NCBI GenBank assembly: GCA_036141575.1
Contig: JAYZXF010000017.1
Span: forward strand, 78,077-142,076
Direction of reading: 5' to 3'
Origin: Pseudomonadota bacterium
GTDB lineage: Bacteria; Pseudomonadota; Alphaproteobacteria; UBA2136; JAPKEQ01
Length of the DNA: 64,000 bases
Part shown: piece by piece, positions 1 through 64,000 of the stretch
How positions within the stretch are numbered: the first letter of the stretch is position 1
How the letters are laid out: every line of letters starts with the position of its first letter
The notes under the pieces: model-generated
What the model was told of the DNA's origin: nothing
Database searches by the model: none
The model's input: only the letters and a program-made list of their open reading frames with translations
Translations under genes and position numbers: made by a program

Positions 1-732
1 TTTATTGATCATCAATCCAGTGGTTTGCAGTCTGCTGCGTTTATTAACCATGACACAAAAAAGGTGATTATTGGTTTTGCATGCCTCAATGAGGCAAACG
101 CAACAGGCATTAAAGAAGCTTATGAAGCTGTTGGTAAAAATAGCCTCACTCAGGTAGAGATGGCGACACTTGAAGTACAGTACGCTATTGCAAACCTGAA
201 ACGTCATGCAGAAACAAAAGATTACGATATTGTGATTGCAGGGCAAAGCCTTGGCGGAAATGTGGCGAGCGGTATTGGTATGGAAGTGCTGAAACAGTTT
301 GATGGCGTTGAAATTCATAGCTATGACCCGCCAGTACTCCGTGTGAAGCCAAATTCTGCAACGCATATGGATCCATCTCTCCATAAAACATATGTGATTG
401 AAGGCAGTATTATTTCAGCAGAAGGTAGCTTTACAGACCGTGCAGGCCAGCTGCTTGGTCATGTAGATAAGGGTGCCAGTCGTGTAGGGACAGAAATTAT
501 TCTACCCGCAGCAGAATTACCAGAAGGTTCTTTAGAGTGGCGCATTGCTGAACGATTTAGAAAAGCCAACCCAATGGCGCGTTATAATGAGCATACTGCT
601 GGCTCTTTATTTGATGCTGCTTCGCGTGCCCATATTACCGGGCAAGAGCTCAAGGTCAATATCCATGAAATTGATATGGAAACAGAGCGTGATAGAGAAG
701 ACGCCATGGTAGAAATGGGTGCAAGGGGTTGA
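1..732 (+). CDS. alpha/beta-hydrolase, lipase class 3-like (5' end outside window)
   Basis: Frame is open from base 1 (FIDHQSSG...). GxSxG nucleophile elbow in 'DYDIVIAGQSLGGNVA'. The TTG at 25 has no RBS, so the true start is probably upstream of the window. Confidence 0.6.
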   Translation, partial: FIDHQSSGLQSAAFINHDTKKVIIGFACLNEANATGIKEAYEAVGKNSLTQVEMATLEVQYAIANLKRHAETKDYDIVIAGQSLGGNVASGIGMEVLKQFDGVEIHSYDPPVLRVKPNSATHMDPSLHKTYVIEGSIISAEGSFTDRAGQLLGHVDKGASRVGTEIILPAAELPEGSLEWRIAERFRKANPMARYNEHTAGSLFDAASRAHITGQELKVNIHEIDMETERDREDAMVEMGARG

Positions 733-818
733 TCGTCTAAGCAATCATTCATATACCTTTTATATAACTGTATAAGACTCTCTTCGTTCCTTTCCTTATC
801 TAAGCGAGGTAACTTCCT

Positions 819-1184
819 ATGTCTGCTATTCTTGATCGTGCTGCACAGATGAATTGGAATATTCAGGATATCAATCTGGTTGGCGCGTCCTTCAACCAGA
901 TTCAGGCTTACTGGGGCCAAGATCTTCTGGCTCATGAACACACTTTTCCTGAGCGCCCGTTCGGCTGGAACGTGCATCTGCTCAAGTATGTTTTCACGCA
1001 CAGCAACTACCACAATGCCGTGAATGCGTTGCGCTACATGGTACGCTGCGGCTTGGTTGTTGATTGCGGGAACGGCCAAATCCGCTCTGCATCTGGCAGT
1101 GCTACGCGGGATTTTCTGAACACGATGGTTGGCGCGCCGCCACCGCTTCAAGGCTCAGGCGTTCAGCCAGCACAAATGCACTAA
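819..1184 (+). CDS. hypothetical protein (121 aa)
   Basis: ATG ORF with 'gagg' about 10 nt upstream. Followed by hairpin 1196-1216. Visibly GC-richer than its flanks. Confidence 0.5.
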   Translation: MSAILDRAAQMNWNIQDINLVGASFNQIQAYWGQDLLAHEHTFPERPFGWNVHLLKYVFTHSNYHNAVNALRYMVRCGLVVDCGNGQIRSASGSATRDFLNTMVGAPPPLQGSGVQPAQMH

Positions 1185-1195
1185 CGATGCAAAAA

Positions 1196-1216
1196 GGCTC
1201 CCCCAAATGGGGAGCC
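1196..1216. terminator. bidirectional rho-independent terminator
   Basis: GGCTCCCC-caaat-GGGGAGCC between convergent genes. Confidence 0.7.
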
Positions 1217-1232
1217 TTCTGCATGTGATCGA

Positions 1233-1637
1233 TTATCCTTCTGTTTTGTGCATCTTTTGAGTGATGCTATCTTTCAGAAGTTTGTAAATTTCAGCAACCA
1301 TGCGAATGCTGATCTTTTGGTCATCAGAGCGATTGTCATTATCGCTGATGATATCTGCGCTATTTTGCCAGTGCATATGGGTTTTGCTGGTTTCATGGAG
1401 CATGCTGGCCACATCTGCGCGTTTGATTTCAAAAATAGGCGCAACGTCCAGCGGATCGCCACCTGAGAGCAAGTAAACCTCAAGGGTTTGTCTGAGTGTC
1501 AGCATGGCAGCCGCAGCGTTGGCTTGATTGCTTTCATTGCCATATTTATGGCGCCAAAGCACACGCATCAGGTCTGTTGCGCGGCGCCTTTCAATATGCA
1601 TATGCAGAGAGTTGAGCATAATTGTGGGTTGAGTCAT
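1233..1637 (-). CDS. hypothetical protein
   Basis: ORF 1233-1667. The first in-frame ATG is at 1637 (MTQPTIML...) and the codon at 1667 is TTG. The start is uncertain. Ends at the shared hairpin 1196-1216. Confidence 0.45.
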   Translation of the reverse strand: MTQPTIMLNSLHMHIERRRATDLMRVLWRHKYGNESNQANAAAAMLTLRQTLEVYLLSGGDPLDVAPIFEIKRADVASMLHETSKTHMHWQNSADIISDNDNRSDDQKISIRMVAEIYKLLKDSITQKMHKTEG

Positions 1638-1774
1638 TGGAAAGTCCGTACAATGAGGAAACGTCAAAAGAGATGTGGTGTGGGCTGAATGTAACGGCCT
1701 TTGGCTCTTGCAGCAACTTCTTTTCCTGAAAACAAAATCACCCCACGTAAAACGCAGGGTGAAAAATCGATTTT

Positions 1775-2488
1775 TTAAGGGTAGATCTGATCTCTGAAAT
1801 ATTCACGAACAATCGAGACAATTTCAGCTTTCAGGTTCCAGTAGGACTTAACCTGCGGATTGCTTTCTGCCTCTGCATGTGCACGGCAATTGCGAACCAG
1901 ATCCAGCAAGTTTGTCAGCAGTTCATTCGGCGTATCGCCAGGAACATTCATCATGTTCACCAGCTTTTCAGCGCTTCCTGCGGTGGAGATAAAGCTCTCT
2001 AGCCGTGAGCGAGCCTTCTTGAGGCTCCAAATACTGCCATCAATGTCCAGTTCAGGGTTATGACCATCCTCAAAGTGTCTGAGGAAGGTGGTCATGTATT
2101 GATCCTGCATCTGGGTGCTTTCAGGCTCTTTATCGGCATTCTCATCAAAGATGGTAATGGTAAAGCCAAGCACCATACCCAGATCCACAAGGTCTTGGAT
2201 AATGGTATTGCACACCTTCAGGTTTTGCGTATCGCCCATATAGGCAAGTGCCATTTGCTTTTCCAGCATCAGGCTGAGAGAACCATACAGAAAATTCACA
2301 GCATCAGGGTCACCAGCAAACGGGTTGGTTTCGCCTTTTTCATGGCTTGCGACCAGTGTGTCCAGCGCCTTTCTTGCAGATTGGCGTTTCAAGGACGCGG
2401 TACCCATTTGATCGTGGTAGAACTCTATGGCAGCATCGCCAAGGCGTTCAAAAACCAAGTTTGTCAGTTCAAAGAGGTTTTGAGACAT
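1775..2488 (-). CDS. hypothetical acidic helical protein (237 aa)
   Basis: ATG at 2488 with 'gaaagg' upstream. Lies 11 nt after the stop of gene 2500-2877, so probably the same operon. Hairpin plus T-run downstream. Confidence 0.6.
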   Translation of the reverse strand: MSQNLFELTNLVFERLGDAAIEFYHDQMGTASLKRQSARKALDTLVASHEKGETNPFAGDPDAVNFLYGSLSLMLEKQMALAYMGDTQNLKVCNTIIQDLVDLGMVLGFTITIFDENADKEPESTQMQDQYMTTFLRHFEDGHNPELDIDGSIWSLKKARSRLESFISTAGSAEKLVNMMNVPGDTPNELLTNLLDLVRNCRAHAEAESNPQVKSYWNLKAEIVSIVREYFRDQIYP

Positions 2489-2499
2489 CTGAAAACCTT

Positions 2500-2877
2500 T
2501 CAGGAAGGATCAAAGATAGAGGAAAGGCGGCATGATTCATCATAGTAATCACACAGCTTTTTAAAGAAGCTTAGCAGCTTGTTATAGAGAGACTCGCCAC
2601 AGGTTCCCGGAGGGGGGAGCACTTTGAGTGTTTCACCAATCACTTGGACCATAAGCCCGATGCGTTCAATGTTGGTTCGGAACTCATCGTCTTTTTCAAA
2701 CATATGCTCAAACGCAGGATGTTTGGCTTTCAGTGCAAGCGCTTTATCCATTTTTACAATGGCCAAGTCCAGTTTCAAGCTCGCAACGCTAAAATCCTCA
2801 GCTTTGATGAGGGTGAGTGACTCTCCCCAGAGTTCAATAGACTCTGCAGCAATAGCCATAATGTCAGTGGTTGACAT
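2500..2877 (-). CDS. hypothetical protein (125 aa)
   Basis: ORF 2500-2889. The ATG at 2877 has GAGG 7 nt upstream and the ATG at 2889 has none. Promoter-like TTGACG-17-TAGGGT at 2928-2956. Confidence 0.55.
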   Translation of the reverse strand: MSTTDIMAIAAESIELWGESLTLIKAEDFSVASLKLDLAIVKMDKALALKAKHPAFEHMFEKDDEFRTNIERIGLMVQVIGETLKVLPPPGTCGESLYNKLLSFFKKLCDYYDESCRLSSIFDPS

Positions 2878-2927
2878 GGTGGGCCTCATAAGTTGGAGAA
2901 AAAGAAAAACAGATATTGAATAAAGCC

Positions 2928-2956
2928 ACCCTACGAGTGGAAAATGTATACGTCAA
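2928..2956 (-). promoter_or_regulatory. shared promoter-like motif TTGACGTATAC-N-TAGGGT
   Basis: On the minus strand: TTGACG (2951-2956), 17-nt spacer, TAGGGT (2928-2933). Upstream of 2500-2877. Confidence 0.45.
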
Positions 2957-2963
2957 ATGAAAA

Positions 2964-2985
2964 GCAGCCCTTGAAAAAGGGCTGC
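2964..2985 (-). terminator. rho-independent terminator
   Basis: GCAGCCCTT-gaaa-AAGGGCTGC, A/T-flanked. Confidence 0.75.
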
Positions 2986-2999
2986 TTCGAAAAATCGAT

Positions 3000-3419
3000 T
3001 TATTTGCCTCCAGGGTTCAGCAGACCAGTCAGAAAGTTTTCAAAAATTTTCTGTTGTTGGGCCACATAGGCCTGAGCCAGCATGCCGGCCATCACAGACA
3101 TGTTCTTCAGCTGCTGCAGTTGTGCAGAACCGAGGCCATTGGCTTTGACGGTTTTTTCGAAGTCTTCAGCGAACTCGTTCACAGCGGCTTTGGCTTCTTC
3201 AAACATTTCCAGTGGCGAACGCGGACCTTGCGCCAGAGCTTTCATCAGCTCAAGGAAGTCAACATCGTCACGCTTCAGATACTCTTCCAGCAGAGCAATC
3301 AGCTCTTCTGAGGTGGTATTGGCGGCTTCAAATTCGCCTTCGCTACCATGTTCCGTCATGCGGCGGGTTGTCTCTTGAATAGCTTCCAAAAGCTCTTCAT
3401 TTGTGCGGGTATCAGTCAT
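3000..3419 (-). CDS. hypothetical acidic helical protein (139 aa)
   Basis: ATG at 3419 preceded by GGAG. Terminator 2964-2985 directly downstream. Confidence 0.6.
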   Translation of the reverse strand: MTDTRTNEELLEAIQETTRRMTEHGSEGEFEAANTTSEELIALLEEYLKRDDVDFLELMKALAQGPRSPLEMFEEAKAAVNEFAEDFEKTVKANGLGSAQLQQLKNMSVMAGMLAQAYVAQQQKIFENFLTGLLNPGGK

Positions 3420-3449
3420 CAAACTCTCCAGTCAATGGGGTGAGGGAAA

Positions 3450-3474
3450 CAGGCTCTTACTTGTTAAGAGCCTG
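3450..3474 (-). terminator. rho-independent terminator
   Basis: CAGGCTCTTA-cttgt-TAAGAGCCTG. Confidence 0.7.
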
Positions 3475-3481
3475 AACAGAT

Positions 3482-3883
3482 TTAGCCAATGCCGTTGGCT
3501 TCCAGGAAGGCGTCGTAGTATTTGGCGCGCTCTTCAAACAGGGCTTTGGTCAAAATCACAAGCAGCTGCATGGTGCTATTAACCACCTGCAGTTCAGCTT
3601 CGCCAGCTTCGCCTCTGGCCTGCAGTTTTGCTTTTTCTTCTGCATATTCTGGCAGGAGGTATTCCAGCTGTTGCAGAACCTCAAAAGCTTCACCACTGAA
3701 AACGGTTTGTGCAAGGTTCGAGACGGTGGTATTGGGCAGAGCTACATACTCCTGACAAAGTGCAACCAAATTGGCCAGAGGCTCAATTGCGCCAGCATCA
3801 TCGTCGCGTTCTGCAGCAGCCATCATATTGGAGGCTTCCACTTGAATTTTTGCCATCAGCAGTTCAGGGGATTGTTCAGACAT
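3482..3883 (-). CDS. hypothetical acidic helical protein (133 aa)
   Basis: ATG at 3883 preceded by GGAG (spacing about 7). Terminator 3450-3474 downstream. Confidence 0.6.
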   Translation of the reverse strand: MSEQSPELLMAKIQVEASNMMAAAERDDDAGAIEPLANLVALCQEYVALPNTTVSNLAQTVFSGEAFEVLQQLEYLLPEYAEEKAKLQARGEAGEAELQVVNSTMQLLVILTKALFEERAKYYDAFLEANGIG

Positions 3884-3921
3884 AAGAATCTCCATTGTCT
3901 AAAAAAAGGGAAGGGTGATAG

Positions 3922-3950
3922 ATCAAAATCACCCCTGTTGTATACGCCAA
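3922..3950 (-). promoter_or_regulatory. related promoter-like motif TTGGCGTATAC
   Basis: On the minus strand: TTGGCGTATAC (-35 at 3945-3950), 17-nt spacer, TTTGAT (3922-3927). Upstream of 3482-3883. Confidence 0.3.
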
Positions 3951-4029
3951 GGTGTTGCATTGTCAAACTTAAATGGGAAATGAAAAACAAAAAAGCTCCC
4001 CAAATTGGGAAGCTTTGCTTTCGAGTGAT

Positions 4030-4263
4030 TTAGAAGGACTGGCCAATGGCTTTGGAAAGCGTGATGGTGTTTTCAGTCTGCTGCTGGATGAGTGCTGCAG
4101 CCAGCTTGGCTGGTGGCGTTGGTGCAAAGTTCACCATCAGGGCACTGCATTGACGCATAGGCGTAAAAACAAGTTGTTCTTGCGCTTGCCGTGTTACGTT
4201 GGCGTAAGCCTGCGTGTAAGTATGCATGGCTTGAAGAGTACCCAAAGGCGTAAATAGAGTCAT
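4030..4263 (-). CDS. hypothetical small protein (77 aa)
   Basis: ATG with 'gagagg' upstream. Hairpin 3994-4014 right after the stop. Preferred over the overlapping ORFs 3973-4257(+) and 4073-4462(-). Confidence 0.45.
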   Translation of the reverse strand: MTLFTPLGTLQAMHTYTQAYANVTRQAQEQLVFTPMRQCSALMVNFAPTPPAKLAAALIQQQTENTITLSKAIGQSF

Positions 4264-4380
4264 AGAACCTCTCTGTAAAACGGTATGGTGGGTTGTTAGG
4301 AGCGCAGAAAGTAGGGGAAAGCAGGAGATCTGTCAATATATAAAAACAGCCCCCTTGCGAGAGCTGTCTTTGATTTCGAT

Positions 4381-4953
4381 TTAACCGAGGCCTTGGCCTT
4401 CTTCTGGCCAGAGGCGTGCACTGGCGCGGTCGCAGTTGCCAACATGGGCTGCAAGCGGGCAAGAGACACGGTGGGTGTTGGTGTAATCATCACCTTCACC
4501 ATGGGTATATTTCAACGCGTTCCACTCATTATCAGTCAGTTCAAAATCATAAGTTTTCATGAGCTCAAGAATGATACGCTTCTTAATGAATTCCCAATAT
4601 TTTGGAACAACATGTTGAAGCTCTGTATGCCAGTGTGCCACGCGCGGATCAGTAGGGTCTGCAAATTTGAAGATCTTCTCAATGTCATGGAAGAAAAACG
4701 TAACCGCAGCACTGCCTTTGGTAAAAGGCAGTGGACGAATCTGTTCCATGCCGTCATAGGTCACATCGTTAATGCGAAGGCCTTCTGCAATATGGTCTGC
4801 ATAGCCGCCAGGCCAAGCTTGGTGGTTATGGGTAGAGCCTGGAGCAGTATGGAAGAGGTCGTGGAAATCACGGTAAATTTGCAAGAGGACATTCTGGCGC
4901 GGATCATTGATCTGCTGAATGAGCCCTTTAAGCTTTGTGTCTAACAGAGACAT
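4381..4953 (-). CDS. HD-domain phosphohydrolase-like protein
   Basis: 'GGYADHIAEGL' followed by 'FFFHDIEKIFK', the H...HD metal-binding pattern of the HD superfamily. AAGGAG lies 6 nt before the ATG at 4953. Confidence 0.65.
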   Translation of the reverse strand: MSLLDTKLKGLIQQINDPRQNVLLQIYRDFHDLFHTAPGSTHNHQAWPGGYADHIAEGLRINDVTYDGMEQIRPLPFTKGSAAVTFFFHDIEKIFKFADPTDPRVAHWHTELQHVVPKYWEFIKKRIILELMKTYDFELTDNEWNALKYTHGEGDDYTNTHRVSCPLAAHVGNCDRASARLWPEEGQGLG

Positions 4954-5034
4954 AAGCATCTCCTTGTATAAAACGTGTTCAAAGATTGAAGAGTTCTTTT
5001 TTTATATCGTGGCTTTAAACATGTGGCAATGAAA

Positions 5035-5058
5035 AAGCCCCTTTATAGGAAGGGGCTT
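5035..5058 (-). terminator. rho-independent terminator
   Basis: AAGCCCCTT-tatagg-AAGGGGCTT. Confidence 0.75.
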
Positions 5059-5107
5059 TATCTCGATTTAGCAGTACTGCGTATGGTCTCCTAAGGTAAG
5101 GGTGGGG

Positions 5108-5461
5108 TTAGCCGCGGGCCAGCTCAAGGAACGTGCGCATGGCTTCTGCCAGCGGGTTCAAACCAATCAGAGCACCAGGGTTCTCAGTTTTGGTTCTTTC
5201 AATCAGATCCTCAAGGCCTTTCAGGCCTTTTTCGCCGGTTGCCAAGGCATGTGCTGGCATACCAATCATAGTGGCAATCTCTTCAGCGCTCACTTCACCG
5301 CGGACAATCATGTTTTTCACTTCGGAAAACAGGCCAAGGGCGGCTTCTGCAGTTGCAGTGAGCATAGCAAGATTATCGGCTTTGAGTGCTTTACTGGCTT
5401 CACGTACAGCCATTTGGGCTGCACCAAGAAAGTTTTCAGCTTTAGCAAGATTCATATTCAT
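5108..5461 (-). CDS. hypothetical helical protein (117 aa)
   Basis: ATG at 5461 with GGAG upstream. Promoter-like TTGACG-17-TAGGGT at 5516-5544. Terminator 5035-5058. Confidence 0.6.
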   Translation of the reverse strand: MNMNLAKAENFLGAAQMAVREASKALKADNLAMLTATAEAALGLFSEVKNMIVRGEVSAEEIATMIGMPAHALATGEKGLKGLEDLIERTKTENPGALIGLNPLAEAMRTFLELARG

Positions 5462-5515
5462 AGGAATATCTCCTGAGAAAAAAGGAAAAAGAAACAGATT
5501 TATAAAACAGAGCTG

Positions 5516-5544
5516 ACCCTACGGGGCAGAGTCGTATACGTCAA
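5516..5544 (-). promoter_or_regulatory. shared promoter-like motif TTGACGTATAC-N-TAGGGT
   Basis: On the minus strand: TTGACG (5539-5544), 17-nt spacer, TAGGGT (5516-5521). Upstream of 5108-5461. Confidence 0.45.
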
Positions 5545-5576
5545 GCGTAATGCTGAAACTTGAAGATGATCAAAAT

Positions 5577-5603
5577 AATACCCAGCCATATAGGCTGGGT
5601 ATT
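5577..5603 (-). terminator. rho-independent terminator after the RbcS-like gene
   Basis: AATACCCAGCC-atata-GGCTGGGTATT. Confidence 0.75.
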
Positions 5604-5636
5604 TCAAGCTTAAGCTTTATTCCAAGAGATATGAAG

Positions 5637-5951
5637 TTAGTTCATTTCCAGTGGAATTTTCACAAGGAAGCTCTGACCGTATGTTTTCTTCTTCGGATCA
5701 AATCCGCTGAGTTTAACGTACGAGTACGGGAAGCGACGGCTGCAAGCATCAACCTGCGTCATCACCCAGCTCGCGCTGACTTCTTTGTGCTCTGGAATTG
5801 GCCAGATTTTCCAGTACACCTCTTCAGGTGTTGGTGCATCTGAGAACTCAATCATTGGCACTTGGCCTTCTGCAAGCATGTTTTGTGCTTGCATGTGCAC
5901 TTGGTTACTCGTCAGAGGCGGTAGGAATGAAAATGTTTCAAAACGTCTCAT
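5637..5951 (-). CDS. RuBisCO small-subunit-like protein (RbcS/CbbS family)
   Basis: 'RRFETFSFLPPL', 'YWKIWPIP', 'YVKLSGFD' and 'SFLV' match hallmark small-subunit motifs. Lies 15 nt downstream of the RbcL-like gene. Terminator 5577-5603. Confidence 0.85.
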   Translation of the reverse strand: MRRFETFSFLPPLTSNQVHMQAQNMLAEGQVPMIEFSDAPTPEEVYWKIWPIPEHKEVSASWVMTQVDACSRRFPYSYVKLSGFDPKKKTYGQSFLVKIPLEMN

Positions 5952-5966
5952 TGTTTTTATCCTTTC

Positions 5967-7670
5967 TTAGTCATCCAAACCTGGACGAGTGTCATCAGTT
6001 ACGGGTTTCAGTGGGGTTACAACTTTTGGCGCTGTTGTTGTTTCTTCAATCTTAGCACCTGTTGCTGCGTCACCTTTCACAACACCAAACAGGAAGGCTC
6101 CTTCGTTCCAGAATTCTAGAGCGGCTTTCAGTTCGCTGTTGTAGCGGGCTGCACGTTGTAGAATTGTACGACCGTCAACACTTAGGTTATGACCTTCACC
6201 ACGGGCTTGTGCAATGGCTTCAATCGCCGTACGGCAAGCTGTTGCACCGCTGCCTAGGCCCCAAGGGTGACCCATTACTGATCCACCACACTGGATGATC
6301 ATGTCATCGCCCATTGCGTCCATCAGGCGAGGGAAGTGCCATGGGTTGTGTCCACCACCCACAGCAGGCCATACAGTGGCACCACCTACAGAGGGTTGGT
6401 CAAACATGATACCTGTTTCAACAGATGTTTTTGGTGCATCTTCAACAAGCATATCAACAATACCTTTCACGTGACGGCGGTTACCCGTATCACCACGCAG
6501 TGGACTACCGATACTTACCATGTCACAACCTGTGAAGCGAAGAAGCTTCGCAATCAGGCCTTCTGTCATTGTTGCGCTCATGAGGCTACGTCCGCCCATG
6601 GCACCAATAATCACATCGTTGTTCTGACACCAGTTCACCATGCTTGCAAGAGCACTCCAGCCGACAGCAGAGCTATCAACAATCATCATGTTGATGCCAA
6701 GCTCTTTTGCATATTCTGCACGAGCTGTCATATCTTCAACTGTTGGGGCACTAATGTTCACAGCGTGGTATTTCACTTCGCCCGTTTCTTGCTGTGCAGC
6801 AAAGGCAGCTTCAGCCACAAAACGGAAGCGACGGCGCCAGCTATTGTCTGGCAGGCTGTGCATCATGGTTGGGTCGGCAGTCATATCTACACCGCCTTTA
6901 AGTGTTTCGTACACCGCACGGCCGTACATCTTAGGTGATAGGCCGTTCATTGGGCGCATTGTGCTACTTAGCAGTGGGCGACCGTACTTGCTGGCAAGGT
7001 CACGCATACCAATCACACCGTATGAAGGTGTTTTAAATGTACGTGCAAGCCCAACAGGAATGCGGGCATCAACAATACGTGCACCTGTAGATGTAATAGG
7101 GGCACTGATCACGCTAATAAGGCTGACCATAGAGCCTGCTTCTACCATTTCTTGTGGGATGATCAGGCTTACGTTAACTGTAGAGCTATCTACGCGCTTT
7201 GTTTCAAGCAGTTTTACTTGTGGCACTGTCTCGTGGTCTACAAGAGAACCTGTCCAGCTTTCCACCCAGTCACCGTTTGCTGCGCTTACAAGAAGGTTAC
7301 CGCATTCGTTTTGGCTGAATGTTGTGTTCTCGTACTGGTAGCTAACAAGGATGTCTTGTTCTGGGTTAAAGCCTTGGTCTTCCTTACGGCGACCACGTGA
7401 GTCTGGCTTTTCATCAGTCGTTGGGGCTGCTACGGCTGCAAATGATGTCGTGCCGCCTGTTAGGCTGTCTAGCGATACACCAAGAACCGTGGCGATTTTA
7501 ACCACGTTATCTAGAGAAGGGCTTACTTGTCCGCCAAGGATGCGTGAGAGCGTTGCCATCGACACACCAGACTGGCGAGACAGGTCAGATGCAGACATGC
7601 CGTTCTTTTCCAAAATCTTTTTTAGAGCCTCAGGTAGGTTGTAAGGGCTCTCTGTTGTTTTCTTTGTCAT
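5967..7670 (-). CDS. XRE-family HTH fused to a RuBisCO large-subunit-like (non-catalytic) domain
   Basis: N-terminal Cro/C1 HTH ('MSASDLSRQSGVSMATLSRILGG'), then collinearity with Form I RbcL ('KYGRPLL', 'YGRAVYETLKGG', 'CGGSVMGHPWG'). Catalytic motifs are replaced, e.g. DFTKDDE becomes DMTADPT at 6867-6896. The ATG at 7670 has 'aaggaaa' upstream. Confidence 0.85.
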   Translation of the reverse strand: MTKKTTESPYNLPEALKKILEKNGMSASDLSRQSGVSMATLSRILGGQVSPSLDNVVKIATVLGVSLDSLTGGTTSFAAVAAPTTDEKPDSRGRRKEDQGFNPEQDILVSYQYENTTFSQNECGNLLVSAANGDWVESWTGSLVDHETVPQVKLLETKRVDSSTVNVSLIIPQEMVEAGSMVSLISVISAPITSTGARIVDARIPVGLARTFKTPSYGVIGMRDLASKYGRPLLSSTMRPMNGLSPKMYGRAVYETLKGGVDMTADPTMMHSLPDNSWRRRFRFVAEAAFAAQQETGEVKYHAVNISAPTVEDMTARAEYAKELGINMMIVDSSAVGWSALASMVNWCQNNDVIIGAMGGRSLMSATMTEGLIAKLLRFTGCDMVSIGSPLRGDTGNRRHVKGIVDMLVEDAPKTSVETGIMFDQPSVGGATVWPAVGGGHNPWHFPRLMDAMGDDMIIQCGGSVMGHPWGLGSGATACRTAIEAIAQARGEGHNLSVDGRTILQRAARYNSELKAALEFWNEGAFLFGVVKGDAATGAKIEETTTAPKVVTPLKPVTDDTRPGLDD

Positions 7671-7840
7671 TAAATTTTCCTTATATGGTAGCGAGCTACC
7701 ATTACGGTTATTCATTTACCTATTAAATGTAGTATCGCACAGGCTGTGCTTTTGCACAAATGGAAATATTGCAGATGTGGAAGAATTTCAAGGGCTGAAA
7801 TCAAAAAAATATCAAAAAAATAAAGGTGACTTTGTTTTTG

Positions 7841-7868
7841 TTGACAAATTAAAGGTGGATTGTATGCT
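7841..7868 (+). promoter_or_regulatory. sigma70-like promoter for 7917-8381
   Basis: TTGACA (7841-7846), 16-nt spacer, TATGCT (7863-7868). Confidence 0.45.
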
Positions 7869-7916
7869 GCCCTGCAACATTTATCTTCTCTTTCTTTTTC
7901 TAGGAGTACTTAATCA

Positions 7917-8381
7917 ATGGTATTCAGCTTTCTTGAGCCGTTGCTGCCTTATGTTGGTTTGGGGTTTCAAATCTTTGGAATGTGGATTGCTGCCTCGTGG
8001 CTTATGGAGCAGGCCTTCCTTAAAGTAAACGCTTTTTATGAGGCCCGGCAGCCTGAAAGGGACAAAGAGCGCTACCGGAAAAGCTTAGACCATTTTGCCT
8101 GCTATGATGAAGACATTGTTTCTGGAAATGGTGAACACTACAACCGGTTAACCATTGTGGAGCAGATTACAAAAACGCCTCGTAAGCAGAATTCGCGTTT
8201 TAAGCCTGTTGTAACAGAGGTGCGCTATACGTTTCTGACCCTGGATGAATCCGAATGGTTTTGGGAGGAGACGATGGAAAAAATGACGGCAGAGTCAAAA
8301 CCATACTCTAAAGAGCGTGTTGAACGCATGCTCGCGCGTTATAAAGCTGGCAAAATTAGACATGTTGATGCTGCAAAATAA
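7917..8381 (+). CDS. hypothetical protein with N-terminal TM helix (154 aa)
   Basis: ATG preceded by 'aggag'. Sigma70-like promoter at 7841-7868. Confidence 0.6.
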   Translation: MVFSFLEPLLPYVGLGFQIFGMWIAASWLMEQAFLKVNAFYEARQPERDKERYRKSLDHFACYDEDIVSGNGEHYNRLTIVEQITKTPRKQNSRFKPVVTEVRYTFLTLDESEWFWEETMEKMTAESKPYSKERVERMLARYKAGKIRHVDAAK

Positions 8382-8510
8382 ACAGTATATGGCCCCCCTT
8401 TACAGGGCGGTCTTTTTCTTTTGTGGTTGACAGGTCTGGGAAATCCAGTATATTCGCCCATTCTGAAATACTTATTGAGTACCTGTTTACCTTTTTATTT
8501 GTCACCTGCT

Positions 8511-8657
8511 ATGGAGGATAACTTGCTAACACCTGTTGCATTTTGCGTTGGACTGGCTTTTGGATATTTCGTGCTTCCGCTTTTGCTTGCCGCTCGGGCT
8601 TTGCCTGACTCAAGCCTAAGCCTGATGCCCGAAAAGGACGAAGAAGGCACGCCTTGA
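8511..8657 (+). CDS. possible small membrane protein (48 aa)
   Basis: First ATG inside ORF 8421-8657. One hydrophobic helix. No clear RBS. Terminator about 8685-8706. Confidence 0.25.
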   Translation: MEDNLLTPVAFCVGLAFGYFVLPLLLAARALPDSSLSLMPEKDEEGTP

Positions 8658-8769
8658 TGCCTGTATGTGATTGAATCGAAATGGAAGTCGCCCTGTTGGG
8701 CGGCTTTTTTATTTGTGTTACGCTCTATAAGAAATCAGGTTGGTTATAAATGACTAAGGGAATATCTTA

Positions 8770-9582
8770 ATGAGACACACAGTATGGATTGCGTCGTTGG
8801 CGCTTTTGTGTGCAGTAAATGCGCAAGCTTCAGAAGGAATTGCAAGGCAAATTCAGTCTCTTAAAACAGCAATGGATGGGTTTGCAGCAACTGCAAGAGC
8901 GCAAATTGCGTCCAATACAGCGAGTATTACTGAAAACGTAAGAATTATTGACTCTTTTGAGACCTGTGCTGAAAGCGGGATGATGTATGCCCCTGATGAT
9001 GTGACAGCGAATGCAGATGGCTGTAAGCGCGTCACCTCAACACAAGCGCTCAATGAAATTGATGTGTCAAGCCAGCTTGTGGCAACAGGCCGGTGGCTAC
9101 ACCCTTATAACTTTAGTGAGCATTCATCAAATGGGTCTCCATCAAAACGTGGCCGTTCTTATGCGCAGATTTATCGTATTAATGATCCTGATAATTATAA
9201 CAACTACCTGATTTCTGGTAATCTTTTTGGTGGTGGTAGTCGTTCTCATGATGAGGGTCAGTTCAGTTGTTGGAATGCTAATACTTATGTAAAGATTGGT
9301 AGTGGTTGGGTTTCTACAAACGGTGATTCTATTAAAATTGAACAGCTTGCCAATGTGTCTAAAACGCGTGTGGCAGGCCATGTTTATAATGGCACATTCC
9401 AAAACCAAATTGCGATTGTAAAGCGTACATCTCATAGCTGTTATAATAACGGAGGGGATTTAAATATGGGAATGAAGGTTAATTACATTACGTATCACAA
9501 TGGTATGAATGCACGTGCATCTTATCATGATAGTGACTCGCGAGCTTCAACACTGCGTGTGACAAACATTATTGGTTTTTAA
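8770..9582 (+). CDS. secreted coiled-coil protein, 'EGxxRQxxSLK' family (F1)
   Basis: Signal peptide ...AVNAQA, then 'SEGIARQIQSLKTAMDGF', a Cys loop 'CAESGMMYAP...DGC', and a C-terminal domain paralogous to 12170-13015. Confidence 0.75.
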   Translation: MRHTVWIASLALLCAVNAQASEGIARQIQSLKTAMDGFAATARAQIASNTASITENVRIIDSFETCAESGMMYAPDDVTANADGCKRVTSTQALNEIDVSSQLVATGRWLHPYNFSEHSSNGSPSKRGRSYAQIYRINDPDNYNNYLISGNLFGGGSRSHDEGQFSCWNANTYVKIGSGWVSTNGDSIKIEQLANVSKTRVAGHVYNGTFQNQIAIVKRTSHSCYNNGGDLNMGMKVNYITYHNGMNARASYHDSDSRASTLRVTNIIGF

Positions 9583-9633
9583 ATTAATGGAAGTTCCTAT
9601 AAATAAGCATGAAATGGGAGGTTTATAGATTTC

Positions 9634-10206
9634 ATGAGTAAAGTATTTAAAGGGAGTGCAGCTGTTGGCGCTTTAATGGCGGCGACAAGTGCTGCTGCAC
9701 ATGACCACGACTTTCCGAACTTGAATTACGATGCCAATGCACCTGTGCCTGATGGCATGAGCGAGGTGTGCTCTCCAAGTGATCTGGAATACTTGCAGTG
9801 GCAAGCCAATGATTTTGTGGTTGATAATCAAGTTCAGTTTCAGCCTAAAGATGATGCGGCACAGGGCTATATGCAAGCTTATGCCGAGCTCCATGAAGGG
9901 GACAATGCATTTGAGGCTTATAAAGGTTATAGTGATCGTGCTTTTGAGCACTATAAAGAGTTTGATAATGTTGCTAAGCAGGTTGAGCGCGGCATGGTCA
10001 GCTATGATGAAGTAGATCAACAGATTCTTGGTCGTATTAATGAGCTTGGTCACCTTGAGCAGTTTTATATTAATTCTATTCAGGCTGAGAAGATTGCAGC
10101 AAACTTTGAAATGCAGTACGGCGAGGGGTCTTTTGCCCGTTACGCTGGTATGCAGGTTGAAGTGGAGCTTGGAGAGCTCAACTGCGATATTGAAGCTGAG
10201 CGCTAA
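9634..10206 (+). CDS. secreted acidic hypothetical protein (190 aa)
   Basis: Signal-peptide-like N-terminus 'GSAAVGALMAATSAAA'. Terminator 10224-10245. Confidence 0.6.
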   Translation: MSKVFKGSAAVGALMAATSAAAHDHDFPNLNYDANAPVPDGMSEVCSPSDLEYLQWQANDFVVDNQVQFQPKDDAAQGYMQAYAELHEGDNAFEAYKGYSDRAFEHYKEFDNVAKQVERGMVSYDEVDQQILGRINELGHLEQFYINSIQAEKIAANFEMQYGEGSFARYAGMQVEVELGELNCDIEAER

Positions 10207-10223
10207 AGGATTTATCTAAAAAA

Positions 10224-10245
10224 AAGCCACCCCGAAGGGTGGCTT
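10224..10245. terminator. bidirectional terminator
   Basis: AAGCCACCC-cgaa-GGGTGGCTT with A-run and T-run flanks. Confidence 0.8.
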
Positions 10246-10275
10246 TCTTTATTTACGTCGATTTGCTTTGGCGTT

Positions 10276-10851
10276 TTAGTCGTTGTTGCCGAATGGGTTG
10301 ACGCCGCCATCTTCACCAGTCTCGAAAGTCTGGCTGGTTGCGGCGCTGACCACCGGAGCACAGACGCTGCCGGGCTCTTTTTGCTTCGGGTCGACCTTGG
10401 CCGGGAAGTTCATCAGGCCGTAGACCAGGTTGCCGGGGAATTTCTCCAGCGAGTTGGTGTAGGCGACGCACTTGTCAATCAGCAGTTTCTGCGCATTGGC
10501 GAAGGTGGTCCGGCCGATTTCGATCTGATCCTGAATGGTTTTGTACAGGGTCATGTCGACTTCGGGGTTGTCTTCGGTCAGGGCCAGCAGCAGGGCGCTG
10601 GCACCGCCATCACCGTAGCGGTTCTGGAGTGCACCAGAAATCACTTCTGCGACCGCGTCCTTGTAGGCATCGGCCACGCCAGCGGATTCGGTCACCGACT
10701 GAGCGAACGCGTTGTATTTGATTTTGTTTTCATCGTAGGTGCCCATGATGCCATTCTCATGGCTGATGCCGGTGTTGTACGTGGAAATGGCCACGCCACC
10801 TGCCAGAGCCAGAGGGACTGCGACGATTGCTGCGATAATAAGACCTTTCAT
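10276..10851 (-). CDS. membrane-anchored protein, distant LemA-like
   Basis: ATG at 10851 (MKGLIIAAIV...) with GGAG 7 nt upstream. N-terminal TM helix. The C-terminal 'RTTFANAQKLLIDKCVAYTNSLEKFPGNL' resembles the LemA tail pattern (weak). GC-rich. Confidence 0.55.
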   Translation of the reverse strand: MKGLIIAAIVAVPLALAGGVAISTYNTGISHENGIMGTYDENKIKYNAFAQSVTESAGVADAYKDAVAEVISGALQNRYGDGGASALLLALTEDNPEVDMTLYKTIQDQIEIGRTTFANAQKLLIDKCVAYTNSLEKFPGNLVYGLMNFPAKVDPKQKEPGSVCAPVVSAATSQTFETGEDGGVNPFGNND

Positions 10852-10942
10852 GATGATTCTCCATGATGTGAAAGGTTGAGAAGGAAGGGTGAAAGCTTGG
10901 CCGGAAAACCGCCCAAGCAAGTATTATATTTCCTGTGTGCTC

Positions 10943-11998
10943 CTAGAGGAAACGCACGTCGTTGCGATGGAAGTAACGGGTTAGACCGAGACTTGCGCCC
11001 ATCCCAACAAGGAAAAGCATGACCAGAGCCCATGTTGGTGGGTTGATCTGGGATTTGAGGTAGGCAAACTGTTTCATCTGTGGGCGTACAAAGTGTGCGT
11101 CCACCTCTTCGGAGATGGCGTGCACAATTGCATGCGGGTCAGAAATAGTGCCAATGTTTTGAAGTTCATCACGCAGATACACTGCCATTTCTTCGTTGCC
11201 GTATCCGCCAGCCCAAGTGAGCACATGGGCCCAATTGATAGTGTCGGTTGCGTCAACACTCAGAATAACCACCACATCATTCTTGTTGAGACCATCCCAT
11301 GCGGCTTCAACTTTGAAGACATATTCACGGGATTTCTCTGTGGTGATGATCAGGTTCACGTTGGCCTGTTTACTTGGGCCAAGGTGAATCAGTTCCTGAT
11401 TCAGCAGATCTTGCCAGTGGTCAGCATCTTTCAAGCTGAAGCCTGAAGTCAGCACCCGGTGTGCACGGTAGTAGTCGAACACGCGTGGGTACTCAGGCAC
11501 GTCGGCCAGATGCTCATAGTCCAGCATTTGCGTTTTGTAGAGGCTGCCGTTGGCGGCCTGTACGTAGTTATCATAGGTGTGCTCAGTTGCAGCAGGTTCA
11601 CCAATAACCACTTCCGTGAAACGGGGTGGCTCTTTGGTTCCCTGACGGTTGATACGCCGAATGTTGAAGTCGCCAACATTGGTGTAAACACGCCAGTCAT
11701 AGTCGTGAGAGTGCTCATAGCATGTTTGGCAGGTCTGTTTACCGTCTTTGTCGGTGACACAATTGCATTGGTAGCTGTGTTCGCAGGAAACGCGAACACG
11801 CTTTTTGTCTGCAATTGAGCCGTTCCAAATTTCGGTATCAGCCATCATGCCTTTTTCGGTCAGCTTGTAGCCGCCAAAAACCAGCGCTGTCACGAGAACG
11901 AGCTGCATGAGGATTTCTTGCCAGTTCAGGTCATACTTCAATGCTTTTGCAATGAGAGGTGTGAGAAGGGGCAAGAGAAGAAGCCATGCAAGATACAT
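10943..11998 (-). CDS. membrane protein with Cys-rich extracytoplasmic region (351 aa)
   Basis: AAGGAG RBS. N- and C-terminal TM helices. Cys cluster 'SCEHSYQCNCVTDKDGKQTCQTCYEH'. Confidence 0.65.
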   Translation of the reverse strand: MYLAWLLLLPLLTPLIAKALKYDLNWQEILMQLVLVTALVFGGYKLTEKGMMADTEIWNGSIADKKRVRVSCEHSYQCNCVTDKDGKQTCQTCYEHSHDYDWRVYTNVGDFNIRRINRQGTKEPPRFTEVVIGEPAATEHTYDNYVQAANGSLYKTQMLDYEHLADVPEYPRVFDYYRAHRVLTSGFSLKDADHWQDLLNQELIHLGPSKQANVNLIITTEKSREYVFKVEAAWDGLNKNDVVVILSVDATDTINWAHVLTWAGGYGNEEMAVYLRDELQNIGTISDPHAIVHAISEEVDAHFVRPQMKQFAYLKSQINPPTWALVMLFLVGMGASLGLTRYFHRNDVRFL

Positions 11999-12169
11999 GT
12001 GTTTTCTCCTTAAAATGTACGAAAGATTACAGTAGTGATGAAATTGTGATCATCCCTTTAATGAAATTCAAGGTTTTGGGTGTTTTTTTTAGGAGATATG
12101 AGCTTGTGTGTTAACCTATAAGAGAAAGCAGGGTTATAAAAAAGAGGGGTCCCTTACAAAGTGAGGCAT

Positions 12170-13015
12170 ATGCTTAAAGTATCAGCATTAACTGCTGTGT
12201 GTGTGATTGGAATCGTGAATTATGTGCAAGCGAGTGAAGGAATTGCTCGTCAAGTACAAGCCTTAAAGTCCTCTATGGATAGTTTTGCTGCGACTGCTCG
12301 TGCTCAGCTTGCTGCTCAGGCGGTAAGCATTACAGAGAATGTACGTATGATTGACGCTTTTAAAACCTGTGCAGATAAAAACATGCTGTATACGCCTGAA
12401 AATCAGGCGGCAGATGTGGATGGCTGTTCTGCGATGTCTGGCTCTGGGGAAGTAAATGAAATTGATATGGCAACAGAGGTTGTGCCAACAAACCAATATT
12501 TTAATGTGGAACATGGCAGGGAGCAAACTGGAGGCGGTGGAGTAACTCGTGGCTCTCCTGCACGTATCTATCAGATTAATGACTCTGGAAATTATCAAAC
12601 ATATCAAGTTGTCGGTAATATCCGAGGCTGGGGTTGGCAATGGGATGATGAAGATCATGCTTATGACCATTGTTATGCTTATCAGCCTTATGTGAAAATT
12701 GGCGGGAGATGGCATGTCTCTGACTCTGATACTGTGACAATCCGTACTGTTGCAAACCAAAATAAAACCATTCTAAATGGCCGTATGGTGAATGGAAGTT
12801 TTGATAAAAGAATAGCTGTTGCTAAAGGAACAGCTTTCAGATGTGGTCGTCGTGGGGATACAAATGCTTTATATCAGATTTTTAATGATATGCGTAAGAG
12901 CCATGTGACTTGGTCTGATGCTTTAGCTTCTGGTCAAAGGGCTTGTTCTCATCATGACCCTCTTAATTGCAGAAATAGTGCATCGCTTGGTATACACTAT
13001 ATTGTTGGCTATTAA
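12170..13015 (+). CDS. secreted coiled-coil protein, 'EGxxRQxxSLK' family (F2)
   Basis: ATG at 12170 with GAGG upstream (the ORF track starts at GTG 12161). Signal peptide, 'SEGIARQVQALKSSMDSF', Cys loop 'CADKNMLYTP...DGC'. Full-length paralog of 8770-9582. Confidence 0.75.
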   Translation: MLKVSALTAVCVIGIVNYVQASEGIARQVQALKSSMDSFAATARAQLAAQAVSITENVRMIDAFKTCADKNMLYTPENQAADVDGCSAMSGSGEVNEIDMATEVVPTNQYFNVEHGREQTGGGGVTRGSPARIYQINDSGNYQTYQVVGNIRGWGWQWDDEDHAYDHCYAYQPYVKIGGRWHVSDSDTVTIRTVANQNKTILNGRMVNGSFDKRIAVAKGTAFRCGRRGDTNALYQIFNDMRKSHVTWSDALASGQRACSHHDPLNCRNSASLGIHYIVGY

Positions 13016-13114
13016 GTTAAAAATTAAAAAAGAACTACCCAATTTTAAAAAACGCCTTTAGGTTAGAGATATCTTAAATCTTCTTTAATGTTTCCTAACT
13101 GACGAGGCGTTATC

Positions 13115-14146
13115 ATGCGCTATACAGTTCCTGCTGGGCGCAATGAAGCGCCCTATGCCCTATGGCATGAAAAAAGCATACAGGCGCGAAGCTGGTATTT
13201 AGCTTTAGGTATGATGTATCCCGTGATTATATGTATTGCCCTTGGGCTGCATGGCGGGGTAGGAACCTTTATGAGTGCCATTTTCTACGCAGTCTTGCTT
13301 TTTGGTGTTTCTCGCTTTCAAGCCTATAAAACGGTGCGCTCAGCACCTGAAGAATTTGCGCGTAAGGCTATTCCTGAAACCTCACCTCAATATCGTCAGG
13401 CTCTCCTTATGATTGAGGAGCTTTGCCAGCGTGCAGGTGTGGATTGGAGGCCTCAGCTTATTGTGTTTGAAAGTGAAGGCTTTGACGGTTTTGCAAGCCA
13501 TCCCCCTGGACGGGACCCCTATATTATCCTGAGTACAGGTGCTTTTCTTTATGGGAAGAGAAGTGTACGTGCTGTGATCGCTCATGAGCTGTCTCATATG
13601 CTGCACGGGGATATGACCCTTGTTGAGAGGGCAACCATCCTGCATATGGTGACAATGGCTATGCTTGCTCTTATTTTGTCTGTTCCAATGGCTATGGCTG
13701 GTGGAGAGTCTGCTGACAGTGTTTTCTTTCTTGTGTTTTTATTGGGGTTTACCTTCATCTATTTACGTGGATTGAAGATTGCGCTCAATACGCACTCACG
13801 CTACCGAGAGTATTTGGCTGATGGTGGTGCTGCCGCTTTAATTGGCTGGGAAAACCGTATGGATATGGCGGTTGCACTGCACTGGACTTTTGTTGCCTTT
13901 AAAGAGCTTCTGAAAAAGAAGGTGAGGCAAGGGCAGCTCTACAAAGATTTCCGTCACCCTCAAACTGGGGCACCCCCTAGAGAAGGATGGCTTGAAGACA
14001 TGCAACAAAAAGCGCTGGATGCGATTGATGAAATGGAGGAAACCTCTTCCATTATGAATACGCACCCAACCAATAAAGAGCGCTATGCTGCGCTCGATAT
14101 TACCGAAGACGAGCTGAAGCAAGCTCTTGAGGATCATGCGCTATAA
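13115..14146 (+). CDS. M48-family (HtpX-like) zinc metalloprotease, membrane
   Basis: HExxH motif 'AHELSHMLHGD' flanked by TM helices. Terminator 14156-14177. Confidence 0.7.
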   Translation: MRYTVPAGRNEAPYALWHEKSIQARSWYLALGMMYPVIICIALGLHGGVGTFMSAIFYAVLLFGVSRFQAYKTVRSAPEEFARKAIPETSPQYRQALLMIEELCQRAGVDWRPQLIVFESEGFDGFASHPPGRDPYIILSTGAFLYGKRSVRAVIAHELSHMLHGDMTLVERATILHMVTMAMLALILSVPMAMAGGESADSVFFLVFLLGFTFIYLRGLKIALNTHSRYREYLADGGAAALIGWENRMDMAVALHWTFVAFKELLKKKVRQGQLYKDFRHPQTGAPPREGWLEDMQQKALDAIDEMEETSSIMNTHPTNKERYAALDITEDELKQALEDHAL

Positions 14147-14155
14147 AAAATCGAG

Positions 14156-14177
14156 AAGCCCCCTGTGTTGGGGGCTT
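14156..14177 (+). terminator. rho-independent terminator
   Basis: AAGCCCCC-tgtgtt-GGGGGCTT followed by TTT. Confidence 0.8.
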
Positions 14178-14326
14178 TTTATTTGCGCGCTGCTGAAGTT
14201 TTTTTTAAATAGTTTTTTTCATTGAAAGGTATAGAGCGGCTCTGTAAAGTTGACGCATTCTATAGAAAATATGTCTTCCGTTTTCTTATCCTTGATCTGA
14301 GGTGTTTCTATTTTTGTGAGGTCATT

Positions 14327-14827
14327 ATGCTTAAGACCTGTCTGCGCGGCTTTTTGCTGCTCTCTTTTCTTGTTCTGTCTGCTTGTGCCGTCGCTATTCC
14401 TGAAGAAGACTGGTATATCACTCTTGCCAAACGCAATACACAAAACGGTGTTGTTACCATTACTGAAGATGATGGTGGGCTGGTTTATCCGCGTATTCAT
14501 TACATTGAAAATGTGATTGAGGCCCGTAACCAAAGTGTACGTATTATTGCACCTGAATGCATTTCGGCTTGTACGATGTATCTTGGGGTCAGCAATGTGT
14601 GCACTGCGCCTTATACTCGCTTTATGTTCCATGGCCCTTGGGATAGTTCAGTAGCTAACTATACTGAAACGCCTGCATTTCAGCATACGTCACGTGCCAT
14701 TGCACGTTACTATCCAGCGCCTATCCGTAGAGCCTTTATGAAAAGTTATCGTCATTTGGGACCCTATGAGTTTCATACAATTACGGGCGAAGAGCTTATT
14801 GCCGCAGGGCATATAAGAGCCTGCTAG
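14327..14827 (+). CDS. lipoprotein, unknown function
   Basis: ATG at 14327 with GAGG 6 nt upstream. Lipobox-like 'FLVLSAC'. Confidence 0.6.
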   Translation: MLKTCLRGFLLLSFLVLSACAVAIPEEDWYITLAKRNTQNGVVTITEDDGGLVYPRIHYIENVIEARNQSVRIIAPECISACTMYLGVSNVCTAPYTRFMFHGPWDSSVANYTETPAFQHTSRAIARYYPAPIRRAFMKSYRHLGPYEFHTITGEELIAAGHIRAC

Positions 14828-14843
14828 ATGAATCGAACACAAC

Positions 14844-14867
14844 AAAGCCTCCCAAATGGGAGGCTTT
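14844..14867. terminator. bidirectional terminator
   Basis: AAAGCCTCCC-aaat-GGGAGGCTTT. Confidence 0.8.
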
Positions 14868-14886
14868 GCTTTATCGATGAAAAGAG

Positions 14887-15465
14887 TTACATGCGGAAGC
14901 GGGTTGCTTCTTTCACTGTGCCGTAGACCCATTGGAACCACATGATGCCAGCCAGAGCCGGCAGAACCCAGTCCATTTCATTGGTGATAGCGTCAGCATG
15001 AACATGGCCAGATGCGGTGGTCAGCCAAAAGGCAAACAAGCCTGCCATCAGGTAGAGCTCATTGGGCTCCATGGCACGCACGGCGGTAATTGCACTGGTA
15101 AGCGCAATGGCGCCAATCCAGATCATAGCAAAGATACCAGCGTTTCCGAAGGTGTTCAGCATGTAGCCAGTACCAAAGTAACCTGCAACACTGATCGCGA
15201 TGGTCAGCAAAAAGCGCAGGCCCAGATTCTCCAGACGGGTAATCTTGGCAATCAGGCGGGCAGCACTGCCAACAACCCAGTCCCAGCCGATCAGAAAGAT
15301 GGTTGGAACCAGCTCGCCAGATGTTTTGTGGCTGGTGGTTGGGCGTTCTTCATCCAGTGTGGTATTGCCGACCAAACGGTCAAATAGGATGAACGCGCCG
15401 ATGATCAGGCCCACAAGAAGGAGCACAAAAAGGAAGGGGTTTGAGAAAATCACAACAGACCTCAT
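14887..15465 (-). CDS. polytopic membrane protein (192 aa)
   Basis: Five or six hydrophobic helices. TTGACA-17-TATACA promoter-like sequence upstream. Shares terminator 14844-14867. Confidence 0.6.
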   Translation of the reverse strand: MRSVVIFSNPFLFVLLLVGLIIGAFILFDRLVGNTTLDEERPTTSHKTSGELVPTIFLIGWDWVVGSAARLIAKITRLENLGLRFLLTIAISVAGYFGTGYMLNTFGNAGIFAMIWIGAIALTSAITAVRAMEPNELYLMAGLFAFWLTTASGHVHADAITNEMDWVLPALAGIMWFQWVYGTVKEATRFRM

Positions 15466-15569
15466 AGGTTAGGGAAGCGTTAATTCAGATGATAGATACT
15501 TTTTGTATACGTATTATGTATTTAAATGTCAAGGGGAGGTGAGAAAACAAATAAAATCAGAAAAATCTA

Positions 15570-15598
15570 TTGACTTTTTATCCTACTTCACCTAAATA
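15570..15598 (+). promoter_or_regulatory. sigma70-like promoter for rplM-rpsI
   Basis: TTGACT (15570-15575), 17-nt spacer, TAAATA (15593-15598). Confidence 0.45.
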
Positions 15599-15704
15599 CA
15601 CAGAACATGTGCGAAAACCCTAGCTTTTTAGGGGTATAAGAAATTATATAAGTGGCACAAAAAATATTTGTTAAAACGACCATTATAAAAGAGTAAAGAC
15701 CGTC

Positions 15705-16169
15705 ATGAAACTGACTGAAAGTTTGAAACCTGCAAACGCTGAAAACAACTGGTACGTTGTTGACGCGACTGATGTGCCTCTAGGCCGTCTATCAACTGTA
15801 ATCGCATCACACCTACGTGGTAAGCATAAGCCTAGCTTCACTTCACACGTTGACTGTGGCGACAACATTGTTGTTGTAAACGCTGAGAAAGTACGTCTTA
15901 CAGGCCGTAAGATGGGCACAATGGAATTCTTCTGGCACACAGGCTTCCCAGGTGGAATCAAATCTGTGATCGCAGGTAAAGAACTTGAAGGTAAGCACCC
16001 TGAGCGTGTTGTTCAGCGTGGTGTGAAGCGTATGCTTCCAAAAACTAAGCTTGGTCGTGCTCAGTTTGGTCGTCTATACGTGTACGCGGGTACTGAACAC
16101 CCACATACTGCACAAAAACCTGAAACTCTTGATGTAGCCGGCATGGTTGCTAAGAAAAACCACAAGTAA
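15705..16169 (+). CDS. rplM: 50S ribosomal protein L13
   Basis: 'WYVVDATDVPLGRLSTVIASHLRGKHKPSFTSHVDCGDNIVVVNAEKV' is the canonical L13 sequence. Confidence 0.97.
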   Translation: MKLTESLKPANAENNWYVVDATDVPLGRLSTVIASHLRGKHKPSFTSHVDCGDNIVVVNAEKVRLTGRKMGTMEFFWHTGFPGGIKSVIAGKELEGKHPERVVQRGVKRMLPKTKLGRAQFGRLYVYAGTEHPHTAQKPETLDVAGMVAKKNHK

Positions 16170-16184
16170 GCGGGGAATAAGTAA

Positions 16185-16610
16185 ATGAGCATTGCACAAA
16201 ACATTAAAGCCGCTAACAAAAAAGCTGGTAAGTTTTACTCAACGGGTAAGCGTAAAGACGCTGTCGCTCGTGTATGGCTAACTAAAGGTAAAGGTGAAGT
16301 GACAATTAACGGTCGCTCTATGGAAACTTACTTTGGTCGTCCAGTATCTCGTATGATTGTTAGCCAACCTTTCCAAACTGTGGAAATGGAAGGCAAATTT
16401 GATGTGAACGTAAACGTACACGGTGGTGGTCTATCTGGCCAAGCTGGTGCAATCCGTCACGGTATCACTAAAGCGCTTATCGAATACGATGAGAGCCTAC
16501 GTCCAGCACTTAAAGCACGTGGCTTTATCACTCGTGACTCTCGTGTTGTTGAGCGTAAGAAATACGGTCTTAAGAAGGCTCGTCGTAGCCCTCAGTTCTC
16601 GAAGCGTTAA
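16185..16610 (+). CDS. rpsI: 30S ribosomal protein S9
   Basis: '[12 protein letters not shown]', '[19 protein letters not shown]', and a C-terminal '[12 protein letters not shown]'. Confidence 0.97.
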
Positions 16611-16634
16611 TCTTTCGAGACCGACACATTCAAA

Positions 16635-16655
16635 AACCTCCGCACTGCGGGGGTT
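16635..16655 (+). terminator. terminator after rplM-rpsI
   Basis: CCTCCGC-act-GCGGGGG followed by TTTTTTG. Confidence 0.75.
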
Positions 16656-16745
16656 TTTTGTTGCTTAAATATTTTCATTTGTATACAGTGTGGAAGATTT
16701 CATCTTTATCTGACTTTTTTCTCGACTCTAACGGAGGATATATCC

Positions 16746-16994
16746 ATGTCGAATCTTTGGACCCTTGTTGAAAAACAAGAAGCCCGTGCCACAAACCCCA
16801 ACCGTACCCGCGCTGAAGAACTGATCAGCCATGGCCAAAAAACGGGGCGCCTGTCCAACTCGGACTACCGTGACCTGAAGAGCGCACTGCGTTCTGGCAA
16901 TCTGTGCTATGAAGATTTCGGTGTTCACAAAGGCAATGTGAATGACTGGAATGCACGCTGGATGGGCGAAAACGGCTGTGGTCCTCGCGACTAA
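16746..16994 (+). CDS. hypothetical small protein (82 aa)
   Basis: ATG preceded by 'acggagga'. GC-rich relative to flanks. Terminator 17017-17042. Confidence 0.5.
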   Translation: MSNLWTLVEKQEARATNPNRTRAEELISHGQKTGRLSNSDYRDLKSALRSGNLCYEDFGVHKGNVNDWNARWMGENGCGPRD

Positions 16995-17016
16995 GCTGTG
17001 CGTAATCGAAAAAAAG

Positions 17017-17042
17017 AACCCCGTAGCTTATGCTGCGGGGTT
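17017..17042. terminator. bidirectional terminator
   Basis: AACCCCGTAGC-ttat-GCTGCGGGGTT (one G-U pair). Confidence 0.75.
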
Positions 17043-17055
17043 TCTTCTTGTCGTT

Positions 17056-17580
17056 TTATTTTCCGCGCACGTGAATGATGCGGATAATGGATGTGTCGCT
17101 CAGATCAGAGACATCGCCAAGCGACATGACTTGGCGCCGAATGAGGTTTCGAAGAAGTTCTTCTTCTTTATAGCTCACATCAATGAAAGGGTTGTGGCTG
17201 CTTCCAGCTTTGAAAAAAGTGCCGCCATATTGGTTGTCTTTGAGGGCAATATAAAAATATTTATGAGTCGCCGATTTCAAAAACTTCATTTCTTCAGATG
17301 TAAAGGGCACCAGTTCAATGCCGTTGTCCTTAGATTTTTCTGCCATGGCTTGCATGTAGCTTTTACCCTCTACCACACGGCAGATATTGGGTTTAAGTGC
17401 GCTATAGCCAGCGTTAATGACATCGCACAGTGCTTGCCACTCTCTCGGCGGAATGGGTTTAAGTTCATCGCCTTTGTGGGCATCGCGGTAATAACCGTGC
17501 TCTTCATTCACAAAGTAGAAACGCTGATGCGTATAAATGCGGGCGTAAACCAAAAGGGCGTCGTTGTTGAGTCGTTTCAT
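17056..17580 (-). CDS. hypothetical protein, 'WQxLC' paralog family (A)
   Basis: ATG at 17580 (MKRLNNDAL...) with GGAG upstream. Motif 'REWQALCDVI'. One of three tandem paralogs. Confidence 0.6.
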   Translation of the reverse strand: MKRLNNDALLVYARIYTHQRFYFVNEEHGYYRDAHKGDELKPIPPREWQALCDVINAGYSALKPNICRVVEGKSYMQAMAEKSKDNGIELVPFTSEEMKFLKSATHKYFYIALKDNQYGGTFFKAGSSHNPFIDVSYKEEELLRNLIRRQVMSLGDVSDLSDTSIIRIIHVRGK

Positions 17581-17676
17581 GGAGAGGCTCCAGAGAAAAA
17601 GAAAATCAAAGATATGAGTTGCCTTATTTTTACAAGGAGTAGAGAGGCTTGGCAAGGTGTTTCCTGCAAAACAAAA

Positions 17677-17692
17677 CAGCCCCGAAGGGCTG
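17677..17692 (-). terminator. rho-independent terminator
   Basis: CAGCCC-cgaa-GGGCTG. T-run on the minus strand. Confidence 0.7.
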
Positions 17693-17703
17693 TTTAGGTT
17701 CGT

Positions 17704-18276
17704 TTATTGGTCCCAGTAGACCCGCTGGTGCGGTTCTTGGCTCCAATAGTCTTCAAATGTGCCACCTGTATGGAGCAGGCCACGTTTGACGAGCTGCTGA
17801 ATGCCTTGTATCTCTGTGGGAGAAAGCTGGCTTTCGCGACGGCGAGGGGAACCTTCCTCTACCTCATAAAACCAGTGATAAATGCCCGTTTCCGGCTGAA
17901 AAATGAGAGCGCTTGCTTCACGGTGCTGAATGGCACGCAGAAGAGGAATCACGTTCTGTTCTTCTTTGCTGAAGGCGCGAGGGGTCACAAATGGTTCAGG
18001 GTTTGCGTGGATATAGTTCCCCAAAATAACCTGAAAAAGGGGCAGGCCTTCTACGTAACGGCCTTTTGTTGAGAGGGTTGTGAGTGCGTTACAAGCAAAG
18101 GCTTCGCACAGCACTTGCCAGTCTCGCAGGCTAATAGCAGGCAGTTTGGATTCACCAAGATGACCCTGCTTTTTAGGCTGGTTGATGTAAACGCCATGTG
18201 AGACTGTGATGAAGAATTGAACATCCATCTCATGGATGCGCTTCACCATTTCAGCAACCGCTTGAGATTGAGACAT
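17704..18276 (-). CDS. hypothetical protein, 'WQxLC' paralog family (B)
   Basis: ATG at 18276 (MSQSQAVAEM...). Motif 'RDWQVLCEAF'. Own terminator 17677-17692. Confidence 0.6.
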   Translation of the reverse strand: MSQSQAVAEMVKRIHEMDVQFFITVSHGVYINQPKKQGHLGESKLPAISLRDWQVLCEAFACNALTTLSTKGRYVEGLPLFQVILGNYIHANPEPFVTPRAFSKEEQNVIPLLRAIQHREASALIFQPETGIYHWFYEVEEGSPRRRESQLSPTEIQGIQQLVKRGLLHTGGTFEDYWSQEPHQRVYWDQ

Positions 18277-18364
18277 GTGAGATCCTTTCAGAAAAGGGAG
18301 GGAGATGTAAGATGTTGGGATTGTATTCAGTTTGGTGGTGTTATGCAAGTACACAAATGAAAAA

Positions 18365-18380
18365 CAGCCCCGAAGGGCTG
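18365..18380 (-). terminator. rho-independent terminator
   Basis: The identical CAGCCC-cgaa-GGGCTG hairpin. T-run on the minus strand. Confidence 0.7.
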
Positions 18381-18392
18381 GTAATAATCGCT

Positions 18393-19121
18393 TCAATCAT
18401 CTGCCGTCCAGAACGAAAAGATGCTCTGAGCTTCGAGGTGATAGTAAGGGGTCTTTTCACCAAGGGTGACAACGCCTTTATCAATCAGGCTTTGTAGAAT
18501 GACCATTTCATTCTCATCAAAGTCAAGCTCAACGCCCCAGTCGCCTGCAAACCAAACACCATGGTAGGGTTTGTTGTCTCTCCATTTATGGATCAGGCAG
18601 CAGGCATTCATATGCTCTGATGTAGAGTAAGCGTCATGGTCTTCCATGAGGTGAGAGGTGTCTTCGCCTGCATCCTCTGCGGCGTAGTACTCCTTAATGC
18701 ACCCCCGCTTAACATGCTGACCAGCAGGGAAGTGCCGTACGCGCGGGCCTGCGCCTGTCATGGCTTTAAGGAGCATGATCTCATCATTGCTGAGAGCTGT
18801 TGGCGAGGCTGGAGGCGGCGTTTCGGGCCTGTCGAGCGCGGACGCCTCAAGAATTTGATAGAATGTGGCGCCTTGCTCTTTCATGAGGCTAAGCTTCCAG
18901 TTACTATTTAAATGGGCGCGACCATCAGAGATGATTTTGCAGAGAAACTGCCACTCTTCAAGTGTAACGGGGAGTAGGTCGTCTTCATTGACGGGCACAT
19001 TTTCTTGGGTGTTCTGTGCAGCAAGTTTATATGCTCTTGTGTCTGACACAAAGTAGTAGCACAGCTGTTTTTCAATGCTGGCAACAATGTACTCTTCAAG
19101 GGCGATGCCTGAAAGTTTCAT
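18393..19121 (-). CDS. hypothetical protein, 'WQxLC' paralog family (C)
   Basis: Motif 'EEWQFLCKII'. Own terminator 18365-18380. Confidence 0.6.
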   Translation of the reverse strand: MKLSGIALEEYIVASIEKQLCYYFVSDTRAYKLAAQNTQENVPVNEDDLLPVTLEEWQFLCKIISDGRAHLNSNWKLSLMKEQGATFYQILEASALDRPETPPPASPTALSNDEIMLLKAMTGAGPRVRHFPAGQHVKRGCIKEYYAAEDAGEDTSHLMEDHDAYSTSEHMNACCLIHKWRDNKPYHGVWFAGDWGVELDFDENEMVILQSLIDKGVVTLGEKTPYYHLEAQSIFSFWTADD

Positions 19122-19257
19122 AAGAGAGCCTCCAAAAGAAAAAGGGAAAAGATAGATTTTGTGTATCCCTTTGTTACCTGAGAGGTTTTATTTTGCCAAG
19201 TGAATTATTTGAAAATGAGCATGGAAAAATCGGCATAGTTTGTGTATCATCCGGCTC

Positions 19258-20031
19258 ATGGCATACCACATTACCATCTTCACACAAGATAACACCAGCA
19301 GAGGCGGGCGTCATTTTAAGATCCGTAAACCTTTGTTTTGGATATGCTTAATGCTGTTTTTGGTGCTGCCATCTCTGGCGCATTACACAATTATTTTCCA
19401 CATTATGCCAACGTACGCCGTTAAAAAGGCGCAGGGTATGGAAGAAGAGATTACAGGCCTAGCCAGTGGTGTATATACTCTGGAAGAAGAGAACACTCTT
19501 CTAAAGGCGAGGCTCAAGAGCATTACAACAGAGCTTGAAGAAGAGCAGGCTGTACGTAGTGAGCTTGCAGCCCGCATTGCCATTGCTGAAAATGCGCGTT
19601 CATCTTTTGCCAATAAAGCCCAGCAGCTTGAGCAAGAAGTGATTGATCTACGTGCCAGCACCAAGTTTTACGAAGATATTCTAAACCCATCAGAAACAGT
19701 GGGTGAGCTTCAATGTTATAACATTACCACCAGTCTGAATAAGGGAACGCTTAAGTATGGCGTCAATTTCCTCCATCAAAACCAGAACAATACAACGTCT
19801 AAAAAATATAAAATTGTTGTCAATGTGATGAGTGGTGTGAAAGCATCAGATCTTGAAAATATGGAAATTCAAGACGGCGATGATGTGAAAGAAGTGAAGT
19901 TCAAGAAGTCTTACACAATGAAGGGCAGTCTCGATGTGACTTTGCCTGATAATAAGCTCCGCATGCTTGATGTGCGTGCTTACAAAGATGGGACAAATGA
20001 GCTTGTCGGTCATTGCTGGAAAGCTTTCTAG
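19258..20031 (+). CDS. membrane-anchored coiled-coil protein
   Basis: First ATG in ORF 19240-20031. One TM helix ('LFWICLMLFLVLPSLA') then a heptad-rich segment. The start is uncertain. Confidence 0.55.
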   Translation: MAYHITIFTQDNTSRGGRHFKIRKPLFWICLMLFLVLPSLAHYTIIFHIMPTYAVKKAQGMEEEITGLASGVYTLEEENTLLKARLKSITTELEEEQAVRSELAARIAIAENARSSFANKAQQLEQEVIDLRASTKFYEDILNPSETVGELQCYNITTSLNKGTLKYGVNFLHQNQNNTTSKKYKIVVNVMSGVKASDLENMEIQDGDDVKEVKFKKSYTMKGSLDVTLPDNKLRMLDVRAYKDGTNELVGHCWKAF

Positions 20032-20129
20032 CATATATAAAAATCATCTTTTACACGCTTCATTGCTTATGTATTGGTCCATACATGGCGCTCTTTATCC
20101 TGCAAAAATTGCTTTTTTATATATGCTAG
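20028..20129. repeat. perfect 16-bp inverted repeat pair
   Basis: CTAGCATATATAAAAA (20028-20043) and TTTTTATATATGCTAG (20114-20129), 70 nt apart. The left arm contains the TAG stop of 19258-20031. Confidence 0.8.
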
Positions 20130-20140
20130 AAATATATTAA

Positions 20141-20345
20141 AAGAAGTCTTCGTGGTGCTTCATAAACGAGTGCGTAGTGAAGCGGAGCCAAAACCTTAAG
20201 AGGTTTTGAGCGGTTTAAAGCATTTAAAAATAAGGCGGAGCATTATTTTTGAAAGTAAGGGGTTTAAACCAAGACCATGCTTTGCGAGTTATCGCCTTTT
20301 TGGAGCAGCGTAGCGAATGAAAAAAGCGAGAACATGAAGCAAAGA
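20141..20345. repeat. structured intergenic repeat family, copy A
   Basis: Roughly 80% identical by eye to B 58370-58545 over about 180 nt. Hairpin 20188-20208. Confidence 0.75.
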
Positions 20346-20467
20346 ATTAAGAAATCTCTGATTGGAATTTATCCGCATATTTGCTATATTAAGAAGGTTA
20401 AGGGACGCGCATTCTGTAGCGTTCTTGGGGAAAAATAACAATTATAATGCGTTAAGGGAAACACTTC

Positions 20468-21058
20468 ATGTGGCCATTTAAGAAGAAAGAGAACACAGGC
20501 TCACTCGACATTGTAGAAGAGCCAGGTCTACACGACGGACACTGCTATATGGCAGGGAGCATGCGTGTAACCGGTGATGTTGTCTTTTCTGGTACATTCC
20601 GTATTGACGGCCGTATTGACGGTAAAGTTGGCGTACATGCAGGTAAAAACGGCTCTGTGATCCTCTCTAAAGGGTCTGTTGTTAATGGCCCTGTGCAGTG
20701 TAGCAATTTGGTGTGTGACGGTGCAATCCTTGGCGATGTAAATGTTTCTGGACGCTTAGAGTTACGTGCAAGCGCAGTCATCCGCGGTTCTGTACAGTAT
20801 GGTTCAATCCACATTGCTGAAGGGGCTCGCCTAGAAGGTCGTTGTGTTCAGCATAGCTCAATTGCTAAAAACTCTGGCCCTGTTCTGCAAAAGAAAGCGC
20901 CAACGCATGGCGGTTTTGAAAAGGCAGCAGAACAGCTTTCACAGCAAACACCTCGCGTGGTTGCAGGAACATCTCTAAATACACAAGAAACGCAGCAGAA
21001 AACGGCTTCAACAGCTGAAGCGCCAGCAAGTTTCCTGAAAAAAGCGCAGAATTCTTAA
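20468..21058 (+). CDS. bactofilin (polymer-forming cytoskeletal protein)
   Basis: Repetitive beta-helix pattern 'VTGDVVFSGTFRIDGRIDGKV...NGPVQCSNLVCDGAILGDVNVSGRLELRASAVIRGSVQYGSIHIAEGARLEG', typical of the bactofilin/DUF583 fold. Confidence 0.8.
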   Translation: MWPFKKKENTGSLDIVEEPGLHDGHCYMAGSMRVTGDVVFSGTFRIDGRIDGKVGVHAGKNGSVILSKGSVVNGPVQCSNLVCDGAILGDVNVSGRLELRASAVIRGSVQYGSIHIAEGARLEGRCVQHSSIAKNSGPVLQKKAPTHGGFEKAAEQLSQQTPRVVAGTSLNTQETQQKTASTAEAPASFLKKAQNS

Positions 21059-21061
21059 AAT

Positions 21062-21580
21062 ATGGCGTTTATCCTACCATTCAAGGGAACGCTTCCAGCT
21101 ATTGATGAAACAGCTTACGTGGCGCCAAGTGCCACAATTGCGGGTGATGTCCACATTGGGGCAGGGACCAGCATTTGGTTTAATGTTGCCATTCGTGGTG
21201 ATGTGCATCATGTGCGTATTGGTGAAAACGTAAACATCCAAGATGGCACGGTTTGCCATGTAACAAACAAAAAGTTCTCTCTTGAAATTGGTGACCGTGT
21301 CACGGTTGGGCATGGCGCTATCTTGCATGGCTGTGTGCTTGAAGAGGAATCATTTGTTGGTATGGGTGCAATTGTTATGGATGGAGCGCGTGTAGAAAGT
21401 GGTGCTATGGTTGCTGCTGGTGCACTCGTTAGCCCGGGTAAGGTTGTTAAAAAGGGCGAGCTTTGGAGTGGAATGCCAGCGAAAAAGATGCGTGATATGA
21501 CACAAGATGAGATTGACTATCTTCCTTGGTCAGCTGAGCATTACAGGGTGCTTGGTGCTCAATATAAGTCTGAAAGCTAA
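21062..21580 (+). CDS. gamma-carbonic-anhydrase-like / hexapeptide-repeat protein
   Basis: 'AYVAPSATIAGDVHIGAGTSIWFNVAIRGDVHHVRIGENVNIQDGTVCH' follows the left-handed beta-helix YrdA/PaaY pattern. Confidence 0.85.
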   Translation: MAFILPFKGTLPAIDETAYVAPSATIAGDVHIGAGTSIWFNVAIRGDVHHVRIGENVNIQDGTVCHVTNKKFSLEIGDRVTVGHGAILHGCVLEEESFVGMGAIVMDGARVESGAMVAAGALVSPGKVVKKGELWSGMPAKKMRDMTQDEIDYLPWSAEHYRVLGAQYKSES

Positions 21581-21685
21581 AAAGACTTAAAGTTTAAATA
21601 CTTTACCCTGTCAGGAATGGCAGGGTTTTGCTTTTTCTACACACTATAAATACTCAGGGTAGTTAGGTTTAGGAGGAATCTGCAC

Positions 21686-22255
21686 ATGCGTGATCAAAAT
21701 GGATACAGATCCGTAAAAGGAGAAATGGTCGTTGGATTTACCAACGACGGTAAGATGTATTCTACTCCTTTTAAGGAACATGACCCAAACTATGTTGGGC
21801 TTTCACATGAGGATAAAACAAGAGAACGTTACGTTGTGACGTTTAAAGAGCATGAAGATGGTAAGCTTGTTGTAAATTCACTTACACGTGACGATGCCTA
21901 TACAGATGAGATTAAAGCAGCCTTTGCAAGAGGTGAGGCCACAGAGCGTGATGTTGAGTATCATGTTAAGCCTGAAGGAAAAGAAATTCATGGTATGCTC
22001 CTTAAAGAAGGTCATGAAATTACCATGGTAGATCCAGATAAAGCAGGGGATTACCAAGCACAGCGAGAATTCGATGAAATGCGCGCAGATTTTAGTCAGT
22101 CACAGGAAGCTTTCGGTGAAAAAGTCCCTGTCACTGTAGATATGAATGAAATGGTTGTGACTCAATCACGCCAACAGTGGAGTGAAAGGGTGCACGGTAC
22201 AGAAGACCGTGATGCTGGTAACCAGCCAACTCGAGAATTTGAACAGTCTATGTAG
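21686..22255 (+). CDS. hypothetical acidic protein (189 aa)
   Basis: ATG with 'aggagg' upstream. Shares the module 'EDGKLVVNSLTRD' with the next gene. Confidence 0.55.
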   Translation: MRDQNGYRSVKGEMVVGFTNDGKMYSTPFKEHDPNYVGLSHEDKTRERYVVTFKEHEDGKLVVNSLTRDDAYTDEIKAAFARGEATERDVEYHVKPEGKEIHGMLLKEGHEITMVDPDKAGDYQAQREFDEMRADFSQSQEAFGEKVPVTVDMNEMVVTQSRQQWSERVHGTEDRDAGNQPTREFEQSM

Positions 22256-22276
22256 GCCTTAGGGAGGAACAGTAAA

Positions 22277-23194
22277 ATGTCTGAAAAGCACACAATGGTT
22301 TTTGAAAGAGATCTGGATAACGGAACTTTTGAAGCTTTGCACAAAGGTACAATGGAGCAGCGCGCAAAAGCGACTGAAGGTCAGGCTATGTCTGCTGCTG
22401 ATGCTCCAAACAAAGATACCTATTACATTACTGGTTCTAAAGGTGAGGATGGTGCATTTGTTATTGATGAAATTCATCGCTCTGGTGCATCTACAGTACG
22501 TTTTGCTCAACGCATGCAAGCTGATGAAGGCCTAAGCCAAGACCGTAGAAATGAAGAGTTTGAAGCTTATACACATCCAGAACATGTTGATGTTGAAGGT
22601 GTACGTTTTTCTGTTGGTGGCCCCATGTCTGGTGAGGTAAAGGACCTTGAACTTGCGACCTCTGACAGAGCGTATAAAACATTTGAAAATGCGGAGAAGT
22701 ATCTAGAGACTGCTGCCGTACATATTAACCATGGTGTTGGTGAAGCAGTACATGCGAATCAAAAAGCAGAGCGAGAGGCACCTGGACATGTATTTGAGAA
22801 GCAAATTGCATTTGGTCTAGAGCAAGATGGCCAGCTGTTTGCTGAAGAAGTATATAGCCAAGATCATATGCCTGGTAGAGATGAGTGTATGATGCAGCTT
22901 GGAAGAGATCATGACGGTCAAGTTGTTGTGACTCAGCTTTCTCGTAAAAGTGCTGTTTCAGGTGAGGAACCTCAGCTACAAGATTCAGTACATTTTATGG
23001 GGCAAAAGTTTGAGGTCGGCCAGCCGGTTGGAGAGCTAGAAGCGCATGGTAACTTTAGCCCGGAGCAAGCTGAAAAAGTACAGGCAGTGATGACGAATAT
23101 GCGTCATAGCTACATTCGTACAACAGGTGAAGCCCCAGAGCTTAAGCCGGGACGTGAGATGGAAATGCAAGTTGACGACGGTATGTCTCGTTAA
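22277..23194 (+). CDS. hypothetical acidic protein (305 aa)
   Basis: ATG with 'gggagg' upstream. Modules 'EDGAFVIDEIHRS' and 'HDGQVVVTQLSRK'. Terminator about 23208-23232. Confidence 0.55.
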   Translation: MSEKHTMVFERDLDNGTFEALHKGTMEQRAKATEGQAMSAADAPNKDTYYITGSKGEDGAFVIDEIHRSGASTVRFAQRMQADEGLSQDRRNEEFEAYTHPEHVDVEGVRFSVGGPMSGEVKDLELATSDRAYKTFENAEKYLETAAVHINHGVGEAVHANQKAEREAPGHVFEKQIAFGLEQDGQLFAEEVYSQDHMPGRDECMMQLGRDHDGQVVVTQLSRKSAVSGEEPQLQDSVHFMGQKFEVGQPVGELEAHGNFSPEQAEKVQAVMTNMRHSYIRTTGEAPELKPGREMEMQVDDGMSR

Positions 23195-23321
23195 TATCAA
23201 AATATTCAAAAGGCCTGCTCGTCAGGCCTTTTTTACGCCGAGAAGCTATTGCTTGCGTCAATGGCACTTTAGGCGTACCCTTTTAACCAATAATTTTTAA
23301 CAAGAAGAAGGCACATCTCTT

Positions 23322-24377
23322 ATGGATAAAGCAGCTCTTAAAACCACCGCAGATAATCTGGTGAAATCAGGAAAAGGTATTCTTGCCGCTGATGAAAGCA
23401 CAGGCACAGCTGGTAAGCGCCTTGCGAGCATTGGTATGGAAAACACAGAAGATAACCGTCGTGCAATGCGCGATCTATTCTTTAGCACAAGCGGTGCAGC
23501 TGAATACATTAGTGGTGTAATTCTATTTGATGAGACTCTTCGTCAAGAACGCCTAGACGGCAAAATGACATTTGCAACAGATATGATGGCGCATGGTGTC
23601 ATTCCAGGTATTAAAGTTGACCAAGGTCTAGAAGATGCTTTTAAGCCGGGTGAAAAAGTAACAAACGGCCTAGATGGTTTACCTGAGCGTTTGGCTGAGT
23701 ACTTTGAGCTGGGTGCACGTTTTGCCAAGTGGCGCAGCGTATTTAGCATTACAGATACGCTGCCAAGTGCTGAGTGTGTTGAAGAAAACTGTGACCGCCT
23801 CGCGCGCTACGCAAAAATGTGCCAGCAGGCGGGTATTGTGCCAATCGTTGAGCCTGAAATGCTGATGGATGCCGCAGATGCTGTTCATACAATTGACCAA
23901 GCTTACGCAGCAACAACACGTGTGCATAAAGCACTCTTTGCTAAACTTAAAGAGCATGGTGTTTACCTTGAAGGTGTTCTGCTAAAGCCGAGCATGGTCA
24001 TTGAAGGTCATGTGTGCGACGTGTGCGCGACAACGCAGCAAGTGGCAGAGATGACTGTTAAATGCCTGAAGGAAAGCGTGCCTGCAGACGTTGCTGGTGT
24101 TGTGTTCCTATCTGGTGGTCAAACAGATATCCAAGCAACTGAGCACCTGAACTTGATGAACAAACTTGATGGTGACCTACCTTGGCCACTCAGCTTCTCT
24201 TACGGACGTGCACTTCAAGGTGCGGCTCTACAAGCTTGGGGCGGACGTGATGATGCTGTTGAAAACGCGCGTGCAACATTCCTGCACCGCGCTAAAATGA
24301 ACAGCCTAGCCACAAAAGGCCTGTACACTGCAGATAAAGAAGACGGCCTTTGCCTTGGCAAATGTGCGTGCGCTTAA
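23322..24377 (+). CDS. fba: fructose-bisphosphate aldolase, class I
   Basis: 'ILAADESTGTAGKRL', 'IVPIVEPE', 'LEGVLLKPSMV' (Schiff-base Lys context), 'FLSGGQ' and 'SFSYGRALQ' are collinear with class I aldolases. Confidence 0.95.
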   Translation: MDKAALKTTADNLVKSGKGILAADESTGTAGKRLASIGMENTEDNRRAMRDLFFSTSGAAEYISGVILFDETLRQERLDGKMTFATDMMAHGVIPGIKVDQGLEDAFKPGEKVTNGLDGLPERLAEYFELGARFAKWRSVFSITDTLPSAECVEENCDRLARYAKMCQQAGIVPIVEPEMLMDAADAVHTIDQAYAATTRVHKALFAKLKEHGVYLEGVLLKPSMVIEGHVCDVCATTQQVAEMTVKCLKESVPADVAGVVFLSGGQTDIQATEHLNLMNKLDGDLPWPLSFSYGRALQGAALQAWGGRDDAVENARATFLHRAKMNSLATKGLYTADKEDGLCLGKCACA

Positions 24378-24515
24378 GTTCTTAAAGAACACAGAAAAGG
24401 GGCCTCATGGGGCTCCTTTTTTATGAATAGCATTTCAGTTTGACAGCGTCGTAGTGAATCTTTACGATGAGGGTGTATCTCAATCTAATTCTTTCTTTTT
24501 CTAAGGACTAACCTC

Positions 24516-24902
24516 ATGCCTTTAGGTTTTGAACGGTGGGAAGACGCGACGCTAGAGCAGCTTTATGAAGCGATTATGACGTATTTTGACGTAGTGCTCA
24601 AAGAGGCTGAAGAGCTTGACTTTGAAATATTTAGCGTAAGCGAAGACGGAGCTGTGACCCATAAAGGGACCACCACTTTAAATTTGATGTTTGTTTGCCT
24701 TGCTGTAGACGTGCTGCGTAAACATCACCAGATGAGCAGTGCCAGTGTGGCTCATGCTCTGAGTGATCTTGGTTATAAGCCGTGCCGCGAGGCCGTGCTC
24801 AAACTCATTGATGCTTATGATGGTGACGGTGTTGAATCAGAGTTCAAAGTAAGCCGTGATCGCGTATTTGACGTGGCACGCCTTTTGAGCTCTGCAGACT
24901 AA
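24516..24902 (+). CDS. hypothetical protein (128 aa)
   Basis: ATG ORF. Terminator 24911-24934. Confidence 0.5.
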   Translation: MPLGFERWEDATLEQLYEAIMTYFDVVLKEAEELDFEIFSVSEDGAVTHKGTTTLNLMFVCLAVDVLRKHHQMSSASVAHALSDLGYKPCREAVLKLIDAYDGDGVESEFKVSRDRVFDVARLLSSAD

Positions 24903-24910
24903 ATCGAGAA

Positions 24911-24934
24911 AAGCCCCTTTTGTGTAAGGGGCTT
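24911..24934 (+). terminator. rho-independent terminator
   Basis: AAGCCCCTT-ttgtgt-AAGGGGCTT followed by TTTG. Confidence 0.8.
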
Positions 24935-25015
24935 TTTGTTTGACGTTACATGAGTGGCTCGCTATGTTGAAATCAATTCTGATCTCTTATCTTTTGTTTT
25001 CAAGGAGTTTTTCTG

Positions 25016-25381
25016 ATGCAGTTTTCACTTCCTCAGAAGATTAAATTCGCACTTTTTGACCGTAAAGGCAAAAAGGCGGCTAAACGTATCCAAGTGTTGT
25101 GTGAGACAACAATGGATTTGTATAAATCTGGCCCGGGTCATGATAAGGGCATGTTCTTCGTTATGAGTACTATGGGTTTATCTCATGCTGTTGCTGTGCT
25201 GAGAGCTCGCTTTGGTGATGATGAATCCTTGCGTATGTTACGTGCCCAGAGCTATGCCATTGACGGTGATGATGTGGACAAGATTATTGCCACCTTGGAC
25301 GGTGTAAAAGAAGGTAATGCGGAGCGTGAGGCCATTGTGATAAACCTGACGTTTTTGCGTAGTGCCTTTAATGGGCAGTAA
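25016..25381 (+). CDS. hypothetical protein (121 aa)
   Basis: ATG with 'aaggag' upstream. Its stop overlaps the next start (TAATG). Confidence 0.5.
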   Translation: MQFSLPQKIKFALFDRKGKKAAKRIQVLCETTMDLYKSGPGHDKGMFFVMSTMGLSHAVAVLRARFGDDESLRMLRAQSYAIDGDDVDKIIATLDGVKEGNAEREAIVINLTFLRSAFNGQ

Positions 25382-25764
25382 TGGAGGGTCGTATCCAAGA
25401 ACGCCATGTGAAGGCGCTGATCCATTGCGCCAATGAAGCGTTTCGTCTCGCGAAGCAGCATCATTATAGGTTTTTCATCCCGCCTTACAAAGACACGCAA
25501 GCCCTCATGCATTTGCATTTTGTGCCTTTCTTTTATGAAGGGGCAGTCAACATTATGGGTGAAGCATTTGTAGAGAAGGAGCTTGCGATTTGTTTCCAGT
25601 ATCGGGGCAAAGACGTGAAGACCTTCAAAAGAGCTTATCAACGCCATCTGGAAGAGTTTCCTGATAAAGAAACACCAGAAGCTATTGCTGCGGCATATGA
25701 AGCCTTAAACCTGCTTGGAGCTGTTCTTCAGTCTCCCCATCGAAAGAAAAAGTCCCGTCAGTAG
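25381..25764 (+). CDS. hypothetical protein (127 aa)
   Basis: Translationally coupled to 25016-25381. A hairpin overlaps its stop. Confidence 0.5.
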   Translation: MEGRIQERHVKALIHCANEAFRLAKQHHYRFFIPPYKDTQALMHLHFVPFFYEGAVNIMGEAFVEKELAICFQYRGKDVKTFKRAYQRHLEEFPDKETPEAIAAAYEALNLLGAVLQSPHRKKKSRQ

Positions 25765-25788
25765 CGGGACTTTTTAAATTTTGAAGGC

Positions 25789-26373
25789 TTAGAACTCTTC
25801 AGGCATGTCATCTGTGAGTGAGTCCATCATCGGCTCATTCATTGGTTCCATCATCGGCTCCATCATTGAGTCCATGTGAGTATCCATAGAAACTTTATCA
25901 GGTGTAAGACCTGTCATTTCCATCATGCTGTCTTCCATCATTTTAAGCTCTTTACTGATTTCTTCCATTTGCTCGCTTACGTCTTCGCCGCGTGCTTCAG
26001 CTTCTTCAAGCTCTTTTGCTTTTATAGCAAGTTCATCAAGAACCTTCATCATGTCGTCAACAATGCTCAGGCTGCTGTTCAGTTCATCTAGGCTACCTTG
26101 TAGGTTATCTAACTGTGGGCCACCAATGGCGTCTAGGCTAATTGGAGCAGGGATTTCATTGTTCATGTAAACGCTTTGTTTTGCTTCAAGCTGGCCAAGA
26201 GATTTTGAGAAAATATCAAGGTTAGACTCAAGGCGGGTAATTTCTTGCTGAGCAATTTCAATTTTTACTTTCTGGCTCATCATTGTGAAGAGCAGGTAAG
26301 CGACCGCAATTGAAAGTGCCAGAATAATCACAGATACAATATTAATTTGGCGCTTTTCTGATTCGTAAGACAT
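25789..26373 (-). CDS. membrane-anchored coiled-coil protein with Met-rich acidic tail
   Basis: N-terminal TM helix 'INIVSVIILALSIAVAYLLF', a coiled coil, and a C-terminal 'MDSMMEPMMEPMNEPMMDSL'. Confidence 0.55.
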   Translation of the reverse strand: MSYESEKRQINIVSVIILALSIAVAYLLFTMMSQKVKIEIAQQEITRLESNLDIFSKSLGQLEAKQSVYMNNEIPAPISLDAIGGPQLDNLQGSLDELNSSLSIVDDMMKVLDELAIKAKELEEAEARGEDVSEQMEEISKELKMMEDSMMEMTGLTPDKVSMDTHMDSMMEPMMEPMNEPMMDSLTDDMPEEF

Positions 26374-26485
26374 GGTTTATGTTCTTTTTCTTGTTCAAAA
26401 TTAGGTTTGTTACCATACTAGTAAAAACGAATTTTCTTAAAAGAACAAGCGCCAATAGATAAATTGGCCAAGGGGAGAGATAAAA

Positions 26486-26818
26486 ATGCTACTCACAACA
26501 ACACCTTATGTTGAAGGTTACACCATTCGCCGTTACGGCCCAATGGTAGCCAGTGAAGCGGTCATGGGTACCAACCTGTTTAAGGATTACTTTGCAAAAG
26601 TACGTGATATTGTTGGTGGACGCTCTGGTGCGTTCCAAAATGCTCTTGCAGATGCGCGTGAATCTATTCTTCATGAAATCCAAGTGCAGGCTCAGCAATC
26701 TGAGTGTAACGCCATTATCGGTATTGATATTGACTACGGTGAGGTATCAGGTGGTGATAAGACAATGCTTCTTGTTGCTGCAACAGGTACAGCGGTTTAC
26801 ATTGAGCCGATTACTTAG
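26486..26818 (+). CDS. ybjQ: YbjQ/UPF0145 family protein
   Basis: 'TTTPYVEGYTI...VVGGRSGAF...NAIIGIDIDY...LLVAATGTAV' follows the UPF0145 pattern. Confidence 0.8.
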   Translation: MLLTTTPYVEGYTIRRYGPMVASEAVMGTNLFKDYFAKVRDIVGGRSGAFQNALADARESILHEIQVQAQQSECNAIIGIDIDYGEVSGGDKTMLLVAATGTAVYIEPIT

Positions 26819-26827
26819 TTTTTTGTA

Positions 26828-27100
26828 GCTTGCTTCCTGTCTTTTATTTTTCAAATATAAAATTTGTAAAATAAAATTCAACGCAAGCTAGAGTCTTGGT
26901 TTAAAACCTTCCTTGTAAAAACAGTACTCCGTCCTGCTTTTAGCTTTTTTAAACCGCCCAAAACGCCTGAACGTTTTGGTTCGGCTACTCGCCTCACACT
27001 CTCATAGGCCAACACTTCTATTGTGTCCTAGTACTTTGCGGAGCAAAGCGCAGCCGGCGCTTAAGGGCGCCGAGCGCAAAGGTACAAAGTAGGGTAAGCT
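26828..27100. repeat. structured intergenic repeat family, copy C
   Basis: Hairpin 26842-26876. Segment 26958-27040 is the reverse complement of B 58331-58409. Hairpin CCAAAACG/CGTTTTGG at 26958-26979. Confidence 0.75.
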
Positions 27101-27295
27101 GCAGAGCAGCCGTGCCTTTGCAAGATATAAATAAGGTGTTAAATGGCAGGCAGTGTGTCTGTGCGCAGGGCACCGCCTCAACCTGACAGGCCGAGAGTCA
27201 AGAAAGGAAAAAATAACCAAAACAGCTCTTGTCACTTAGGCAGATACACGTTAGTTTATTCCACATTCAAAAGTTTCAAAAATAAGGGATAAGTC

Positions 27296-27544
27296 ATGCA
27301 TATCGAGTCTGATCACGATAGACAAAAAGTAAAAGAATATTTCAAGCAAGCGCTGAACGTAAACCGCAGTGTTGAAGAAGCAAAAGCTGAACTGAAAGAT
27401 ATTCTAGACGTTCTTAACGAACAGCATGAAATCAAGCCATCAATTGCACGTAAAGTGATTAAAGCTATGGAGAAGGGCAACATGCCTGAGATCCGCCATC
27501 AGAACGAACAGTTCGAAGATCTTTACCAAGCAGTGATTCGCTAA
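27296..27544 (+). CDS. hypothetical small helical protein (82 aa)
   Basis: ATG with 'aaggga' upstream. Terminator 27567-27589. Confidence 0.5.
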   Translation: MHIESDHDRQKVKEYFKQALNVNRSVEEAKAELKDILDVLNEQHEIKPSIARKVIKAMEKGNMPEIRHQNEQFEDLYQAVIR

Positions 27545-27566
27545 GGTTGAATTGATCTTGACTTAA

Positions 27567-27589
27567 AAAGGCGCCACATTGGCGCCTTT
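27567..27589. terminator. bidirectional terminator
   Basis: AAAGGCGCC-acatt-GGCGCCTTT. Confidence 0.8.
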
Positions 27590-27608
27590 TTAAATGCGAC
27601 ATATCCCT

Positions 27609-27902
27609 CTATTGTAGTGGTATGCATGAGGATCCATTAAAAAGCATGCCATTATTGGCACATGAGTGAGAATGGCTCTGATTACTCGAGATGCGATCAG
27701 CATCAGCTCTCAAACTTGAGAGTTCTGTATCTAAGACATCAAGCTGACCTGCCAGCACGGTCTTCCAGCTTTTTAGAGCAATACTGAGCGTATTCACTTG
27801 TCTTGAAAGGTTTTCTGTTTCTGCTTTTTGTGCAAGGGCGTCTGCAGGGAATGCCAGCAGTGCCGGTGCTGTAAGTAGAATAAAGGCTTTCTTGAGTTTC
27901 AT
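27609..27902 (-). CDS. secreted minimal member of the 'xxSRQxxxL' coiled-coil family (F8)
   Basis: ATG at 27902 (MKLKKAFILL... signal peptide). 'ENLSRQVNTLSIALKSW', coiled coil, and it ends right after the Cys loop 'CANNGMLFNGSSC'. Confidence 0.6.
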   Translation of the reverse strand: MKLKKAFILLTAPALLAFPADALAQKAETENLSRQVNTLSIALKSWKTVLAGQLDVLDTELSSLRADADRISSNQSHSHSCANNGMLFNGSSCIPLQ

Positions 27903-27916
27903 ATCATGCACTCTTT

Positions 27917-28579
27917 TTAGCATTGCGTGCCGCTTGTGCAGCTTGCAGTTGGGTTTGAGATATTATTTGTATTGGCGTAGTTTAGATAATTGACTGTTTC
28001 TTCCACAGACATAGCACCTGTTGTGGCTTCATTAGAGCCTGCAATATGTTGGCGCACTTCTGCAGCGGCTTGCGCTGCTGTCATGCCTGAACCTTGAAGT
28101 CTGTCCATCTCACCTTGCCAAAAATGTGCTCCAGCTTGGTCTGGTGCGCGGCCGAGCTCATCGCTATAAATTGCGCAAAGCTCAGGTGATGCTGTGCATG
28201 TGTTTTGTGTTGGAGTTGGTGCTGAGGCAACAGTTGGTGCTGAAGCTGATGGGGCAGGCGCTGCGCTGGCTGTTGGTAGCCCTATGCAGTGCGAACCATT
28301 ATAAAGCATATGGCTGTTGGCACAGTCATATGCATTACTTTGTTGCTGAAGCAATCTATCTGCCTCTGTTCTCAATCCCGAAATACTATTGCTGAGTGCT
28401 GTAAGCTCACTGTTTACATTTTGACGAAAGCCGTCAATGGTATTTCTAAGTGAGCCAACTTGCCTAGAAACACCCTCAACAGGCGTGAGCTGTGCTTGAG
28501 ATTCTAGCGTTGTAAGTAGTAGTGTTGGTGTAATAGCAAGTAATGCTTTTCTAAGTAATGCTTTTCTGTTTTTTGACAT
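27917..28579 (-). CDS. secreted coiled-coil family member with DUF4214-like C-terminus (F7)
   Basis: Signal peptide, 'VEGVSRQVGSLRNTIDGF', Cys loop 'CANSHMLYNGSHC', an Ala/Pro linker, then 'IYSDELGRAPDQAGAHFWQGEM' (DUF4214-type motif). Confidence 0.7.
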   Translation of the reverse strand: MSKNRKALLRKALLAITPTLLLTTLESQAQLTPVEGVSRQVGSLRNTIDGFRQNVNSELTALSNSISGLRTEADRLLQQQSNAYDCANSHMLYNGSHCIGLPTASAAPAPSASAPTVASAPTPTQNTCTASPELCAIYSDELGRAPDQAGAHFWQGEMDRLQGSGMTAAQAAAEVRQHIAGSNEATTGAMSVEETVNYLNYANTNNISNPTASCTSGTQC

Positions 28580-28801
28580 ATCTAACCCCTAATAGTTCCT
28601 TAAGGTCTTATAGGTGCCACAACAACTATAGGTATCACTTTGCTGACAGTGTGAAATTTTATAAATAGTACATGTGTTGTGCTATTTTAAAGCTTGCTAT
28701 ACAAAATTCTCTCATGTATATGTTGAAGTACGCATAAAAACGCTCTATTGTGAGCACACTAAATTTTGGTTTCTAAAGATATATAAAAAAGAAATAACCA
28801 T

Positions 28802-29917
28802 ATGAGCTTAACATTTGGATTTGTAAAAGAAACAGCAAAAGGCGAGTGCCGTGTGGCGATGACGCCTGAAGGCATTGGTAAGCTTCTTAAAAGCTACCCA
28901 GACGCAAAGGCTGTGATTCAAAAAGGTGCCGGTGAGGGCGCAGATTTTTCTGATGACGCTTACAAGAAGGCAGGCGCGATTCTTGTTGCCAGCGCAGACG
29001 ATATCTACGCGACATCTGACATTGTGGTGCGCGTAACGCCACCAGCAATGGGTGTGGCTGCACAAATGAAAAAAGGTGCACTTCTACTTGGTAACCTAGA
29101 CCCATTTAACAGCACGAAGCTTTTTGCAGCTCTTGCTAAAAATAAAGTGAACGCGCTGTCTATGGAGCGCATTCCACGCACAAGCCGTGCACAGGCAATG
29201 GACACGCTATCGTCTCAGGCCTCACTTGCAGGCTACCGTGCGGTTATTGAAGCCTCTAGCCTCTACAAAGGCTACTTCCCACTGATGATGACCTCAGCGG
29301 GGAGCTCTCGCCCAGCAAACGTGATTGTGCTAGGTGTGGGTGTTGCGGGCCTTCAAGCCATTGCAACAGCGCGCCGCCTTGGTGCTGCTGTACAAGCGTT
29401 TGACGTACGCCCTGAAGTGAAAGAGCAGGTAGAAAGCCTTGGCGCTAAGTTTATTGATATTGACCTTGGTGAAGATGGTTCAGGTGAGGGCGGTTACGCC
29501 AAAGAGCTGAGCGCTGATGCCAAAGCAAAACAGCAAGCGGCTCTACAAGAGGTTCTGAAGAAGGCTGACGTTGTTGTGACAACAGCGCTGATTCCAGGCC
29601 GTGAAGCCCCTGAGCTGATTACAGAAGACACTGTAAAAGGTATGAAGGACGGTAGCATTATTGTAGATATGGCTGCTGCTGCAGGCGGTAACTGTAAGCT
29701 GACTGAAGCAAACAAAATTGTGATTCGCCATGGTGTTAGCCTTGTGGGTCACACTAACTACCCAAGCATGGCGGCAACGGATGCCAGCCACTTCTACGCA
29801 GGTAACGTACTGAACCTTATGGCGCTCCTTGTGAAGGATGGCCGTCTGGTTTACGACCGTGAAGACGATATTGTTGATGCGGCTCTGAGCGTGTTTGAAG
29901 GGAAGGTGGAATCATGA
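28802..29917 (+). CDS. pntAA: NAD(P) transhydrogenase subunit alpha part 1
   Basis: AlaDH/PNT fold with Rossmann motif 'VIVLGVGVAGLQAIATARRLGA'. Collinear with PntAA. Confidence 0.93.
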   Translation: MSLTFGFVKETAKGECRVAMTPEGIGKLLKSYPDAKAVIQKGAGEGADFSDDAYKKAGAILVASADDIYATSDIVVRVTPPAMGVAAQMKKGALLLGNLDPFNSTKLFAALAKNKVNALSMERIPRTSRAQAMDTLSSQASLAGYRAVIEASSLYKGYFPLMMTSAGSSRPANVIVLGVGVAGLQAIATARRLGAAVQAFDVRPEVKEQVESLGAKFIDIDLGEDGSGEGGYAKELSADAKAKQQAALQEVLKKADVVVTTALIPGREAPELITEDTVKGMKDGSIIVDMAAAAGGNCKLTEANKIVIRHGVSLVGHTNYPSMAATDASHFYAGNVLNLMALLVKDGRLVYDREDDIVDAALSVFEGKVES

Positions 29918-30351
29918 TGATGCCTTGGTATTTCTTTGCAAGCTGGGCTGTTGTTGGTATTGCCATCTTTAACATTGCAGCAAAAAGCATTACAGGCCTT
30001 ACGCCAGCGCTGTTTAACATGCTCTACAGTGGTGTGGTGCTACTTGTGTCTATTAGCTACTTTGCGTTTAGACACTTTACAGGTGAGGCACCGTTTAACG
30101 TGCCAACAGATGCAAAAAGCTGGATGTATGTGATTCTTGCTGGTGTGGGTGTAAACATGATTAACCTTGGTTATGCCGAAATGTATGGCCGTGGTGTTGA
30201 AATTAGTATCGGTGCCAATGCCATTATTATGGCCAGCCTCGTAACCGCCACTCTTATTGGTGTATTTGTATTTAAAGAGCAACTGTCGATGATGAAAGGC
30301 CTTGGTTTATTCCTTGGTGTCATCGCCCTTATTTGCTTCATGAAAGGATAG
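29914..30351 (+). CDS. small polytopic membrane protein inserted in the pnt operon (EamA/DMT-like, weak)
   Basis: ATGA overlap with the pntAA stop. Its stop lies 2 nt before the pntAB ATG. Four or five hydrophobic helices. Confidence 0.6.
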
Positions 30352-30353
30352 AG

Positions 30354-30677
30354 ATGATGGAACTTTCAATGCTAACCGTACTGATTATGGTTTTTGTTCT
30401 GGCCTGCTTTATTGGTTACTTTGTTATTTGGAATGTAACGCCAGCGCTTCACACGCCGCTTATGGCTGTAAGTAATGCCATTAGTGGTATCGTTATTGTG
30501 GGTGCCATTCTGGTGGCAGGTACAGTGGTTTACACAGATGCTCAAGTGATGGGTATCGAGCTTTACAAAATTATCGGTTTCCTAGCGGTCTTCTTTGCAA
30601 GCATTAATATTTTTGGCGGCTTTACAGTCACGCGCCGCATGCTTGCGATGTTTAAATCTAAGTCAAAACCACGCTAG
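30354..30677 (+). CDS. pntAB: NAD(P) transhydrogenase subunit alpha part 2
   Basis: '[23 protein letters not shown]' and '[14 protein letters not shown]' are canonical PntAB motifs. AAGGA RBS. Confidence 0.9.
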
Positions 30678-30689
30678 GACATGGCTGCA

Positions 30690-30790
30690 AATGATCGCTT
30701 GCTCCACTTCCGTTGCTCATGTATCTCAAATACACTGCGCTACGGCTCTCGCAAGCCCTCATTTTCGCTCATGCCTACCATATTTTGAAA
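30690..30790. repeat. possible degenerate family copy (E) in the pntAB-pntB spacer
   Basis: 'gcttgctcc...tcaaata' and 'cgctacggctc' resemble copies C/D and B. Weak. Confidence 0.3.
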
Positions 30791-30824
30791 TGAAATTAAT
30801 ATTAAACTGAAAAGTTAATTTGAT

Positions 30825-32240
30825 ATGCTAAATAGTTATTTTGAAACAATTAAAAACACTTTAAATCTAAATGCAGATGCCTTTGCGCTGCTGTATCTAG
30901 CTTGTGGTGTTCTCTTTATTCTTGGCCTGAAAGGTCTCTCACACCCACGCAGTGCTCGCCGTGGTAACTTGCTTGCGATGCTCGGTATGGGCCTTGCGAT
31001 TCTCACAACGCTGATGCATCCAAGTGTCACTGACTACACATGGATCGTTGCGGGTATTGTTGCTGGTGCCATTGTGGGTGTGCCGATTGCCCTTAAAATT
31101 AAAATGACCTCTATGCCGCAGCTTGTGGCAATCCTCAACAGCTTTGGTGGTCTTGCTGCAGCCCTTATTGGTATCGGTATGCACTTTGCGCTGGCTGGTG
31201 ACACAGCAGGGGACCGCACAGAGATCTTTATGGGTGCATGGATTGGTCTACTTACATTCAGTGGTTCTATCATCGCTTTCTCTAAGCTGAGTGGCTACAT
31301 GAAGAGCGCAGCGATTACCTTCCCAATGCAGCACGTGTTTAACCTACTTGTTGGTTTTGCGATGATTGCAACGGGTGTGCTCTACATTCAGCACGGTGAT
31401 GTCAACATGCTGTACGCATTTGCAGCCATCGCTTTTGTACTTGGTATTCTCATTATTATTCCAATCGGTGGCGCAGATATGCCAGTGGTTGTGAGCCTTC
31501 TCAACAGTTATAGTGGTTGGGCAGCTGTGGCAACAGGCTTCACGCTTGAAAACACGCTTCTTATCATCACTGGTTCTGTTGTCGGGTCTTCTGGTGCCAT
31601 CCTGACGTACGTAATGTGTAAAGCGATGAACCGTAGCTTCTTTAACGTTCTGCTTGGCGGTTTTGGTGCTGACGATGATGCAGGCGCAGCAGCTATGGCG
31701 ACAGGTGGTACAGTTAAGCAAGCCAGCGCAGACGATGCAGCCTTCATGATGGAAAACGCAAACAGCGTGGTTGTTGTACCGGGTTACGGTATGGCGGTGG
31801 CGCAAGCACAGCATGCTCTACGTGAGGTGATGGATATTCTGGATGAGAAGAACATTAAAACACGCTTTGCCATTCACCCTGTTGCGGGTCGTATGCCAGG
31901 GCATATGAACGTTCTTCTCGCTGAAGCAGATGTACCATATGAGAATGTGGCTGAAATGGATAATATCAACGCAGACTTCTCAACAACAGATGTTGTGTTG
32001 GTAGTGGGTGCAAACGATGTTGTGAACCCTGACGCCAAAAATGTGAAGAGCAGCCCACTATACGGTATGCCGATTCTTGAAGCGTACAAAGCGAAGACAG
32101 TTTACGTTGTAAAGCGTAGCATGAACGCAGGTTACGCAGGCGTAGATAACGCACTCTTTACAATGGATAACACCTCTATGATCTTTGGAGACGCCAAGGA
32201 AGTTGCAGAACGCCTTGCCGCCGCTCTTAAGATGAACTAG
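30825..32240 (+). CDS. pntB: NAD(P) transhydrogenase subunit beta
   Basis: 'VVVPGYGMAVAQAQH', 'FAIHPVAGRMPGHMNVLLAEA' and 'VLVVGANDVVNP'. Confidence 0.95.
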   Translation: MLNSYFETIKNTLNLNADAFALLYLACGVLFILGLKGLSHPRSARRGNLLAMLGMGLAILTTLMHPSVTDYTWIVAGIVAGAIVGVPIALKIKMTSMPQLVAILNSFGGLAAALIGIGMHFALAGDTAGDRTEIFMGAWIGLLTFSGSIIAFSKLSGYMKSAAITFPMQHVFNLLVGFAMIATGVLYIQHGDVNMLYAFAAIAFVLGILIIIPIGGADMPVVVSLLNSYSGWAAVATGFTLENTLLIITGSVVGSSGAILTYVMCKAMNRSFFNVLLGGFGADDDAGAAAMATGGTVKQASADDAAFMMENANSVVVVPGYGMAVAQAQHALREVMDILDEKNIKTRFAIHPVAGRMPGHMNVLLAEADVPYENVAEMDNINADFSTTDVVLVVGANDVVNPDAKNVKSSPLYGMPILEAYKAKTVYVVKRSMNAGYAGVDNALFTMDNTSMIFGDAKEVAERLAAALKMN

Positions 32241-32256
32241 AGAGATACAAAAGAAA

Positions 32257-32280
32257 AAGCCCCTGCAATAGCGGGGGCTT
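32257..32280. terminator. terminator after pntB
   Basis: AAGCCCCTGC-aata-GCGGGGGCTT. Confidence 0.75.
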
Positions 32281-32703
32281 TTATCGATCTTCAATGATCC
32301 AGAAAAATTTAGCAATTTCTGGAATCGGTTGGCCAAGGAGGCGTCTTTCAATGATGTGATCTGGCGCGTGCCCACTTATTCCAAAGAAATGGCAGGCGTC
32401 AAAATAGCCCATAAATCTAAGAATAAGAAGATGCCCAACAAACAAAAAGAAAGAGGGGACAATAAAAACCATAAGGAGTGCTTCACTATACCCAACAAGG
32501 AGGCTAGAAAAAATAAGCATCACCAGCAAAACACCTTCACCATAGGTTTTATATTTGCGAACTTCGAGGCCTTTTCGAATGGTCTTTTTATATTCAGGGA
32601 TTTTATCCCACATAAGGATTGCTCCTGAGACTTGGAAAAGGAAAACATATTTGAATGACTCGAGTGTAGGGGAGATAGGCTGGAATGAAAAGGGGAAAAG
32701 CAA
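32281..32703 (-). CDS. possible membrane protein (up to 140 aa)
   Basis: AT-rich ORF with two or three hydrophobic segments. Start is unclear. The antisense ORF 32329-32628 competes with it. Confidence 0.35.
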   Translation of the reverse strand: MLFPFSFQPISPTLESFKYVFLFQVSGAILMWDKIPEYKKTIRKGLEVRKYKTYGEGVLLVMLIFSSLLVGYSEALLMVFIVPSFFLFVGHLLILRFMGYFDACHFFGISGHAPDHIIERRLLGQPIPEIAKFFWIIEDR

Positions 32704-32743
32704 AACACCCCGCTTTTAGGCGGGATGTTCTGGTTGTCGAGTG

Positions 32744-33022
32744 TCAGGCGATGGCCCGGGCGATGGCAAATACATTGTAGTAATGCGGAATATCATACTG
32801 TTTGCACAGGGCATCTGCACGATTCCTAACGTGCATGAACTTGAGGTTCATGGCGAGTGCGGCCAAACCGGCAATCACAGCAATAGAGTTGTTGAAGCCC
32901 ATGAAGCTCAGAGCCACACTGATGGTCGCAATAACCACCAGAATGTAGGCGACAGTTTGAAACAGAACGCCTTTGGCGATGGCGCGACGATCTTCCATGG
33001 GGATGGGGTGTGCGTTGGACAT
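32744..33022 (-). CDS. small 2-TM protein, 'LCK..GI.P' paralog family (P1)
   Basis: ATG at 33022 with AAGGAGG 5 nt upstream. Two TM helices. Tail 'ALCKQYDIPHYYNVFAI'. Confidence 0.65.
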   Translation of the reverse strand: MSNAHPIPMEDRRAIAKGVLFQTVAYILVVIATISVALSFMGFNNSIAVIAGLAALAMNLKFMHVRNRADALCKQYDIPHYYNVFAIARAIA

Positions 33023-33151
33023 GTTGTCCTCCTTTTGAAAACGGTGCACTGAGTGAGAAAGTACCTATCATATGGTGATAGTTCTTTGAGAATTCAAGAC
33101 TTTCATAGATAGCAACACCCCACATAAATGCGGGGTGTTGTAGAAGTTCGC

Positions 33152-33430
33152 TTATTTGGATGTGCTTTTGATGACAGCAAAAACGTTCCAGTGGGGCTTG
33201 ATGCCGCGCTCTTTGCAGAGTTGGACGTATTTCCGGTCATTGCGGTGCGCATCCATTTTGATGCAAAGCGCGACGCCAATGATGAAATAGGGCAGGTACT
33301 GGTAGTAAATGCCGAACATCCAGTTGCTGAGCAGGTAGAACAGGGTAAAGCCGACCAGCGCGTAGTACATCAACAGGGTGCGAACACCTTTATTGAGCAC
33401 TTTGCGCTCAGACTTCGTGAGCTTAGCCAT
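33152..33430 (-). CDS. small 2-TM protein, paralog family (P2)
   Basis: Tail 'QLCKERGIKPHWNVFAV'. N-terminal 'LNKGV'. Clear paralog of P1. Confidence 0.65.
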   Translation of the reverse strand: MAKLTKSERKVLNKGVRTLLMYYALVGFTLFYLLSNWMFGIYYQYLPYFIIGVALCIKMDAHRNDRKYVQLCKERGIKPHWNVFAVIKSTSK

Positions 33431-33442
33431 AGGGATGATCCT

Positions 33443-33751
33443 TTAAAGCTTGATGCGAAAGGCTTTTACACCTTGCCAGATTGTGAGCACAGGGTTCCAA
33501 CCATACGTTTTGCATACAGAAAAGAAGTCTGTCATGGTGAAAACGCATGCAGTGACAGTGCTCAAGGCGATGGCAAGCGTGATAGTGTTAATCTTCAGGG
33601 CTTCCCAAATGCTTAAATCTGCAATGAAGCACATGTACAGCATTGAGATTACTGTCACAATGCACATTGCATGGATAGAAGCGGCAAAAGCAAATAACCC
33701 TTGCTTGAAAGCCTTGAACTCATCTTGCGAGAGAACTTCAGAGAGTTGCAT
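33443..33751 (-). CDS. small 2-TM protein, paralog family (P3)
   Basis: 'FKQGL' N-terminal motif and tail 'SVCKTYGWNPVLTIW'. Lies 12 nt upstream of P2. Confidence 0.6.
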   Translation of the reverse strand: MQLSEVLSQDEFKAFKQGLFAFAASIHAMCIVTVISMLYMCFIADLSIWEALKINTITLAIALSTVTACVFTMTDFFSVCKTYGWNPVLTIWQGVKAFRIKL

Positions 33752-33873
33752 GAGTTATCCTTTCAGGATGAAAACGGTGAACAGAATAGGTCGTATGCAA
33801 TATATGGTTCTTAAAATCTTTGTTTTCAAGCCTATAAAAGCAAAACACCCCCGAAGGGGTGGCTTGCTCGCTT

Positions 33874-34158
33874 TTATAGCCAGTTTGGAAGACCAAACTT
33901 ACGGAACAAAATTGCAAGATTTTCATTCCCTTTAAGGCCATACTCTTGGCAAGCTTCTTTAAAAAAGATGCTGCGGAGTTTCCAGTGGAAGAAAGCGAGT
34001 TGCGCAGCGATGCATAGCAGGATGGTCAGTGTTGCGGTAAGGCTCAACAGACCGAAGTAATTGCCAGCCACCATCATGGCACTCAGCGCAGAGCTGAACA
34101 TAAACTGCATAATTTTCAACTCAATTCCTTGTTGGATGGAGCTTTCAGTAATTGTCAT
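33874..34158 (-). CDS. small 2-TM protein, paralog family (P4)
   Basis: ATG at 34158 with GAGG 6 nt upstream. 'IQQGI' and tail 'EACQEYGLKGNENLAIL'. Confidence 0.55.
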   Translation of the reverse strand: MTITESSIQQGIELKIMQFMFSSALSAMMVAGNYFGLLSLTATLTILLCIAAQLAFFHWKLRSIFFKEACQEYGLKGNENLAILFRKFGLPNWL

Positions 34159-34286
34159 AACTGTCCTCAACGGTAAACAGGGTGATTTTATTAAATTATG
34201 GTTATGGTTTATGATTTTTCAATGTGAGGTAGCAGAATCTTTTTGAGTTGTGCTAAACTTTGCCAACTAAAAAAGAAAGAATAAAT

Positions 34287-34601
34287 ATGTCTCTCAAGCT
34301 GGTTTACACAACATGTAGCGCACAAGATAACCCTCATGCATGGGCAGAGGACCTCATTGGCCAAGGCCTTGCGGCTTGCGTAAATATTTTGCCAACGGTC
34401 GATAGTGTTTACATGTGGCAAGGCCAAGTGGCTGATGCCCAAGAACGCCCATTGATTATTAAAACACGTGCTGATAAGATCGCGGCGCTGGAAAATGAGA
34501 TCAAACGACTCAGCCGTAATGAAAACCCAGCCTTCATGATTTTAGATATGACAGCAGGAGAGGAATTTGGCACATGGATGCATCAGGTATTGGGTTCATA
34601 G
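34287..34601 (+). CDS. cutA: divalent-cation tolerance protein CutA
   Basis: 'LVYTTCS...LIGQGLAACVNILPTVDSVYMWQGQV...PLIIKT' follows the CutA1 pattern. ATG at 34287. Confidence 0.85.
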   Translation: MSLKLVYTTCSAQDNPHAWAEDLIGQGLAACVNILPTVDSVYMWQGQVADAQERPLIIKTRADKIAALENEIKRLSRNENPAFMILDMTAGEEFGTWMHQVLGS

Positions 34602-35059
34602 ACCAGCTTGTACTGCAAGGCTTTTTTAGAGGGACAATCGTAGCAGCGACTCTCATTATACTTTGCACATTTGTGCATTTCTATACGTTTGCATCACTTA
34701 ATAAAGTGTTGAAAAAGATTGAGAAGAAGCATCACCTTAAGCAAACACTTGTTTTGCTCTTCGCACTCTTTTTCGCGCATAGCATTCAGGTTTGGTTATT
34801 CGCTGGCGGTTATATGATACTGATCAACGGTTTTGAAATTGGCCATTTTGTGACAGAGAGTGGTGATATGTATCACGCAGGCTTTGTTGATGCGTTGTAT
34901 TACTCTATCGTGACTTATACCTCTCTTGGCTTTGGGGATATTATTCCAACACAGGCAGTGCGCCTTCTTACAGGAATTGAGGCCTTGCTTGGTCTCTTGA
35001 TGATTGCTTGGTCAGCATCGTTTACATACATCTCTATGGAAAAACGCTGGCGCAACTAA
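34574..35059 (+). CDS. two-TM potassium channel (Ion_trans_2-like)
   Basis: Selectivity filter 'TYTSLGFGD' between two TM helices. Overlaps the cutA 3' end by 28 nt. Confidence 0.8.
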   Translation: MDASGIGFIDQLVLQGFFRGTIVAATLIILCTFVHFYTFASLNKVLKKIEKKHHLKQTLVLLFALFFAHSIQVWLFAGGYMILINGFEIGHFVTESGDMYHAGFVDALYYSIVTYTSLGFGDIIPTQAVRLLTGIEALLGLLMIAWSASFTYISMEKRWRN

Positions 35060-35085
35060 GCGTAGAAGCTAAAAAAGAAGAGCAA

Positions 35086-35676
35086 TTATTGCTCTTCTTT
35101 TTCAGCCTTATCAAGATCAGGATTATAATTTGTAATACTAAACAGCTTTTTAGCAAGCTCAGGAGAGCAGGGCACAACATCACCAGATGCGATAAACTTC
35201 TTCAGTTTATCCTTGGCAATTTCAAGTGTTGGTGAGTTAGAAATCAGTTTTGTGAAGACCATGTTCTGCAGCTCGTTGAAGCGCTTTGTCATCACGTGAC
35301 CCGCATACTCAAGCAGTTTAATAGCGATCATTGGGTGTTCGCTACGAATCTTCAGGAAGTCATCATACTCAAGCATAAAGTACTTGGCTTGACGGCTGAC
35401 CAGAATGGTTGCGTTACGCTCTTGTTGAAGTAGAAGGTTACCTTCTCCAAGCAGAAGAGGGGCTTCAAGGCTGGCAACTTTAAGGGCCGCAAGGCGGTTA
35501 GAATATTGAACTTTACGGTAAATTTCATAGTTACCACTAATCAGAAAATAGAGGTCACGATCTGTCTGACCATATTCGATCAGAATAGACCCCACTGGGG
35601 CGGTCTTCGCTTTAAAGTACGGCTTTAGAATTTGTCCTTCTTCTGGAGTAAGGCCTGGTATGAGCTTTTCAAGCAT
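35086..35676 (-). CDS. cyclic-nucleotide-binding domain protein
   Basis: cNMP-binding beta-roll pattern 'ILIEYGQTDRDLYFLISGNYEIY...LLGEGNLL...RNATILV'. No obvious HTH. Confidence 0.7.
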   Translation of the reverse strand: MLEKLIPGLTPEEGQILKPYFKAKTAPVGSILIEYGQTDRDLYFLISGNYEIYRKVQYSNRLAALKVASLEAPLLLGEGNLLLQQERNATILVSRQAKYFMLEYDDFLKIRSEHPMIAIKLLEYAGHVMTKRFNELQNMVFTKLISNSPTLEIAKDKLKKFIASGDVVPCSPELAKKLFSITNYNPDLDKAEKEEQ

Positions 35677-35886
35677 CTTGTTTTTCTATCCCGTATTCAA
35701 TTAACCTGCCCATGATATTATGTTTCTTTCTCCAAATATCCAAGTAAAAATTTTTAACCCTAAAGAGTGGTTGTGCCCTATATGCAACGGATTTTTGCGG
35801 TTTTCGTTGTCTAAGTGCTTGCCAAATATCAGACTTCGCTGCATATTGTTCTGACAAATAATACGAAATGAGTACTCTATTTTATT

Positions 35887-36465
35887 ATGACTGAAGATGT
35901 AATGACAATCCGCACCGAGCGGACACCTAACCCTAACAGCCTGAAATACAAGCTAGGTAAACTCATTTTGCCGGGCGGTAGCGCGAACTTTCCAACACCT
36001 GGAACAGCAGAACGCTCACCTCTTGCAAAGCGTTTGTTTACAGTGTCTGGCGTAACAGGTGTGTTTATTGGGAGTGATTTCTTCACCATTACAAAAGATG
36101 AAGAGTTTCTATGGCCGGCCATTAATGAAGGGATTGCTCCAGTCCTTGAAGAGTTCTTTGAGAGTGGGGACCCTGTACTGCAAGGTTCAGCGGAAGCACC
36201 AAAGCTAGAAGATATTGGCGATGGCGACGCGGACCCTGTTGTGATTTCTAAAATTAAAGAGCTGATTGATACGCAAGTGCGTCCTGCTGTGGCACAAGAC
36301 GGTGGTGACATTGTTTACCGTGGTTATGATGAAGGTATTGTTTACCTAGAAATGCATGGCGCATGTAGTGGTTGCCCAAGCTCTAGCGTAACGCTTAAGC
36401 AGGGGATTGAAACCATGCTTCAGCATCACTTGCCTGACGATGTGAAGGAAGTACGAGCAATTTAA
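35887..36465 (+). CDS. NFU1/NifU-type Fe-S cluster scaffold protein
   Basis: Nfu_N-like 'IRTERTPNPNSLKY' and NifU C-terminal domain 'VRPAVAQDGGDIVY...MHGACSGCPSSSVTLKQGIE'. Confidence 0.88.
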   Translation: MTEDVMTIRTERTPNPNSLKYKLGKLILPGGSANFPTPGTAERSPLAKRLFTVSGVTGVFIGSDFFTITKDEEFLWPAINEGIAPVLEEFFESGDPVLQGSAEAPKLEDIGDGDADPVVISKIKELIDTQVRPAVAQDGGDIVYRGYDEGIVYLEMHGACSGCPSSSVTLKQGIETMLQHHLPDDVKEVRAI

Positions 36466-36470
36466 AAAAG

Positions 36471-36484
36471 CGCCCTTGCGGGCG
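36471..36484. terminator. terminator after the NFU-type gene
   Basis: CGCCC-ttgc-GGGCG followed by T9. Confidence 0.7.
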
Positions 36485-36529
36485 TTTTTTTTTGAAAAGT
36501 TAATTTTTAAACTAAGCAAATAAAACAAG

Positions 36530-38041
36530 CTATCTTTCTATAGCTTGTTCTTGGTCTTCTAACCAATCTGAAACCCGTACAGAACCATCAGGATAAGCTT
36601 CCGCCATTGGAGTATGATAAAAGTAAACAGTCTCTTCTGGCGGTGCACCTTCTAAGCTTTCAAGCTGGCTTGTATCAAAGTCAAGGCATCCAGTAATATC
36701 TTGGGCAACACCTTTCAAATCACGAATATTGGTTTTGCCAGCATAGTAAGCGCCCTTGACTACCTGTGGTCCTCCTTCTAGAGACTCAAGTGGGGTACAA
36801 GAGCAATCAAAAGAGCCCTCAACAATTTCTGGGCAGCCTTTTAAGGTTGTAAGCTGTGTTTCTGACAGGTTCAAACCTTTATTGCGGACATCGCGCATAT
36901 CTGGTAGCTGCATAATCTGCTGGCCTTTGAGGTCAATCACATCTGGCACATGAATTGTACCGTCTTCATGCTCCGTGTAAGGCATCTGGAAGAAATCTAA
37001 AAACTCTTCAGCTGTACAAGCACCATGGCGAATATAAGAAGGGATGAGCTTTGCTTTTTCACCTGTGACTGGTGTGAGCGTTCCTTCATCATTTAGCTTA
37101 AACTCGCTGATTCCATCTGTTTGTATGTTATTGATCTTTTTAAAGCTGCCTGTTAGGCCTGCATTATGTTCTGCACAAAAAGCATCCATGGCTTTACAGA
37201 AGTACATATCACTAATGCCGTAATCCTTATCAGCCAGTAGAGCAACTTGGCCTTCATGGTTCATAAAAGGTTTCAGCAGGATGCGAGACCTGGGGTTATG
37301 AAGGTCAGGGTCGCTCTTTGTGGTTAGGTAAGCGATCATGCTGCCTTCTTCTGCGAGGGGAATCAGTTTATCTGCGTAACCATCTTCTGAGCGTTCATCA
37401 ATGCAGCTTGTCCAACGGCGTGCTGTGCTGGCGCGGGCGATGTCACCCGGGTTACGGCTTAAAACCACCATACCATCTTTTTGTAGACCGCCTGTCGCTT
37501 TAGACCAGTCTTTTAGGAGGTCATCTTCACCAAGGCGTCTGAGAAGTTTGCCAACTTTGGTATTGTTCTTACCGCCGTCATCTGTGGCAGTGCGCTCTTC
37601 CATGTTTGTTTCGTAGCCGTGCTCAGCAAGGGCGTCTGTTACTTTACGAGATGTGCGTGTCATGAAAGGTGAATCTTCCACCTCAAACTCAAAGTAAAGG
37701 CGGTCATTGCCTTCACCAAAGATTTTCTCAAGGTGAGGGGCGCGTGACATGGGCATATTGCGCACATGATTCAGCGTTTTAGATTCAATATTTTCTGGAA
37801 GGTCTGTTATTTCTTGCTGAATAGCCTCAGTGTCAAGTTCTGCCATAGATGTGAGGGCTTGAACCGAAGGAAGCTTGCCTCTGCTTTCTAAAAAAGCATC
37901 CGCATACGCGAGGCTGTAATCCATGAGGGCGTCTTTTTTCTCAGGAAAGTGAGCGCATGCCTCATCTACGCGGCGTTCAATTTCATCCGCGACCTCAAAA
38001 CCAAGAGCCGTAACCTCTCTGTTTTCTAAGGGTTTTTGCAT
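36530..38041 (-). CDS. hypothetical protein with C-terminal LRR-like ~22-aa repeats (503 aa)
   Basis: C-terminal 'LTTLKGCPEIVEGSFDCSCTPLESLEGGPQVVKGAYYAG...LESLEGAP'. The central domain is unknown. Confidence 0.6.
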   Translation of the reverse strand: MQKPLENREVTALGFEVADEIERRVDEACAHFPEKKDALMDYSLAYADAFLESRGKLPSVQALTSMAELDTEAIQQEITDLPENIESKTLNHVRNMPMSRAPHLEKIFGEGNDRLYFEFEVEDSPFMTRTSRKVTDALAEHGYETNMEERTATDDGGKNNTKVGKLLRRLGEDDLLKDWSKATGGLQKDGMVVLSRNPGDIARASTARRWTSCIDERSEDGYADKLIPLAEEGSMIAYLTTKSDPDLHNPRSRILLKPFMNHEGQVALLADKDYGISDMYFCKAMDAFCAEHNAGLTGSFKKINNIQTDGISEFKLNDEGTLTPVTGEKAKLIPSYIRHGACTAEEFLDFFQMPYTEHEDGTIHVPDVIDLKGQQIMQLPDMRDVRNKGLNLSETQLTTLKGCPEIVEGSFDCSCTPLESLEGGPQVVKGAYYAGKTNIRDLKGVAQDITGCLDFDTSQLESLEGAPPEETVYFYHTPMAEAYPDGSVRVSDWLEDQEQAIER

Positions 38042-38188
38042 GGCCCGTTTGTCCTTTTCCTCGGTTCCATAAGTAAATAAGAAGGAAAACTGCCTATTTC
38101 AAGGGCAAAGCAATAAAAACTGCACTTGAAAAAATGGCGGATAACTCCCATAATATAAGTTAATAAATAACTCAAGAGGGATGAGAAA

Positions 38189-38656
38189 TTGGCTCATATG
38201 GATAAGGGCGCTATCGACAGACGCGGACTAGATGAAAGTACAGTGAACAAGCTCACTGAGGCTTACCGTATGGGTTGGCTCCATAATGTCCTGTCTCGTA
38301 TTACTCCTCTTACAATGCGTCGTCGTGATGATTACCTTAACATGGCAGACCTGTTTATTGATACACCTGAAGCAGCTCACAAGCTGTTAGATCGCTTTGA
38401 TGCAGACCTAGAAATGTTCTGCTCAGTGGCAGAAATTCAAGTAACAGAGCACATGACAAGCAAAACGGTTTCAGATGAGCTGAAAGCGCACGTTGAACTC
38501 TACAACGACATTGCTGGTGTTCTTTACGGTAAGTTTAAAGGTGACGTTGAAAAGCGTGATCCTATTCAAAGTCTCGCAATGACGCCGATTACAACGGATA
38601 GCACAAACCCGTTTATTGCAGAATTCATGAAAGAGAAATTCCCGAAAAAAAATTAA
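38189..38656 (+). CDS. hypothetical protein (155 aa)
   Basis: TTG at 38189 has GAGGG 9 nt upstream. The alternative ATG is at 38198. Confidence 0.5.
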   Translation: MAHMDKGAIDRRGLDESTVNKLTEAYRMGWLHNVLSRITPLTMRRRDDYLNMADLFIDTPEAAHKLLDRFDADLEMFCSVAEIQVTEHMTSKTVSDELKAHVELYNDIAGVLYGKFKGDVEKRDPIQSLAMTPITTDSTNPFIAEFMKEKFPKKN

Positions 38657-38724
38657 ACGGCGCCTTTAAGCGAAGTTTTATGGTATCTGTCTCGTGTTGT
38701 GATAATAAACTCTGCGCTCAGATT

Positions 38725-38890
38725 TTTCTTTGCTTGCTTTCCATCTTTTATTTTTCAAACATAAAGTCCAATGCAAGCTCTTGGAAAGCGTGAAGCATTC
38801 AACAGCATGGGCATTTTCAAGATAACCTTCACGGGGGCTATCATTTTACAAATTTTACATTTGAAAAATGATAGGGTGAGAGTGAAGAAG
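38725..38890. repeat. structured intergenic repeat family, copy D
   Basis: The left part resembles the left of copy C ('gcttgctttccatcttttatttttcaaacataaa'). Hairpin 38827-38887 is the reverse complement of the B hairpin, with different complementary outer stems. Confidence 0.7.
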
Positions 38891-38895
38891 AATAA

Positions 38896-40164
38896 CTATC
38901 TAAAATATCTACCCGCATGCAGTGTGAGGCCAACACCGACACTCCCAAACGCATCACCTGTTACCACATGTGCATGTGGAAAAGGCTCAAGCAGGGCTGC
39001 ACGAATCATTGGGAGTTTTGTTGAGCCACCAGTGAGGAATACGCTTGAAATTTGTTCGGCTGTCACGCCTGCATCATCAAGAGTTTCCTGTACTGTACGC
39101 TGCAATGAGTCACACGAATCAGACAAGCTCGGGCGAAGGTGATTGTTGTTTGTTACAGGAACACTTAGGCCTTTTTCAACAAAGTTCATATCAAGAATAT
39201 TCTCATCAGATGCAGACAGGGCAATCTTGGTTTCTTCAACCTTCATGGCCAGCGTGTGGCCGCTTTCATCCTCAAGAACGTTCAAATAGCGTTCAAGCTT
39301 GTCAGGGTCTAATGCATGGTTGAGTGTGTCTTCAACAAGGCGTACTGTCTTTTGGTTATACAGCGTGTGAATTTTTGGCCATGTCGCCAGCGTAAAGAAC
39401 AGCCATGGCGCAATTTCAATATCTTTATCAGAAAACGGTGCACGCATAAGGCCTTTATGACCAAGCTCAGGCATTGCACACATCAGGCTGAGAGCTTTAT
39501 CAAAGTCTGTACCACCAATATGTACACCGTGGTTAGAAAGAATGTCTTCTGAGCGGTTCTCTTTGTGTTTATGCTCTGGTGACAGGCGAATCACTGTAAA
39601 GTCAGACGTACCACCGCCAAGGTCAATAATCAGAGCGAGTTCTTCTTTCTTGAGCGTATCTTCGTAAGTATAAGCAGCGGCCAGAGGCTCAGGCAGGAAG
39701 GTTACATCTTTAAAGCCTGTGCTTTTTACAATCTCTTCCAGCATGTTTTGCGCCTCAGCGTCAGCCTTAGCGTCCCCATCAATAAAGAAGACCGGTCGAC
39801 CAATAGTTGCACGCGTGAGCTCTTCACCTGCGGTGGTGTCTACATGCTTTTTAATGTCGGCAATAAAGCTCCCAAGAATATCTGTAAAGGCAACTTGGCG
39901 GTTTCCAATACGTGTGCTTTCACGGGCAAGGTCTGTCCCTAGAATACTTTTAAGAGCGCGCATAAAGCGTCCATCATCCCCGCGTGTGTAGGCTTTTACA
40001 GCTGATCGACCAAAGCTTCTTGTGCTGTCATCATCAATAAAAATGGCACTCGGAATAGTGTTTTCATCGCCTTCCAAGTTACAAAGTGTTGCTGTGCCGC
40101 CTGTGAATAGGCCTGCTGTTGAATTGGATGTGCCGAAATCAATACCGCAAACTGGGGACGTCAT
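38896..40164 (-). CDS. Hsp70-family actin-like ATPase (YegD-like)
   Basis: Phosphate-1 'GIDFGTSNS', phosphate-2 'IIDLGGGTSDFTVI', and adenosine motif 'VFLTGGSTKLPMI'. No substrate-binding domain. Confidence 0.85.
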   Translation of the reverse strand: MTSPVCGIDFGTSNSTAGLFTGGTATLCNLEGDENTIPSAIFIDDDSTRSFGRSAVKAYTRGDDGRFMRALKSILGTDLARESTRIGNRQVAFTDILGSFIADIKKHVDTTAGEELTRATIGRPVFFIDGDAKADAEAQNMLEEIVKSTGFKDVTFLPEPLAAAYTYEDTLKKEELALIIDLGGGTSDFTVIRLSPEHKHKENRSEDILSNHGVHIGGTDFDKALSLMCAMPELGHKGLMRAPFSDKDIEIAPWLFFTLATWPKIHTLYNQKTVRLVEDTLNHALDPDKLERYLNVLEDESGHTLAMKVEETKIALSASDENILDMNFVEKGLSVPVTNNNHLRPSLSDSCDSLQRTVQETLDDAGVTAEQISSVFLTGGSTKLPMIRAALLEPFPHAHVVTGDAFGSVGVGLTLHAGRYFR

Positions 40165-40188
40165 TTGATAAGCCTTTCTTTGGAAAGC

Positions 40189-40527
40189 ATGGAAACTATC
40201 AAAGTTTCAGGCGTTTGTCATGAGAAAGTTCTTAAAAACGGTGAAGACTTCTTCTTTGAAGTGCCCAAGCACCCTGCCAACAAAATGTTTGCAGATCGCT
40301 TGCAGCACCTTGGCTTTGAGCGTTCCCCTCTGATTGCTCATGACGATTGTGATCGGTTCTATATGCCTGAAGGCACAGACTTGGCGCAAGTCACGCTGGA
40401 ATATCAGGAATACTTCAAAGCTGGCGAAGCGCCGACACCAGCCATTGTTCCACTGGGGCACTTGTCGCCCACGGTACAGGATAAGTCTCGTGGTATGGAT
40501 GTCGAAGACTGGCCGCCTGAGAATTGA
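40189..40527 (+). CDS. hypothetical protein (112 aa)
   Basis: First ATG of ORF 40165-40527. Terminator 40545-40571. Confidence 0.45.
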   Translation: METIKVSGVCHEKVLKNGEDFFFEVPKHPANKMFADRLQHLGFERSPLIAHDDCDRFYMPEGTDLAQVTLEYQEYFKAGEAPTPAIVPLGHLSPTVQDKSRGMDVEDWPPEN

Positions 40528-40544
40528 TTTGAAAACGAAAATAA

Positions 40545-40571
40545 AGGCACCCCGTCAGAAACGGGGTGTCT
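40545..40571 (+). terminator. rho-independent terminator
   Basis: AGGCACCCCGT-cagaa-ACGGGGTGTCT followed by TTATTTTT. Confidence 0.75.
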
Positions 40572-40624
40572 TTATTTTTGTGGGGGACTCATAAACCTTT
40601 AAGGTTGTAAGGGAGGTTCCTGTA

Positions 40625-41143
40625 ATGGGAGAAACTTTAGGCTATATATCACTTATCCTTTATGTAGTCGCATTATTATTTCATAAGCCACGCCATAGCT
40701 TTATTTGCTTTATTATCGCGAATCTCTTCTTTATTGCACAATGTATTGTTTCAGAAATGTATGTTGCAGTTATGGGACCTATTGGGCTAACAGCTCTTAC
40801 TGTCTTTATTTTAAATGTTAAGAAGAAAAATTGGACTGCTTATGTAAAAGGTTATGCAACTTTTACTGTATGTGTTGGGGTGTATTTTGCGTCTAGTGTA
40901 AGTGAGTATATTGTTGTAAGTGCTATGTGTATAGATGCTCTATCTCGCCTAGGTAGAGACCATTTTTACCTATTTAGAACCTTGTCTTCTTTAGGAAATA
41001 TACTATGGTTTACATCTTTTTACATAGAGGGAGTAACTTCTATTATGTTGATGAGCGCTTTGATGGTTTCTTTAAATGTGATTTATATGGTCAGACATGC
41101 GTTGAGAGATGAGGTGCTCTTTAAGCAAAAGGTAAATGAATAA
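40625..41143 (+). CDS. polytopic membrane protein in an AT-rich segment
   Basis: Five hydrophobic helices. 60-nt lines hand-counted at 27-37% GC. Confidence 0.55.
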   Translation: MGETLGYISLILYVVALLFHKPRHSFICFIIANLFFIAQCIVSEMYVAVMGPIGLTALTVFILNVKKKNWTAYVKGYATFTVCVGVYFASSVSEYIVVSAMCIDALSRLGRDHFYLFRTLSSLGNILWFTSFYIEGVTSIMLMSALMVSLNVIYMVRHALRDEVLFKQKVNE

Positions 41144-41268
41144 AAGCATGAGATGTTTTTGCACCTCTATTCAATTTGAAAACATTTATTTTAGAGTGAG
41201 ATACCTGTAAGTTTTATATTTATAGTATACTACATAAATAGATGTAAACGTTTATGAGGTAATTTTTT

Positions 41269-42108
41269 ATGAGGTTATTTGCAATTGTATGTATGTGTTG
41301 CGCACTGTTTGTCAGTGTGGCAGCCGTTTCTCAAACACGTGCAGGTGAAGGACTTTCACGCCAACTTCAATCTGTAAAATCAATGCTTGAGAGTTTCCGT
41401 AGCCATATAGATGGTGAAATCGCTCGTGTGGATAGTGAAATTAATACAGTGGATAGCAGAGTAGATGCTGCAAATACTAGAATGGATACCATGGACGGTC
41501 GTATGGATGGTATAGACACTCAGATTGGTGGCCTAAACTCGAGTATTAATTCACACGATAACCGTATTACAGCCCTAGAAAATGGGGAAACAGGTGTGCA
41601 AGTTTACAGAAACTGTGCACAACGTAATGTGACATGGGGCAGTGGAAATTGCCGAGGTACGCAGGGGCCCATTCCTCATGGCACAAGTATAACGGTTAGA
41701 GACACCGTTCAAGGTGATATTTGTACAAATAGATATCAATATGTTGGCTATGCTGTGTATAGTTGTAATGATGGTGTGGTAACGCGTAACGGGCAAGCTT
41801 GTCAGCGAACAGATTTCTACAATGAAAATCTATGTGAATCTGGCAGTGGTGGCGATAGCTATGCAAACTGTCAAGGTACAACAAGGACATGGTCAGAAAC
41901 GTATAATGGTCTAACTTCAACCTGTTCTGGATCAATTGGTTCTGTGCCACATGGTACAACCGCTACAGCAACAGACCCTAGAACTGGTTGTGACCGTCGA
42001 GACTTCACAGGTGGATCATCGACTTGGCTATGTGATAATGGTACTCTCAGAAGACAAGGTACTGCAACATGTAGAACCTGGGGCAGCTGGGGTAGCGACT
42101 GTCGATAA
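41269..42108 (+). CDS. secreted coiled-coil family member with 2 x 4-Cys modules (F3)
   Basis: Signal peptide, 'GEGLSRQLQSVKSMLESF', an Lpp-like repeat 'VDSEINTVDSRVDAANTRMDTMDGRMD', and Cys modules at 41614-41802 and 41869-42072. Ends in 'DCR'. Confidence 0.75.
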   Translation: MRLFAIVCMCCALFVSVAAVSQTRAGEGLSRQLQSVKSMLESFRSHIDGEIARVDSEINTVDSRVDAANTRMDTMDGRMDGIDTQIGGLNSSINSHDNRITALENGETGVQVYRNCAQRNVTWGSGNCRGTQGPIPHGTSITVRDTVQGDICTNRYQYVGYAVYSCNDGVVTRNGQACQRTDFYNENLCESGSGGDSYANCQGTTRTWSETYNGLTSTCSGSIGSVPHGTTATATDPRTGCDRRDFTGGSSTWLCDNGTLRRQGTATCRTWGSWGSDCR

Positions 42109-42288
42109 TTGAATAAATGAAAGCAGAAAAGGAGGGCACATGCCCTCCTTTTTGCAACAGGGGATATATTTATTTTTCTTGAAGTATCAATGTATTGCAA
42201 TTTTTACTCACCTATTTGTCAGGGATATGTTTATTTAAAGTTGTGGTTATATATATAAATAAAATGTGATTTATAAAAGGGGTTTAAA

Positions 42289-43374
42289 ATGAGAGCTTTT
42301 CCGATAGTAATGATTTTATCCTGTTTAGTTTTACTAACAGGCGTAGCTGGTGCGCAGAGCACGCGCTCTGGTGAAGGTATTGCAAGGCAGTTAATGTCTG
42401 TTAAAAGTATGATTGAAAATTTTGCTGATAACATCCGCACACGTGTGCAGACCGTTGAAAATGAAATGGATGCGGTAGAAACACGTATGGATACAGTGGA
42501 AGCTGATGTTGCAAGCGTACTTGCAACCGTTGCAACACATGAAACACGGTTGAGCTCGCATGATTCATCTCTATCTGGCCATGGTCGCCGTATTCGAGCA
42601 CTCGAAGAGCGCGAGCCAACAGGTGGTGGAGGTAGTACAGCACCAACACCAAGTGCGTGTAACGGTAGAAACATGTCATGGGGAGGGGGATGTAGTGCTT
42701 ATGTACAATCTCTACCTGATGGGGGTGCTGTCGTTCTGAGAGATCAAGTTGCTGGTGATGTATGTACAAATAGACAGCAGTATGTTGGTCAAGTTCGTGT
42801 GGCTTGTAACAATGGTCAAATTTCTACAAAGAACGCCTCTTGTGAGCTGAGAAACGTTTATAACGCAACTCAGTGTAGTGGTGGCACAACACCAACACCG
42901 AAGAAGAGATGTGCAGCAAAAGATGTGAGCTGGAAGAACAATGCTGGTACAGTCACATGTCGTGGTAGAATTGTTGCAGCTGATCATGATTCAACACGTC
43001 GTGTAACATTTGATAACAACAATACAAAACCTGGTGGAAAACGTATTACTGGTGCAGCAAACTTTATTTGTGACAACGGTGTGTTCAAACGTACATCTAA
43101 GAACTGTAAAGAAACTGTTAACCCTGAGCCTCCTAAGCCTTGTGCAGGCAAGTCTGTGAGTTGGACTAGTAATGGTGTTACATGTCGAGGAACTGTTTCG
43201 AATACGCCACATGGTTTAACTTCAAGTGTAACAGACCCTAACCGAACACGAGAGTGTGAGAACATTATAGATACAACAGGTAGCGCAAGCTTCAGGTGTA
43301 CAAATGGATCGTTCAAGAAGGTCTCTGGCTCTTGCAGGCAGGTACGGAGTCGTCGAACAGGTGACTGTCGATAA
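42289..43374 (+). CDS. secreted coiled-coil family member with 3 x 4-Cys modules (F4)
   Basis: Signal peptide, 'GEGIARQLMSVKSMIENF', a coiled coil, and three Cys modules between 42658 and 43335. Ends in 'DCR'. Confidence 0.75.
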   Translation: MRAFPIVMILSCLVLLTGVAGAQSTRSGEGIARQLMSVKSMIENFADNIRTRVQTVENEMDAVETRMDTVEADVASVLATVATHETRLSSHDSSLSGHGRRIRALEEREPTGGGGSTAPTPSACNGRNMSWGGGCSAYVQSLPDGGAVVLRDQVAGDVCTNRQQYVGQVRVACNNGQISTKNASCELRNVYNATQCSGGTTPTPKKRCAAKDVSWKNNAGTVTCRGRIVAADHDSTRRVTFDNNNTKPGGKRITGAANFICDNGVFKRTSKNCKETVNPEPPKPCAGKSVSWTSNGVTCRGTVSNTPHGLTSSVTDPNRTRECENIIDTTGSASFRCTNGSFKKVSGSCRQVRSRRTGDCR

Positions 43375-43434
43375 GGACTCTATAAAAGAAAGCGGCGCAA
43401 GAGCGCCGCTTTTTTGTAACTCGAACGGCTCGCT

Positions 43435-43992
43435 TTATTTACATGGATCTGATGAGTAAGAACAAACTGGATTAGAAATAACAAAGTCACCATTACGACA
43501 AGTTACTGTAGCAGAGCCTGAAATATGGTTACCACAACGTGGGCGTGGGTGGGTAACTGTTGCAGTATCACCTTCATTGGCACCCCATGCAGTACTTGTA
43601 CATGTTGGATTACCATAGGCACCAGTCCATTGCACAGGTCTGCTTGTACAGCCAGACACTGTTCCAGAGCTGCCTGTCATATCATCGTGGGAAACGCAGC
43701 CTCGTCCATCTGCATCTGGGTGTGTTGGCCAGTGAATGCTTGGATCACCAGATGTATTGATACATGCTGTTCGTTGGTTCTCTCGTGTTTCAAGATTTGT
43801 TACACTGTTTTCAACGTTTGTCATGCGGGGTCTCATATCATTTGCAAATGCTTCCATCATATTTTTAAGAGATGTAAGCTGTCTGCTGATACCTTCACTT
43901 GTACGTGTCTGTGCATCAGAGTTAGAAATAACGATGAGGGATGCTGTTGTGAGAATTGCCGTAAAAATGAGGCAAGATTTTTTCAAATTCAT
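43435..43992 (-). CDS. secreted coiled-coil family member with 1 x 4-Cys module (F5)
   Basis: Signal peptide, 'SEGISRQLTSLKNMMEAF', loop 'CINTSGDPSIHWPTHPDADGRGC', and one Cys module. Ends in 'DPCK'. Confidence 0.72.
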   Translation of the reverse strand: MNLKKSCLIFTAILTTASLIVISNSDAQTRTSEGISRQLTSLKNMMEAFANDMRPRMTNVENSVTNLETRENQRTACINTSGDPSIHWPTHPDADGRGCVSHDDMTGSSGTVSGCTSRPVQWTGAYGNPTCTSTAWGANEGDTATVTHPRPRCGNHISGSATVTCRNGDFVISNPVCSYSSDPCK

Positions 43993-44104
43993 AATCTTTA
44001 TCCTTTACTTTTACCGGTTGATGCTACGCCTGTGTATGGGGGTGGTCAAATTAAAAAATGAAAAAGACCTAGAAAAATCTAGGCCTTATCACGTTTAAGT
44101 TGTT

Positions 44105-45106
44105 TTATTGAGGTTCACCATTATGCTCTTTAGAGAGTGGGTATTTTCCTTTTTTGTCTGGAATAGAGCCGTGGACAAGAATACCGTTTGCATAGTAAGT
44201 GTGGTCACCATCTAGCATAAGGTTGTAGAGGCGGCGGTCTTCTTCTTCCTGTGGGACAATCATGATGGATTCAATAAGCTGACGCTTGCCTTGTGCCATA
44301 ATGAGTGTTTGGCCAATTTCAAGCTGACCAATGTTACCAGAAAGTTGGTCGTAAGCTTCTTTCTCAGCCATATCTGGGTTAAGGGCCTTCCAGCCGTCTG
44401 TTGTCATAAGAGGGTGGTTATCTGTTGTAAAGGCAGTTTCACCGTTAATCTCAATAAGGTGCTGGTTTTTACCTTTGCGCAGAAGAGGGCGGTCAAGGTC
44501 TAGCACGGTGTTAATTGCACCGTCACGGCCCATCAGCTTATCACCAATTTTAACTTTATGAATTTCAAGGTCACTACCATCCGCCATAAGTACTTTTGTT
44601 TCAGCCGTAAAGCATGAGCCGCGGCAAACTGCTGCACAATTTTCCATACTATTAGGCGTTAGGTTTGTATTACAGCGGCAGGCACATCTCCACCCCACCC
44701 AAACTTGGTCGCTTGGGCATGTAGGAGGCGTGTAGGTGCCACCACCTGTTGGGCCTTCAATATCTGTATGTGTTACACAGTTATTGCTATCAGCATCTGG
44801 ATGGTTTGGCCAATACAGGCTTGTTGTTGATCTGTTATGGCAGAACGTTTGCCTATTAATAACTGTCTGGAGGTCTGAAATATCCGTTTGTGCTGTTGAG
44901 AGCTGTGTTTCTAGAGTGCTAATTCTAGAGCTCATGCCAGTAGACATGCTTTCCATCATGTTTTTAAGGGAGAGAACTTGCCTTGAAAGTGCTTCACCCG
45001 CACTTGTTTGTGCCCATACATTGGCAGCTAAAATGATTGTGCAAAGAGAGAGAAAGATTGCAATGGATTTAAGTATTTTACCCTTGAAAAACATAGTGGC
45101 CACCAT
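44105..45106 (-). CDS. secreted coiled-coil family member with C-terminal Hint/BIL domain (F6)
   Basis: 'AGEALSRQVLSLKNMMESM', loop 'CHNRSTTSLYWPNHPDADSNNC', then Hint blocks 'CFTAETKVLMADG', 'TTDNHPLMT' and 'HTYYANGILVHGS'. The start is at 45106 or 45094. Confidence 0.75.
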   Translation of the reverse strand: MVATMFFKGKILKSIAIFLSLCTIILAANVWAQTSAGEALSRQVLSLKNMMESMSTGMSSRISTLETQLSTAQTDISDLQTVINRQTFCHNRSTTSLYWPNHPDADSNNCVTHTDIEGPTGGGTYTPPTCPSDQVWVGWRCACRCNTNLTPNSMENCAAVCRGSCFTAETKVLMADGSDLEIHKVKIGDKLMGRDGAINTVLDLDRPLLRKGKNQHLIEINGETAFTTDNHPLMTTDGWKALNPDMAEKEAYDQLSGNIGQLEIGQTLIMAQGKRQLIESIMIVPQEEEDRRLYNLMLDGDHTYYANGILVHGSIPDKKGKYPLSKEHNGEPQ

Positions 45107-45197
45107 ATGTAGTTGTTAATTATTAACAATAGCTTATGCATACCTGCACAAAGGGTCAATATTTTTTATATAGAGTAGAAAAAGAAAGAGAGAAGCG

Positions 45198-45527
45198 TTA
45201 CTTCTTGATACTGACAACAAGACTGTTTGTCGGTGCATCTTTAAGCTCTTCTTCAAGGACGATGTTTGTCTTGAGTTTGCCCTCAAGGATGTCGCGTAGC
45301 ACGATCAGGCGCTCAATAGATGTATTACGATCAGTATCATCAGGAAGGGCAACCATAAAGTAATCTGCTTTTTGCTCTTTTGCAGCCTTTAGGAATGCAC
45401 GCAGAGACTTTGCATCATCCTGTGCCACCCAGTGGTTGCTCTTTTGATATTGAAGCGTGTAAGACTCAGCAAAAGAAACAAAAGGAGCCAGCACCAGAAC
45501 AGTCAGTAAAGTGAATGTACGTTTCAT
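45198..45527 (-). CDS. small secreted protein (109 aa)
   Basis: Signal peptide 'MKRTFTLLTVLVLAPFVSFA'. Confidence 0.55.
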   Translation of the reverse strand: MKRTFTLLTVLVLAPFVSFAESYTLQYQKSNHWVAQDDAKSLRAFLKAAKEQKADYFMVALPDDTDRNTSIERLIVLRDILEGKLKTNIVLEEELKDAPTNSLVVSIKK

Positions 45528-45565
45528 ATGCGGTGGCTCCTTGTTTTTATTCTTTAAATCCAGTG

Positions 45566-47452
45566 TTATAGCGCGTTCAGACGGAAGTCTGGACCAAACA
45601 CCTGGCGGAGTAGGTTGCCGTTTGGCTTCACACTCGCTTCAGCGCGCTTTTTAACAATATACTGGAATTCAAGGTCTTGACGCAAGCTTGCAGATAGCTG
45701 CTGTTGCATGGCTTCAACTTGAGAGGCCGTTGGGTTTGGCGTATTTTTAGCGTTTAGCTTAAGCAGAGCGTAGCCTGTAGGCGTTGCAACAGGGGTTGCG
45801 TAAAACTCATTTGCATCGAGGCTAAACAGCTTAAGTAGAGCTGCCGCGTTCACCCACTGAGGTGCATTTGTACGGCTGCGCGTTACACCCATCACAGTAT
45901 CAAGAGGCTTTGTCAGGTTTAGTTCACGCTCAACCTGAGCAAATGTCTTACCTGCTTTAAGGTCGCTCAATGCTTTGTTTGTTGTACGCAGTAGCTTTTC
46001 TGTACGTGCTTCATCCTGAAGGGTATCAATAATATCAATTTGAGACTCTTCAAAAGATTTTGTACGGCTTGGCGTTACAGCTGTTACATGCACAACATGT
46101 AGAACGCTCTCATCTGTAATAGGGTCAGATACATCGCCATTATTGAGGTTGAAGATTTCATCACGTACCACAGCAGCAAGTTCACGCTCTGCTTGAGTAA
46201 TGCTATCAACTTTAGTCACTTCAAGGTTAAGGGCTTCTGCAATAGCGGCAACACTTTGGCCTTCAAGAACCATGGCATCAATTTCGTTCAGTGCATTGTC
46301 AAACGCGTTTGCAGCTTTATCTTCAGACATCATCGCAATGATCTCTTCACGTACGTCTGCAAGGGCAGGGATAGCCGGCGCTTTCACTTCTGTCACTTCA
46401 ATAAGGTGGAAACCAAATGGTGTTTCAACTGGCTCAGATACCATGCCTGTTTCTAGAGAGAAGGCTGCATCAGCAAATTCAGCAACCATGTCATCACGTT
46501 TGAAGAAACCTAGGTCACCGCCTTTAGCTTTACTAATTGGGTCATTACTGAATTCAGTTGCAAGTTCAGCAAAGTCAGAGCCATCTTTAAGTTGTTGGTA
46601 TAGCTTTTCAGCTTCAACGTAGTCAGATACAAGAATATGACGTGCTTTACGCTCTTCTTCAGTTGTAAAGTCTGTTTTGTTGGCTTCGTAGTAAGCCACA
46701 AGCTCTTCTTCAGGGATGTCTATACCTTCAGCAAGCATGTCGTAAGAAAGAGTGATCACATCAGCGCTACGCATTTCAGGTACAACAAATGAAGCTGTGT
46801 ACTTGTTGTAGTACTCACGTTGAGCATCTTCAGTTGGCACGTCTACGTCTTTAATATCAGCTGTGTTGATGTAAAATACGCTGAGGTCTAGGCTTTCTAG
46901 GCCTGTTTTAGCCAGCTGTGCAGCTGTCTGCTCTGAAACAGGTAGGTTTAGAAACGCACCACTCATAAGAGACTTGGTGAGGTCTTTACGGATTTGCGCT
47001 TCAAAGCTTTCAGTTGTGTAGCCTTGCGCACGAACCAGGTTTTTATACACAGTTGCGTCAAACTCACCGTTTTCGCCGTTAAATGCGCCTGTGTTTACAA
47101 TGCTGTTGTGCAGCTGTTGGTTTGAAACACGCAGGTCAAGGTCGCTCGCAGCACCTGTAATGAGGGTATCTGTAATCAGGCTCTCTAGAACTTGTCTATC
47201 AATGCCAGCAGCGCTAATAAGCTGTGGCTCAAGCTTACGACGGTATTGTTTTTCAAGCGCCTGTACGCGATCTCTAAACTGGCGGTTTACGTCGTAAACA
47301 GAAATGCCTTCACCATTCACTTCAACAGCTGTTGTGTTGTTTGCGCCTGTGAAAAAGTCACTTGCACCCCAAGCCACAAAGCTAAGAGCCAGAATAATAA
47401 GGAAGGCTTTAAAGAAATTTGAATTTGAACTATTGCGTAGAGCTTCTAGCAT
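45566..47452 (-). CDS. ppiD: periplasmic chaperone / peptidyl-prolyl isomerase PpiD
   Basis: ATG at 47452 (MLEALRNSSN...). N-terminal TM anchor. Parvulin motif 'ARHILV...GGDLGFF...FGFHLIEV'. The upstream ORF extension to 47572 is rejected. Confidence 0.85.
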   Translation of the reverse strand: MLEALRNSSNSNFFKAFLIILALSFVAWGASDFFTGANNTTAVEVNGEGISVYDVNRQFRDRVQALEKQYRRKLEPQLISAAGIDRQVLESLITDTLITGAASDLDLRVSNQQLHNSIVNTGAFNGENGEFDATVYKNLVRAQGYTTESFEAQIRKDLTKSLMSGAFLNLPVSEQTAAQLAKTGLESLDLSVFYINTADIKDVDVPTEDAQREYYNKYTASFVVPEMRSADVITLSYDMLAEGIDIPEEELVAYYEANKTDFTTEEERKARHILVSDYVEAEKLYQQLKDGSDFAELATEFSNDPISKAKGGDLGFFKRDDMVAEFADAAFSLETGMVSEPVETPFGFHLIEVTEVKAPAIPALADVREEIIAMMSEDKAANAFDNALNEIDAMVLEGQSVAAIAEALNLEVTKVDSITQAERELAAVVRDEIFNLNNGDVSDPITDESVLHVVHVTAVTPSRTKSFEESQIDIIDTLQDEARTEKLLRTTNKALSDLKAGKTFAQVERELNLTKPLDTVMGVTRSRTNAPQWVNAAALLKLFSLDANEFYATPVATPTGYALLKLNAKNTPNPTASQVEAMQQQLSASLRQDLEFQYIVKKRAEASVKPNGNLLRQVFGPDFRLNAL

Positions 47453-47566
47453 GAGTATGTACCCTAATTTTTTATCTTGTTTCAGTAGCTTCTTATGAAA
47501 AGCCGTGGCATGATGCCAACGTTTATAAAAAAATACAACGCCAAACAATAAAAAAGGTGCAAAAAC

Positions 47567-48337
47567 GTGCAAGATTTTGTGAGACCTCTGCTCGCTGGAA
47601 ACTGGAAGATGAACGGAAACGTTGGCTTTTGGCGCCAGCTGACAAGAGATATTGCAGAAACAACGCTTGATTTTGATACCTTAGATATGATGGTGGCTCC
47701 ACCGTTTGTTGGTCTTGGCACAGTCTCAGATGAAATTTCAATGAACATGGGCACAAGCCTTGCTCTTGGTGTGCAAAACATTCATGCCGAGAAAGAGGGG
47801 GCTTACACGGGGGAAACCTCTCTACCGATGCTACGCGACTTTAAAGTCTCTTACGCCATTGTTGGCCATAGTGAGCGCCGTGAAATGTTTGGAGAGAGCA
47901 GCATTGATGTGGCAACCAAAGCTCGTGCGTCTCTTATGGCTGGTGTCAAACCTGTTGTGTGTATTGGTGAGCCGCTCTCTATCAAAGAAGGCGGTAAAAC
48001 AGAAGATTACATTCTGCATGAACTTGCAGAAAGCTTGCGTGGTGTGTTTATTCGCAGTGCAGATGATTTGGTTGTCGCTTATGAACCTGTATGGGCCATT
48101 GGCAGCGGGCACGCAGCAACACCGCATGATATTGCGCCAGTTATGCTGTCTATCCGCAATTACCTTATTAGCAAATATGGTGAAATGGGCTCTGGCGTAC
48201 GTATTCTATATGGTGGTTCAGTTAAGCCTGAAAACACTGAAGAGCTGATGGCGGTGCCAAATCTAAACGGCTTCCTTGTGGGTGGCGCAGCATTGAAATC
48301 AGAAAGTTTTCTTGGCATTGCTGAGAAAATGCGTTAA
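47567..48337 (+). CDS. tpiA: triosephosphate isomerase
   Basis: 'LLAGNWKMNG', 'AIVGHSERR', 'VAYEPVWAIGSG' and 'ILYGGSV'. GTG start. Confidence 0.95.
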   Translation: MQDFVRPLLAGNWKMNGNVGFWRQLTRDIAETTLDFDTLDMMVAPPFVGLGTVSDEISMNMGTSLALGVQNIHAEKEGAYTGETSLPMLRDFKVSYAIVGHSERREMFGESSIDVATKARASLMAGVKPVVCIGEPLSIKEGGKTEDYILHELAESLRGVFIRSADDLVVAYEPVWAIGSGHAATPHDIAPVMLSIRNYLISKYGEMGSGVRILYGGSVKPENTEELMAVPNLNGFLVGGAALKSESFLGIAEKMR

Positions 48338-48413
48338 AAAACAAACCGACTTATATAGATAAGAGATAAAAAATTAGCCTAAAACGGCAGAATAAAAGGA
48401 TTTAGAGAACATC

Positions 48414-48818
48414 ATGCTTTACGATATTCTTATGCTAGCTCAAGTTATTATTGCAGCTTTTCTTGTGATTGTAATTCTCCTACAACGTAGCGACGGTGGT
48501 ATGGGTGCCCTTGGTGGTGAAGGTGGCGGCGCGCTTATGAGCGGTAAAGCTGTTGGTGACACTCTGACACGCGTAACAACATGGCTTGGTGTAGCGTTTA
48601 TGGGTATTTGCCTTGTTCTTGCAACACAAAGCAGCGGTAAAGGCGCTGAAAGCAGTGTTGTTGACGCAATGGTCGCTGAAGAAGCTGCTATGGAAGAGAA
48701 GTCAATGACGCCAACTATTCCAGCAGCAGTAACAGACGCTGCCACTGATGCGAAGGACGCAATCGGTGGCCTACTAGAAGGCGCTGAAGCAGCTCCACTG
48801 AACCCAGTTGATCAGTAA
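48414..48818 (+). CDS. secG: preprotein translocase subunit SecG
   Basis: 'IAAFLVIVILLQRSDGGMG...LTRVTTWLGVAFMGICLVLA'. Conserved tpiA-secG synteny. Confidence 0.85.
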   Translation: MLYDILMLAQVIIAAFLVIVILLQRSDGGMGALGGEGGGALMSGKAVGDTLTRVTTWLGVAFMGICLVLATQSSGKGAESSVVDAMVAEEAAMEEKSMTPTIPAAVTDAATDAKDAIGGLLEGAEAAPLNPVDQ

Positions 48819-48845
48819 TTTTCTTTAAAAGACGAGGGATACACA

Positions 48846-49646
48846 ATGGCAACTCCAAAACTCGTCGATTTTTACGAAAAGAAATATGAAAATGAAGCAG
48901 GTCGGGATTACACAATCCCGACCTTTGATTTGGTTAAAAACCCACATAACCGTTTTGAAGCTACAGTGGATGCTATCCACAAGCACTTTAAAGGCGGTAA
49001 AATTCTAGAAGTGGGTGCAGGTAGCGGTATCGTTGCCTCAAGCCTTCTTAAAACAGGTTTAGAGTTTGAGAGTTACACGCTTTCAGATCTCTCTTCTCCA
49101 CGTATTGAAGCCGCGAAGCAAGCCATTGGTGATGAGCGCTTTACAACGGCTGTACTGGACGTAGAAGGGGATAATTGGCCATTTAAAGAAGATGAAAAGT
49201 TTGACTGCATCCTTGTTGTAGCCCTTATTGAGCATCTGATTGACCCAATCAGTGCGATGAGCCGCCTGCGTAATCACCTGAGTGAGGACGGCTTTATGTA
49301 CGTTCTTACGCCTAACGTGGCCCGCTGGGTGAAGCGTATTCGCCTGATGGGAGGATATTTCCCAGCAACGGCAAGCCGTGATGAAGGCCTCACAACATAT
49401 GACGGCAAGCCTGTAAGCTTGCATGATGAAGGACACATCCATTATTTCACATATCGCTCTCTTGATAAGCTGCTCACCCAATATTGTGGCTTTTCTCACA
49501 CAGTGAAGGCGCCATACTTTGAGGGGACCCGTATGGGACCTAAAGGATTTGAGTCATTTATGGCACGTCTATGGCCTGAGATGTTTGCAGAACTTGCCCT
49601 TGTCGCTTACAATAAAGCCAATGGGGAAGAGTCTGAAACAGCTTAG
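48846..49646 (+). CDS. class I SAM-dependent methyltransferase
   Basis: Motif I 'ILEVGAGSGIVA' and post-I acidic 'LSD'. Rossmann-like layout. Confidence 0.75.
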   Translation: MATPKLVDFYEKKYENEAGRDYTIPTFDLVKNPHNRFEATVDAIHKHFKGGKILEVGAGSGIVASSLLKTGLEFESYTLSDLSSPRIEAAKQAIGDERFTTAVLDVEGDNWPFKEDEKFDCILVVALIEHLIDPISAMSRLRNHLSEDGFMYVLTPNVARWVKRIRLMGGYFPATASRDEGLTTYDGKPVSLHDEGHIHYFTYRSLDKLLTQYCGFSHTVKAPYFEGTRMGPKGFESFMARLWPEMFAELALVAYNKANGEESETA

Positions 49647-50175
49647 TCTATTACTGGGAGCATCTGCTCTCCTTTCTGGCTGTTTTCTCCTGCCACAAGA
49701 AACTATTCAAACCCGTAACAACTTTGGTAACTATAACCATGCACGCGATACATTTGATCGTGTAGTTCTTGGTTATACCAGTCGTGATGATCTTGAAATG
49801 TTTGGTTTTGCGCCTGGGCGTGCAGCAAACGTCCATGTGTTGAACTATTTGCAAGTGGCAAACCGTTTAAGTCCGTTACTACGTGGTAACCTGCCGTACG
49901 GGGTTCAACAGTGTTTTAAAGCACAAGACCATTGCCAAGCTTATGTGGTTTCTGTCAACGATATCAATAAGAGACGTTACGGTAACCCAGCGTTTGACCT
50001 TATGAATTTCCAACGTAAAACCCGTACAACAGGGTGGAAAATGGAAGCGATGTTTGTGATGGTTGGCGATATTGTTGTGCATAAGAGTTGGGATGGTACG
50101 CCTGAAATTGAAGAGTACCGTAAACGTACAAACCCACTGGGTCCTTTCCAGAACGCCAGGGGGCTTATTCGTTAA
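49621..50175 (+). CDS. lipoprotein, paralog pair member 1
   Basis: ATG at 49621, lipobox 'ALLSGC'. Shares 'NRLSPLL...YVVSVNDI..RYGN...KSWDGTP...NPLGP' with 50186-50752. Confidence 0.65.
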   Translation: MGKSLKQLSLLLGASALLSGCFLLPQETIQTRNNFGNYNHARDTFDRVVLGYTSRDDLEMFGFAPGRAANVHVLNYLQVANRLSPLLRGNLPYGVQQCFKAQDHCQAYVVSVNDINKRRYGNPAFDLMNFQRKTRTTGWKMEAMFVMVGDIVVHKSWDGTPEIEEYRKRTNPLGPFQNARGLIR

Positions 50176-50185
50176 TCTTTAGGGC

Positions 50186-50752
50186 TTAAGTGCCTGGAAT
50201 CAATCCACCTACATTTTGCATAGGGCCAAGCGGTTTCACTTTTTTCTCGTACGCCTTAATAGATGGCGTTCCGCTCCAGCTTTTATAGACAACGATGTCA
50301 TCTACAAAGAGCAGTGTACTTGAGGCTTTCCAGCCTGAAATCTCTGTATTACGCCTAAATGCGAGGAAATCGACAACAATATTACCGTATCGATCACGTT
50401 GAATATCACTCACATCAACAACGTAACCAACACATTTCAGCTCTGCATCGAGGCATTTTTTAACACCTTTTGGTAGTTTGCTCTGGAATAGAGGGCTCAT
50501 GCGGTTAATCACGTCTACATAATTGAGAATCTCTATATTGGGAAGATTATCTAAATCAATATCAAAATTTAAGAAATCAGCTTTTGAAGTTTTATCCACT
50601 TCAATAAGGTCATACGCGGCTTTTGCCGCTTCATAGCTTTCCCAAATGCTATCGGTATGTGTGCTTTGTTGAGGAAGTACTCCTCTACAACCCGTAATAG
50701 AAAGGCCTAAAATCAAACACATAGCCAAACGGCTTGTTAAATACCTCTGCAT
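50186..50752 (-). CDS. lipoprotein, paralog pair member 2
   Basis: Lipobox 'LSITGC'. 'NRMSPLF...YVVDVSDI..RYGN...KSWSGTP...KPLGP'. Convergent with its paralog. Confidence 0.65.
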   Translation of the reverse strand: MQRYLTSRLAMCLILGLSITGCRGVLPQQSTHTDSIWESYEAAKAAYDLIEVDKTSKADFLNFDIDLDNLPNIEILNYVDVINRMSPLFQSKLPKGVKKCLDAELKCVGYVVDVSDIQRDRYGNIVVDFLAFRRNTEISGWKASSTLLFVDDIVVYKSWSGTPSIKAYEKKVKPLGPMQNVGGLIPGT

Positions 50753-50848
50753 ATAGCATTTTCTCCCTCTTATTCTACAATCTTATGTATGTGAACAAAA
50801 ATGGTTCTATATATGTCATTTTGGCACAGTGCTTGTATGTAAAATCAC

Positions 50849-52951
50849 GTGATGGCTATAAAAAGAACAAGAAATATCGTCCTAAGCGCTGTTTTAACGG
50901 CGGTTTTCTTGCATTCTGAAAGCCTTTACGCACAAAATTTCCCAGATAGCGCTCGTACAGAAAGCATTCTAAAGAGCTTAGAGCCTGTCAAAACACCTGA
51001 TGCAGACCTTGAGAGAAGCACGCTTCCAGATAAACCTGAGCCTATAGCCACACAACCAAAGGCACAGGAAAAGTCTGACAGCGAGCCACAAAAGGCTGAT
51101 ACAAAAGATGAAAAACTTCCTGACGTAGAGACAGAGGATATCAGTAGCGGTCTTGGTATCGCCAAAATTCAAAAAGCTGTGCCGTCTGAGCCTGAGTTTG
51201 AGGTAAAAACCATTGAGGTGAAGGGAAGTACTGTATTTGATGAGCGGGCACTTCGTCCATACCTTGCTGCGATGGAAGGAGACTGGCAAACCTTGTCTAA
51301 ACTTAAAGGCCTAGCCGACACACTGACACGCTTGTACCAATCTGAAGGGTACATTTTGTCGCGTGTGGTGGTGCCAGCGCAGGAAATTACATCTGGCCAC
51401 GTTGTTCTACAAGCGGTGGAAGGCAGCATTCAAGATATTCACTTTGTGGGTGATCTCCCAGAAGAGGGACGCTTGATCCAGAAGTATGCAGAAGAAATTA
51501 AAAAGTCAGTGCCTCTTAACATTAAGCAACTTGAGCGCTCAACGCTTCTTATGAATGACCTACCGGGTCTGAGCGCAAAGGCGGTACTTAGCCCTGCAAA
51601 AGATGTGACACAGCGTTTTGAAACGGGTGTAGATACAACGCAGCAAAGCTATAAGCTTCGTCAAACGCTCAAAGCGATGGGGCTTACTGAAAACCAAATT
51701 GGTAACTATGTGGATATTGTTGGCGCTGTACAGGCTGCTAATGTGAAGCAAGTTCAAGCGACAGACCTATCTCTCATCCTGCAAGGTATGGGTATTCCTG
51801 ATAACCAACGTAAGATTCTTGTAAAGAAAGCTGTTGAAGCTTCAGACCGTAACCGCTTGCAAAGCAATACACAGCAAGTGACAGAAGCACTCGTGTCTCT
51901 ATCTGACCTCAATATTTACATTGAGAGCAAAGAGAAAACAGCAAGCCTAGCCATTGATAACTTCGGAACCAAGTTTGTGGGCCCAATTCAAGTGACGGGT
52001 GCGCTGAGTATTGCCCATGACGATGAGGCCCGTAGTGAAACCTCTCTAGGCTTTAGTACATCTGCTGATATGAAAGAGATGAAGTTTGGTGAAATTAAGC
52101 ACAAACGCCAAATTGGCGATAAAGGAACCACTGTAGAAGGGACATACAGTATTGCACGCTCTGAGCCGGGCAGCACGCTTGCTGACCTTGAGTTTGAAAG
52201 TGCATCTGATGTAATTGGCGTAACGGTAGAACATCCTGTAATCCGTAGCCGTAGTAAAAACCTAAAGGTTCGTGCCACAGCTGATGCGCGTAGCAGTGAG
52301 GTGAAAACACTTGGTGACCGCTTTAGTAAAGATACCACGCGTAGTGTGCGCCTTGGTGCAACATATGACTTTGCTGATGAGTACAAAGGAATCAACCTTA
52401 TTGATGTGGAATTGAGTAAAGGCCTAGATATTCTTGGTGGTGACGATAGATCAACAACGTCACGTGCAGATGGCCAGCAGGACTACACAAAGGTTGCTGC
52501 TCAGCTTTCGCGTCTGCAACGACTTGGTAAGTTTACCAACCTTCTCGCCACTGTACGCGGTCAGTATGCCTTTAACCCACTTCTAGCGAGTGAAGAGTTT
52601 AGCTTTGGTGGCGCGTCTCAGGGGCGTGGATTTGACCCAGCAGAGCTTACGGGTGACCATGGTATTGGCGGTACACTACAGCTTTCGTATGACTTGCCAA
52701 TGTGCCGTAAGTGCCTGAAAGATATTAGTATGTACGGTTTCTATGATGCGGGTATGGTCTGGGAAGAAAATGGCGGTACTGGTGATGATAGAAGCTTTGC
52801 TTCAAGTGCGGGTCTTGGTGCAAGTATGAACTTTACAGATAAGCTTAGCGGTAAGATTGAGTTTGCCAAGCCTTTGGTTGGTTCGCGTGGCAATGATAGC
52901 GAAGATGCAAAAGCACCTGTGGTGTTAATGCGCCTAAAAGGACAATTATAA
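50849..52951 (+). CDS. two-partner secretion outer-membrane transporter (ShlB/FhaC/HecB family TpsB)
   Basis: Signal peptide. POTRA 'IEVKGSTVF...LYQSEGYILSRVVVPAQEITSGHVVLQAVEG'. C-terminal beta-barrel. Directly upstream of tpsA. GTG at 50849 or ATG at 50852. Confidence 0.85.
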   Translation: MMAIKRTRNIVLSAVLTAVFLHSESLYAQNFPDSARTESILKSLEPVKTPDADLERSTLPDKPEPIATQPKAQEKSDSEPQKADTKDEKLPDVETEDISSGLGIAKIQKAVPSEPEFEVKTIEVKGSTVFDERALRPYLAAMEGDWQTLSKLKGLADTLTRLYQSEGYILSRVVVPAQEITSGHVVLQAVEGSIQDIHFVGDLPEEGRLIQKYAEEIKKSVPLNIKQLERSTLLMNDLPGLSAKAVLSPAKDVTQRFETGVDTTQQSYKLRQTLKAMGLTENQIGNYVDIVGAVQAANVKQVQATDLSLILQGMGIPDNQRKILVKKAVEASDRNRLQSNTQQVTEALVSLSDLNIYIESKEKTASLAIDNFGTKFVGPIQVTGALSIAHDDEARSETSLGFSTSADMKEMKFGEIKHKRQIGDKGTTVEGTYSIARSEPGSTLADLEFESASDVIGVTVEHPVIRSRSKNLKVRATADARSSEVKTLGDRFSKDTTRSVRLGATYDFADEYKGINLIDVELSKGLDILGGDDRSTTSRADGQQDYTKVAAQLSRLQRLGKFTNLLATVRGQYAFNPLLASEEFSFGGASQGRGFDPAELTGDHGIGGTLQLSYDLPMCRKCLKDISMYGFYDAGMVWEENGGTGDDRSFASSAGLGASMNFTDKLSGKIEFAKPLVGSRGNDSEDAKAPVVLMRLKGQL

Positions 52952-53016
52952 ACAACTGACAGGCGGAAACATTAATAAAACCGCTTATAAGAACTTAAGG
53001 AAAGTAAAACATTAAC

Positions 53017-56000
53017 ATGCTGAAAATGTTGAGGGAAAGTAAGAGTCTAACGGCCCGTTATATCCGTGGTCTGCTTTCTGCTGTGCTGACATTTTCACCG
53101 GTACTTTCTTATGCTGGCCCAACTGGCGCGGCAGTTCAAAGTGGCAATATCATTATTTCTCAGCCAGATGCAGCAAGTACACTTATCCAGCAAGGTACCC
53201 ATAAAGGGATCATTAACTGGCAAGACTTTTCCATTGGTGCAGGTGAGAGTGTTCAGTTCCAAGTGCCTTCAGCTCAGGCAAAAACATTAAACCGTGTAAT
53301 CGGTCATAATGTTTCTGATATCCAAGGCGCACTCAGCAGTAATGGACAGCTTTATCTTGTAAACCCGAACGGGGTGATCTTTGGGGCTGGCTCTCGCGTA
53401 GATGCGGCAGGCCTCCTGGTTACAACTTCTAATGTTTCAGATGAAGATTTCCTAAATAACTTTTTGAATTTACAAGAGGCTTCTGAAGGTTCTGCCATTG
53501 TGAACAATGGTGATATCTCGATTAAAGATGGCGGCTTTGCCTTGCTTGTTGCCCCACAAGTGGTGAACAACGGAACCATTATTGCGCGCTTTGGTAAAGT
53601 GGGTATTGGTGCAGGTTCTAAAGGAACCATTGATCTTTATGGTGATGGGTTGATTCAGTTTGAACCATCAAGCGATGTTGCAAATCTTGTGAATAACGGC
53701 GTCATTCGCGGTGGTTATGTAGAGCTAACCGCAGCAGATGTAGACGCCCTCCTTAAAGGTGTTGTGCGTGTAAACGGTTTTGTAAGTGCAGACCATGTGG
53801 TGATTGAAGGGGGCGAAAACTCTATTGTACGCCTGAATGGTTCAGTCATAGCGCAGCGTGAAGCTGAGCAAATTGGTGGTCGCGTAGATGTACTGGGTGA
53901 CCTAGTTTCTCTACTTGAAAATACTGATATTGATGTTTCTGGTGAACTTGGCGGTGGTCAAGTCCATGTGGGTGGAGACTACCAAGGTAAAGGTACGCTT
54001 AAAACAGCTACAACTACATATATGACTGCAGGCGCAGAGATTGATGCCAGTGCTATCCGTATGGGTGATGGTGGTAAAGTGATTCTTTGGGCTGATGGCA
54101 CCACACACTTTGCAGGCGATATTGTCGCGACTGGTGGTTCTGATGGCGGTGATGGTGGTTTTGTTGAAACCAGTGGTAAGGGGCAACTTGCCTACCGTGG
54201 TGCAGTGGATGTAACTGCTGAAAATGGTGATATTGGTTCACTGCTTCTTGACCCTGAAAATATTACAATTTCATCTGATCCATTTACACCAACTGATCTG
54301 GCAGGTGGTGTGTATTGGTTTGACCCAAGCGCCGTTGGTGGTGTGAACACAACGGGTAGCAATGTGACTCAGATTAATGACCTGATTCCAGGCGTGGGTG
54401 GTTCTAATAACGCCACGCAAGGCTCTGCAGCTCTTCAAGCTGAACTTGTAGCAGCAGGCCTTAACGGTCGTGATGCGCTCGATTTTGATGGCGCAGATGG
54501 TTATGACATGGCCAACAATGCATCTATCAACACCTCAGGAAGTACCGACCGTATTATCCTCATTGCCTTTAGAACAGGCGCAGACGTAACAAGCCAGCAG
54601 TACCTGTATGAGCAGGGTGGTGGCTCTAACGGTTATGGTATGTATATTGAGGCAGGGCAACTTGTTGTCGCGGGTTGGCGTAACAGTAGCGGTAGCTGGA
54701 ACAACTACGCAACAACTGCAGTTACACCAAATACCACTTACGTGGCAGGTTTAAACCTAGATAACAACACCATGAGTGCATGGGTAAACGGCGATAAGTT
54801 CCAAACATATAACAACACCAATGGCCAAAATGCCCATAGTGGTGGTATTGACCTCGGTCGTAACGGAGATACCCGTGACGCTTCAGGGAGCCTTGGCGCT
54901 TGCTGTAACTTCCTTGGTCAGATAGGTGAAGTAATTCAGTACAACACAGCCGCAACAGATGCTGAAATGCAGGAAGTGTCTCAGTATCTTGCGCTTCAGT
55001 GGGGTGCAACGCTAGATTCACCAGGCACAGATTACACAATTTCACTTGAGAACCTAGAGGCACAGCTTGCTGGCGCAAACATTACCCTTCAGGCTGAAGA
55101 TAACATCACCATTGATGATATTGCTGATGATAGCCTAGACCTTGCCATGGACGGCACAGGCAGCTTTACACTGATTGCTGATAATGATGCAGACGGTGTG
55201 GGTACCATTAGTATGGACGCCTCAGACGCCATTGTGACCCAAGGTGGTGATATCACCATGACGGGTGCCGTGATTGATGTGAATAATATTACAAGTAACG
55301 GCGGTGACGTAACACTCAGCGCAACAGCAGCCCTTACAGCCGATGTAATTAATGCCGGTGCAGGTAACATTGCCCTGACAGCTGACAGCAATAACGATAG
55401 CGCAGCTGTGGCTCTTACAACGTCTGATCTGACTGCTGATGGCATTACGCTAACTGGTGGGTCGGATAATGATGATATTCTCAACCTCTCTGGCACCATT
55501 AGCAGTGGAGCGGGGGGCTTAAGTCTCAATAATTTTGCAAGTGGTGACCTCGATAACGCCACAATTGATACAAATGGCCAAGCCTTTAACAGTGCCATTA
55601 ACTTTACGCTAAGCGGCGCAGGGGTAAGTACGATTCAAACTGGCGGTGGTGATATTACGCATTCTGGAACCTTTGATGGTACGGAAGGACTTATTTTAAA
55701 CGCTGGCGCTGGTAATATTGACCTCAGTGGTGCAGCTGGTGGTGGTACAGCTCTAACCAGCCTCACAGCAACAGGTTCTACTATTCAGCTGGATGATGTG
55801 ACAACGGTTTGGCATCAAAACTATACGGGTGCAACCACAACCAATGGCGACCTTGCTGCCACGGGTGCAGGTAATGTGCGCTTTGTAAATAATGTTACGT
55901 TGGGTGCGGATACCAACATCACAACCAATACTGGAGATATTGACTTTGGCGGCACGGTTGATGGTGGGCAAGCGCTTGTGCTAAATTCGACATCTGGTGA

Positions 56001-57291
56001 TTTGATTACGACAGGTGACTTTGGTGGCGGTGCAGCACTGACATCTTTGAATGTGGGCACAGCCAATGCCGACCTACAAGAAGTGACAACAACGGGCGGC
56101 ATTACAGTTTCTGGTATTACAACATATAACGATGACCTTAACGCTGGCGGCGCATTAAATCTATCAGGTACAGGTACGCTTGCTGCTGATACAGTCTTCC
56201 AAAGTACGGGCGGCGGTATTGTAACGCTTGGCGGCACTCTTAATGGTGCCCAAAACCTAACGGTTACAACAGGTGGGCTTTTAAATCAGGGCGCAACAAT
56301 TGGGGGCGGTACACGCCTTACAAGCCTTACTTTAAATGGAGCAAACACACAGCTTACCGGTGATATCTACACAGCGAATGCTCTCAGCTTTGGCCTGAAT
56401 ACCAACCTTGGTGCACGTGTGGACTCTCTAGATACGGTCATATTTAACAACGCCCTAACGCTTGCGGGTGCAAGTACTGTTGTAGGAGCTAATGGTATTA
56501 CCTTTAACGATACCGTTAATGGGGCACAAGATCTAACTGTAGAAAGTTCAGCAGGTGACATTAGCTTTGCAGGTAATGTGGGGAATAGTTCTGCCCTGAA
56601 TACGCTGACAATTACAGATACAGGCAACCTTACATTTGGTGCCGATGTGACCCTTGCAGCGCTTGACCAGCAAGCTGGCCGTGCAACAACAAGCCTTGGC
56701 TCTAACTTTAACAGTACTGGTAACGTAGATATTCTTGGTGTGAATATTAATGGTGATATTCTCAGCGCTGGGGATGTGATGTTTAATGTAACAGGGAGCG
56801 TCACAGGTCAATTGTTTGCAAACAGCTTTGCACTCCAAGCAGAAAACAGTGACCAAACCGGTGAAGTGAATAGTATTGGCGGCTTGGATGCTCTAAAAGA
56901 GATTCAGTTTACGCAGTTTGGTGCAGGCCCACACTTGTTTAACGGCTTTATTCTACCGTATGAAACCATTATTCAAGCCACATCTACTGGATATGAAACA
57001 ACGCAAATTAACCGTGCGGGTCGCTCGCTATCTGGTGGCTTTGTAAGAACCATTTCAGATCTACCAGATCTTGAGATTCTTAAGAGTGCAGGGCGTGCAC
57101 GTGTAAGCCGCATTGCGCCAACAGATGCCAGCTTTGCTAAACTTGCTCTAGGTTCAGATAATAGCCTCGTTGTGAACCCTTTCCTTATGGACTTTAGAAG
57201 TGTGGATATTGAACCTGGCACAGAGCTCTTCTATAACCCATACCCATACCTAGAAAAGAGCGTGTGGAACTGGCTCTCTTACAGAGACTAA
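53017..57291 (+). CDS. filamentous-haemagglutinin-like TpsA exoprotein with internal LamG-like domain
   Basis: TPS domain 'INWQDFSIG...LNRV...LSSNGQLYLVNPNGVIFG', beta-helix repeats, and a ConA/LamG-like insert around aa 480-650 ('LYEQGGGSNGYGMYIEAGQLVV'). Confidence 0.88.
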   Translation: MLKMLRESKSLTARYIRGLLSAVLTFSPVLSYAGPTGAAVQSGNIIISQPDAASTLIQQGTHKGIINWQDFSIGAGESVQFQVPSAQAKTLNRVIGHNVSDIQGALSSNGQLYLVNPNGVIFGAGSRVDAAGLLVTTSNVSDEDFLNNFLNLQEASEGSAIVNNGDISIKDGGFALLVAPQVVNNGTIIARFGKVGIGAGSKGTIDLYGDGLIQFEPSSDVANLVNNGVIRGGYVELTAADVDALLKGVVRVNGFVSADHVVIEGGENSIVRLNGSVIAQREAEQIGGRVDVLGDLVSLLENTDIDVSGELGGGQVHVGGDYQGKGTLKTATTTYMTAGAEIDASAIRMGDGGKVILWADGTTHFAGDIVATGGSDGGDGGFVETSGKGQLAYRGAVDVTAENGDIGSLLLDPENITISSDPFTPTDLAGGVYWFDPSAVGGVNTTGSNVTQINDLIPGVGGSNNATQGSAALQAELVAAGLNGRDALDFDGADGYDMANNASINTSGSTDRIILIAFRTGADVTSQQYLYEQGGGSNGYGMYIEAGQLVVAGWRNSSGSWNNYATTAVTPNTTYVAGLNLDNNTMSAWVNGDKFQTYNNTNGQNAHSGGIDLGRNGDTRDASGSLGACCNFLGQIGEVIQYNTAATDAEMQEVSQYLALQWGATLDSPGTDYTISLENLEAQLAGANITLQAEDNITIDDIADDSLDLAMDGTGSFTLIADNDADGVGTISMDASDAIVTQGGDITMTGAVIDVNNITSNGGDVTLSATAALTADVINAGAGNIALTADSNNDSAAVALTTSDLTADGITLTGGSDNDDILNLSGTISSGAGGLSLNNFASGDLDNATIDTNGQAFNSAINFTLSGAGVSTIQTGGGDITHSGTFDGTEGLILNAGAGNIDLSGAAGGGTALTSLTATGSTIQLDDVTTVWHQNYTGATTTNGDLAATGAGNVRFVNNVTLGADTNITTNTGDIDFGGTVDGGQALVLNSTSGDLITTGDFGGGAALTSLNVGTANADLQEVTTTGGITVSGITTYNDDLNAGGALNLSGTGTLAADTVFQSTGGGIVTLGGTLNGAQNLTVTTGGLLNQGATIGGGTRLTSLTLNGANTQLTGDIYTANALSFGLNTNLGARVDSLDTVIFNNALTLAGASTVVGANGITFNDTVNGAQDLTVESSAGDISFAGNVGNSSALNTLTITDTGNLTFGADVTLAALDQQAGRATTSLGSNFNSTGNVDILGVNINGDILSAGDVMFNVTGSVTGQLFANSFALQAENSDQTGEVNSIGGLDALKEIQFTQFGAGPHLFNGFILPYETIIQATSTGYETTQINRAGRSLSGGFVRTISDLPDLEILKSAGRARVSRIAPTDASFAKLALGSDNSLVVNPFLMDFRSVDIEPGTELFYNPYPYLEKSVWNWLSYRD

Positions 57292-57305
57292 GTACAGAAC
57301 ATGCG

Positions 57306-57329
57306 AAAGCCACCCCGAAGGGTGGCTTT
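57306..57329. terminator. bidirectional terminator after tpsA
   Basis: AAAGCCACCC-cgaa-GGGTGGCTTT. Confidence 0.8.
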
Positions 57330-57342
57330 CTTTTTATATCGC

Positions 57343-58062
57343 TTACGCCGCCTGAGCGTGCATGCTGTCGAAGTGTTCTTTGCGCAGATATTCCAGCAGC
57401 GGCCCGAAGACGTGGTCTCCATAGGTCGTGCGGTTCTCTGAGTTGGAACGGACGGCATCGTGCACCAGATGGCAAGCTTCCAGGCGTGCTTGGACGTGAG
57501 GCTTGCGATCTTTGGCGTTGTAGATGCACTCATCATCAGAGCTCAACTGTTGTGTGTAACGGCTGTAAGCCGTCATCACGAAGTTGAAGCGCTGACGCAT
57601 CATGTACGACATCATGGGGTTGGCCAGATGCACCATGGCATCAGCAACCCAGTCGGCGAACATGAAGGGAATGGTGTGGTCGTTGCGGCTGATCAGGTTC
57701 TCGTACTTGTCGAGGTGTGCGGCCATGGCGGCATCAACGCGTTTCTGTTCAGCAAGCAAGCGCGCCCGACGGGTGTCTTCATTCTCTTGCATGTCATCTG
57801 CAATTTGTGCGCAGATAGCATTGGAGAGGGGAGACGGGGTTGGCACCACAGTGGGCATCGACAGCCGGCGCAGTGCGGCCATGATTTGGCGTTTGGTATT
57901 ATCCGGAACGCTCATGGCGTTATAGAACACTTCAACACCGTAGTAGGTGAAGGTTGCGGTGTTCTCCGGCAACTGCGTAACAGCCTGTTTGGCTTCCTCC
58001 AGAAGTTCATCCAGAGCGCGCTGAGTTTGGCCGTAGCCAGACCAAAGTTTCATGAGAGCCAT
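57343..58062 (-). CDS. hypothetical protein (239 aa), GC-rich
   Basis: Long ORF with a GGAGG-type RBS ('caggaggccgct' before the ATG). A 60-nt line hand-counted at 57% GC. Confidence 0.55.
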   Translation of the reverse strand: MALMKLWSGYGQTQRALDELLEEAKQAVTQLPENTATFTYYGVEVFYNAMSVPDNTKRQIMAALRRLSMPTVVPTPSPLSNAICAQIADDMQENEDTRRARLLAEQKRVDAAMAAHLDKYENLISRNDHTIPFMFADWVADAMVHLANPMMSYMMRQRFNFVMTAYSRYTQQLSSDDECIYNAKDRKPHVQARLEACHLVHDAVRSNSENRTTYGDHVFGPLLEYLRKEHFDSMHAQAA

Positions 58063-58159
58063 AGCGGCCTCCTGTGTCTAAAGTGAAGTTAAAGATAGTT
58101 CTAGTGAATAAATTATGGTGATGGTGAGGTGTTTATTCAAGATGTGTTGTTTTTTTACT

Positions 58160-58545
58160 CTTCACTTTCATTCCACCATTTTTCAAATTTAAAATTTGTA
58201 AAATGGTGGACCCCGTGAAGTAAGTCTTGGTGCGCAAGTTTTTAAGTATTTTAGGTCTGCTTACATCCCTAAAATAGCTCTTGTGCACCGCCGTAGCGTC
58301 TGAACGCTACGGCTCGCTTTTTCAGCTCGCGAAGTACTAGGAGATAACAGAGATATTGGCCTGATAGAGTGTGAGGCGAATAGCCGAGCCAAAACCTTAA
58401 GAGGTTTTGAGCGGTTTGAAGCAGTTAAAAATAAGACAGAGGATTATTTTTACTATAAATGCTTTAAACCAAGACTGTACTTTGCGGGCTATCGTCTTTT
58501 TGAAGTAGTGAAACGAATGAAAAAAGCGAGAGCGTAAAGCAAAGA
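58160..58545. repeat. structured intergenic repeat family, copy B (longest)
   Basis: AT-rich hairpin 58173-58209 inside the outer stem CTTCAC/GTGAAG (58160-58220). Hairpin GCCGTAGCG-tctgaa-CGCTACGGC. Hairpin 58389-58409. Internal 9-bp inverted repeat 58223-58231 / 58468-58476. Homologous to copies A, C and D. Confidence 0.8.
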
Positions 58546-58601
58546 GAGAAAAAGAGAGTCTAGGAAGCGCCAAGGTGCAGGCTTGATCTCCAACATATAA
58601 A

Positions 58602-58626
58602 AAAGCCACGCAATTGGCGTGGCTTT
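58602..58626 (-). terminator. terminator after the DEAD-box helicase
   Basis: AAAGCCACGC-aattg-GCGTGGCTTT. Confidence 0.8.
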
Positions 58627-58645
58627 TTCTGGGGTTTAGGAACCG

Positions 58646-60676
58646 TTAGTTAAACACAGCAGTTGGGCCTTTGGCACCTGTGCCGCCTTTAAAACGTGCT
58701 TTTTTGAAAGCTGCGTTTGAGCCAGCGCCTTTGCTACCTTTAAAGCTACCGCCTTTGCCCTTAAATGGCTTGTTGCCAGCAGATGAACGATCATCGCCAT
58801 CACGCTTATTGAAGCCACCGCTCATGCGCTTACCAGCTGGTGTACCGCGTCCGCGTGTACCGTAAGTGCGTGCGCCATCATCCTTTTTGAATGGGCTCTT
58901 TTTACGTGTTGAGTCTGTTTGCGTCATGCGCTTCTTCTGCTTGTCGTGCATTTTAGCTGGTGCGCGAGACTCACTGCGATCTTCTCCGAAAGAACGGTTA
59001 CCATCGCGGTCGCCGAAGCTGCGCTTCTTGTCGCCGTAAGAGCGGTTACCATCGCGGTCGCCAAAGCTGCGCTTCTTATCGCCGAAAGAGCGGTTACCAT
59101 CGCGGTCGCCAAAGCTGCGCTTCTTGTCGCCGAATGAACGGTTGCCATCACGGTCACCAAAGCTGCGCTTCTTGTCGCCGAATGAACGGTTGCCATCGCG
59201 TTCGCCAAAGCTACGCTTCTTGTCACCGTATGAACGGTTGCCATCACGGTCACCAAAGCTGCGCTTCTTGTCACCGTAAGAGCGGTTGCCATCGCGGTCA
59301 CCAAAGCTACGCTTCTTATCACCGAAGTCGCGCTTGTTACCAAACTCACGCTTGTCGCCAAAGTCGCGCTTTTCAAATGAACGCTCACCATCTTTACGGA
59401 AGCTCTTACGCTCGCCGTCTTTTTTGAATGAACGTCTGTCATCTCTATCGCCGAAGCTACGCTTCTTATCGCCGTATGAATCACGGTTACCATCTTTAGC
59501 GCCGTAGCCGCCTTTGCGGTGTGATTTTGCCTTACGATCTTGGAATGTACGCTCTTTGCGAGGCTTAGATGTTGGTGCGTTAGATGTTTCACCACCCCAT
59601 ACAAGGCGTTCAATTGCTTTCCACTTGCCGTTTTCTTTCTTGGTAATGTACGCCAGAGCGTGACCCGTAGCACCGGCACGTGCTGTACGGCCAATACGGT
59701 GGATGTAATCTTCTGGGCATTGTGGAAGGTCATAGTTAATCACGTGCTGAATGTGAGGAATATCAAGACCACGTGCCGCAACGTCTGTTGCCACAAGGAT
59801 TTGGTATTTCTCTTTTCTGAATGCATCTGTTACGCGCTCACGTTTGTTGTGACGAAGGTCACCGTGGATTGCAGCTGCTTTAAAGCCTTCTTTCTTCAGC
59901 TTATCAGCCATGCGCTCAGTGCCGTACTTTGTCTTTACGAACATGATGATTGAGCCTTCACGGCCTGAGAGTTCACCAAGCAGGTCGTCGTACTTCTCAG
60001 CATCAGTCACGCGTTTTGTTTGGTGATCAATGTTTTCAGCAGGCTTTGTTGTTGCGCCAATGGCAATACGCTCAGGGTTGTTGAGGTAGTTCTTCGCAAG
60101 AGACATGATGTTCTTTGGAAGTGTTGCACTAAATAGAAGCGTTTGGCGCTCGGCTGGCATGTGGCTCACAATTTCTTCAATCTGAATGCTGAAGCCCATG
60201 TCGAGCATGCGGTCTGTTTCATCAAGAACCAGGAAGTGGCAGTTGTTAAGCTTGAGGCTGCGACGGTTCAGGTGGTCGTTAATACGGCCTGGTGTACCAA
60301 CAATAATACGTGGACGGAATGAAAGGCTTTTCAGCTGTTTGTGCATAGAGTCACCACCAATAAGTAGGCATGTGTTAATGCCAGAGCGGTGAGGGAGGAA
60401 GCCTTTAATGTTGTCTTGTACCTGCGCGGCAAGTTCACGTGTTGGTGTCACAACAATAGCTGTGTCTTCTTCGTTTTCAAGGAGGTGGTTCACCATCGGA
60501 ATACCGAAAGCACCTGTTTTACCCGTACCTGTTTGGGCAGAACCAAGGATATCGCGACCTTGCATCGCGAAAGGAATTGTTTTTTCTTGAATTGGAGTTG
60601 GAGATTCAAAACCCAGTTTTGTTAGGGCATGAGTCAAATCTTCAGAAAGCCCAAGTTGGGCGAATGTTTGCGTCAT
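58646..60676 (-). CDS. DEAD-box RNA helicase (RhlE-like) with repetitive basic C-terminal tail
   Basis: Q-motif 'GFESPTPIQ', motif I 'AQTGTGKT', motif II 'DETD', 'SAT', and 'HRIGRTARAG'. The tail has 7 x 'GDKKRSFGDRDGNRS[YF]'. Confidence 0.92.
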   Translation of the reverse strand: MTQTFAQLGLSEDLTHALTKLGFESPTPIQEKTIPFAMQGRDILGSAQTGTGKTGAFGIPMVNHLLENEEDTAIVVTPTRELAAQVQDNIKGFLPHRSGINTCLLIGGDSMHKQLKSLSFRPRIIVGTPGRINDHLNRRSLKLNNCHFLVLDETDRMLDMGFSIQIEEIVSHMPAERQTLLFSATLPKNIMSLAKNYLNNPERIAIGATTKPAENIDHQTKRVTDAEKYDDLLGELSGREGSIIMFVKTKYGTERMADKLKKEGFKAAAIHGDLRHNKRERVTDAFRKEKYQILVATDVAARGLDIPHIQHVINYDLPQCPEDYIHRIGRTARAGATGHALAYITKKENGKWKAIERLVWGGETSNAPTSKPRKERTFQDRKAKSHRKGGYGAKDGNRDSYGDKKRSFGDRDDRRSFKKDGERKSFRKDGERSFEKRDFGDKREFGNKRDFGDKKRSFGDRDGNRSYGDKKRSFGDRDGNRSYGDKKRSFGERDGNRSFGDKKRSFGDRDGNRSFGDKKRSFGDRDGNRSFGDKKRSFGDRDGNRSYGDKKRSFGDRDGNRSFGEDRSESRAPAKMHDKQKKRMTQTDSTRKKSPFKKDDGARTYGTRGRGTPAGKRMSGGFNKRDGDDRSSAGNKPFKGKGGSFKGSKGAGSNAAFKKARFKGGTGAKGPTAVFN
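58988..59323 (-). repeat. 7 x 48-bp in-frame tandem repeat inside the helicase gene
   Basis: Units 58988-59035, 59036-59083, and so on to 59276-59323, each encoding GDKKRSFG[DE]RDGNRS[YF]. Degenerate relatives extend to about 59500. Confidence 0.9.
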
Positions 60677-60869
60677 ATCAATTTTCTTTCATGTGCGGCA
60701 GGATGTCTCCCTGCGGCATGTCTCAGTTTTGGGGTATGCGACCGAGAGCGAAAACGATTTTTATTAAGACGCAAGCGGTGGCATCAGTGGCATCTATTGC
60801 CGACTGGAATTATTTTTTGTTGAAGAAGGCGGGGGCACTTGCTCCCGCCTTTTCACAAAGGGAAACGAA

Positions 60870-61076
60870 TTAGTTTACCTGTAGGTTTGTCGCAGAAGTT
60901 TTGCCGCGACTCTCTTCAAGTTCAAATGATACTTTTTGACCATCTTCTAGAGTTTTCAGGCCAGCTTTTTCTAGAGCTGTAATGTGCACAAACACATCGT
61001 TGCCGCCGTCTTCAGGTTGAATGAAGCCGTAGCCTTTAGTTGTGTTAAACCATTTTACTGTGCCAGTTGTAGACAT
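60870..61076 (-). CDS. cspA: cold-shock protein (CspA family)
   Basis: '[31 protein letters not shown]'. Confidence 0.95.
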
Positions 61077-61261
61077 TATCTTAGTACTTTCTTTGCAGGA
61101 GAGGTATTTTCCTGCGGATCTTTAATTGATGAGTCTATTCTTGATCTTTTGGATTACCTTTACCCTGAGATCATTTTCCTAAAATAGGAGCCTGAAAAAA
61201 CTCTACTGACTCTGTGTATAGGCTATGTTGAATACAATTACAAGGGAGGAATGAAAATTAA

Positions 61262-61657
61262 TTATTCGCCCATGACAGAACTAATGAGTTCTACAACGCC
61301 AACAACGCCAAGCATATGGCCGTGTTCCGTTACAACAGGTAGGTGACGAATTTTATTTTTAGACATCAGAAGAAGAGCTTCTTGTGCGTCCGTTAAAGGC
61401 GGGGCAACAATCAAACTCTCTGTCATAATTTCATGAATGGAGATTTCGGCAGCTTCTTTACCAAACTTACCTACGGCTTTTACAATGTCGCTTTCGCTGA
61501 CCATGCCAACTAGGTCGCCGTTGTTTTCAGTTACAAGAATAGCCTTACGCTTCGTGTCCAGAAGTTTGTCGATAATATCGCTGAGCTTCTTATGCTCATT
61601 AATGGTCATCAGGCCCAGATTTTGTTTTTGGAGGACCTGGTCGAGAGTTGTACTCAT
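61262..61657 (-). CDS. CBS domain pair protein
   Basis: Two CBS repeats ('...AILVTENNGDLVGMVSESDIV...', '...IRHLPVVTEHGHMLGVVGVVEL'). Confidence 0.8.
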   Translation of the reverse strand: MSTTLDQVLQKQNLGLMTINEHKKLSDIIDKLLDTKRKAILVTENNGDLVGMVSESDIVKAVGKFGKEAAEISIHEIMTESLIVAPPLTDAQEALLLMSKNKIRHLPVVTEHGHMLGVVGVVELISSVMGE

Positions 61658-61665
61658 TGACGCGT

Positions 61666-61971
61666 TTACCTTTCTGCGCTTTTTACTTCGAGGGCATCAG
61701 CCATTCTTGTTATATCAGAAAATGAAATTTGTTTAACGCTGTCGTCGGCACGCTTTTCAATGTAGCCAATACCACGGCGGAAAATATCTTCTTTAAATTC
61801 TTTTAAAAGGGCGTCGCTTTTGCATTCAAACTGCATAATCCACCCGAATGGATTTTTATTACATTCTTCAAACCATGTACGAACAGGTGCATCAAAGCCA
61901 TGTTTGAACTCAACTTGAATAGTTTCAGTTCTTTCAACACGTTTGAGACGATTCCTGAAAACAGCTTCCAT
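61666..61971 (-). CDS. hypothetical protein (101 aa)
   Basis: ORF ending 8 nt upstream of the CBS gene start. Probably co-transcribed. Confidence 0.5.
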   Translation of the reverse strand: MEAVFRNRLKRVERTETIQVEFKHGFDAPVRTWFEECNKNPFGWIMQFECKSDALLKEFKEDIFRRGIGYIEKRADDSVKQISFSDITRMADALEVKSAER

Positions 61972-62151
61972 GCTTCGTTTTCGACCTTATTTAATTGAAT
62001 ACTCTGAAAGTGTAGCATCCCCTGACGGCATGACAATCTTTCCATATATATTTATGGGGGTAGAGAGTAATGAAAAACTCACGGTGTGTGTTATGTATGC
62101 AAAAAGCCCCTCGTTAGAGGAGCTTAATGCATTTTCGATTCCTGACAGGCT

Positions 62152-62868
62152 TTATTTGTTGCCAATCAGGCAGAGAAGCAAGATGAACTTGAAAGCATCA
62201 CTTTCAAAAACGCTGTCATCAATAGCGCCAATGATACCTGCGCCTGCAACGCATTCTTTCTGCTTGTCTGTCAGATTATTCCAACGCCCATAGTTGCCAC
62301 CTCGCTGTCTGCGATCGTAGCGACGGTCATAGCCAAGTTCACGAACTTCACCATTGCTGCAGTTGGTGGTATTGATCCGGCAGCTGGTGCGCACCTCATA
62401 GAGGTTGCCATTGCGACGGGCAAACTTGACCCACGCAGACTCACGGTTTCCGCGAATCCTATAATTGCGTTGGCTGATATAGCGGTCATCTGTATTGATG
62501 GGCTTGCGGGCCACGGTGCCGTTGCCAGTGTATGGCGTGGGCTCAGGTACAGATGTTGCGCCGCGAAGCTCTACCACGGTATTTTTGGCCGAACAGCGGC
62601 GGGGTTGGTCTAGTTGGCACCATGTGTAACGCTTGTAGCGAGACCCATTGGGACGCTCCCAAACAATATGCGCTGTTTCGTAGCGTTTGCCGTCTGTGGA
62701 GCTTCTGAACGTGCGATACCCTTCTTGCCGAATCAATTGGTGATTGGAATGAAGGCGCCAGTTGTAGATGCCGTTGTTGCCGATATTGGCGGCAGCACTT
62801 GTTGCAATGAATGCGGTTGCCAGGCTTGCAAGCACTGTGAGTGTTCTCAAAAAGCGCATGAAATGCAC
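62152..62868 (-). CDS. secreted hypothetical protein (238 aa)
   Basis: Signal peptide 'LRTLTVLASLATAFIATSAAA'. Arg/Tyr/Asn-rich body. Confidence 0.55.
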   Translation of the reverse strand: MHFMRFLRTLTVLASLATAFIATSAAANIGNNGIYNWRLHSNHQLIRQEGYRTFRSSTDGKRYETAHIVWERPNGSRYKRYTWCQLDQPRRCSAKNTVVELRGATSVPEPTPYTGNGTVARKPINTDDRYISQRNYRIRGNRESAWVKFARRNGNLYEVRTSCRINTTNCSNGEVRELGYDRRYDRRQRGGNYGRWNNLTDKQKECVAGAGIIGAIDDSVFESDAFKFILLLCLIGNK

Positions 62869-63021
62869 TCCTTTGTCTGAAAAATGAAAGAAGAGATAGG
62901 TGTATTTAAGAGTGTTATAGGCCTGAATACTCTTTTTTGCAAGGGCTTCGCAGATTGTGTGCCTATCTTCATCATAGGGTTACCTCAACCATATAGATGT
63001 AAGAAGATAGGGAGAATACAT

Positions 63022-64000
63022 ATGCCTGCTGTTGTTGTTGCGGCTGCTGGATACGCAGCTGCTCAAGGAGCTGCCGCTCTTGGACTCAGTGCAGCCACTG
63101 CTGCTTTTGCTGCTACTGCTGCCAGTACTGTGGTTGCAGCCTCTATGGCGCCAAGCAGAAGTGCATTAACTGGAAATCCTGGCCTTTCAACAACACTTAG
63201 AAGCAGCACCGAGAGCCATAAGGTGATTTATGGAACAGCCCGTACCGGTGGCGTGATTGTGCATATTAATACGGCAGATTCAACCGTGTACCCTGTTATG
63301 AATATAGAGGGGGAGGAAGAAGATTTCCTATATAAGCGTACCAACGGTATCCTTTATATGGTTGTGGCCTTTGCAGGCCATGAGGTTGAGAGTCTAGAGA
63401 CGATTTACCTTGATGGTATTCCCCTTACATTAGATGCAGAAGGAAATGTGACCAATACAGACTTTATTGGCCCAACAGATCAACATCTTGTGAATGTGAA
63501 GTTCTATACAGGGGAGAGTACTCAAACCGCAGATCCTGATATGATCCGTGATTTAGAGGAGTGGACAGACGCACACCGTCTGCAAGGTATCGCCTATGCC
63601 CGTATTAGACTTATCTATAATGATAAAGCCTACCCAAACGGTATTCCAAACATTACCGCTAAGATTAAAGGCAAGAAGCTTTATGACCCACGCACAGGCA
63701 GTACGGCTCACTCAGATAACTGGGCCCTTGCTGTAAGAGACTATCTAACGAACCCTACATATGGCCTTGGGTGTCATATCGATGAAATTCATGAAGACTC
63801 TATTATCGCCAGTGCAAATATCTCAGATGAGAGTATCCCCCTTAAAGAAGGAGGCACGATTAAGCGCTACACAGTGAATGGTGTTCTGGATACAGGGAAT
63901 ACACCGCTTATGCTCCTTGAAACTCTTACAGGGGCAGGTGCGGGTGCCTTGCCATATATTGATGGAACCTTCCGTGTGCTTGCTGGGGTATATGATATGC
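63022..64000 (+). CDS. phage tail / host-specificity (protein J, Phage-tail_3-like) protein, 3' end outside window
   Basis: My own translation; the ORF is absent from the track because it runs off the window. 'agggag' RBS. Ala-rich hydrophobic N-terminus, then 'VIYGTARTGGVIV', 'IYLDGIPL', 'WTDAHRLQGIAYARIRL', 'NITAKIKGKKLYDPRTG' and 'NWALAVRDYLTNPTYGLG'. Confidence 0.7.
   Translation, partial: MPAVVVAAAGYAAAQGAAALGLSAATAAFAATAASTVVAASMAPSRSALTGNPGLSTTLRSSTESHKVIYGTARTGGVIVHINTADSTVYPVMNIEGEEEDFLYKRTNGILYMVVAFAGHEVESLETIYLDGIPLTLDAEGNVTNTDFIGPTDQHLVNVKFYTGESTQTADPDMIRDLEEWTDAHRLQGIAYARIRLIYNDKAYPNGIPNITAKIKGKKLYDPRTGSTAHSDNWALAVRDYLTNPTYGLGCHIDEIHEDSIIASANISDESIPLKEGGTIKRYTVNGVLDTGNTPLMLLETLTGAGAGALPYIDGTFRVLAGVYDM

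Follow-up and report, generated by a model that had tools for sequence, protein, structure and literature searches.

The Correia elements of Neisseria and the RUP elements of Streptococcus pneumoniae duplicate a TA target, and their nearly identical copies are bounded by defined 26-bp terminal repeats; RUP is matched by an IS630-type element. Both the Correia (CREE) and the RUP elements are non-autonomous MITEs with terminal inverted repeats (TIRs) and many intergenic copies; their presence or absence varies between close strains, and they form strong RNA hairpins when co-transcribed (PMC3184786). MITEs reach up to ~400 bp and combine TIRs with long stem-loop folds (PMC3184786). The ERIC/IRU sequences of Enterobacteriaceae and Vibrio (127 bp) are imperfect intergenic palindromes, found in either orientation and flanked by TA, which vary at the same locus between strains and have longer variants with internal insertions (PMC3184786). 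The REP/BIME/REPIN palindromes, which are short and mobilised by RAYT, occur as singlets or inverted doublets in intergenic mosaics and rely on a DNA-level hairpin (PMC3184786, PMC3733652). Finally, the bcr1 repeat of the Bacillus cereus group (~155 bp) is interspersed and intergenic, carries no gene, and has a distribution that is not conserved between related strains; compensatory base changes maintain its double-stranded, cruciform-like structure (PMC3184786).

A dispersed repeat family occupies four loci (A, B, C, and D) in the 64-kb stretch of DNA analysed here (hereafter the window), which comes from an uncultured marine bacterium. The four copies, which have common modules, were found by blast and repeat finding; at least eight more are seen in related strains, and the members range from 170 to 410 bp. 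The covariance model R1 recognizes five units in the window and some 12 independent ones in all, every one of them from a single group of uncultured, closely related strains. We consider it fairly probable (roughly 0.6) that copy C belongs to a lineage-restricted family of non-autonomous, MITE-like palindromic repeats. On the best reading, this family was previously undescribed but is of a kind comparable to ERIC, Correia, and bcr1.

The repeat unit, of ~170-230 nt, is a chain of three local stem-loop modules separated by short conserved linkers, in the order core, hairpin h, GAGCGG, nested S2, CCAAGAC, nested S3, and a closing A-rich, generally purine-rich, tail. Hairpin h is preceded by GAG or GAC and has a stem of 7-9 bp and a loop near TTMAGR; its stem variants among the copies include CCAAAACC, CCAAAACG, CCAAAACA, CAAAAGCC, CGCAGGC, TCGCAGACC, and CCGTAGCG. 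S2 consists of an outer stem of 8-10 bp around an inner stem of 7-8 bp with a loop near RACGGAGYA, and S3 of an outer stem of 6-8 bp around an inner stem of 10-14 bp. Full elements, among them B and C, comprise two such units arranged head to head with their tails outward, giving a two-fold symmetric element of ~400 bp, in which the outward tails and S3 modules serve as the terminal inverted repeats of the doublet. These end modules (T-rich end plus S3) are inverted at both ends of D and B and are weaker in C. Within an element, the two arms are often of unlike sequence subtypes. They are mirror images, since the h loop motifs (TTCAGA, TTAAGG, TTAAGA) recur in left arms solely when the opposite strand is read. 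Copy A (20100-20345, plus strand) is a single unit with core, h, S2, S3, and tail (R1 match at 20185-20277, 95.8 bits). The two units of copy B (58149-58550) match R1 with 95.3 and 69.5 bits: its left unit lies on the minus strand (match at 58222-58315, with h GCCGTAGCG/CGCTACGGC at 58290-58313 and S3 at 58152-58221) and its right unit on the plus strand (match at 58386-58477, followed by S3 and tail at 58478-58550). Copy D (38723-38895), which is 98.8% identical in the related strain L031, is a deletion derivative with two inverted S3/tail modules around a short centre. ORFs inside the repeats are short, are not conserved among copies, and have no Pfam match; the elements carry no gene.

Copy C (26819-27214, right end approximate) is one of the full elements and occupies the gap from the ybjQ stop codon (26816-26818) to the conserved region upstream of an 82-aa gene. 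The initial annotation took 26958-27040 to be an inverted copy of 58331-58409 in B, with two hairpins. The inverted relationship is borne out by a minus-strand alignment with 66 of 84 columns identical, and blast extends it to 26882-27056 against 58310-58486 (76.5% over 179 nt, E ~3e-32). However, C is not a plain inverted copy but two units head to head: the first of the two hairpins is h of the right unit, and the second is h of the left unit, on the opposite strand. The right unit (26891-26982, minus strand; R1 93.4 bits, E = 2e-20) runs from h (26958-26979) through GGGCGG and S2 to CCAAGAC, which reads GTCTTGG on the plus strand at 26893-26899. Its h is CCAAAACG-CCTGAA-CGTTTTGG, against CCAAAACC-TTAAGA-GGTTTTG in A and B, so that the swap of the closing pair, C-G in A and B and G-C in C, is as had been described. 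The S2 of this unit has the outer stem GGTTTAAAA/TTTTAAACC and the inner stem AAAAGCAG/CTGTTTTT with the loop GACGGAGUA. Its S3, identified by helix pairing at 26826-26890 on the minus strand, has an outer stem in which TAGCTTGC (26826-26833) pairs with GCAAGCTA (26883-26890) and an AT-rich inner hairpin at 26842-26876. Next comes the central core (26983-27050, minus strand, from alignments), which is conserved in sequence, GTACTAGGA...GGCCT.ATAGAGTGTGAGGCGA.TAGCCGA, and common to C, B, and the element L018A.

The left unit of C (27051-27128, plus strand) is matched by R1 at 21.3 bits (E = 7.6e-5, filters off) and shows the order h (CCGGCGC-TTAAGG-GCGCCG, 27054-27072), AGCG, S2, and CAAGAT. 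Its h does occupy the place of GCCGTAGCG/CGCTACGGC in B, as previously noted. The stem proposed to flank it, CTTTGCG (27034-27040) with CGCAAAG (27075-27081), is a misassignment, and a better pairing exists: CGCAAAG belongs to GCAAAGGTAC (27076-27085), the true partner of which is GTGCCTTTGC (27112-27121, containing CCTTTGC), and the two form the outer S2 stem of this oppositely oriented unit. Alignments further delimit a distal G+C-rich part and an A-rich tail (GAGAGTCAAGAAAGGAAAAAA) at 27129-27214 (plus strand), the final bases of which mirror the T-rich left end of C at 26819-26845; this part is probably the S3 equivalent of the left unit. The 77-aa ORF at 27002-27235 (minus strand), which spans the left unit and the core, is spurious, as had been suspected: it has no match to a Pfam family, shows seven non-synonymous against three synonymous differences from its 96%-identical orthologue in the related strain L018, and lies in a segment missing from the sister lineage L019.

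The maintenance of hairpins despite sequence change, first noticed as one swapped pair, extends far beyond it. In the 12 units compared, drawn from the window and from related strains, both partners are changed in 19 of the 27 h/S2 pairs, while 88.5% of the cells remain paired; none of 500 shuffles matches this value, and slid registers are just 29-56% paired. RNAalifold recovers the same h/S2 helices without prior helix input. The S3 outer helix is paired in all 12 units (100%), with four of its six pairs changing on both sides. On either strand, whole elements likewise give better folds than their dinucleotide-shuffled versions (z of -6.1 and -3.7 for C), so the consensus fold stands above the shuffled controls, contrary to the outcome that the initial annotation had named as a refutation. 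Stems that stay paired despite sequence change are a pattern already known from similar bacterial repeats.

Comparison of strains shows how these elements come and go. Copy C is present at four loci and absent at three: L018, L021, and L027 carry it with 96-100% identity, and the ybjQ site of L019, L020, and L025 is instead a 146-bp intergenic region that contains a terminator-like hairpin. L023 has an additional 346-bp copy separating two pnt genes that are elsewhere 2-5 bp apart. The element E3 occurs in L036 and L040 but not in L037, and L039 has a unit of opposite orientation at the same site. Copy B is absent from the L036 lineage (an intergenic region of 314 bp against 583 bp), and at the A site L018 has a different two-unit element and L019 has none. 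Presence or absence of C, B, E3, and the L023 copy thus differs among lineages whose flanking genes are ~95% or more identical. Between the orthologous elements E6 and E2, one hairpin loop is exactly inverted (GCC-CTGA-GGC against GCC-TCAG-GGC) and a stretch between GCTTT repeats is deleted. The short-read contigs L028, L030, and L046 terminate within copy B. Elements are gained, lost, truncated, and rearranged in intergenic DNA while the flanking genes diverge by a few percent. As to their boundaries, TA stands at both ends of C, the L023 copy, and E2, and the L023 copy may be flanked on both sides by an 8-bp duplication, GAAACTAT, with boundaries in each case set post hoc in AT-rich DNA. At the ybjQ and E3 sites, the filled allele replaces the sequence of the empty one and is not a clean insertion into it. 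The idea that units insert at or create TAG stops was rejected, as TAG also occurs where E3 is missing and where the A site has no unit tail; 13 of 69 window genes end in TAG.

Several hallmarks of MITEs are therefore seen in the family: dispersed copies that are short (< ~500 bp) and lack a transposase gene, terminal inverted repeats (in D and B, weaker in C), and insertion polymorphism between close relatives. We infer that a transposase encoded at another place in the genome mobilizes the elements in trans, or did so until recently. Their stems would stay paired while the sequence drifts because the ends must fold, either as ssDNA during movement or as RNA when co-transcribed, and palindrome-templated repair probably assists by transferring a change from one stem arm to the other. 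Once inserted, an element would give neighbouring transcripts strong hairpins in either orientation, and at the ybjQ site it appears to have replaced an ordinary terminator. Two features sit less easily with a standard picture: different subtypes in the arms of one element are unusual for a simple MITE, and covariation within each arm is not required by the common DDE transposases for transposition. A Pfam survey of ~100 kb sampled per lineage detected neither a transposase gene nor an autonomous element whose ends match; a 138-aa ORF between the inverted elements E1 and E2 of L036 was considered as a transposase but has no Pfam match.

Copy B finds no match in the plasmid collection or in 5,426 complete E. 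coli genomes (blastn, word size 11, E <= 1e-3), and the organism itself is absent from the GTDB representatives. A scan of GTDB genomes for GCGGTTT-N35-60-TTTAAACCAAGAC returned 17 matches, which were set aside without further inspection because they fall in unrelated phyla and are about as numerous as expected by chance (an estimate). The h plus S2 pattern has no match in JGI metagenomes and viral contigs. A second JGI metagenome pattern retrieved L048 and L049, which we judge unrelated because they are ordinary gene-end terminators with neither h nor an inner hairpin. An alignment of the translated antisense frame, searched against the protein collection for ORFs called inside further copies, found no match. 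In the literature, the assembly and run accessions are unmentioned, and only the biofilm sample behind L023 appears. Scanned with Rfam 15, the whole window has no match at gathering thresholds; lax scans of C and B give scattered weak matches to unrelated families, none at gathering score, and those with the lowest E-values (0.002-0.004) lie on a terminator beyond the right end of B. Two further known structures were rejected. A resemblance to group II intron domain V (GAGCCGTA...) occurs in one copy only, and Rfam finds no intron. Integron attC sites have the inverse core RYYYAAC and the core GTTRRRY closing an imperfect palindrome, and mark the cassette boundaries of an array next to an integrase; CCAAAAC does not fit RYYYAAC, the stems of other copies are quite different, and the elements are scattered between conserved housekeeping genes and do not lie in a cassette array.

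The alternative that fares best, though we regard it as unlikely, is that the units are cis-acting RNA elements, that is, co-transcribed hairpins selected to end transcription or to shield mRNA from RNases or expose it to them, with their spread being secondary. Such transcript roles have been shown for the hairpins of REP, ERIC, and Correia elements (PMC3184786). The strong covariation of the stems would fit such a role, as would the position of several units next to stop codons (that of ybjQ at 26818, that of a gene at 38896, and one at 3846 in L018) and the fact that the element at the ybjQ site stands where a sister strain has a terminator-like hairpin; moreover, the L023 copy must be transcribed, since it sits inside an operon. 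However, single units occur in both orientations, A and the L039 unit running with the genes and L024 and E3 against them. A run of T follows only the left-arm hairpin of B and no hairpin of the other copies, and terminator scans of C and A find no terminator. The folds are equally good on both strands, so that no strand can be assigned: the consensus energies are -20.2 kcal/mol for the unit's own strand and -22.8 kcal/mol for the complement, G-U and A-C counts (31 against 23, p = 0.34) show no strand difference, and the substitutions between the window and L018 orthologues of C keep seven of 12 pairs on one strand and seven of 14 on the other. The mirrored loop motifs in the two arms, which would be superfluous for a single transcript, point to a two-fold symmetric DNA element. 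The one-strand functional RNA implied by the initial annotation is unsupported, and we favor the mobile-repeat interpretation over a transcript role.

A bolder reading, which we hold to be rather improbable, sees in the unit not mere decaying transposon debris but the scaffold recognized by a mobility or RNA-guided system that has yet to be described. If this were true, the ~170-nt three-module fold would have its helices held by selection, and a dedicated protein would read the loops TTMAGR and RACGGAGYA together with the linkers GAGCGG and CCAAGAC; its substrate would be either single-stranded DNA ends or RNA from each arm.

A more doubtful proposal still is that the unit encodes or derives from a structured ncRNA working with a mobile-element protein, for instance a guide-type RNA at the end of a transposon like the omega RNA of TnpB or IscB or the bridge RNA of IS110, or that it represents a small-RNA gene family; the covarying stems and loops would then be a scaffold. 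The three covarying helices with their conserved loops and linkers are what such an RNA would show, and GGA or GGAG is present in almost every inner S2 loop when the unit's own strand is read. This strand also has the lower minimum free energy of the two in 11 of 11 units, but this tracks the unit's purine-rich composition: shuffle-corrected z-scores of whole elements are mixed, favoring the own strand in just five of eight, and it is the complement that gives the slightly better consensus fold. Further, no Rfam family matches, not even under a lax threshold, and this includes the families associated with IS605, IscB, and IS110; the units lack a common promoter or terminator, and no tnpB, iscB, IS110-type, or other transposase gene is present at any sampled locus.

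It is least credible that the paired changes are a mere mutational by-product, in which hairpin template switching or repair copies changes between arms and makes neutral, decaying repeats seem to covary: the structure is indeed equally supported on both strands, and the exact loop inversion and the deletion between short direct repeats that separate E6 from E2 are events of the sort that palindromes provoke (quasi-palindrome mutagenesis), but entire stems have been swapped for unrelated, perfectly pairing sequences with loops and linkers conserved, an outcome not easily reached one templated event at a time unless pairing is selected for. Among the 17 differences that separate copy C in the window from its L018 orthologue are single changes that preserve wobble pairs, as opposed to templated double changes. 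The process accounts for the upkeep of pairing and not for the existence of the family, so that it complements the main explanation.

If copy C is indeed a member of a mobile-repeat family, the compensatory changes seen in the window do not speak for a new regulatory RNA gene; they are the signature of hairpin-rich mobile repeats reshaping the intergenic regions of an uncultured marine bacterium. There are practical consequences: for annotation, neither the 77-aa ORF nor a 42-aa gene called in related contigs is real; for assembly, contigs break within the repeat; and for strain comparison, whole elements distinguish intergenic alleles. More generally, the family offers a clean natural case of several helices kept paired among copies within one genome, which could be used to tell structural selection from palindrome-templated repair.

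Set beside the described systems, the family shares TIRs, intergenic copies, strain polymorphism, and hairpins with Correia and RUP, but has no known partner insertion sequence, and its copies are far more diverged, with differences that are compensatory. Its members resemble ERIC/IRU in being imperfect intergenic palindromes that occur in both orientations and vary at one locus among strains. The failure of copy B to match the E. coli genomes means that they have no sequence similarity to ERIC, which is a single, long, well-conserved hairpin, whereas here the stems differ completely within one genome and each arm folds on itself. With REP/BIME/REPIN they have in common the occurrence of palindromic units as intergenic singlets and inverted doublets. 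However, REP units measure 20-40 bp, carry a GTAG or CGTC head, and keep their stem conserved within a genome, whereas the present units measure 170-230 nt, contain three hairpin modules with variable stems (CCAAAAC, CGCAGGC, CCGTAGCG), lack a GTAG head, and form doublets whose arms are not complementary to each other; no RAYT-like (Y1 transposase) gene is seen among the called genes of the sampled loci. As in bcr1, the elements are intergenic, gene-free, and variable between strains, and their structure is kept by compensatory changes, although the host belongs to a different phylum and the sequences are unrelated. Whereas bcr1 is one ~155-bp unit with 5-bp direct repeats at its ends, the present family has no clear flanking duplication and is modular, with three hairpin modules per unit and units deployed both as singlets and as head-to-head doublets of ~400 bp.

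The hairpin-rich intergenic repeats to which copy C belongs, with their modular anatomy, covarying stems, two-fold symmetry, lack of a gene, and turnover among strains, are best read as non-autonomous, MITE-like palindromic repeats that form a new family. Four related intergenic blocks lie in the window: A (20100-20345) is a single unit, C (26819 to ~27214) and B (58149-58550) each comprise two units head to head, and D (38723-38895) is reduced to both S3/tail ends. Their neighbors are ordinary chromosomal genes, namely a DUF6776 gene and a bactofilin gene, ybjQ and an 82-aa gene, an Hsp70-like gene, and a DEAD-box helicase gene. Side by side, the copies reveal a shared unit made up of a core of ~50 nt, the hairpin h (7-9 bp stem, loop near TTMAGR), the linker GAGCGG, the stem-loop S2 (8-10 bp outer stem around a 7-8 bp inner hairpin, inner loop near RACGGAGYA), the linker CCAAGAC, the stem-loop S3 (6-8 bp outer stem and a 10-14 bp inner hairpin, AT-rich or GC-mixed), and a purine-rich tail, AAGCAAAGA.AAAA.

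The host is an uncultured marine bacterium known only from metagenome-type assemblies, and further copies were sought on contigs encoding exactly the same flanking proteins, by which several closely related lineages were obtained (one, represented by contig L023, from a marine biofilm sample). Contig L018 carries another two-unit element at the A site (L018A, 3845-4250) and a miniature unit (12300-12353); L023, a copy within the pnt operon (4353-4690); L024, a unit at the ybjQ site (4955-5109); L036, the copies E1 (2900-3290), E2 (4126-4402), E3 (5860-6085), and E4 (13321-13511), the last a left-arm remnant at the B site; L037, the copies E5 (3389-3619) and E6 (4414-4790); and L039, one unit (1-115). 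The number of units varies from one (A, E3, and the L024 copy) to head-to-head doublets with the tails outward (B, C, L018A, E1, E6, and the L023 copy). Past the right end of the window, E1, E2, and E3 are packed into 3 kb (L036 2900-6085) along with four small ORFs of unknown function (138, 90, 113, and 102 aa), adjoining a 954-aa gene with weak phage-tail-like matches; the 138-aa ORF, for which no family match was found, lies between E1 and E2, which are inverted with tails outward and resemble a composite element.

A covariance model of h and S2 built from 12 units recovers A (20185-20277, plus strand, 95.8 bits), the right (58386-58477, plus, 95.3 bits) and left (58222-58315, minus, 69.5 bits) units of B, and the right (26891-26982, minus, 93.4 bits) and left (27051-27128, plus, 21.3 bits, E = 7.6e-5 with filters off) units of C. 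These placements identify the two hairpins singled out in the initial annotation as the h of the right unit of C and, on the opposite strand, the h of its left unit. The first (26958-26979) reads CCAAAACG-CCTGAA-CGTTTTGG, and its equivalent in B (58389-58410) and A (20188-20209) reads CCAAAACC-TTAAGA-GGTTTTG; the closing pair is thus C-G in A and B and G-C in C, the swap that had been described. The claim that C is an inverted copy of B likewise holds, as the minus strand of 26958-27040 matches 58331-58409 in 66 of 84 columns, and the full inverted match pairs 26882-27056 with 58310-58486 (76.5%, 179 nt). The second hairpin, the self-complementary block CCGGCGC-TTAAGG-GCGCCG (27054-27072), is indeed unrelated in sequence to the GCCGTAGCG/CGCTACGGC hairpin of B (58290-58313) whose position it occupies, which is its counterpart as the h of the left unit of B. 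The CTTTGCG/CGCAAAG stem said to flank this block is not supported: CGCAAAG begins the outer stem of the left unit's S2, in which GCAAAGGTAC (27076-27085) pairs with GTGCCTTTGC (27112-27121). In the left unit of B, the S2 stem (58229-58256) starts GGTGCGCAAGT TTTTAA GTATTTTAGGT, loosely resembling dif of E. coli (GGTGCGCATAA TGTATA TTATGTTAAAT); since the stretch is not common to other units, this is probably coincidence.

The helices covary across the family. In a 12-unit MAFFT alignment not fitted to any structure, pairing holds in 88.5% of the cells across the three h and S2 helices and both sides have changed in 19 of 27 pairs, with a covariation score of 0.371; 500 shuffles never attain any of the five measures, and sliding the partner by 1-3 columns lowers pairing to 29-56%. 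RNAalifold, unguided, predicts the same helices, with compensatory changes in 18 of 24 pairs. Stems are frequently replaced outright among copies, each time with a matching partner: h occurs as CCAAAACC/GGTTTTGG, CCAAAACG/CGTTTTGG, CCAAAACA/TGTTTTG, CAAAAGCC/GGCTTTTG, CGCAGGC/GCCTGCG, TCGCAGACC/GGGCTGCGA, and CCGTAGCG/CGCTACGG, the S2 outer stem as TTTAAAGC, CATAAAGC, and TGCACAAG, and its inner stem as AAAAATAA, AAAAGCAG, and CTGCCCA. In the outer helix of S3 (GCTTGC, GCTCGC, GCTTAC, CTTCAC, or CTTTGC), 72 of 72 cells are paired, with both-sided change in 4 of 6 pairs, and the S3 helices combined exceed all 500 shuffles for cells paired and covariation score. Whole elements also fold more stably than dinucleotide shuffles, z for C being -6.1 (minus strand) and -3.7 (plus strand). 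The initial annotation would have been refuted by a consensus fold that failed to surpass shuffled controls on either strand, and this is not the case; its structural observation is real and well supported, and extends much further than was reported.

The elements turn over between strains. The C site is filled in the window, L018, L021, and L027; in L019, L020, and L025 the intergenic region there is 146 bp long and contains a terminator-like hairpin between T runs. At the A site the window has a single unit, L018 the other doublet, and L019 none, and the B-site intergenic region measures 583 bp in the window versus 314 bp in L036, where only E4 remains. In L023 a 346-bp copy separates two pnt genes whose spacing in the other strains is 2-5 bp. 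L036 and L040 carry E3, which is absent from L037; L039 has, at exactly that site, a unit of opposite orientation. B also interrupts assembly, short-read contigs ending within it. The ybjQ stop is TAG with the element after it (window 26816-26818) and TAA without it (L019 10331-10333); TAG adjoins several unit tails and closes 13 of 69 window genes, and as the link fails at the E3 and A sites, the association may be chance. Between the orthologs E6 and E2 the h loop is exactly flipped (GCC-CTGA-GGC versus GCC-TCAG-GGC), and S2 is deleted between GCTTT repeats; loop flips and deletions between short repeats are events typical of DNA palindromes. Palindrome-templated repair probably assists in keeping the stems paired, and purely mutational templating as an explanation complements the MITE-like reading rather than replacing it.

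Comparison of folds on both strands, proposed as a means of choosing the functional one, recovered the consensus structure, and neither strand can be named functional. Both strands give identical consensus helices, with fold energies of -20.2 kcal/mol (own strand of the unit) and -22.8 (complement), and minimum-energy folds contain 31 versus 23 G-U pairs (p = 0.34). Free energy is lower on the own strand, which is purine-rich, in 11 of 11 units; z-scores favor it in only 5 of 8 elements. Between C and its 96% identical L018 ortholog there are 17 differences, with pairs kept in 7 of 12 cases on one strand and 7 of 14 on the other. More telling than these tests is the two-fold symmetry of the doublets. 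The h loops of left arms (TTCAGA, TTAAGG, TTAAGG, TTAAGA, and TTTAAGG) fit the right-arm consensus only on the opposite strand, where the left arm of L018A also presents the consensus S2 loop GACGGAGTA. With loop motifs mirrored between the arms, the doublets are two-fold symmetric as DNA, which a single transcript does not require. Single units lie with the flanking genes (A, L039) or against them (L024, E3), and these mixed orientations, together with the lack of strand bias, weaken the alternative that the units are selected cis-acting RNA elements.

The repeats contain no gene. The 77-aa ORF spanning the left unit and core of C has no family match, differs from its ortholog by 7 non-synonymous and 3 synonymous changes, and is missing in strains without the element; it is an artifact, as had been suspected. 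The 42-aa gene annotated wholly inside E3 in public contigs (L036 5946-6074, L040 371-499), on the strand opposite the unit (MLAPYLSFWKSEISQNKIQRKLASWFKAHLFKNNTPFYFYML), is similarly spurious. No transposase or guide-RNA-dependent nuclease gene was found in any sampled locus (~100 kb per lineage). An unlikely residual reading, given the ~100 kb readable for each lineage, would make the three-module fold a recognition scaffold for some mobility or RNA-guided system not yet described. A guide-type or small-RNA gene is disfavored by the lack of a promoter, a terminator, a partner gene in the sampled loci, or an Rfam match, even at lax thresholds, and no tRNA or tmRNA was found.

Searches with copy B found nothing similar in E. 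coli genomes, so it resembles neither ERIC and BIME nor any other repeat of that species, and nothing among 72,556 plasmids; the h+S2 pattern has only chance-level matches in GTDB representative genomes, JGI metagenomes, and viral contigs. Two matches slightly above our own chance estimate, on JGI metagenome contigs (L048 1403-1484, L049 3966-4047), were judged to be unrelated gene-end terminators; they contain GCGGTTTAAAGC...GCTTTAAACCAAG, flanks identical to those of S2, and have neither h nor the inner hairpin. A recurrent gene-end hairpin form in the window (10223-10255, 57306-57338, 17673-17705, 18361-18393, 33842-33875, 5028-5059, 24904-24935, and 32250-32281; for example, AAAGCCACCCCGAAGGGTGGCTTT and AAAACAGCCCCGAAGGGCTGTTT, with a common CCCCGAAGGGG-type top) looks like ordinary bidirectional terminators and does not belong to this family.

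Several other window features deserve mention. The DEAD-box helicase gene (58646-60676, minus) has 7-9 tandem 48-nt repeats in its 3' part (58935-59511), encoding a repeated tail at the protein's C-terminal end. Two paralogous gene pairs of unknown function (8770-9582 and 12170-13015; 41269-42108 and 42289-43374) share stretches 70-85% identical. RuBisCO small- and large-subunit genes (5637-7715, seen via L044 14819-16852) suggest that the organism may fix CO2; the 567-aa large-subunit product also has helix-turn-helix Pfam matches in the precomputed table, an odd fusion or annotation. A HINT-domain (Hom_end_hint) protein gene (44105-45106) and a two-partner secretion pair (50852-57291; a ShlB-type transporter and a 1424-aa TPS-domain protein) are accessory genes typical of surface-associated bacteria.

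The MITE-like reading draws on the short, numerous copies, none with a transposase gene, on their inverted ends, and on insertion polymorphism; candidate target duplications are a TA beside several copies and one possible 8-bp repeat in L023. The elements would be moved in trans by a transposase not seen here, and the stems may be kept because the ends fold, whether as single-stranded DNA or, under co-transcription, as RNA. Membership in ERIC is ruled out by sequence, copy B lacking an E. coli genome match, and in REP/REPIN by anatomy. In meaning the finding is less exceptional than a new functional RNA would be; the family joins a known class of hairpin-forming mobile intergenic repeats. ERIC, Correia, and RUP are, like it, intergenic, strain variable, and hairpin forming (PMC3184786), and the closest analog in behavior is bcr1 of the Bacillus cereus group, in which compensatory changes preserving a cruciform-like structure have been described (PMC3184786).

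Follow-up and report, generated by a model that had tools for sequence, protein, structure and literature searches.

An apparent in-frame loss of the head in a tandem pair of predicted stalk proteins from a Pseudomonadota metagenome-assembled genome

Introduction

Two neighbouring genes, F7 and F8, encode proteins that share an N-terminal module and differ in what follows it: F7 continues through a linker into a head, and F8 ends almost at once. The locus raises the question of what a headless F8 might be: a subunit built without a head, a site at which heads are exchanged, a protein that has lost its head and is still made, or the relic of a gene whose working part is gone. Here, the pair is considered within the 64-kb window (the whole stretch of DNA that was analysed, 64,000 nt) and in comparison with its relatives in other assemblies.

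Organization of the gene pair

F7 and F8 are arranged in tandem, with a gap of 14 nt between the stop codon of F7 (27917-27919) and the ATG of F8 at 27902 (Table 1). An alternative ATG at 27923 would yield a 104-aa form of F8 with a 7-nt overlap with F7. The shorter form, of 97 aa, is more likely, because the F8 orthologues of other lineages begin at the position equivalent to the 27902 ATG and a Shine-Dalgarno-like AAGAG site lies 8 nt upstream of it. The peptides quoted in the first-pass annotation, namely VEGVSRQVGSLRNTIDGF, CANSHMLYNGSHC, CANNGMLFNGSSC, the Ala/Pro linker and IYSDELGRAPDQAGAHFWQGEM, are all found in the translations.

Table 1. Coordinates of the F7/F8 pair, its neighbours and its paralogues in the window
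Feature	Position	Strand	Description	Basis
F7 coding sequence	27917-28579	minus	220 aa; signal peptide, N-module, linker, helical head	ORF list
F7 signal peptide	28490-28579	minus	aa 1-30; predicted cleavage SQA/QL	read from sequence
F7 N-module	28286-28489	minus	EGVSRQV motif, heptad helix, disulfide-framed beta-hairpin CANSHMLYNGSHC (28286-28324)	
F7 linker	28199-28285	minus	aa 99-127; Ala/Pro/Ser/Thr-rich, predicted disordered	
F7 head	27920-28198	minus	93 aa, five-helix, Cys-framed (CTASPELC...SCTSGTQC)	
DUF4214-like unit within F7 head	28016-28186	minus	aa 132-188	hhalign
DUF4214-type motif of F7	about 28106-28171	minus	IYSDELGRAPDQAGAHFWQGEM	translation
F8 coding sequence	27609-27902	minus	97 aa; signal peptide and N-module, nothing further	ORF list
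F8 signal peptide	27831-27902	minus	aa 1-24; predicted cleavage ALA/QK	read from sequence
F8 Cys loop	27624-27662	minus	CANNGMLFNGSSC; family-invariant residues retained	
F8 deletion junction and stop	27609-27617	minus	CTA CAA TAG	DNA alignment with L005
Hairpin terminator common to F8 and the convergent gene	27563-27593	none	-23.2 kcal/mol, z -4.5	inverted repeat I2
Convergent 82-aa gene	27296-27544	opposite to F8	64 nt from F8	
Six further family ORFs	8770-9582, 12161-13015, 41269-42108, 42289-43374, 43435-43992, 44105-45106			phmmer

The hairpin behind F8 is kept in L005, a relative at 80% DNA identity, where compensatory changes turn GGCGCC into GGTGCC/GGCACC; it was passed over by the terminator scan, as A/T pairs lengthen its stem, and was revealed by RNA folding. 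A promoter scan found no sigma-70-like site close to F7/F8. Because this conserved hairpin sits between F8 and the convergent 82-aa gene, F7 and F8 have the appearance of one transcription unit, and the tandem pair is probably co-transcribed.

The window F8 is identical to MEC9292332.1, which is listed at NCBI as a 'hypothetical protein' of a Pseudomonadota metagenome-assembled genome. The gene order pntAB, F7, F8, 82-aa gene and ybjQ is kept in three lineages, of which lineage A comprises the window and L001-L004 (about 95% DNA identity), lineage B comprises L005-L011 (about 80% identity; labelled as Magnetococcales or Alphaproteobacteria metagenome-assembled genomes) and lineage C comprises L012-L014. 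The syntenic orthologues of F7 are 90% (P0001), 54% (P0002) and 56% (P0003) identical to it, and its dN/dS against L001 is 0.20. The F7 signal peptide contains a perfect 15-nt tandem duplication (28538-28567, minus strand) that encodes RKALL twice and is missing in a 95%-identical relative, whose F7 orthologue P0001 is 215 aa long.

Further features were recorded elsewhere in the window. Rfam and tRNA scans of all 64 kb returned no matches. A GC-rich intergenic stretch of about 300 nt (26940-27240) is present in lineage A (window and L001) and absent from lineage B; shuffled sequences fold less stably than this stretch (z -2.6), which has no Rfam match and may be a small RNA or an insertion remnant. 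A 582-aa ORF (5967-7715, minus strand) joins an N-terminal HTH_3 domain (aa 31-84) to a RuBisCO large-subunit catalytic domain (3.5e-62), a fusion that is an unusual architecture for a RuBisCO-like protein. Positions 50849-57291 (plus strand) hold a two-partner secretion pair, in which a TpsB transporter (ShlB/POTRA_2, 700 aa) precedes a TpsA of 1424 aa that has a TPS domain.

A shared N-terminal module with a heptad-stepped stalk

The earlier description of F7 and F8 as divergent members of one family is borne out by their 38% identity over the N-terminal ~95 residues (phmmer E 2e-16). Both also match the six further ORFs of the window (E 2e-7 to 4e-3 against these paralogues), and the similarity among all of these is far beyond chance. 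The family N-module consists of a signal peptide with an AxA-type site, the motif EG[ILV][SA]RQ at the mature start, a heptad helix and a Cys-framed loop; F7 and F8 each have the signal peptide, the EGxSRQ motif, the heptad stalk and a C-x11-C hairpin. In the stalk helix, hydrophobic core residues recur every 3.5 positions, and the AF2 model of F7 has one long helix (residues 33-88) and a beta-hairpin at the Cys loop (91-100), at pLDDT 83-89. The 'anchor' of the first-pass annotation, if meant as a membrane anchor, is not supported, since this segment resembles an ordinary cleavable Sec signal peptide (ALA/Q and SQA/Q sites and no lipobox Cys).

No model for the N-module was found in Pfam, NCBIfam or PHROGs. 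NCBIfam and PHROGs likewise hold no model for F7 or F8, and they returned only coiled-coil noise, in the longer-stalk paralogues. A Foldseek search of the PDB with the full-length F7 model returned nothing with an E value below 7. Weak similarity to helices of retroviral Env and influenza HA2 (E 0.4-0.9), seen with the N-module, was dismissed as coiled-coil noise. An exhaustive search of 1.84 billion representative proteins with a profile of the eight window N-modules gave 103 matches, about 50 of which are single, N-terminal matches in proteins of 78-460 aa with very different C-termini, the rest being repetitive coiled-coil proteins. The same profile recovers P0011, which is F8 itself, at 7.5e-22 and the F7 orthologue P0002 at 1.5e-12. 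The N-module thus appears, from these searches, to define a previously undescribed family of about 50 clusters of modular proteins with predicted Sec export.

In 40 of the 49 members in which this spacing could be measured, the motif and the first Cys lie 37, 44, 51, 58, 65 or 72 residues apart, and these whole-heptad steps imply that stalks change by whole heptads, as a coiled coil in register with the neck requires. There is also a minor series that is offset by 3-4 residues (34, 41, 62, 69). In F7 and F8 of lineages A, B and C alike, 51 residues separate the motif from the Cys and the loop is 11 residues long. This equality of stalk and loop is a necessary, though not sufficient, condition for mixed assemblies of the two proteins. 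It is only past the loop that they part, four residues remaining in F8 versus 28-300 in the other 48 members, F7 with its C-terminal head among them.

Several other members of the family have features of their own. The 44105-45106 protein (minus strand) bears a Hint/intein-like head (PF05203, 4e-13; TIGR01443 intein C-terminal motif) with nothing after it, and P0030 (392 aa) carries the same head on a longer stalk; self-cleavage at the CFTAE site would free the stalk. Four members are clustered on both strands at 41269-45106, and three of them contain repeats of a Cys-rich module (C-x4-[VM]-x-W...HG...C) that has no Pfam match. Among the relatives outside the window, two look frameshifted or split beside their full-length counterparts, namely P0019 (146 aa) beside P0021 (266 aa) and L017:997-1767 beside L016:470-1240; each is either a pseudogene or the product of misassembly in a short contig.

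The head of F7 and its relation to DUF4214

The tip of F7 had been called DUF4214-like, a label that can be kept for homology and has to be dropped for formal membership. Against Pfam PF13946 (DUF4214), F7 scores 16.2 bits (E 0.011) and does not reach the gathering threshold of 23.2 bits. Its orthologues score 17.3-20.6 bits (E 5e-4 to 5e-3), and the same profile positions are matched in all of them. When eight head sequences were aligned by hhalign with 13 repeats of unrelated DUF4214 proteins, a probability of 97.2% and an E value of 3.3e-11 were obtained over head columns 5-61, and a profile that includes the long forms of F8 matches the ApcE linker repeats in the PDB (E 5.6e-7). At the level of these profiles, 'DUF4214-like' is correct as a statement of homology for the F7 head, which is not a member by the Pfam threshold.

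Modelled alone, the F7 head forms a confident five-helix bundle (pLDDT 88, pTM 0.78) that may resemble phycobilisome-linker domains, and residues 104-126 of the linker have pLDDT values below 50 in the AF2 model. The head is most likely a binding module. The literature on DUF4214 is thin, and functional data were found in a single preprint of 2026, in which the RTX-DUF4214 protein Psh of Pseudomonas putida is reported to bind O-antigen (bioRxiv 10.64898/2026.09.02.748959). Because of this precedent, glycan binding is a reasonable lead for the F7 head, and by analogy LPS or another surface glycan would be the best candidate target, as a lead only.

Origin of the headless F8

The statement that F8 stops directly after its Cys loop proved accurate, as the reading frame ends four residues past the hairpin. 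Whether F8 orthologues carry tips was a question left by the first-pass annotation, and in the other lineages they do. The syntenic orthologues are 271 aa (L005, L010, L011; P0004) or 270 aa (P0005, L014) long, and F8 orthologues and relatives in lineages B, C, D and E span 266-282 aa. In lineages B and C they comprise the N-module, a linker, a 93-aa head as in F7 and an extra canonical DUF4214 repeat, and it is mainly through this C-terminal repeat that the long orthologue scores 54.9 bits against PF13946, above the threshold. P0021 of lineage D and P0028 of lineage E, which are more distantly related, have the long two-unit architecture too.

The N-module of the window F8 is 51-57% identical to those of the long F8 orthologues versus 38-42% to those of F7 proteins, and the window F8 is therefore a true orthologue of the long proteins. 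Among the heads, F7 proteins are 68-74% identical to one another, the two F8 heads 85%, and F7 and F8 heads 62-69%, with the heads of D and E falling outside both groups; these identities and the position of the D and E heads indicate that the long form is ancestral. F7 appears to have arisen by duplication before the A/B/C split, losing the second repeat, and lineage A subsequently lost all F8 sequence past the neck.

At the DNA level, the window and L005 differ here by one clean gap of about 520 nt (~522 nt, about 174 codons). The junction reads CTA CAA TAG in the window, and the long form of L005 (lineage B) ends in GGG CAA TAG. Because the junction matches the 3' end of the long form, the deletion preserved the reading frame and spared the final codon together with the stop and the terminator. 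Judged by these alignments, the headless F8 is an in-frame deletion derivative specific to lineage A, a history at odds with the suggestion, based on the bare stalk, that F8 is a purpose-built cap or scaffold subunit; the DNA alignment and the N-module and head identities all point to the loss. A frameshifted tip, which had been envisaged downstream of F8, is not there, as only 64 nt with the terminator hairpin precede the convergent gene, and a tblastn search of the 64-kb window found no second head or DUF4214 repeat and no frameshifted remnant. The source of the sequence is a metagenome-assembled genome, and a short F8 could in principle be an artefact of assembly or binning; this is extremely improbable, given that the identical junction occurs in the window, in L001 (on a 1.26-Mb contig), in L002-L004 (NCBI assemblies) and in Logan assemblies, and that two alleles exist.

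Maintained gene or relic

The short F8 gene is intact in at least five assemblies (that of the window and L001-L004), with two alleles, and it keeps every family-invariant residue. Its dN on the lineage A branch is about 0.21, versus about 0.20 and 0.19 for the head-bearing orthologues of B and C, dS among the lineages being saturated. Because the gene is intact in these assemblies and the protein is not evolving faster, the short F8 protein is probably still made, and a still-expressed product is judged, from the sequence comparisons, about twice as likely as a dead relic. The clean junction is a weak sign of function, as one in three random deletions would be in frame.

An alternative is that F8 is a functionless relic, the deletion having removed the working part too recently for decay to set in, and we regard this as unlikely but worth serious weight. 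Every other family member (~50 representatives) keeps at least 28 residues past the loop and F8 alone has four, and the F8-type relatives outside lineage A are all head-bearing. In addition, the window F8 and L001 differ by only four substitutions, two of them synonymous and two nonsynonymous, a number on which neutrality cannot be rejected, and low divergence is commonplace in the neighbourhood: 9.8% of the neighbouring 291-nt segments have four or fewer differences from L001, and local dS is also low (0.03). Because so many nearby segments are equally similar, the comparison of F8 with L001 cannot separate selection from a low-divergence patch. Purifying selection on F8 after the deletion was accordingly not retained as a conclusion, as the substitutions are too few and low-divergence patches too common for the test to have power.

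The relic explanation nevertheless has to accommodate that the window and L001 separated after the deletion, with dS of 0.1-0.24 accumulated in flanking genes since that separation, and that F8 has acquired no stop or frameshift and only two amino-acid changes. It also has to accommodate a dN on the F8 branch that is not above that of the head-bearing orthologues, and a gene that has kept its start codon and Shine-Dalgarno-like site, an intact signal peptide, all invariant residues, and the native stop with its terminator.

A low-divergence patch relative to L001 extends over 27599-28151, in which F8 and the F7 head have dS of 0.03 and 0.10 versus 0.19-0.24 in the flanking housekeeping genes; recent recombination, or nucleotide-level constraint, could account for the patch.

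Tip exchange

The first-pass annotation had also raised the possibility that F8 is a recipient site for tip exchange. F8 would then be a landing pad for a programmed process in which recombination grafts heads, as invertases do in phage tail-fibre genes. The family is modular, one N-module bearing many unrelated heads and some heads recurring on stalks of different length, and a gene for a serine recombinase adjoins the F8-type gene in the distant lineages D and E, both of which are in keeping with such a process. At F7/F8 itself, however, there is no recombinase near the pair in the window, no inverted or direct repeat of useful length around it (inverted repeats over 15 nt are absent), and no silent head cassette detectable by tblastn in the whole 64 kb. 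Downstream of F8 there is room for nothing beyond the 64 nt and the terminator, and the structure of the locus is identical in five lineage A assemblies. A search for invertible segments around F7/F8 and around the recombinase-linked relatives returned short, chance-level matches only, and the D/E loci, which lack convincing invertible segments, lie in island-like contexts. Programmed tip exchange at the F7/F8 locus is rejected, and we give the landing-pad idea scarcely any credence.

In the distant loci, a convergent serine recombinase (Resolvase and HTH_7 domains) follows the long F8-type gene at L015:2778-3350, L016:2189-2809 and L017:2716-3147. The L015 context looks like a mobile island, because a type I restriction-modification system also follows the recombinase.

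Proposed architecture and role

Taken together, we consider it probable that F7 and F8 are an exported pair of coiled-coil stalk proteins, of which F8 lost its head by in-frame deletion, retained the stalk and neck, is probably made, and acts, if at all, with F7. Both proteins would be exported by Sec, their signal peptides being predicted to be cleaved. The mature protein would begin with the EGxSRQ motif, which would be followed by the heptad-repeat helix as a stalk, most likely a parallel coiled coil, and by a short beta-hairpin that would close the stalk as a neck locked by a disulfide. In F7, a flexible Pro/Ala linker would present the small five-helix head of the DUF4214 / phycobilisome-linker type.

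The ancestor of F8 was a longer protein, with an F7-type head and a second canonical DUF4214 repeat, until one in-frame deletion (about 522 nt) took the linker and both units, so that the neck now runs straight into the final codon, which the native stop and terminator follow. The mature headless F8 would be 73 aa long and consist of the N-terminal motif, stalk and neck, with stalk and loop exactly as long as those of F7. If F8 acts, it might co-assemble with F7 or compete for a shared partner, either of which could lead to fewer heads per assembly. The headless protein may thus dilute heads, or it may occupy the docking partner of the conserved N-terminal motif.

A broader proposal is more speculative, and as a whole we think it rather improbable: the N-module would define a new secreted family, with EGxSRQ as docking motif, a heptad-stepped stalk, a disulfide neck and freely exchangeable heads, serving as a surface or host-interaction toolkit of one uncultured group of Pseudomonadota, and the headless F8 would be maintained by selection as a natural dominant-negative or spacer subunit that tunes the number of DUF4214-type heads through co-assembly with F7.

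Significance

Current understanding is unchanged unless the headless F8 proves functional. The sister lineages offer a natural experiment, in which the same stalk occurs with and without a head, in a family that no database describes. The variation of the stalk by whole heptads, and the conservation of the motif with which the mature protein begins, suggest that assembly follows a defined geometry, which is directly testable. Furthermore, the family could provide a route to the function of the widespread DUF4214 domain, on which the earliest functional data (O-antigen binding) are just beginning to appear. The undescribed N-module family with its heptad-quantised geometry is a more interesting by-product of the analysis than the F7/F8 pair.

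Comparison with known systems

Polymorphic secreted and toxin-like families, including pretoxin-HINT architectures, resemble the window family in that eight paralogues within 64 kb have a common N-module and differing C-termini, and in that the 44105-45106 protein ends in a Hint domain (PF05203, 4e-13). Unlike these families, the window family has no recognisable toxin/immunity pairs and no T5, T6 or T7 trafficking domain, its proteins are small (97-361 aa), and the Hint domain is terminal, with nothing beyond it to release. Tip switching of the Gin/Cin/Hin type is likewise not found at F7/F8, recombinases being confined to the distant loci L015-L017.

DUF4214 (PF13946) and phycobilisome-linker-like domains occur, for example, in S-layer and RTX-type secreted proteins. 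The F7 head has the signature Y-x3-LGR-x-PD-x2-G-x2-[FY]W of these domains and helices that align to canonical repeats, and the DUF4214 proteins are all secreted, as F7 is predicted to be. In contrast to them, the unit in F7 has an inserted RLQGSG, a C-terminal extension of ~35 residues and a frame of two Cys pairs; only one copy of it is present, carried on a putative coiled-coil stalk, in place of tandem repeats that follow RTX, Ig or enzyme domains; and its export would depend on a predicted Sec signal peptide instead of a type I secretion signal.

The third comparison is with trimeric stalk-and-head proteins (phage tail needles and fibres, reovirus sigma-1, collectins) and, for the headless form, with Braun's lipoprotein Lpp. 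No significant sequence or fold match to the stalk-and-head proteins extends beyond a generic long helix, and no counterpart of the C-x11-C neck hairpin or of the EGxSRQ motif was found. Unlike tail needles, tail fibres and Lpp, F7 and F8 have no lipobox Cys and no phage context. For Lpp (PF04728) the E values are 0.22 (F8) and 0.03 (P0003), far below the cut-off, and there is no Cys in or after the signal peptide. The likenesses lie in size and plan: at 73 aa, mature F8 is close to Lpp in size, the family gives weak coiled-coil matches to tail-needle and Lpp profiles, and with the trimeric stalk-and-head proteins it shares a conserved N-terminal part, a heptad stalk that varies in length and an exchangeable C-terminal head.

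Follow-up and report, generated by a model that had tools for sequence, protein, structure and literature searches.

An inserted DMT-like membrane gene and a palindromic spacer in a split transhydrogenase operon of an alphaproteobacterium

The DNA analysed here, a stretch of 64,000 nt that we refer to as the window, carries a split proton-translocating transhydrogenase operon with the four-gene order pntAA-X-pntAB-pntB, in which a small membrane-protein gene (X) lies between the first two subunit genes and a long spacer precedes the last. The genes and associated elements are as follows.

28802–29917, plus strand: pntAA, soluble NAD(H)-binding dI subunit of the split proton-translocating transhydrogenase, 371 aa
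29914–30351, plus strand: gene X, 145 aa, five transmembrane helices, single EamA-like domain ('half' DMT transporter)
30354–30677, plus strand: pntAB, small membrane subunit of domain dII, 107 aa
30679–30795, no strand assigned: insertion of ~117 nt, a long imperfect palindrome with main arms at 30680–30702 and 30751–30773
30796–30824, plus strand: ancestral AU-rich pntB leader (TTAATATTAAACTGAAAAGTTAATTTGAT), conserved in relatives according to the alignment and the L091 junction
30825–32240, plus strand: pntB, membrane dII and NADP(H)-binding dIII subunit, 471 aa (NCBI MEC9292337.1)
32250–32281, plus strand: GC-rich hairpin followed by a T-run (AAAAAGCCCCTGCAATAGCGGGGGCTTTT), read from the sequence

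All coordinates of a preliminary description of this locus were confirmed from the sequence, including an ATGA in which the X start codon overlaps the pntAA TGA, an X stop codon 2 nt before the pntAB ATG, and a gap of 147 nt (30678–30824) between the end of pntAB at 30677 and the start of pntB at 30825. A strong Shine-Dalgarno sequence for X (GGAAGGTGGA) is embedded in the 3' end of pntAA, and X closes with a TAG ending at 30351, followed by the pntAB ATG at 30354 with an AAAGGA Shine-Dalgarno sequence upstream. An alternative pntAB start at ATG 30357 would give 106 aa, and it is the equivalent of this codon that relatives use (MELS...). The three transhydrogenase subunits are recognised by their expected profiles: PntAA by Pfam AlaDh_PNT_N (1.4e-36) and AlaDh_PNT_C (1.3e-60) and by NCBIfam PRK09424 (6e-119), PntAB by PNTB_4TM (5e-34) and PntB by PNTB (9e-186), and PntAB and PntB are full length and lack no helices. 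PntAA and PntB are each 94% identical to their counterparts on contigs L004–L006, and PntAB is 96% identical to those of L001 and L004. The hairpin at 32250–32281 is probably an intrinsic terminator closing the operon; it clusters with the window's other terminator-like hairpins in repeat family D11, and a simple consensus terminator scan did not flag it. The arrangement resembles the split pntAA-pntAB-pntB operons of the Rhodospirillum rubrum and Thermus thermophilus type in having three intact subunits in canonical order, but it adds a fourth gene between pntAA and pntAB.

A baseline for this architecture was provided by 74–75 other split pnt operons from metagenomes, found by a PntAB scan and at best 69% identical to the window lineage. 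Across this set the median distance is ~50 nt from pntAA to pntAB and 4 nt from pntAB to pntB, compared with 147 nt in the window; these values are approximate since they depend on automatic start-codon assignment. Only 7 of 75 operons have a pntAB-pntB gap above 100 nt. An X-like gene was present in a single operon of the 74 outside the window's clade. Because wide gaps are few and only one other X-like locus appeared in the survey, the arrangement is unusual but not unique. In another lineage, unrelated genes (SBP_bac_3 and DgkA) occupy both pnt junctions. We found no description in the searchable literature of a gene between pntAA and pntAB, or of a link between pnt and EamA in a natural operon.

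Gene X is a real gene under purifying selection. The pntAA/pntAB junction holds an X gene in four further lineages, L001–L003 (95% identity), L004–L006 (44%), L091/L092 (43%) and L083 (28%). The preliminary description had proposed to check this by surveying synteny in relatives, and all related contigs that were found (L001–L006, L091, L092 and L083) carry an undisrupted copy at this position. The genome contigs were scanned with a profile built from a four-sequence alignment. The pntAA-X-pntAB order is kept down to 64–70% identity of the Pnt proteins, and in all lineages X is coupled to pntAA through start and stop codons. Within clades, dN/dS for X ranges from 0.06 to 0.09 (0.085 for the window and L001, 0.064 for L004 and L005), as against 0.25–0.33 between clades. 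X diverges ~10 times faster than the Pnt subunits, being 44% identical where PntAA, PntAB and PntB are 94–96% identical (dN 0.5 versus 0.036). In a neighbour-joining tree that is rough and poorly resolved at 25–33% identity, the X of L083 falls outside the window clade; if real, this placement would imply two separate arrivals at one junction and would favour either a role connected with Pnt or a preference for the site. An hmmsearch of the window returned no second gene of the X family.

The X protein belongs to the DMT/EamA superfamily and is equivalent to a single repeat of a ten-helix DMT transporter, which has two. On its own it scores 18.2 bits (E 0.0031) against Pfam EamA (PF00892), below the cut-off of 28.2, with a match that spans the whole domain (residues 5–142 against model positions 3–133 of 135). 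EamA is matched by 24 of 32 aligned X homologues at E <= 0.01 (best 2.4e-11), and most profile-search matches carry a precomputed PF00892 assignment. The AF2 model (pLDDT 93) is a bundle of five helices that superposes on one repeat of the solved 10-TM DMT transporters LicB, YddG and TPT; Foldseek with this model against the PDB gave nothing significant, NCBIfam gave no match, and no characterised close homologue was found. For X, Pfam and NCBIfam gave no PNTB_4TM, PNTB or AlaDh_PNT match that would point to homology with PntA or PntB domains. X is like the single-domain five-helix DMT/EamA proteins in its length of ~140–150 aa, its five helices and its EamA-type motifs (a K at the end of TM1, and F-x-E...G-x-x-L before and within the last helix); it differs from them in falling below the Pfam threshold and in its position between pnt subunit genes, which is not described for them in the searchable literature. 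We take these proteins to be the 5-TMS 'BAT' family of TCDB 2.A.7, reportedly described by Jack, Yang and Saier in 2001. The initial guess of an EamA protein was therefore right at superfamily level, with the positive result coming from the homologues and the window protein itself remaining below threshold, and its alternative, SMR, came out negative.

SMR transporters such as EmrE and Gdx, which are dual-topology antiparallel homodimers, share some features with X. X is likewise small and has a near-zero Lys+Arg bias, with 4 such residues on one membrane face and 3 on the other (107 versus 113 for the whole family); its profile aligns with SMR TM2–TM4, including the FKE loop, at E about 0.003, and a clade-2 homologue has been labelled 'EmrE-like' by JGI. 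In DMT transporters two repeats of opposite orientation make up the transport unit, and the near-even charge of X is compatible with a dual-topology homodimer. SMR proteins (PF00893), however, are about 110 aa long with four helices and an essential Glu in TM1, whereas X has 145 aa, five helices and no Glu in TM1, and only 4 of 32 X homologues touch the SMR Pfam model. Length, helix number, the missing TM1 Glu and a similarity confined to TM2–4 together speak against membership of the SMR family.

The preliminary description had left it between a fourth subunit or accessory of the transhydrogenase and an unrelated transporter hitch-hiking in the operon, and the evidence favours the latter. X is most likely, as far as its sequence and genomic contexts indicate, a passenger that shares the expression of the operon. 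A dedicated Pnt subunit is unlikely because X diverges fast, occurs in 1 of 74 operons, and has homologues in unrelated housekeeping operons, among them gatC-X-gatA, sufB..X-sufD, fabA-X-fabB, lpdA-X-lipA, acpS-X and lolC-like-X. The rival reading would make X an accessory or fourth subunit in the window's clade, acting as a dII chaperone or assembly factor (compare AtpI) or as a modulator of the proton path, and kept in step by translational coupling. The purifying selection on X, its retention in five lineages with overlapping or adjacent stop and start codons, and a possible second independent arrival at the pntAA/pntAB junction would fit this proposal, which we nonetheless consider improbable, since X evolves ~10 times faster than its supposed partners, is missing from 73 of 74 other split operons, has homologues housed by the gat, suf, fab, lpd-lipA and acpS operons, has the fold of an autonomous transporter repeat, and would have no helices to replace in the full-length PntAB and PntB. 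Contig L001, moreover, has 346 nt between X and pntAB; because this distance is tolerated, coupling of X to pntAB is dispensable. AtpI/UncI offers an analogy, being small, polytopic and co-transcribed with the proton-translocating complex of the atp operon, but it has no sequence or fold relation to X. Many atp operons encode AtpI, whereas X is found in only a narrow clade of pnt operons.

The stability of the pntAA-X-pntAB order across 64–70% Pnt identity, with coupling in all lineages, is an observation that counts against a passenger. Stable gene order between the subunits of one complex often signals physical or functional linkage. In another reading, the substrate of X might be tied to NADPH supply, for example if X expelled a reduced or toxic metabolite or took up an NADPH-consuming compound, so that co-expression with Pnt would be adaptive. 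The DMT fold, the long retention in the operon with translational coupling, and the redox or cofactor chemistry served by several other host operons (suf, lpdA-lipA, fabA-fabB, acpS) are consistent with this idea. The only invariant residue of the X family, however, is E122, which sits in a loop motif that all DMT/SMR proteins share; the membrane-embedded part has no conserved polar or charged residue that points to a substrate, the gatCAB and lolC-like contexts lie outside the redox theme, and the fast divergence of X argues against a precisely shared substrate. We accordingly hold an NADPH-linked role to be doubtful, and a passenger independent of the transhydrogenase remains the preferred reading of X.

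The 147-nt gap is a strain-specific insertion with a strong hairpin. The insertion, visible in the alignment, is missing from L001, L004 and L091, whose pntAB-pntB gaps measure 25, 23 and 25 nt. As RNA the spacer folds with -42.3 kcal/mol and a z-score of -3.46 against shuffles on the plus strand, and of -3.92 on the minus strand. The inverted arms (30680–30702 and 30751–30773) are internal to the insertion and not terminal, and no target-site duplication or other direct repeat flanks it. A search of 28000–33000 against Rfam at E <= 1 gave no match in the spacer, and in the entire window no Rfam family reached its gathering threshold and no tRNA or tmRNA was found. No site fitting a sigma-70 promoter or intrinsic terminator consensus was present within 30678–30824, and neither the 64-kb window nor the 534 kb of retrieved loci yielded a second sequence similar to the palindrome. 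An integron attC site was also considered, and core sites (RYYYAAC...GTTRRRY) sought by eye at the spacer ends gave no fit.

The spacer had earlier been thought to resemble the intergenic repeat family of the window, copies of which lie at 20150–20357, 26810–27060 and 58293–58558, and this resemblance did not survive alignment. Local alignment of the spacer with four repeat regions did not outscore shuffles, 30 of 200 of which equalled the 11-nt match CGCTACGGCTC; sensitive blastn returned no match, and nhmmer, run with filters off (--max) and a profile of five copies of the family, found nothing in 30678–30824 at E <= 100. The spacer does share short words with the family (CGCTACGGCTC; GCTTGC...GCAAGC) and, by eye, a similar hairpin layout, GCTT(T)GCGAG...GAGCAA(A)GC, and the family does invade the pnt operons of relatives, a sister strain carrying a true copy between X and pntAB, a different junction. 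With all three comparisons negative, it is very improbable that the spacer is a diverged member.

Like REP/BIME, ERIC and MITE-like hairpins, the spacer is a non-coding imperfect palindrome that lies between co-transcribed genes and varies between strains; it differs from them in that no second copy, no terminal inverted repeat with target duplication and no family membership could be demonstrated for it in the sequences searched. REP elements are known as intergenic palindromes that act within operons, for example at malE-malF. By that precedent, a REP-like hairpin at the 3' end of pntAB might block 3'-5' exonucleases or direct RNase cleavage, and so uncouple pntAA-X-pntAB from pntB in stability or translation, as could be suggested by a hairpin that is strong against shuffles on the transcribed strand and directly follows the pntAB stop. 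Such a function nevertheless appears unlikely: the palindrome occurs only in the window, with neither the 91%-identical sister strain nor any other relative carrying it, the 1:1 requirement for PntA and PntB leaves differential expression without an obvious benefit, the element folds equally well on the other strand, as expected of a palindrome at the DNA level, and neither another copy nor covariation supports it.

The preliminary description had further stated that the spacer leaves no convincing ribosome-binding site before pntB. A strong Shine-Dalgarno sequence is indeed missing, with only GAAAAG 12 nt upstream of the start, but the statement misleads, since the weak leader predates the insertion: the same leader precedes pntB in relatives that have no spacer.

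These observations support an overall account in which X is an autonomous DMT-type passenger in the pnt operon and the spacer is a recent, probably neutral palindrome insertion, an account that we place somewhat above even odds (roughly 0.55). X would be a bona fide expressed five-helix protein of the inner membrane, most likely a homodimer and probably antiparallel with dual topology, that may move a small solute across this membrane independently of the transhydrogenase. As a presumably long-resident operon passenger, with translational coupling between the pntAA end and its own start, it would borrow the constitutive expression of a housekeeping operon, and its family relatives would borrow that of other operons likewise. 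The gap would be a recent one, younger than the divergence from the 91%-identical sister strain, and due to an imperfect palindrome of ~117 nt that entered where pntAB ancestrally ended and slightly shifted its stop codon. This event would have broken the 23–25-nt proximity of pntAB and pntB while leaving intact the ancestral pntB leader, which would now have to support de novo initiation, and it was probably neutral or nearly so.

More speculatively, and with low probability, X and its relatives may constitute an unrecognised class of dual-topology five-helix DMT 'half-transporters' that repeatedly settle in constitutive housekeeping operons (pntAA|pntAB possibly twice, gatC|gatA, fabA|fabB, sufB|sufD and lpdA|lipA), and that, in the pnt case, may have been recruited in one lineage as an accessory to the membrane domain of the transhydrogenase.

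For annotation, the practical value of this work is modest, in that the 'hypothetical protein' MEC9292335.1 is better described as a single-domain DMT/EamA-like membrane protein. The pnt junctions also offer a natural experiment on operon architecture, as sister lineages have acquired a palindrome, a structured repeat and whole genes at three different ones, and tight packing of the pnt genes is therefore not obligatory. In split-operon bacteria the transhydrogenase is regarded as a complete three-polypeptide machine, and a coupled fourth membrane protein kept across deep divergence would be either an unrecognised accessory or a transporter gene that parasitises the expression of a housekeeping operon.

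The transhydrogenase operon in the window is a split pnt operon of variant layout: the extra gene between pntAA and pntAB (termed X here) and the long gap ahead of pntB are both present as the preliminary description had placed them, and both the ORF table and a reading of the raw sequence bear out every coordinate.

Layout of the pnt operon in the window
28802-29917, + strand: pntAA
29914-30351, + strand: X, a 145-aa ORF whose ATG overlaps the pntAA TGA (ATGA)
30354-30677, + strand: pntAB, its ATG starting 2 bases past the X TAG; the equivalent of the relatives' start is 30357
30825-32240, + strand: pntB, preceded by a 147-nt gap
32250-32281: GC-rich hairpin with a T-run, at the end of the pnt unit

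The identities of the pnt genes are unambiguous (Pfam AlaDh_PNT_N/C 1e-36/1e-60, PNTB_4TM 5e-34 and PNTB 9e-186, with NCBIfam in agreement). Shine-Dalgarno sequences are good for X (GGAAGGTGGA) and pntAB (AAAGGA), and the leaders of pntAA and pntB are AU-rich and lack one. In the databases X is a hypothetical protein (MEC9292335.1) and PntB is MEC9292337.1, the source MAG is labelled 'Pseudomonadota bacterium', and related contigs carry the labels 'uncultured Magnetococcales bacterium' and 'Alphaproteobacteria bacterium'. Near-identical GC-rich hairpins with a T-run recur at 10223-10255, 57306-57338, 17673-17705, 18361-18393, 5028-5059, 24904-24935 and 32250-32281 (AAAGCCACCCCGAAGGGTGGCTTT, AAAACAGCCCCGAAGGGCTGTTT, AAAGCCCC...GGGGCTTT) and resemble intrinsic terminators built to a common pattern more than they do mobile repeats. 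Upstream of pntAA and divergent from it lie two overlapping ORFs of 104 and 220 aa (27609-27923 and 27917-28579, both - strand) that have signal-peptide-like N-termini and a common motif (...LSxxxSxLRxxADR...CANxxMLxNGSxCI), neither with a Pfam match; the upstream block of the related locus L004 has a neighbouring 271-aa ORF (360-1175) with DUF4214. A tandem array at 58935-59511 (~8-9 copies, 48-nt period or 16 codons, 76-93% identical) is presumably a repetitive protein-coding segment.

When 5.8 billion proteins were searched for X through a word index, two clusters only were returned (95% and 44% identity); an exhaustive HMMER scan over 1.84 billion representatives yielded 32 homologues, nearly all of 140-150 aa. 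Among the nearest relatives, each contig that was readable is arranged pntAA-X-pntAB-pntB, and identity to the window X is 95% in L001-L003 (L001 being a sister strain), 44% in L004-L006, 43% in L091 and L092, and 28% in the much more distant operon L083. In all these lineages the start codon of X overlaps the stop codon of pntAA or lies next to it (ATGA, TAATG or TAAGATG). Within clades, dN/dS is 0.085 (window versus L001) and 0.064 (L004 versus L005), values that indicate purifying selection. With this synteny and these low ratios, the prospect that the ORF would be unconserved or disrupted in relatives is therefore not borne out, and comparative sequence data identify X as a real, conserved gene.

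X belongs to the known DMT/EamA superfamily as one of its divergent members. Pfam EamA spans the full domain of the window X at a sub-threshold 18.2 bits (cut-off 28.2) and matches 24 of the 32 aligned homologues (best 2.4e-11), and AlphaFold2 with the homologue alignment gives a confident five-helix model (pLDDT 93), for which Foldseek found no significant match in the PDB. A profile search of PDB sequences aligned X with the SMR proteins Gdx and EmrE over TM2-4 only, including a common F-K-E loop that lies outside the membrane and holds E122, the sole invariant residue. The two faces carry 4 and 3 Lys+Arg residues (107 versus 113 summed over the family), a balance that would be expected of dual-topology proteins. 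By these features X is one repeat of a DMT transporter, and from the inverted repeats on which the 10-helix DMT fold is built it would be expected to function as a homodimer in antiparallel arrangement. Of the two affiliations named for checking initially, EamA holds at superfamily level and SMR does not, because X has a fifth helix and its TM1 lacks Glu; the five-helix single-domain DMT group is closest in architecture.

We favor, at a probability of roughly 0.55, the reading that X is a passenger transporter in the pnt operon. No homology of X to Pnt subunits was found, and X diverges far faster than its neighbors: between the window and L004-L006, PntAA/PntAB/PntB are 94/96/94% identical and X 44-46%, with corresponding values of 88% and 43% for L091 and of 64-70% and 28% for L083, and dN is 0.5 for X versus 0.036 for Pnt. 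Such divergence argues against X being a dedicated accessory subunit of the transhydrogenase, as does its presence in only one (L083) of 74 baseline split pnt operons recovered from metagenomes via PntAB. Sister strain L001 moreover tolerates 346 nt between X and pntAB, and coupling of these two genes is therefore dispensable. That X has stayed at this junction even where Pnt identity falls to 64-70% is a genuine linkage signal in favor of an accessory role, and in a rough tree the L083 X is not placed with the window clade, making a second independent capture at this junction possible; on balance we consider a subunit role improbable. That X is a metabolically linked transporter is likewise doubtful. 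Comparison of X in the window (29914-30351) with X in L004 (3216-3653) and L091 (4001-4429) gives 43-46% identity, and the Pnt proteins of these lineages are 88-96% identical. Between clades X has a dN/dS of 0.25-0.33, several times the 0.06-0.09 measured within clades, which suggests that X either went through an episode of acceleration or was replaced by a distant allele. In another lineage, locus L044 (1-3189) carries unrelated genes at both pnt junctions (pntAA-SBP_bac_3-pntAB-DgkA-pntB, a 312-aa solute-binding protein and a 124-aa diacylglycerol kinase), and pnt operons can host plainly unrelated genes. Full-text literature searches turned up no account of any gene located between pntAA and pntAB.

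The 147-nt gap before pntB is unusual against surveyed operons (median 4 nt; >100 nt in 7 of 75) and against relatives, where the junction alignment, including L091, gives 23-25 nt. It reflects an insertion of ~117 nt (roughly 30679-30795) at the ancestral end of pntAB, whose C-terminus and stop are changed (KSKSKPR* versus KSKKS* or KSKPKT*). The last 29 nt ahead of the pntB ATG (TTAATATTAAACTGAAAAGTTAATTTGAT) are conserved in relatives, and the weak pntB ribosome-binding site is therefore ancestral: its weakness was correctly noted in the preliminary description but is not due to the spacer. The insertion is an imperfect palindrome (arms 30680-30702 and 30751-30773) folding far above shuffles on both strands (-42.3 kcal/mol, z -3.46; -53.3 kcal/mol, z -3.92). 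Nothing in Rfam and no promoter or terminator pattern matches it, no direct repeat flanks it, and neither the rest of the window nor 534 kb of fetched loci contains a further copy. The insertion is taken to be recent and probably neutral; a REP-like effect on mRNA stability is possible but seems unlikely.

The spacer had also been likened to an intergenic repeat family of the window, a relation undetected by local alignment (no better than shuffles), blastn (nothing) or a family nhmmer profile (no match at E <= 100). The initial observation is thus confirmed in part, with this likeness failing, and its interpretation is partly supported. The repeat family itself is real.

Copies of the intergenic repeat
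20150-20357, + strand: full copy, window
26810-27060, - strand: full copy, window
58293-58558, + strand: full copy, window
58152-58231: partial copy, window
38818-38891: partial copy, window
36460-36516: partial copy, window
L001 4446-4684: between X and pntAB, E 5e-18 to window copies
L004 5412-5560: directly 3' of pntB
L006 6064-6270: directly 3' of pntB

The unit spans ~200-250 nt, of which ~125 nt form a conserved core. From five copies, RNAalifold predicts a hairpin (CCAAAACC-TTAAGA-GGTTTTGG) together with a second, long helix, and double changes preserve 10 of the 34 pairs. It has no match in Rfam and may be a structured sRNA/UTR element or a MITE.

A further argument against a dedicated Pnt subunit comes from the wider X family, whose members sit co-directional and tightly packed inside unrelated housekeeping operons: gatC-(78 aa)-X-gatA-EamA-gatB; sufB-(220 aa)-X-sufD-sufS-sufU; FtsX/LolC-like-X; lpdA-X-lipA; fabA-X-fabB-fabI; spoT-DUF2062-acpS-X; and unknown gene-X-methyltransferase. 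Distant members in other operons occur at L007 4468-9486, L008 2-4965, L095 3-2558, L096 3470-6520, L097 3587-4444 and L093. Ten contexts, uncontrolled statistically, suggest that members of the family tend in general to settle in constitutive operons, and the most interesting by-product of this analysis is a small-protein family recurrently resident in housekeeping operons.
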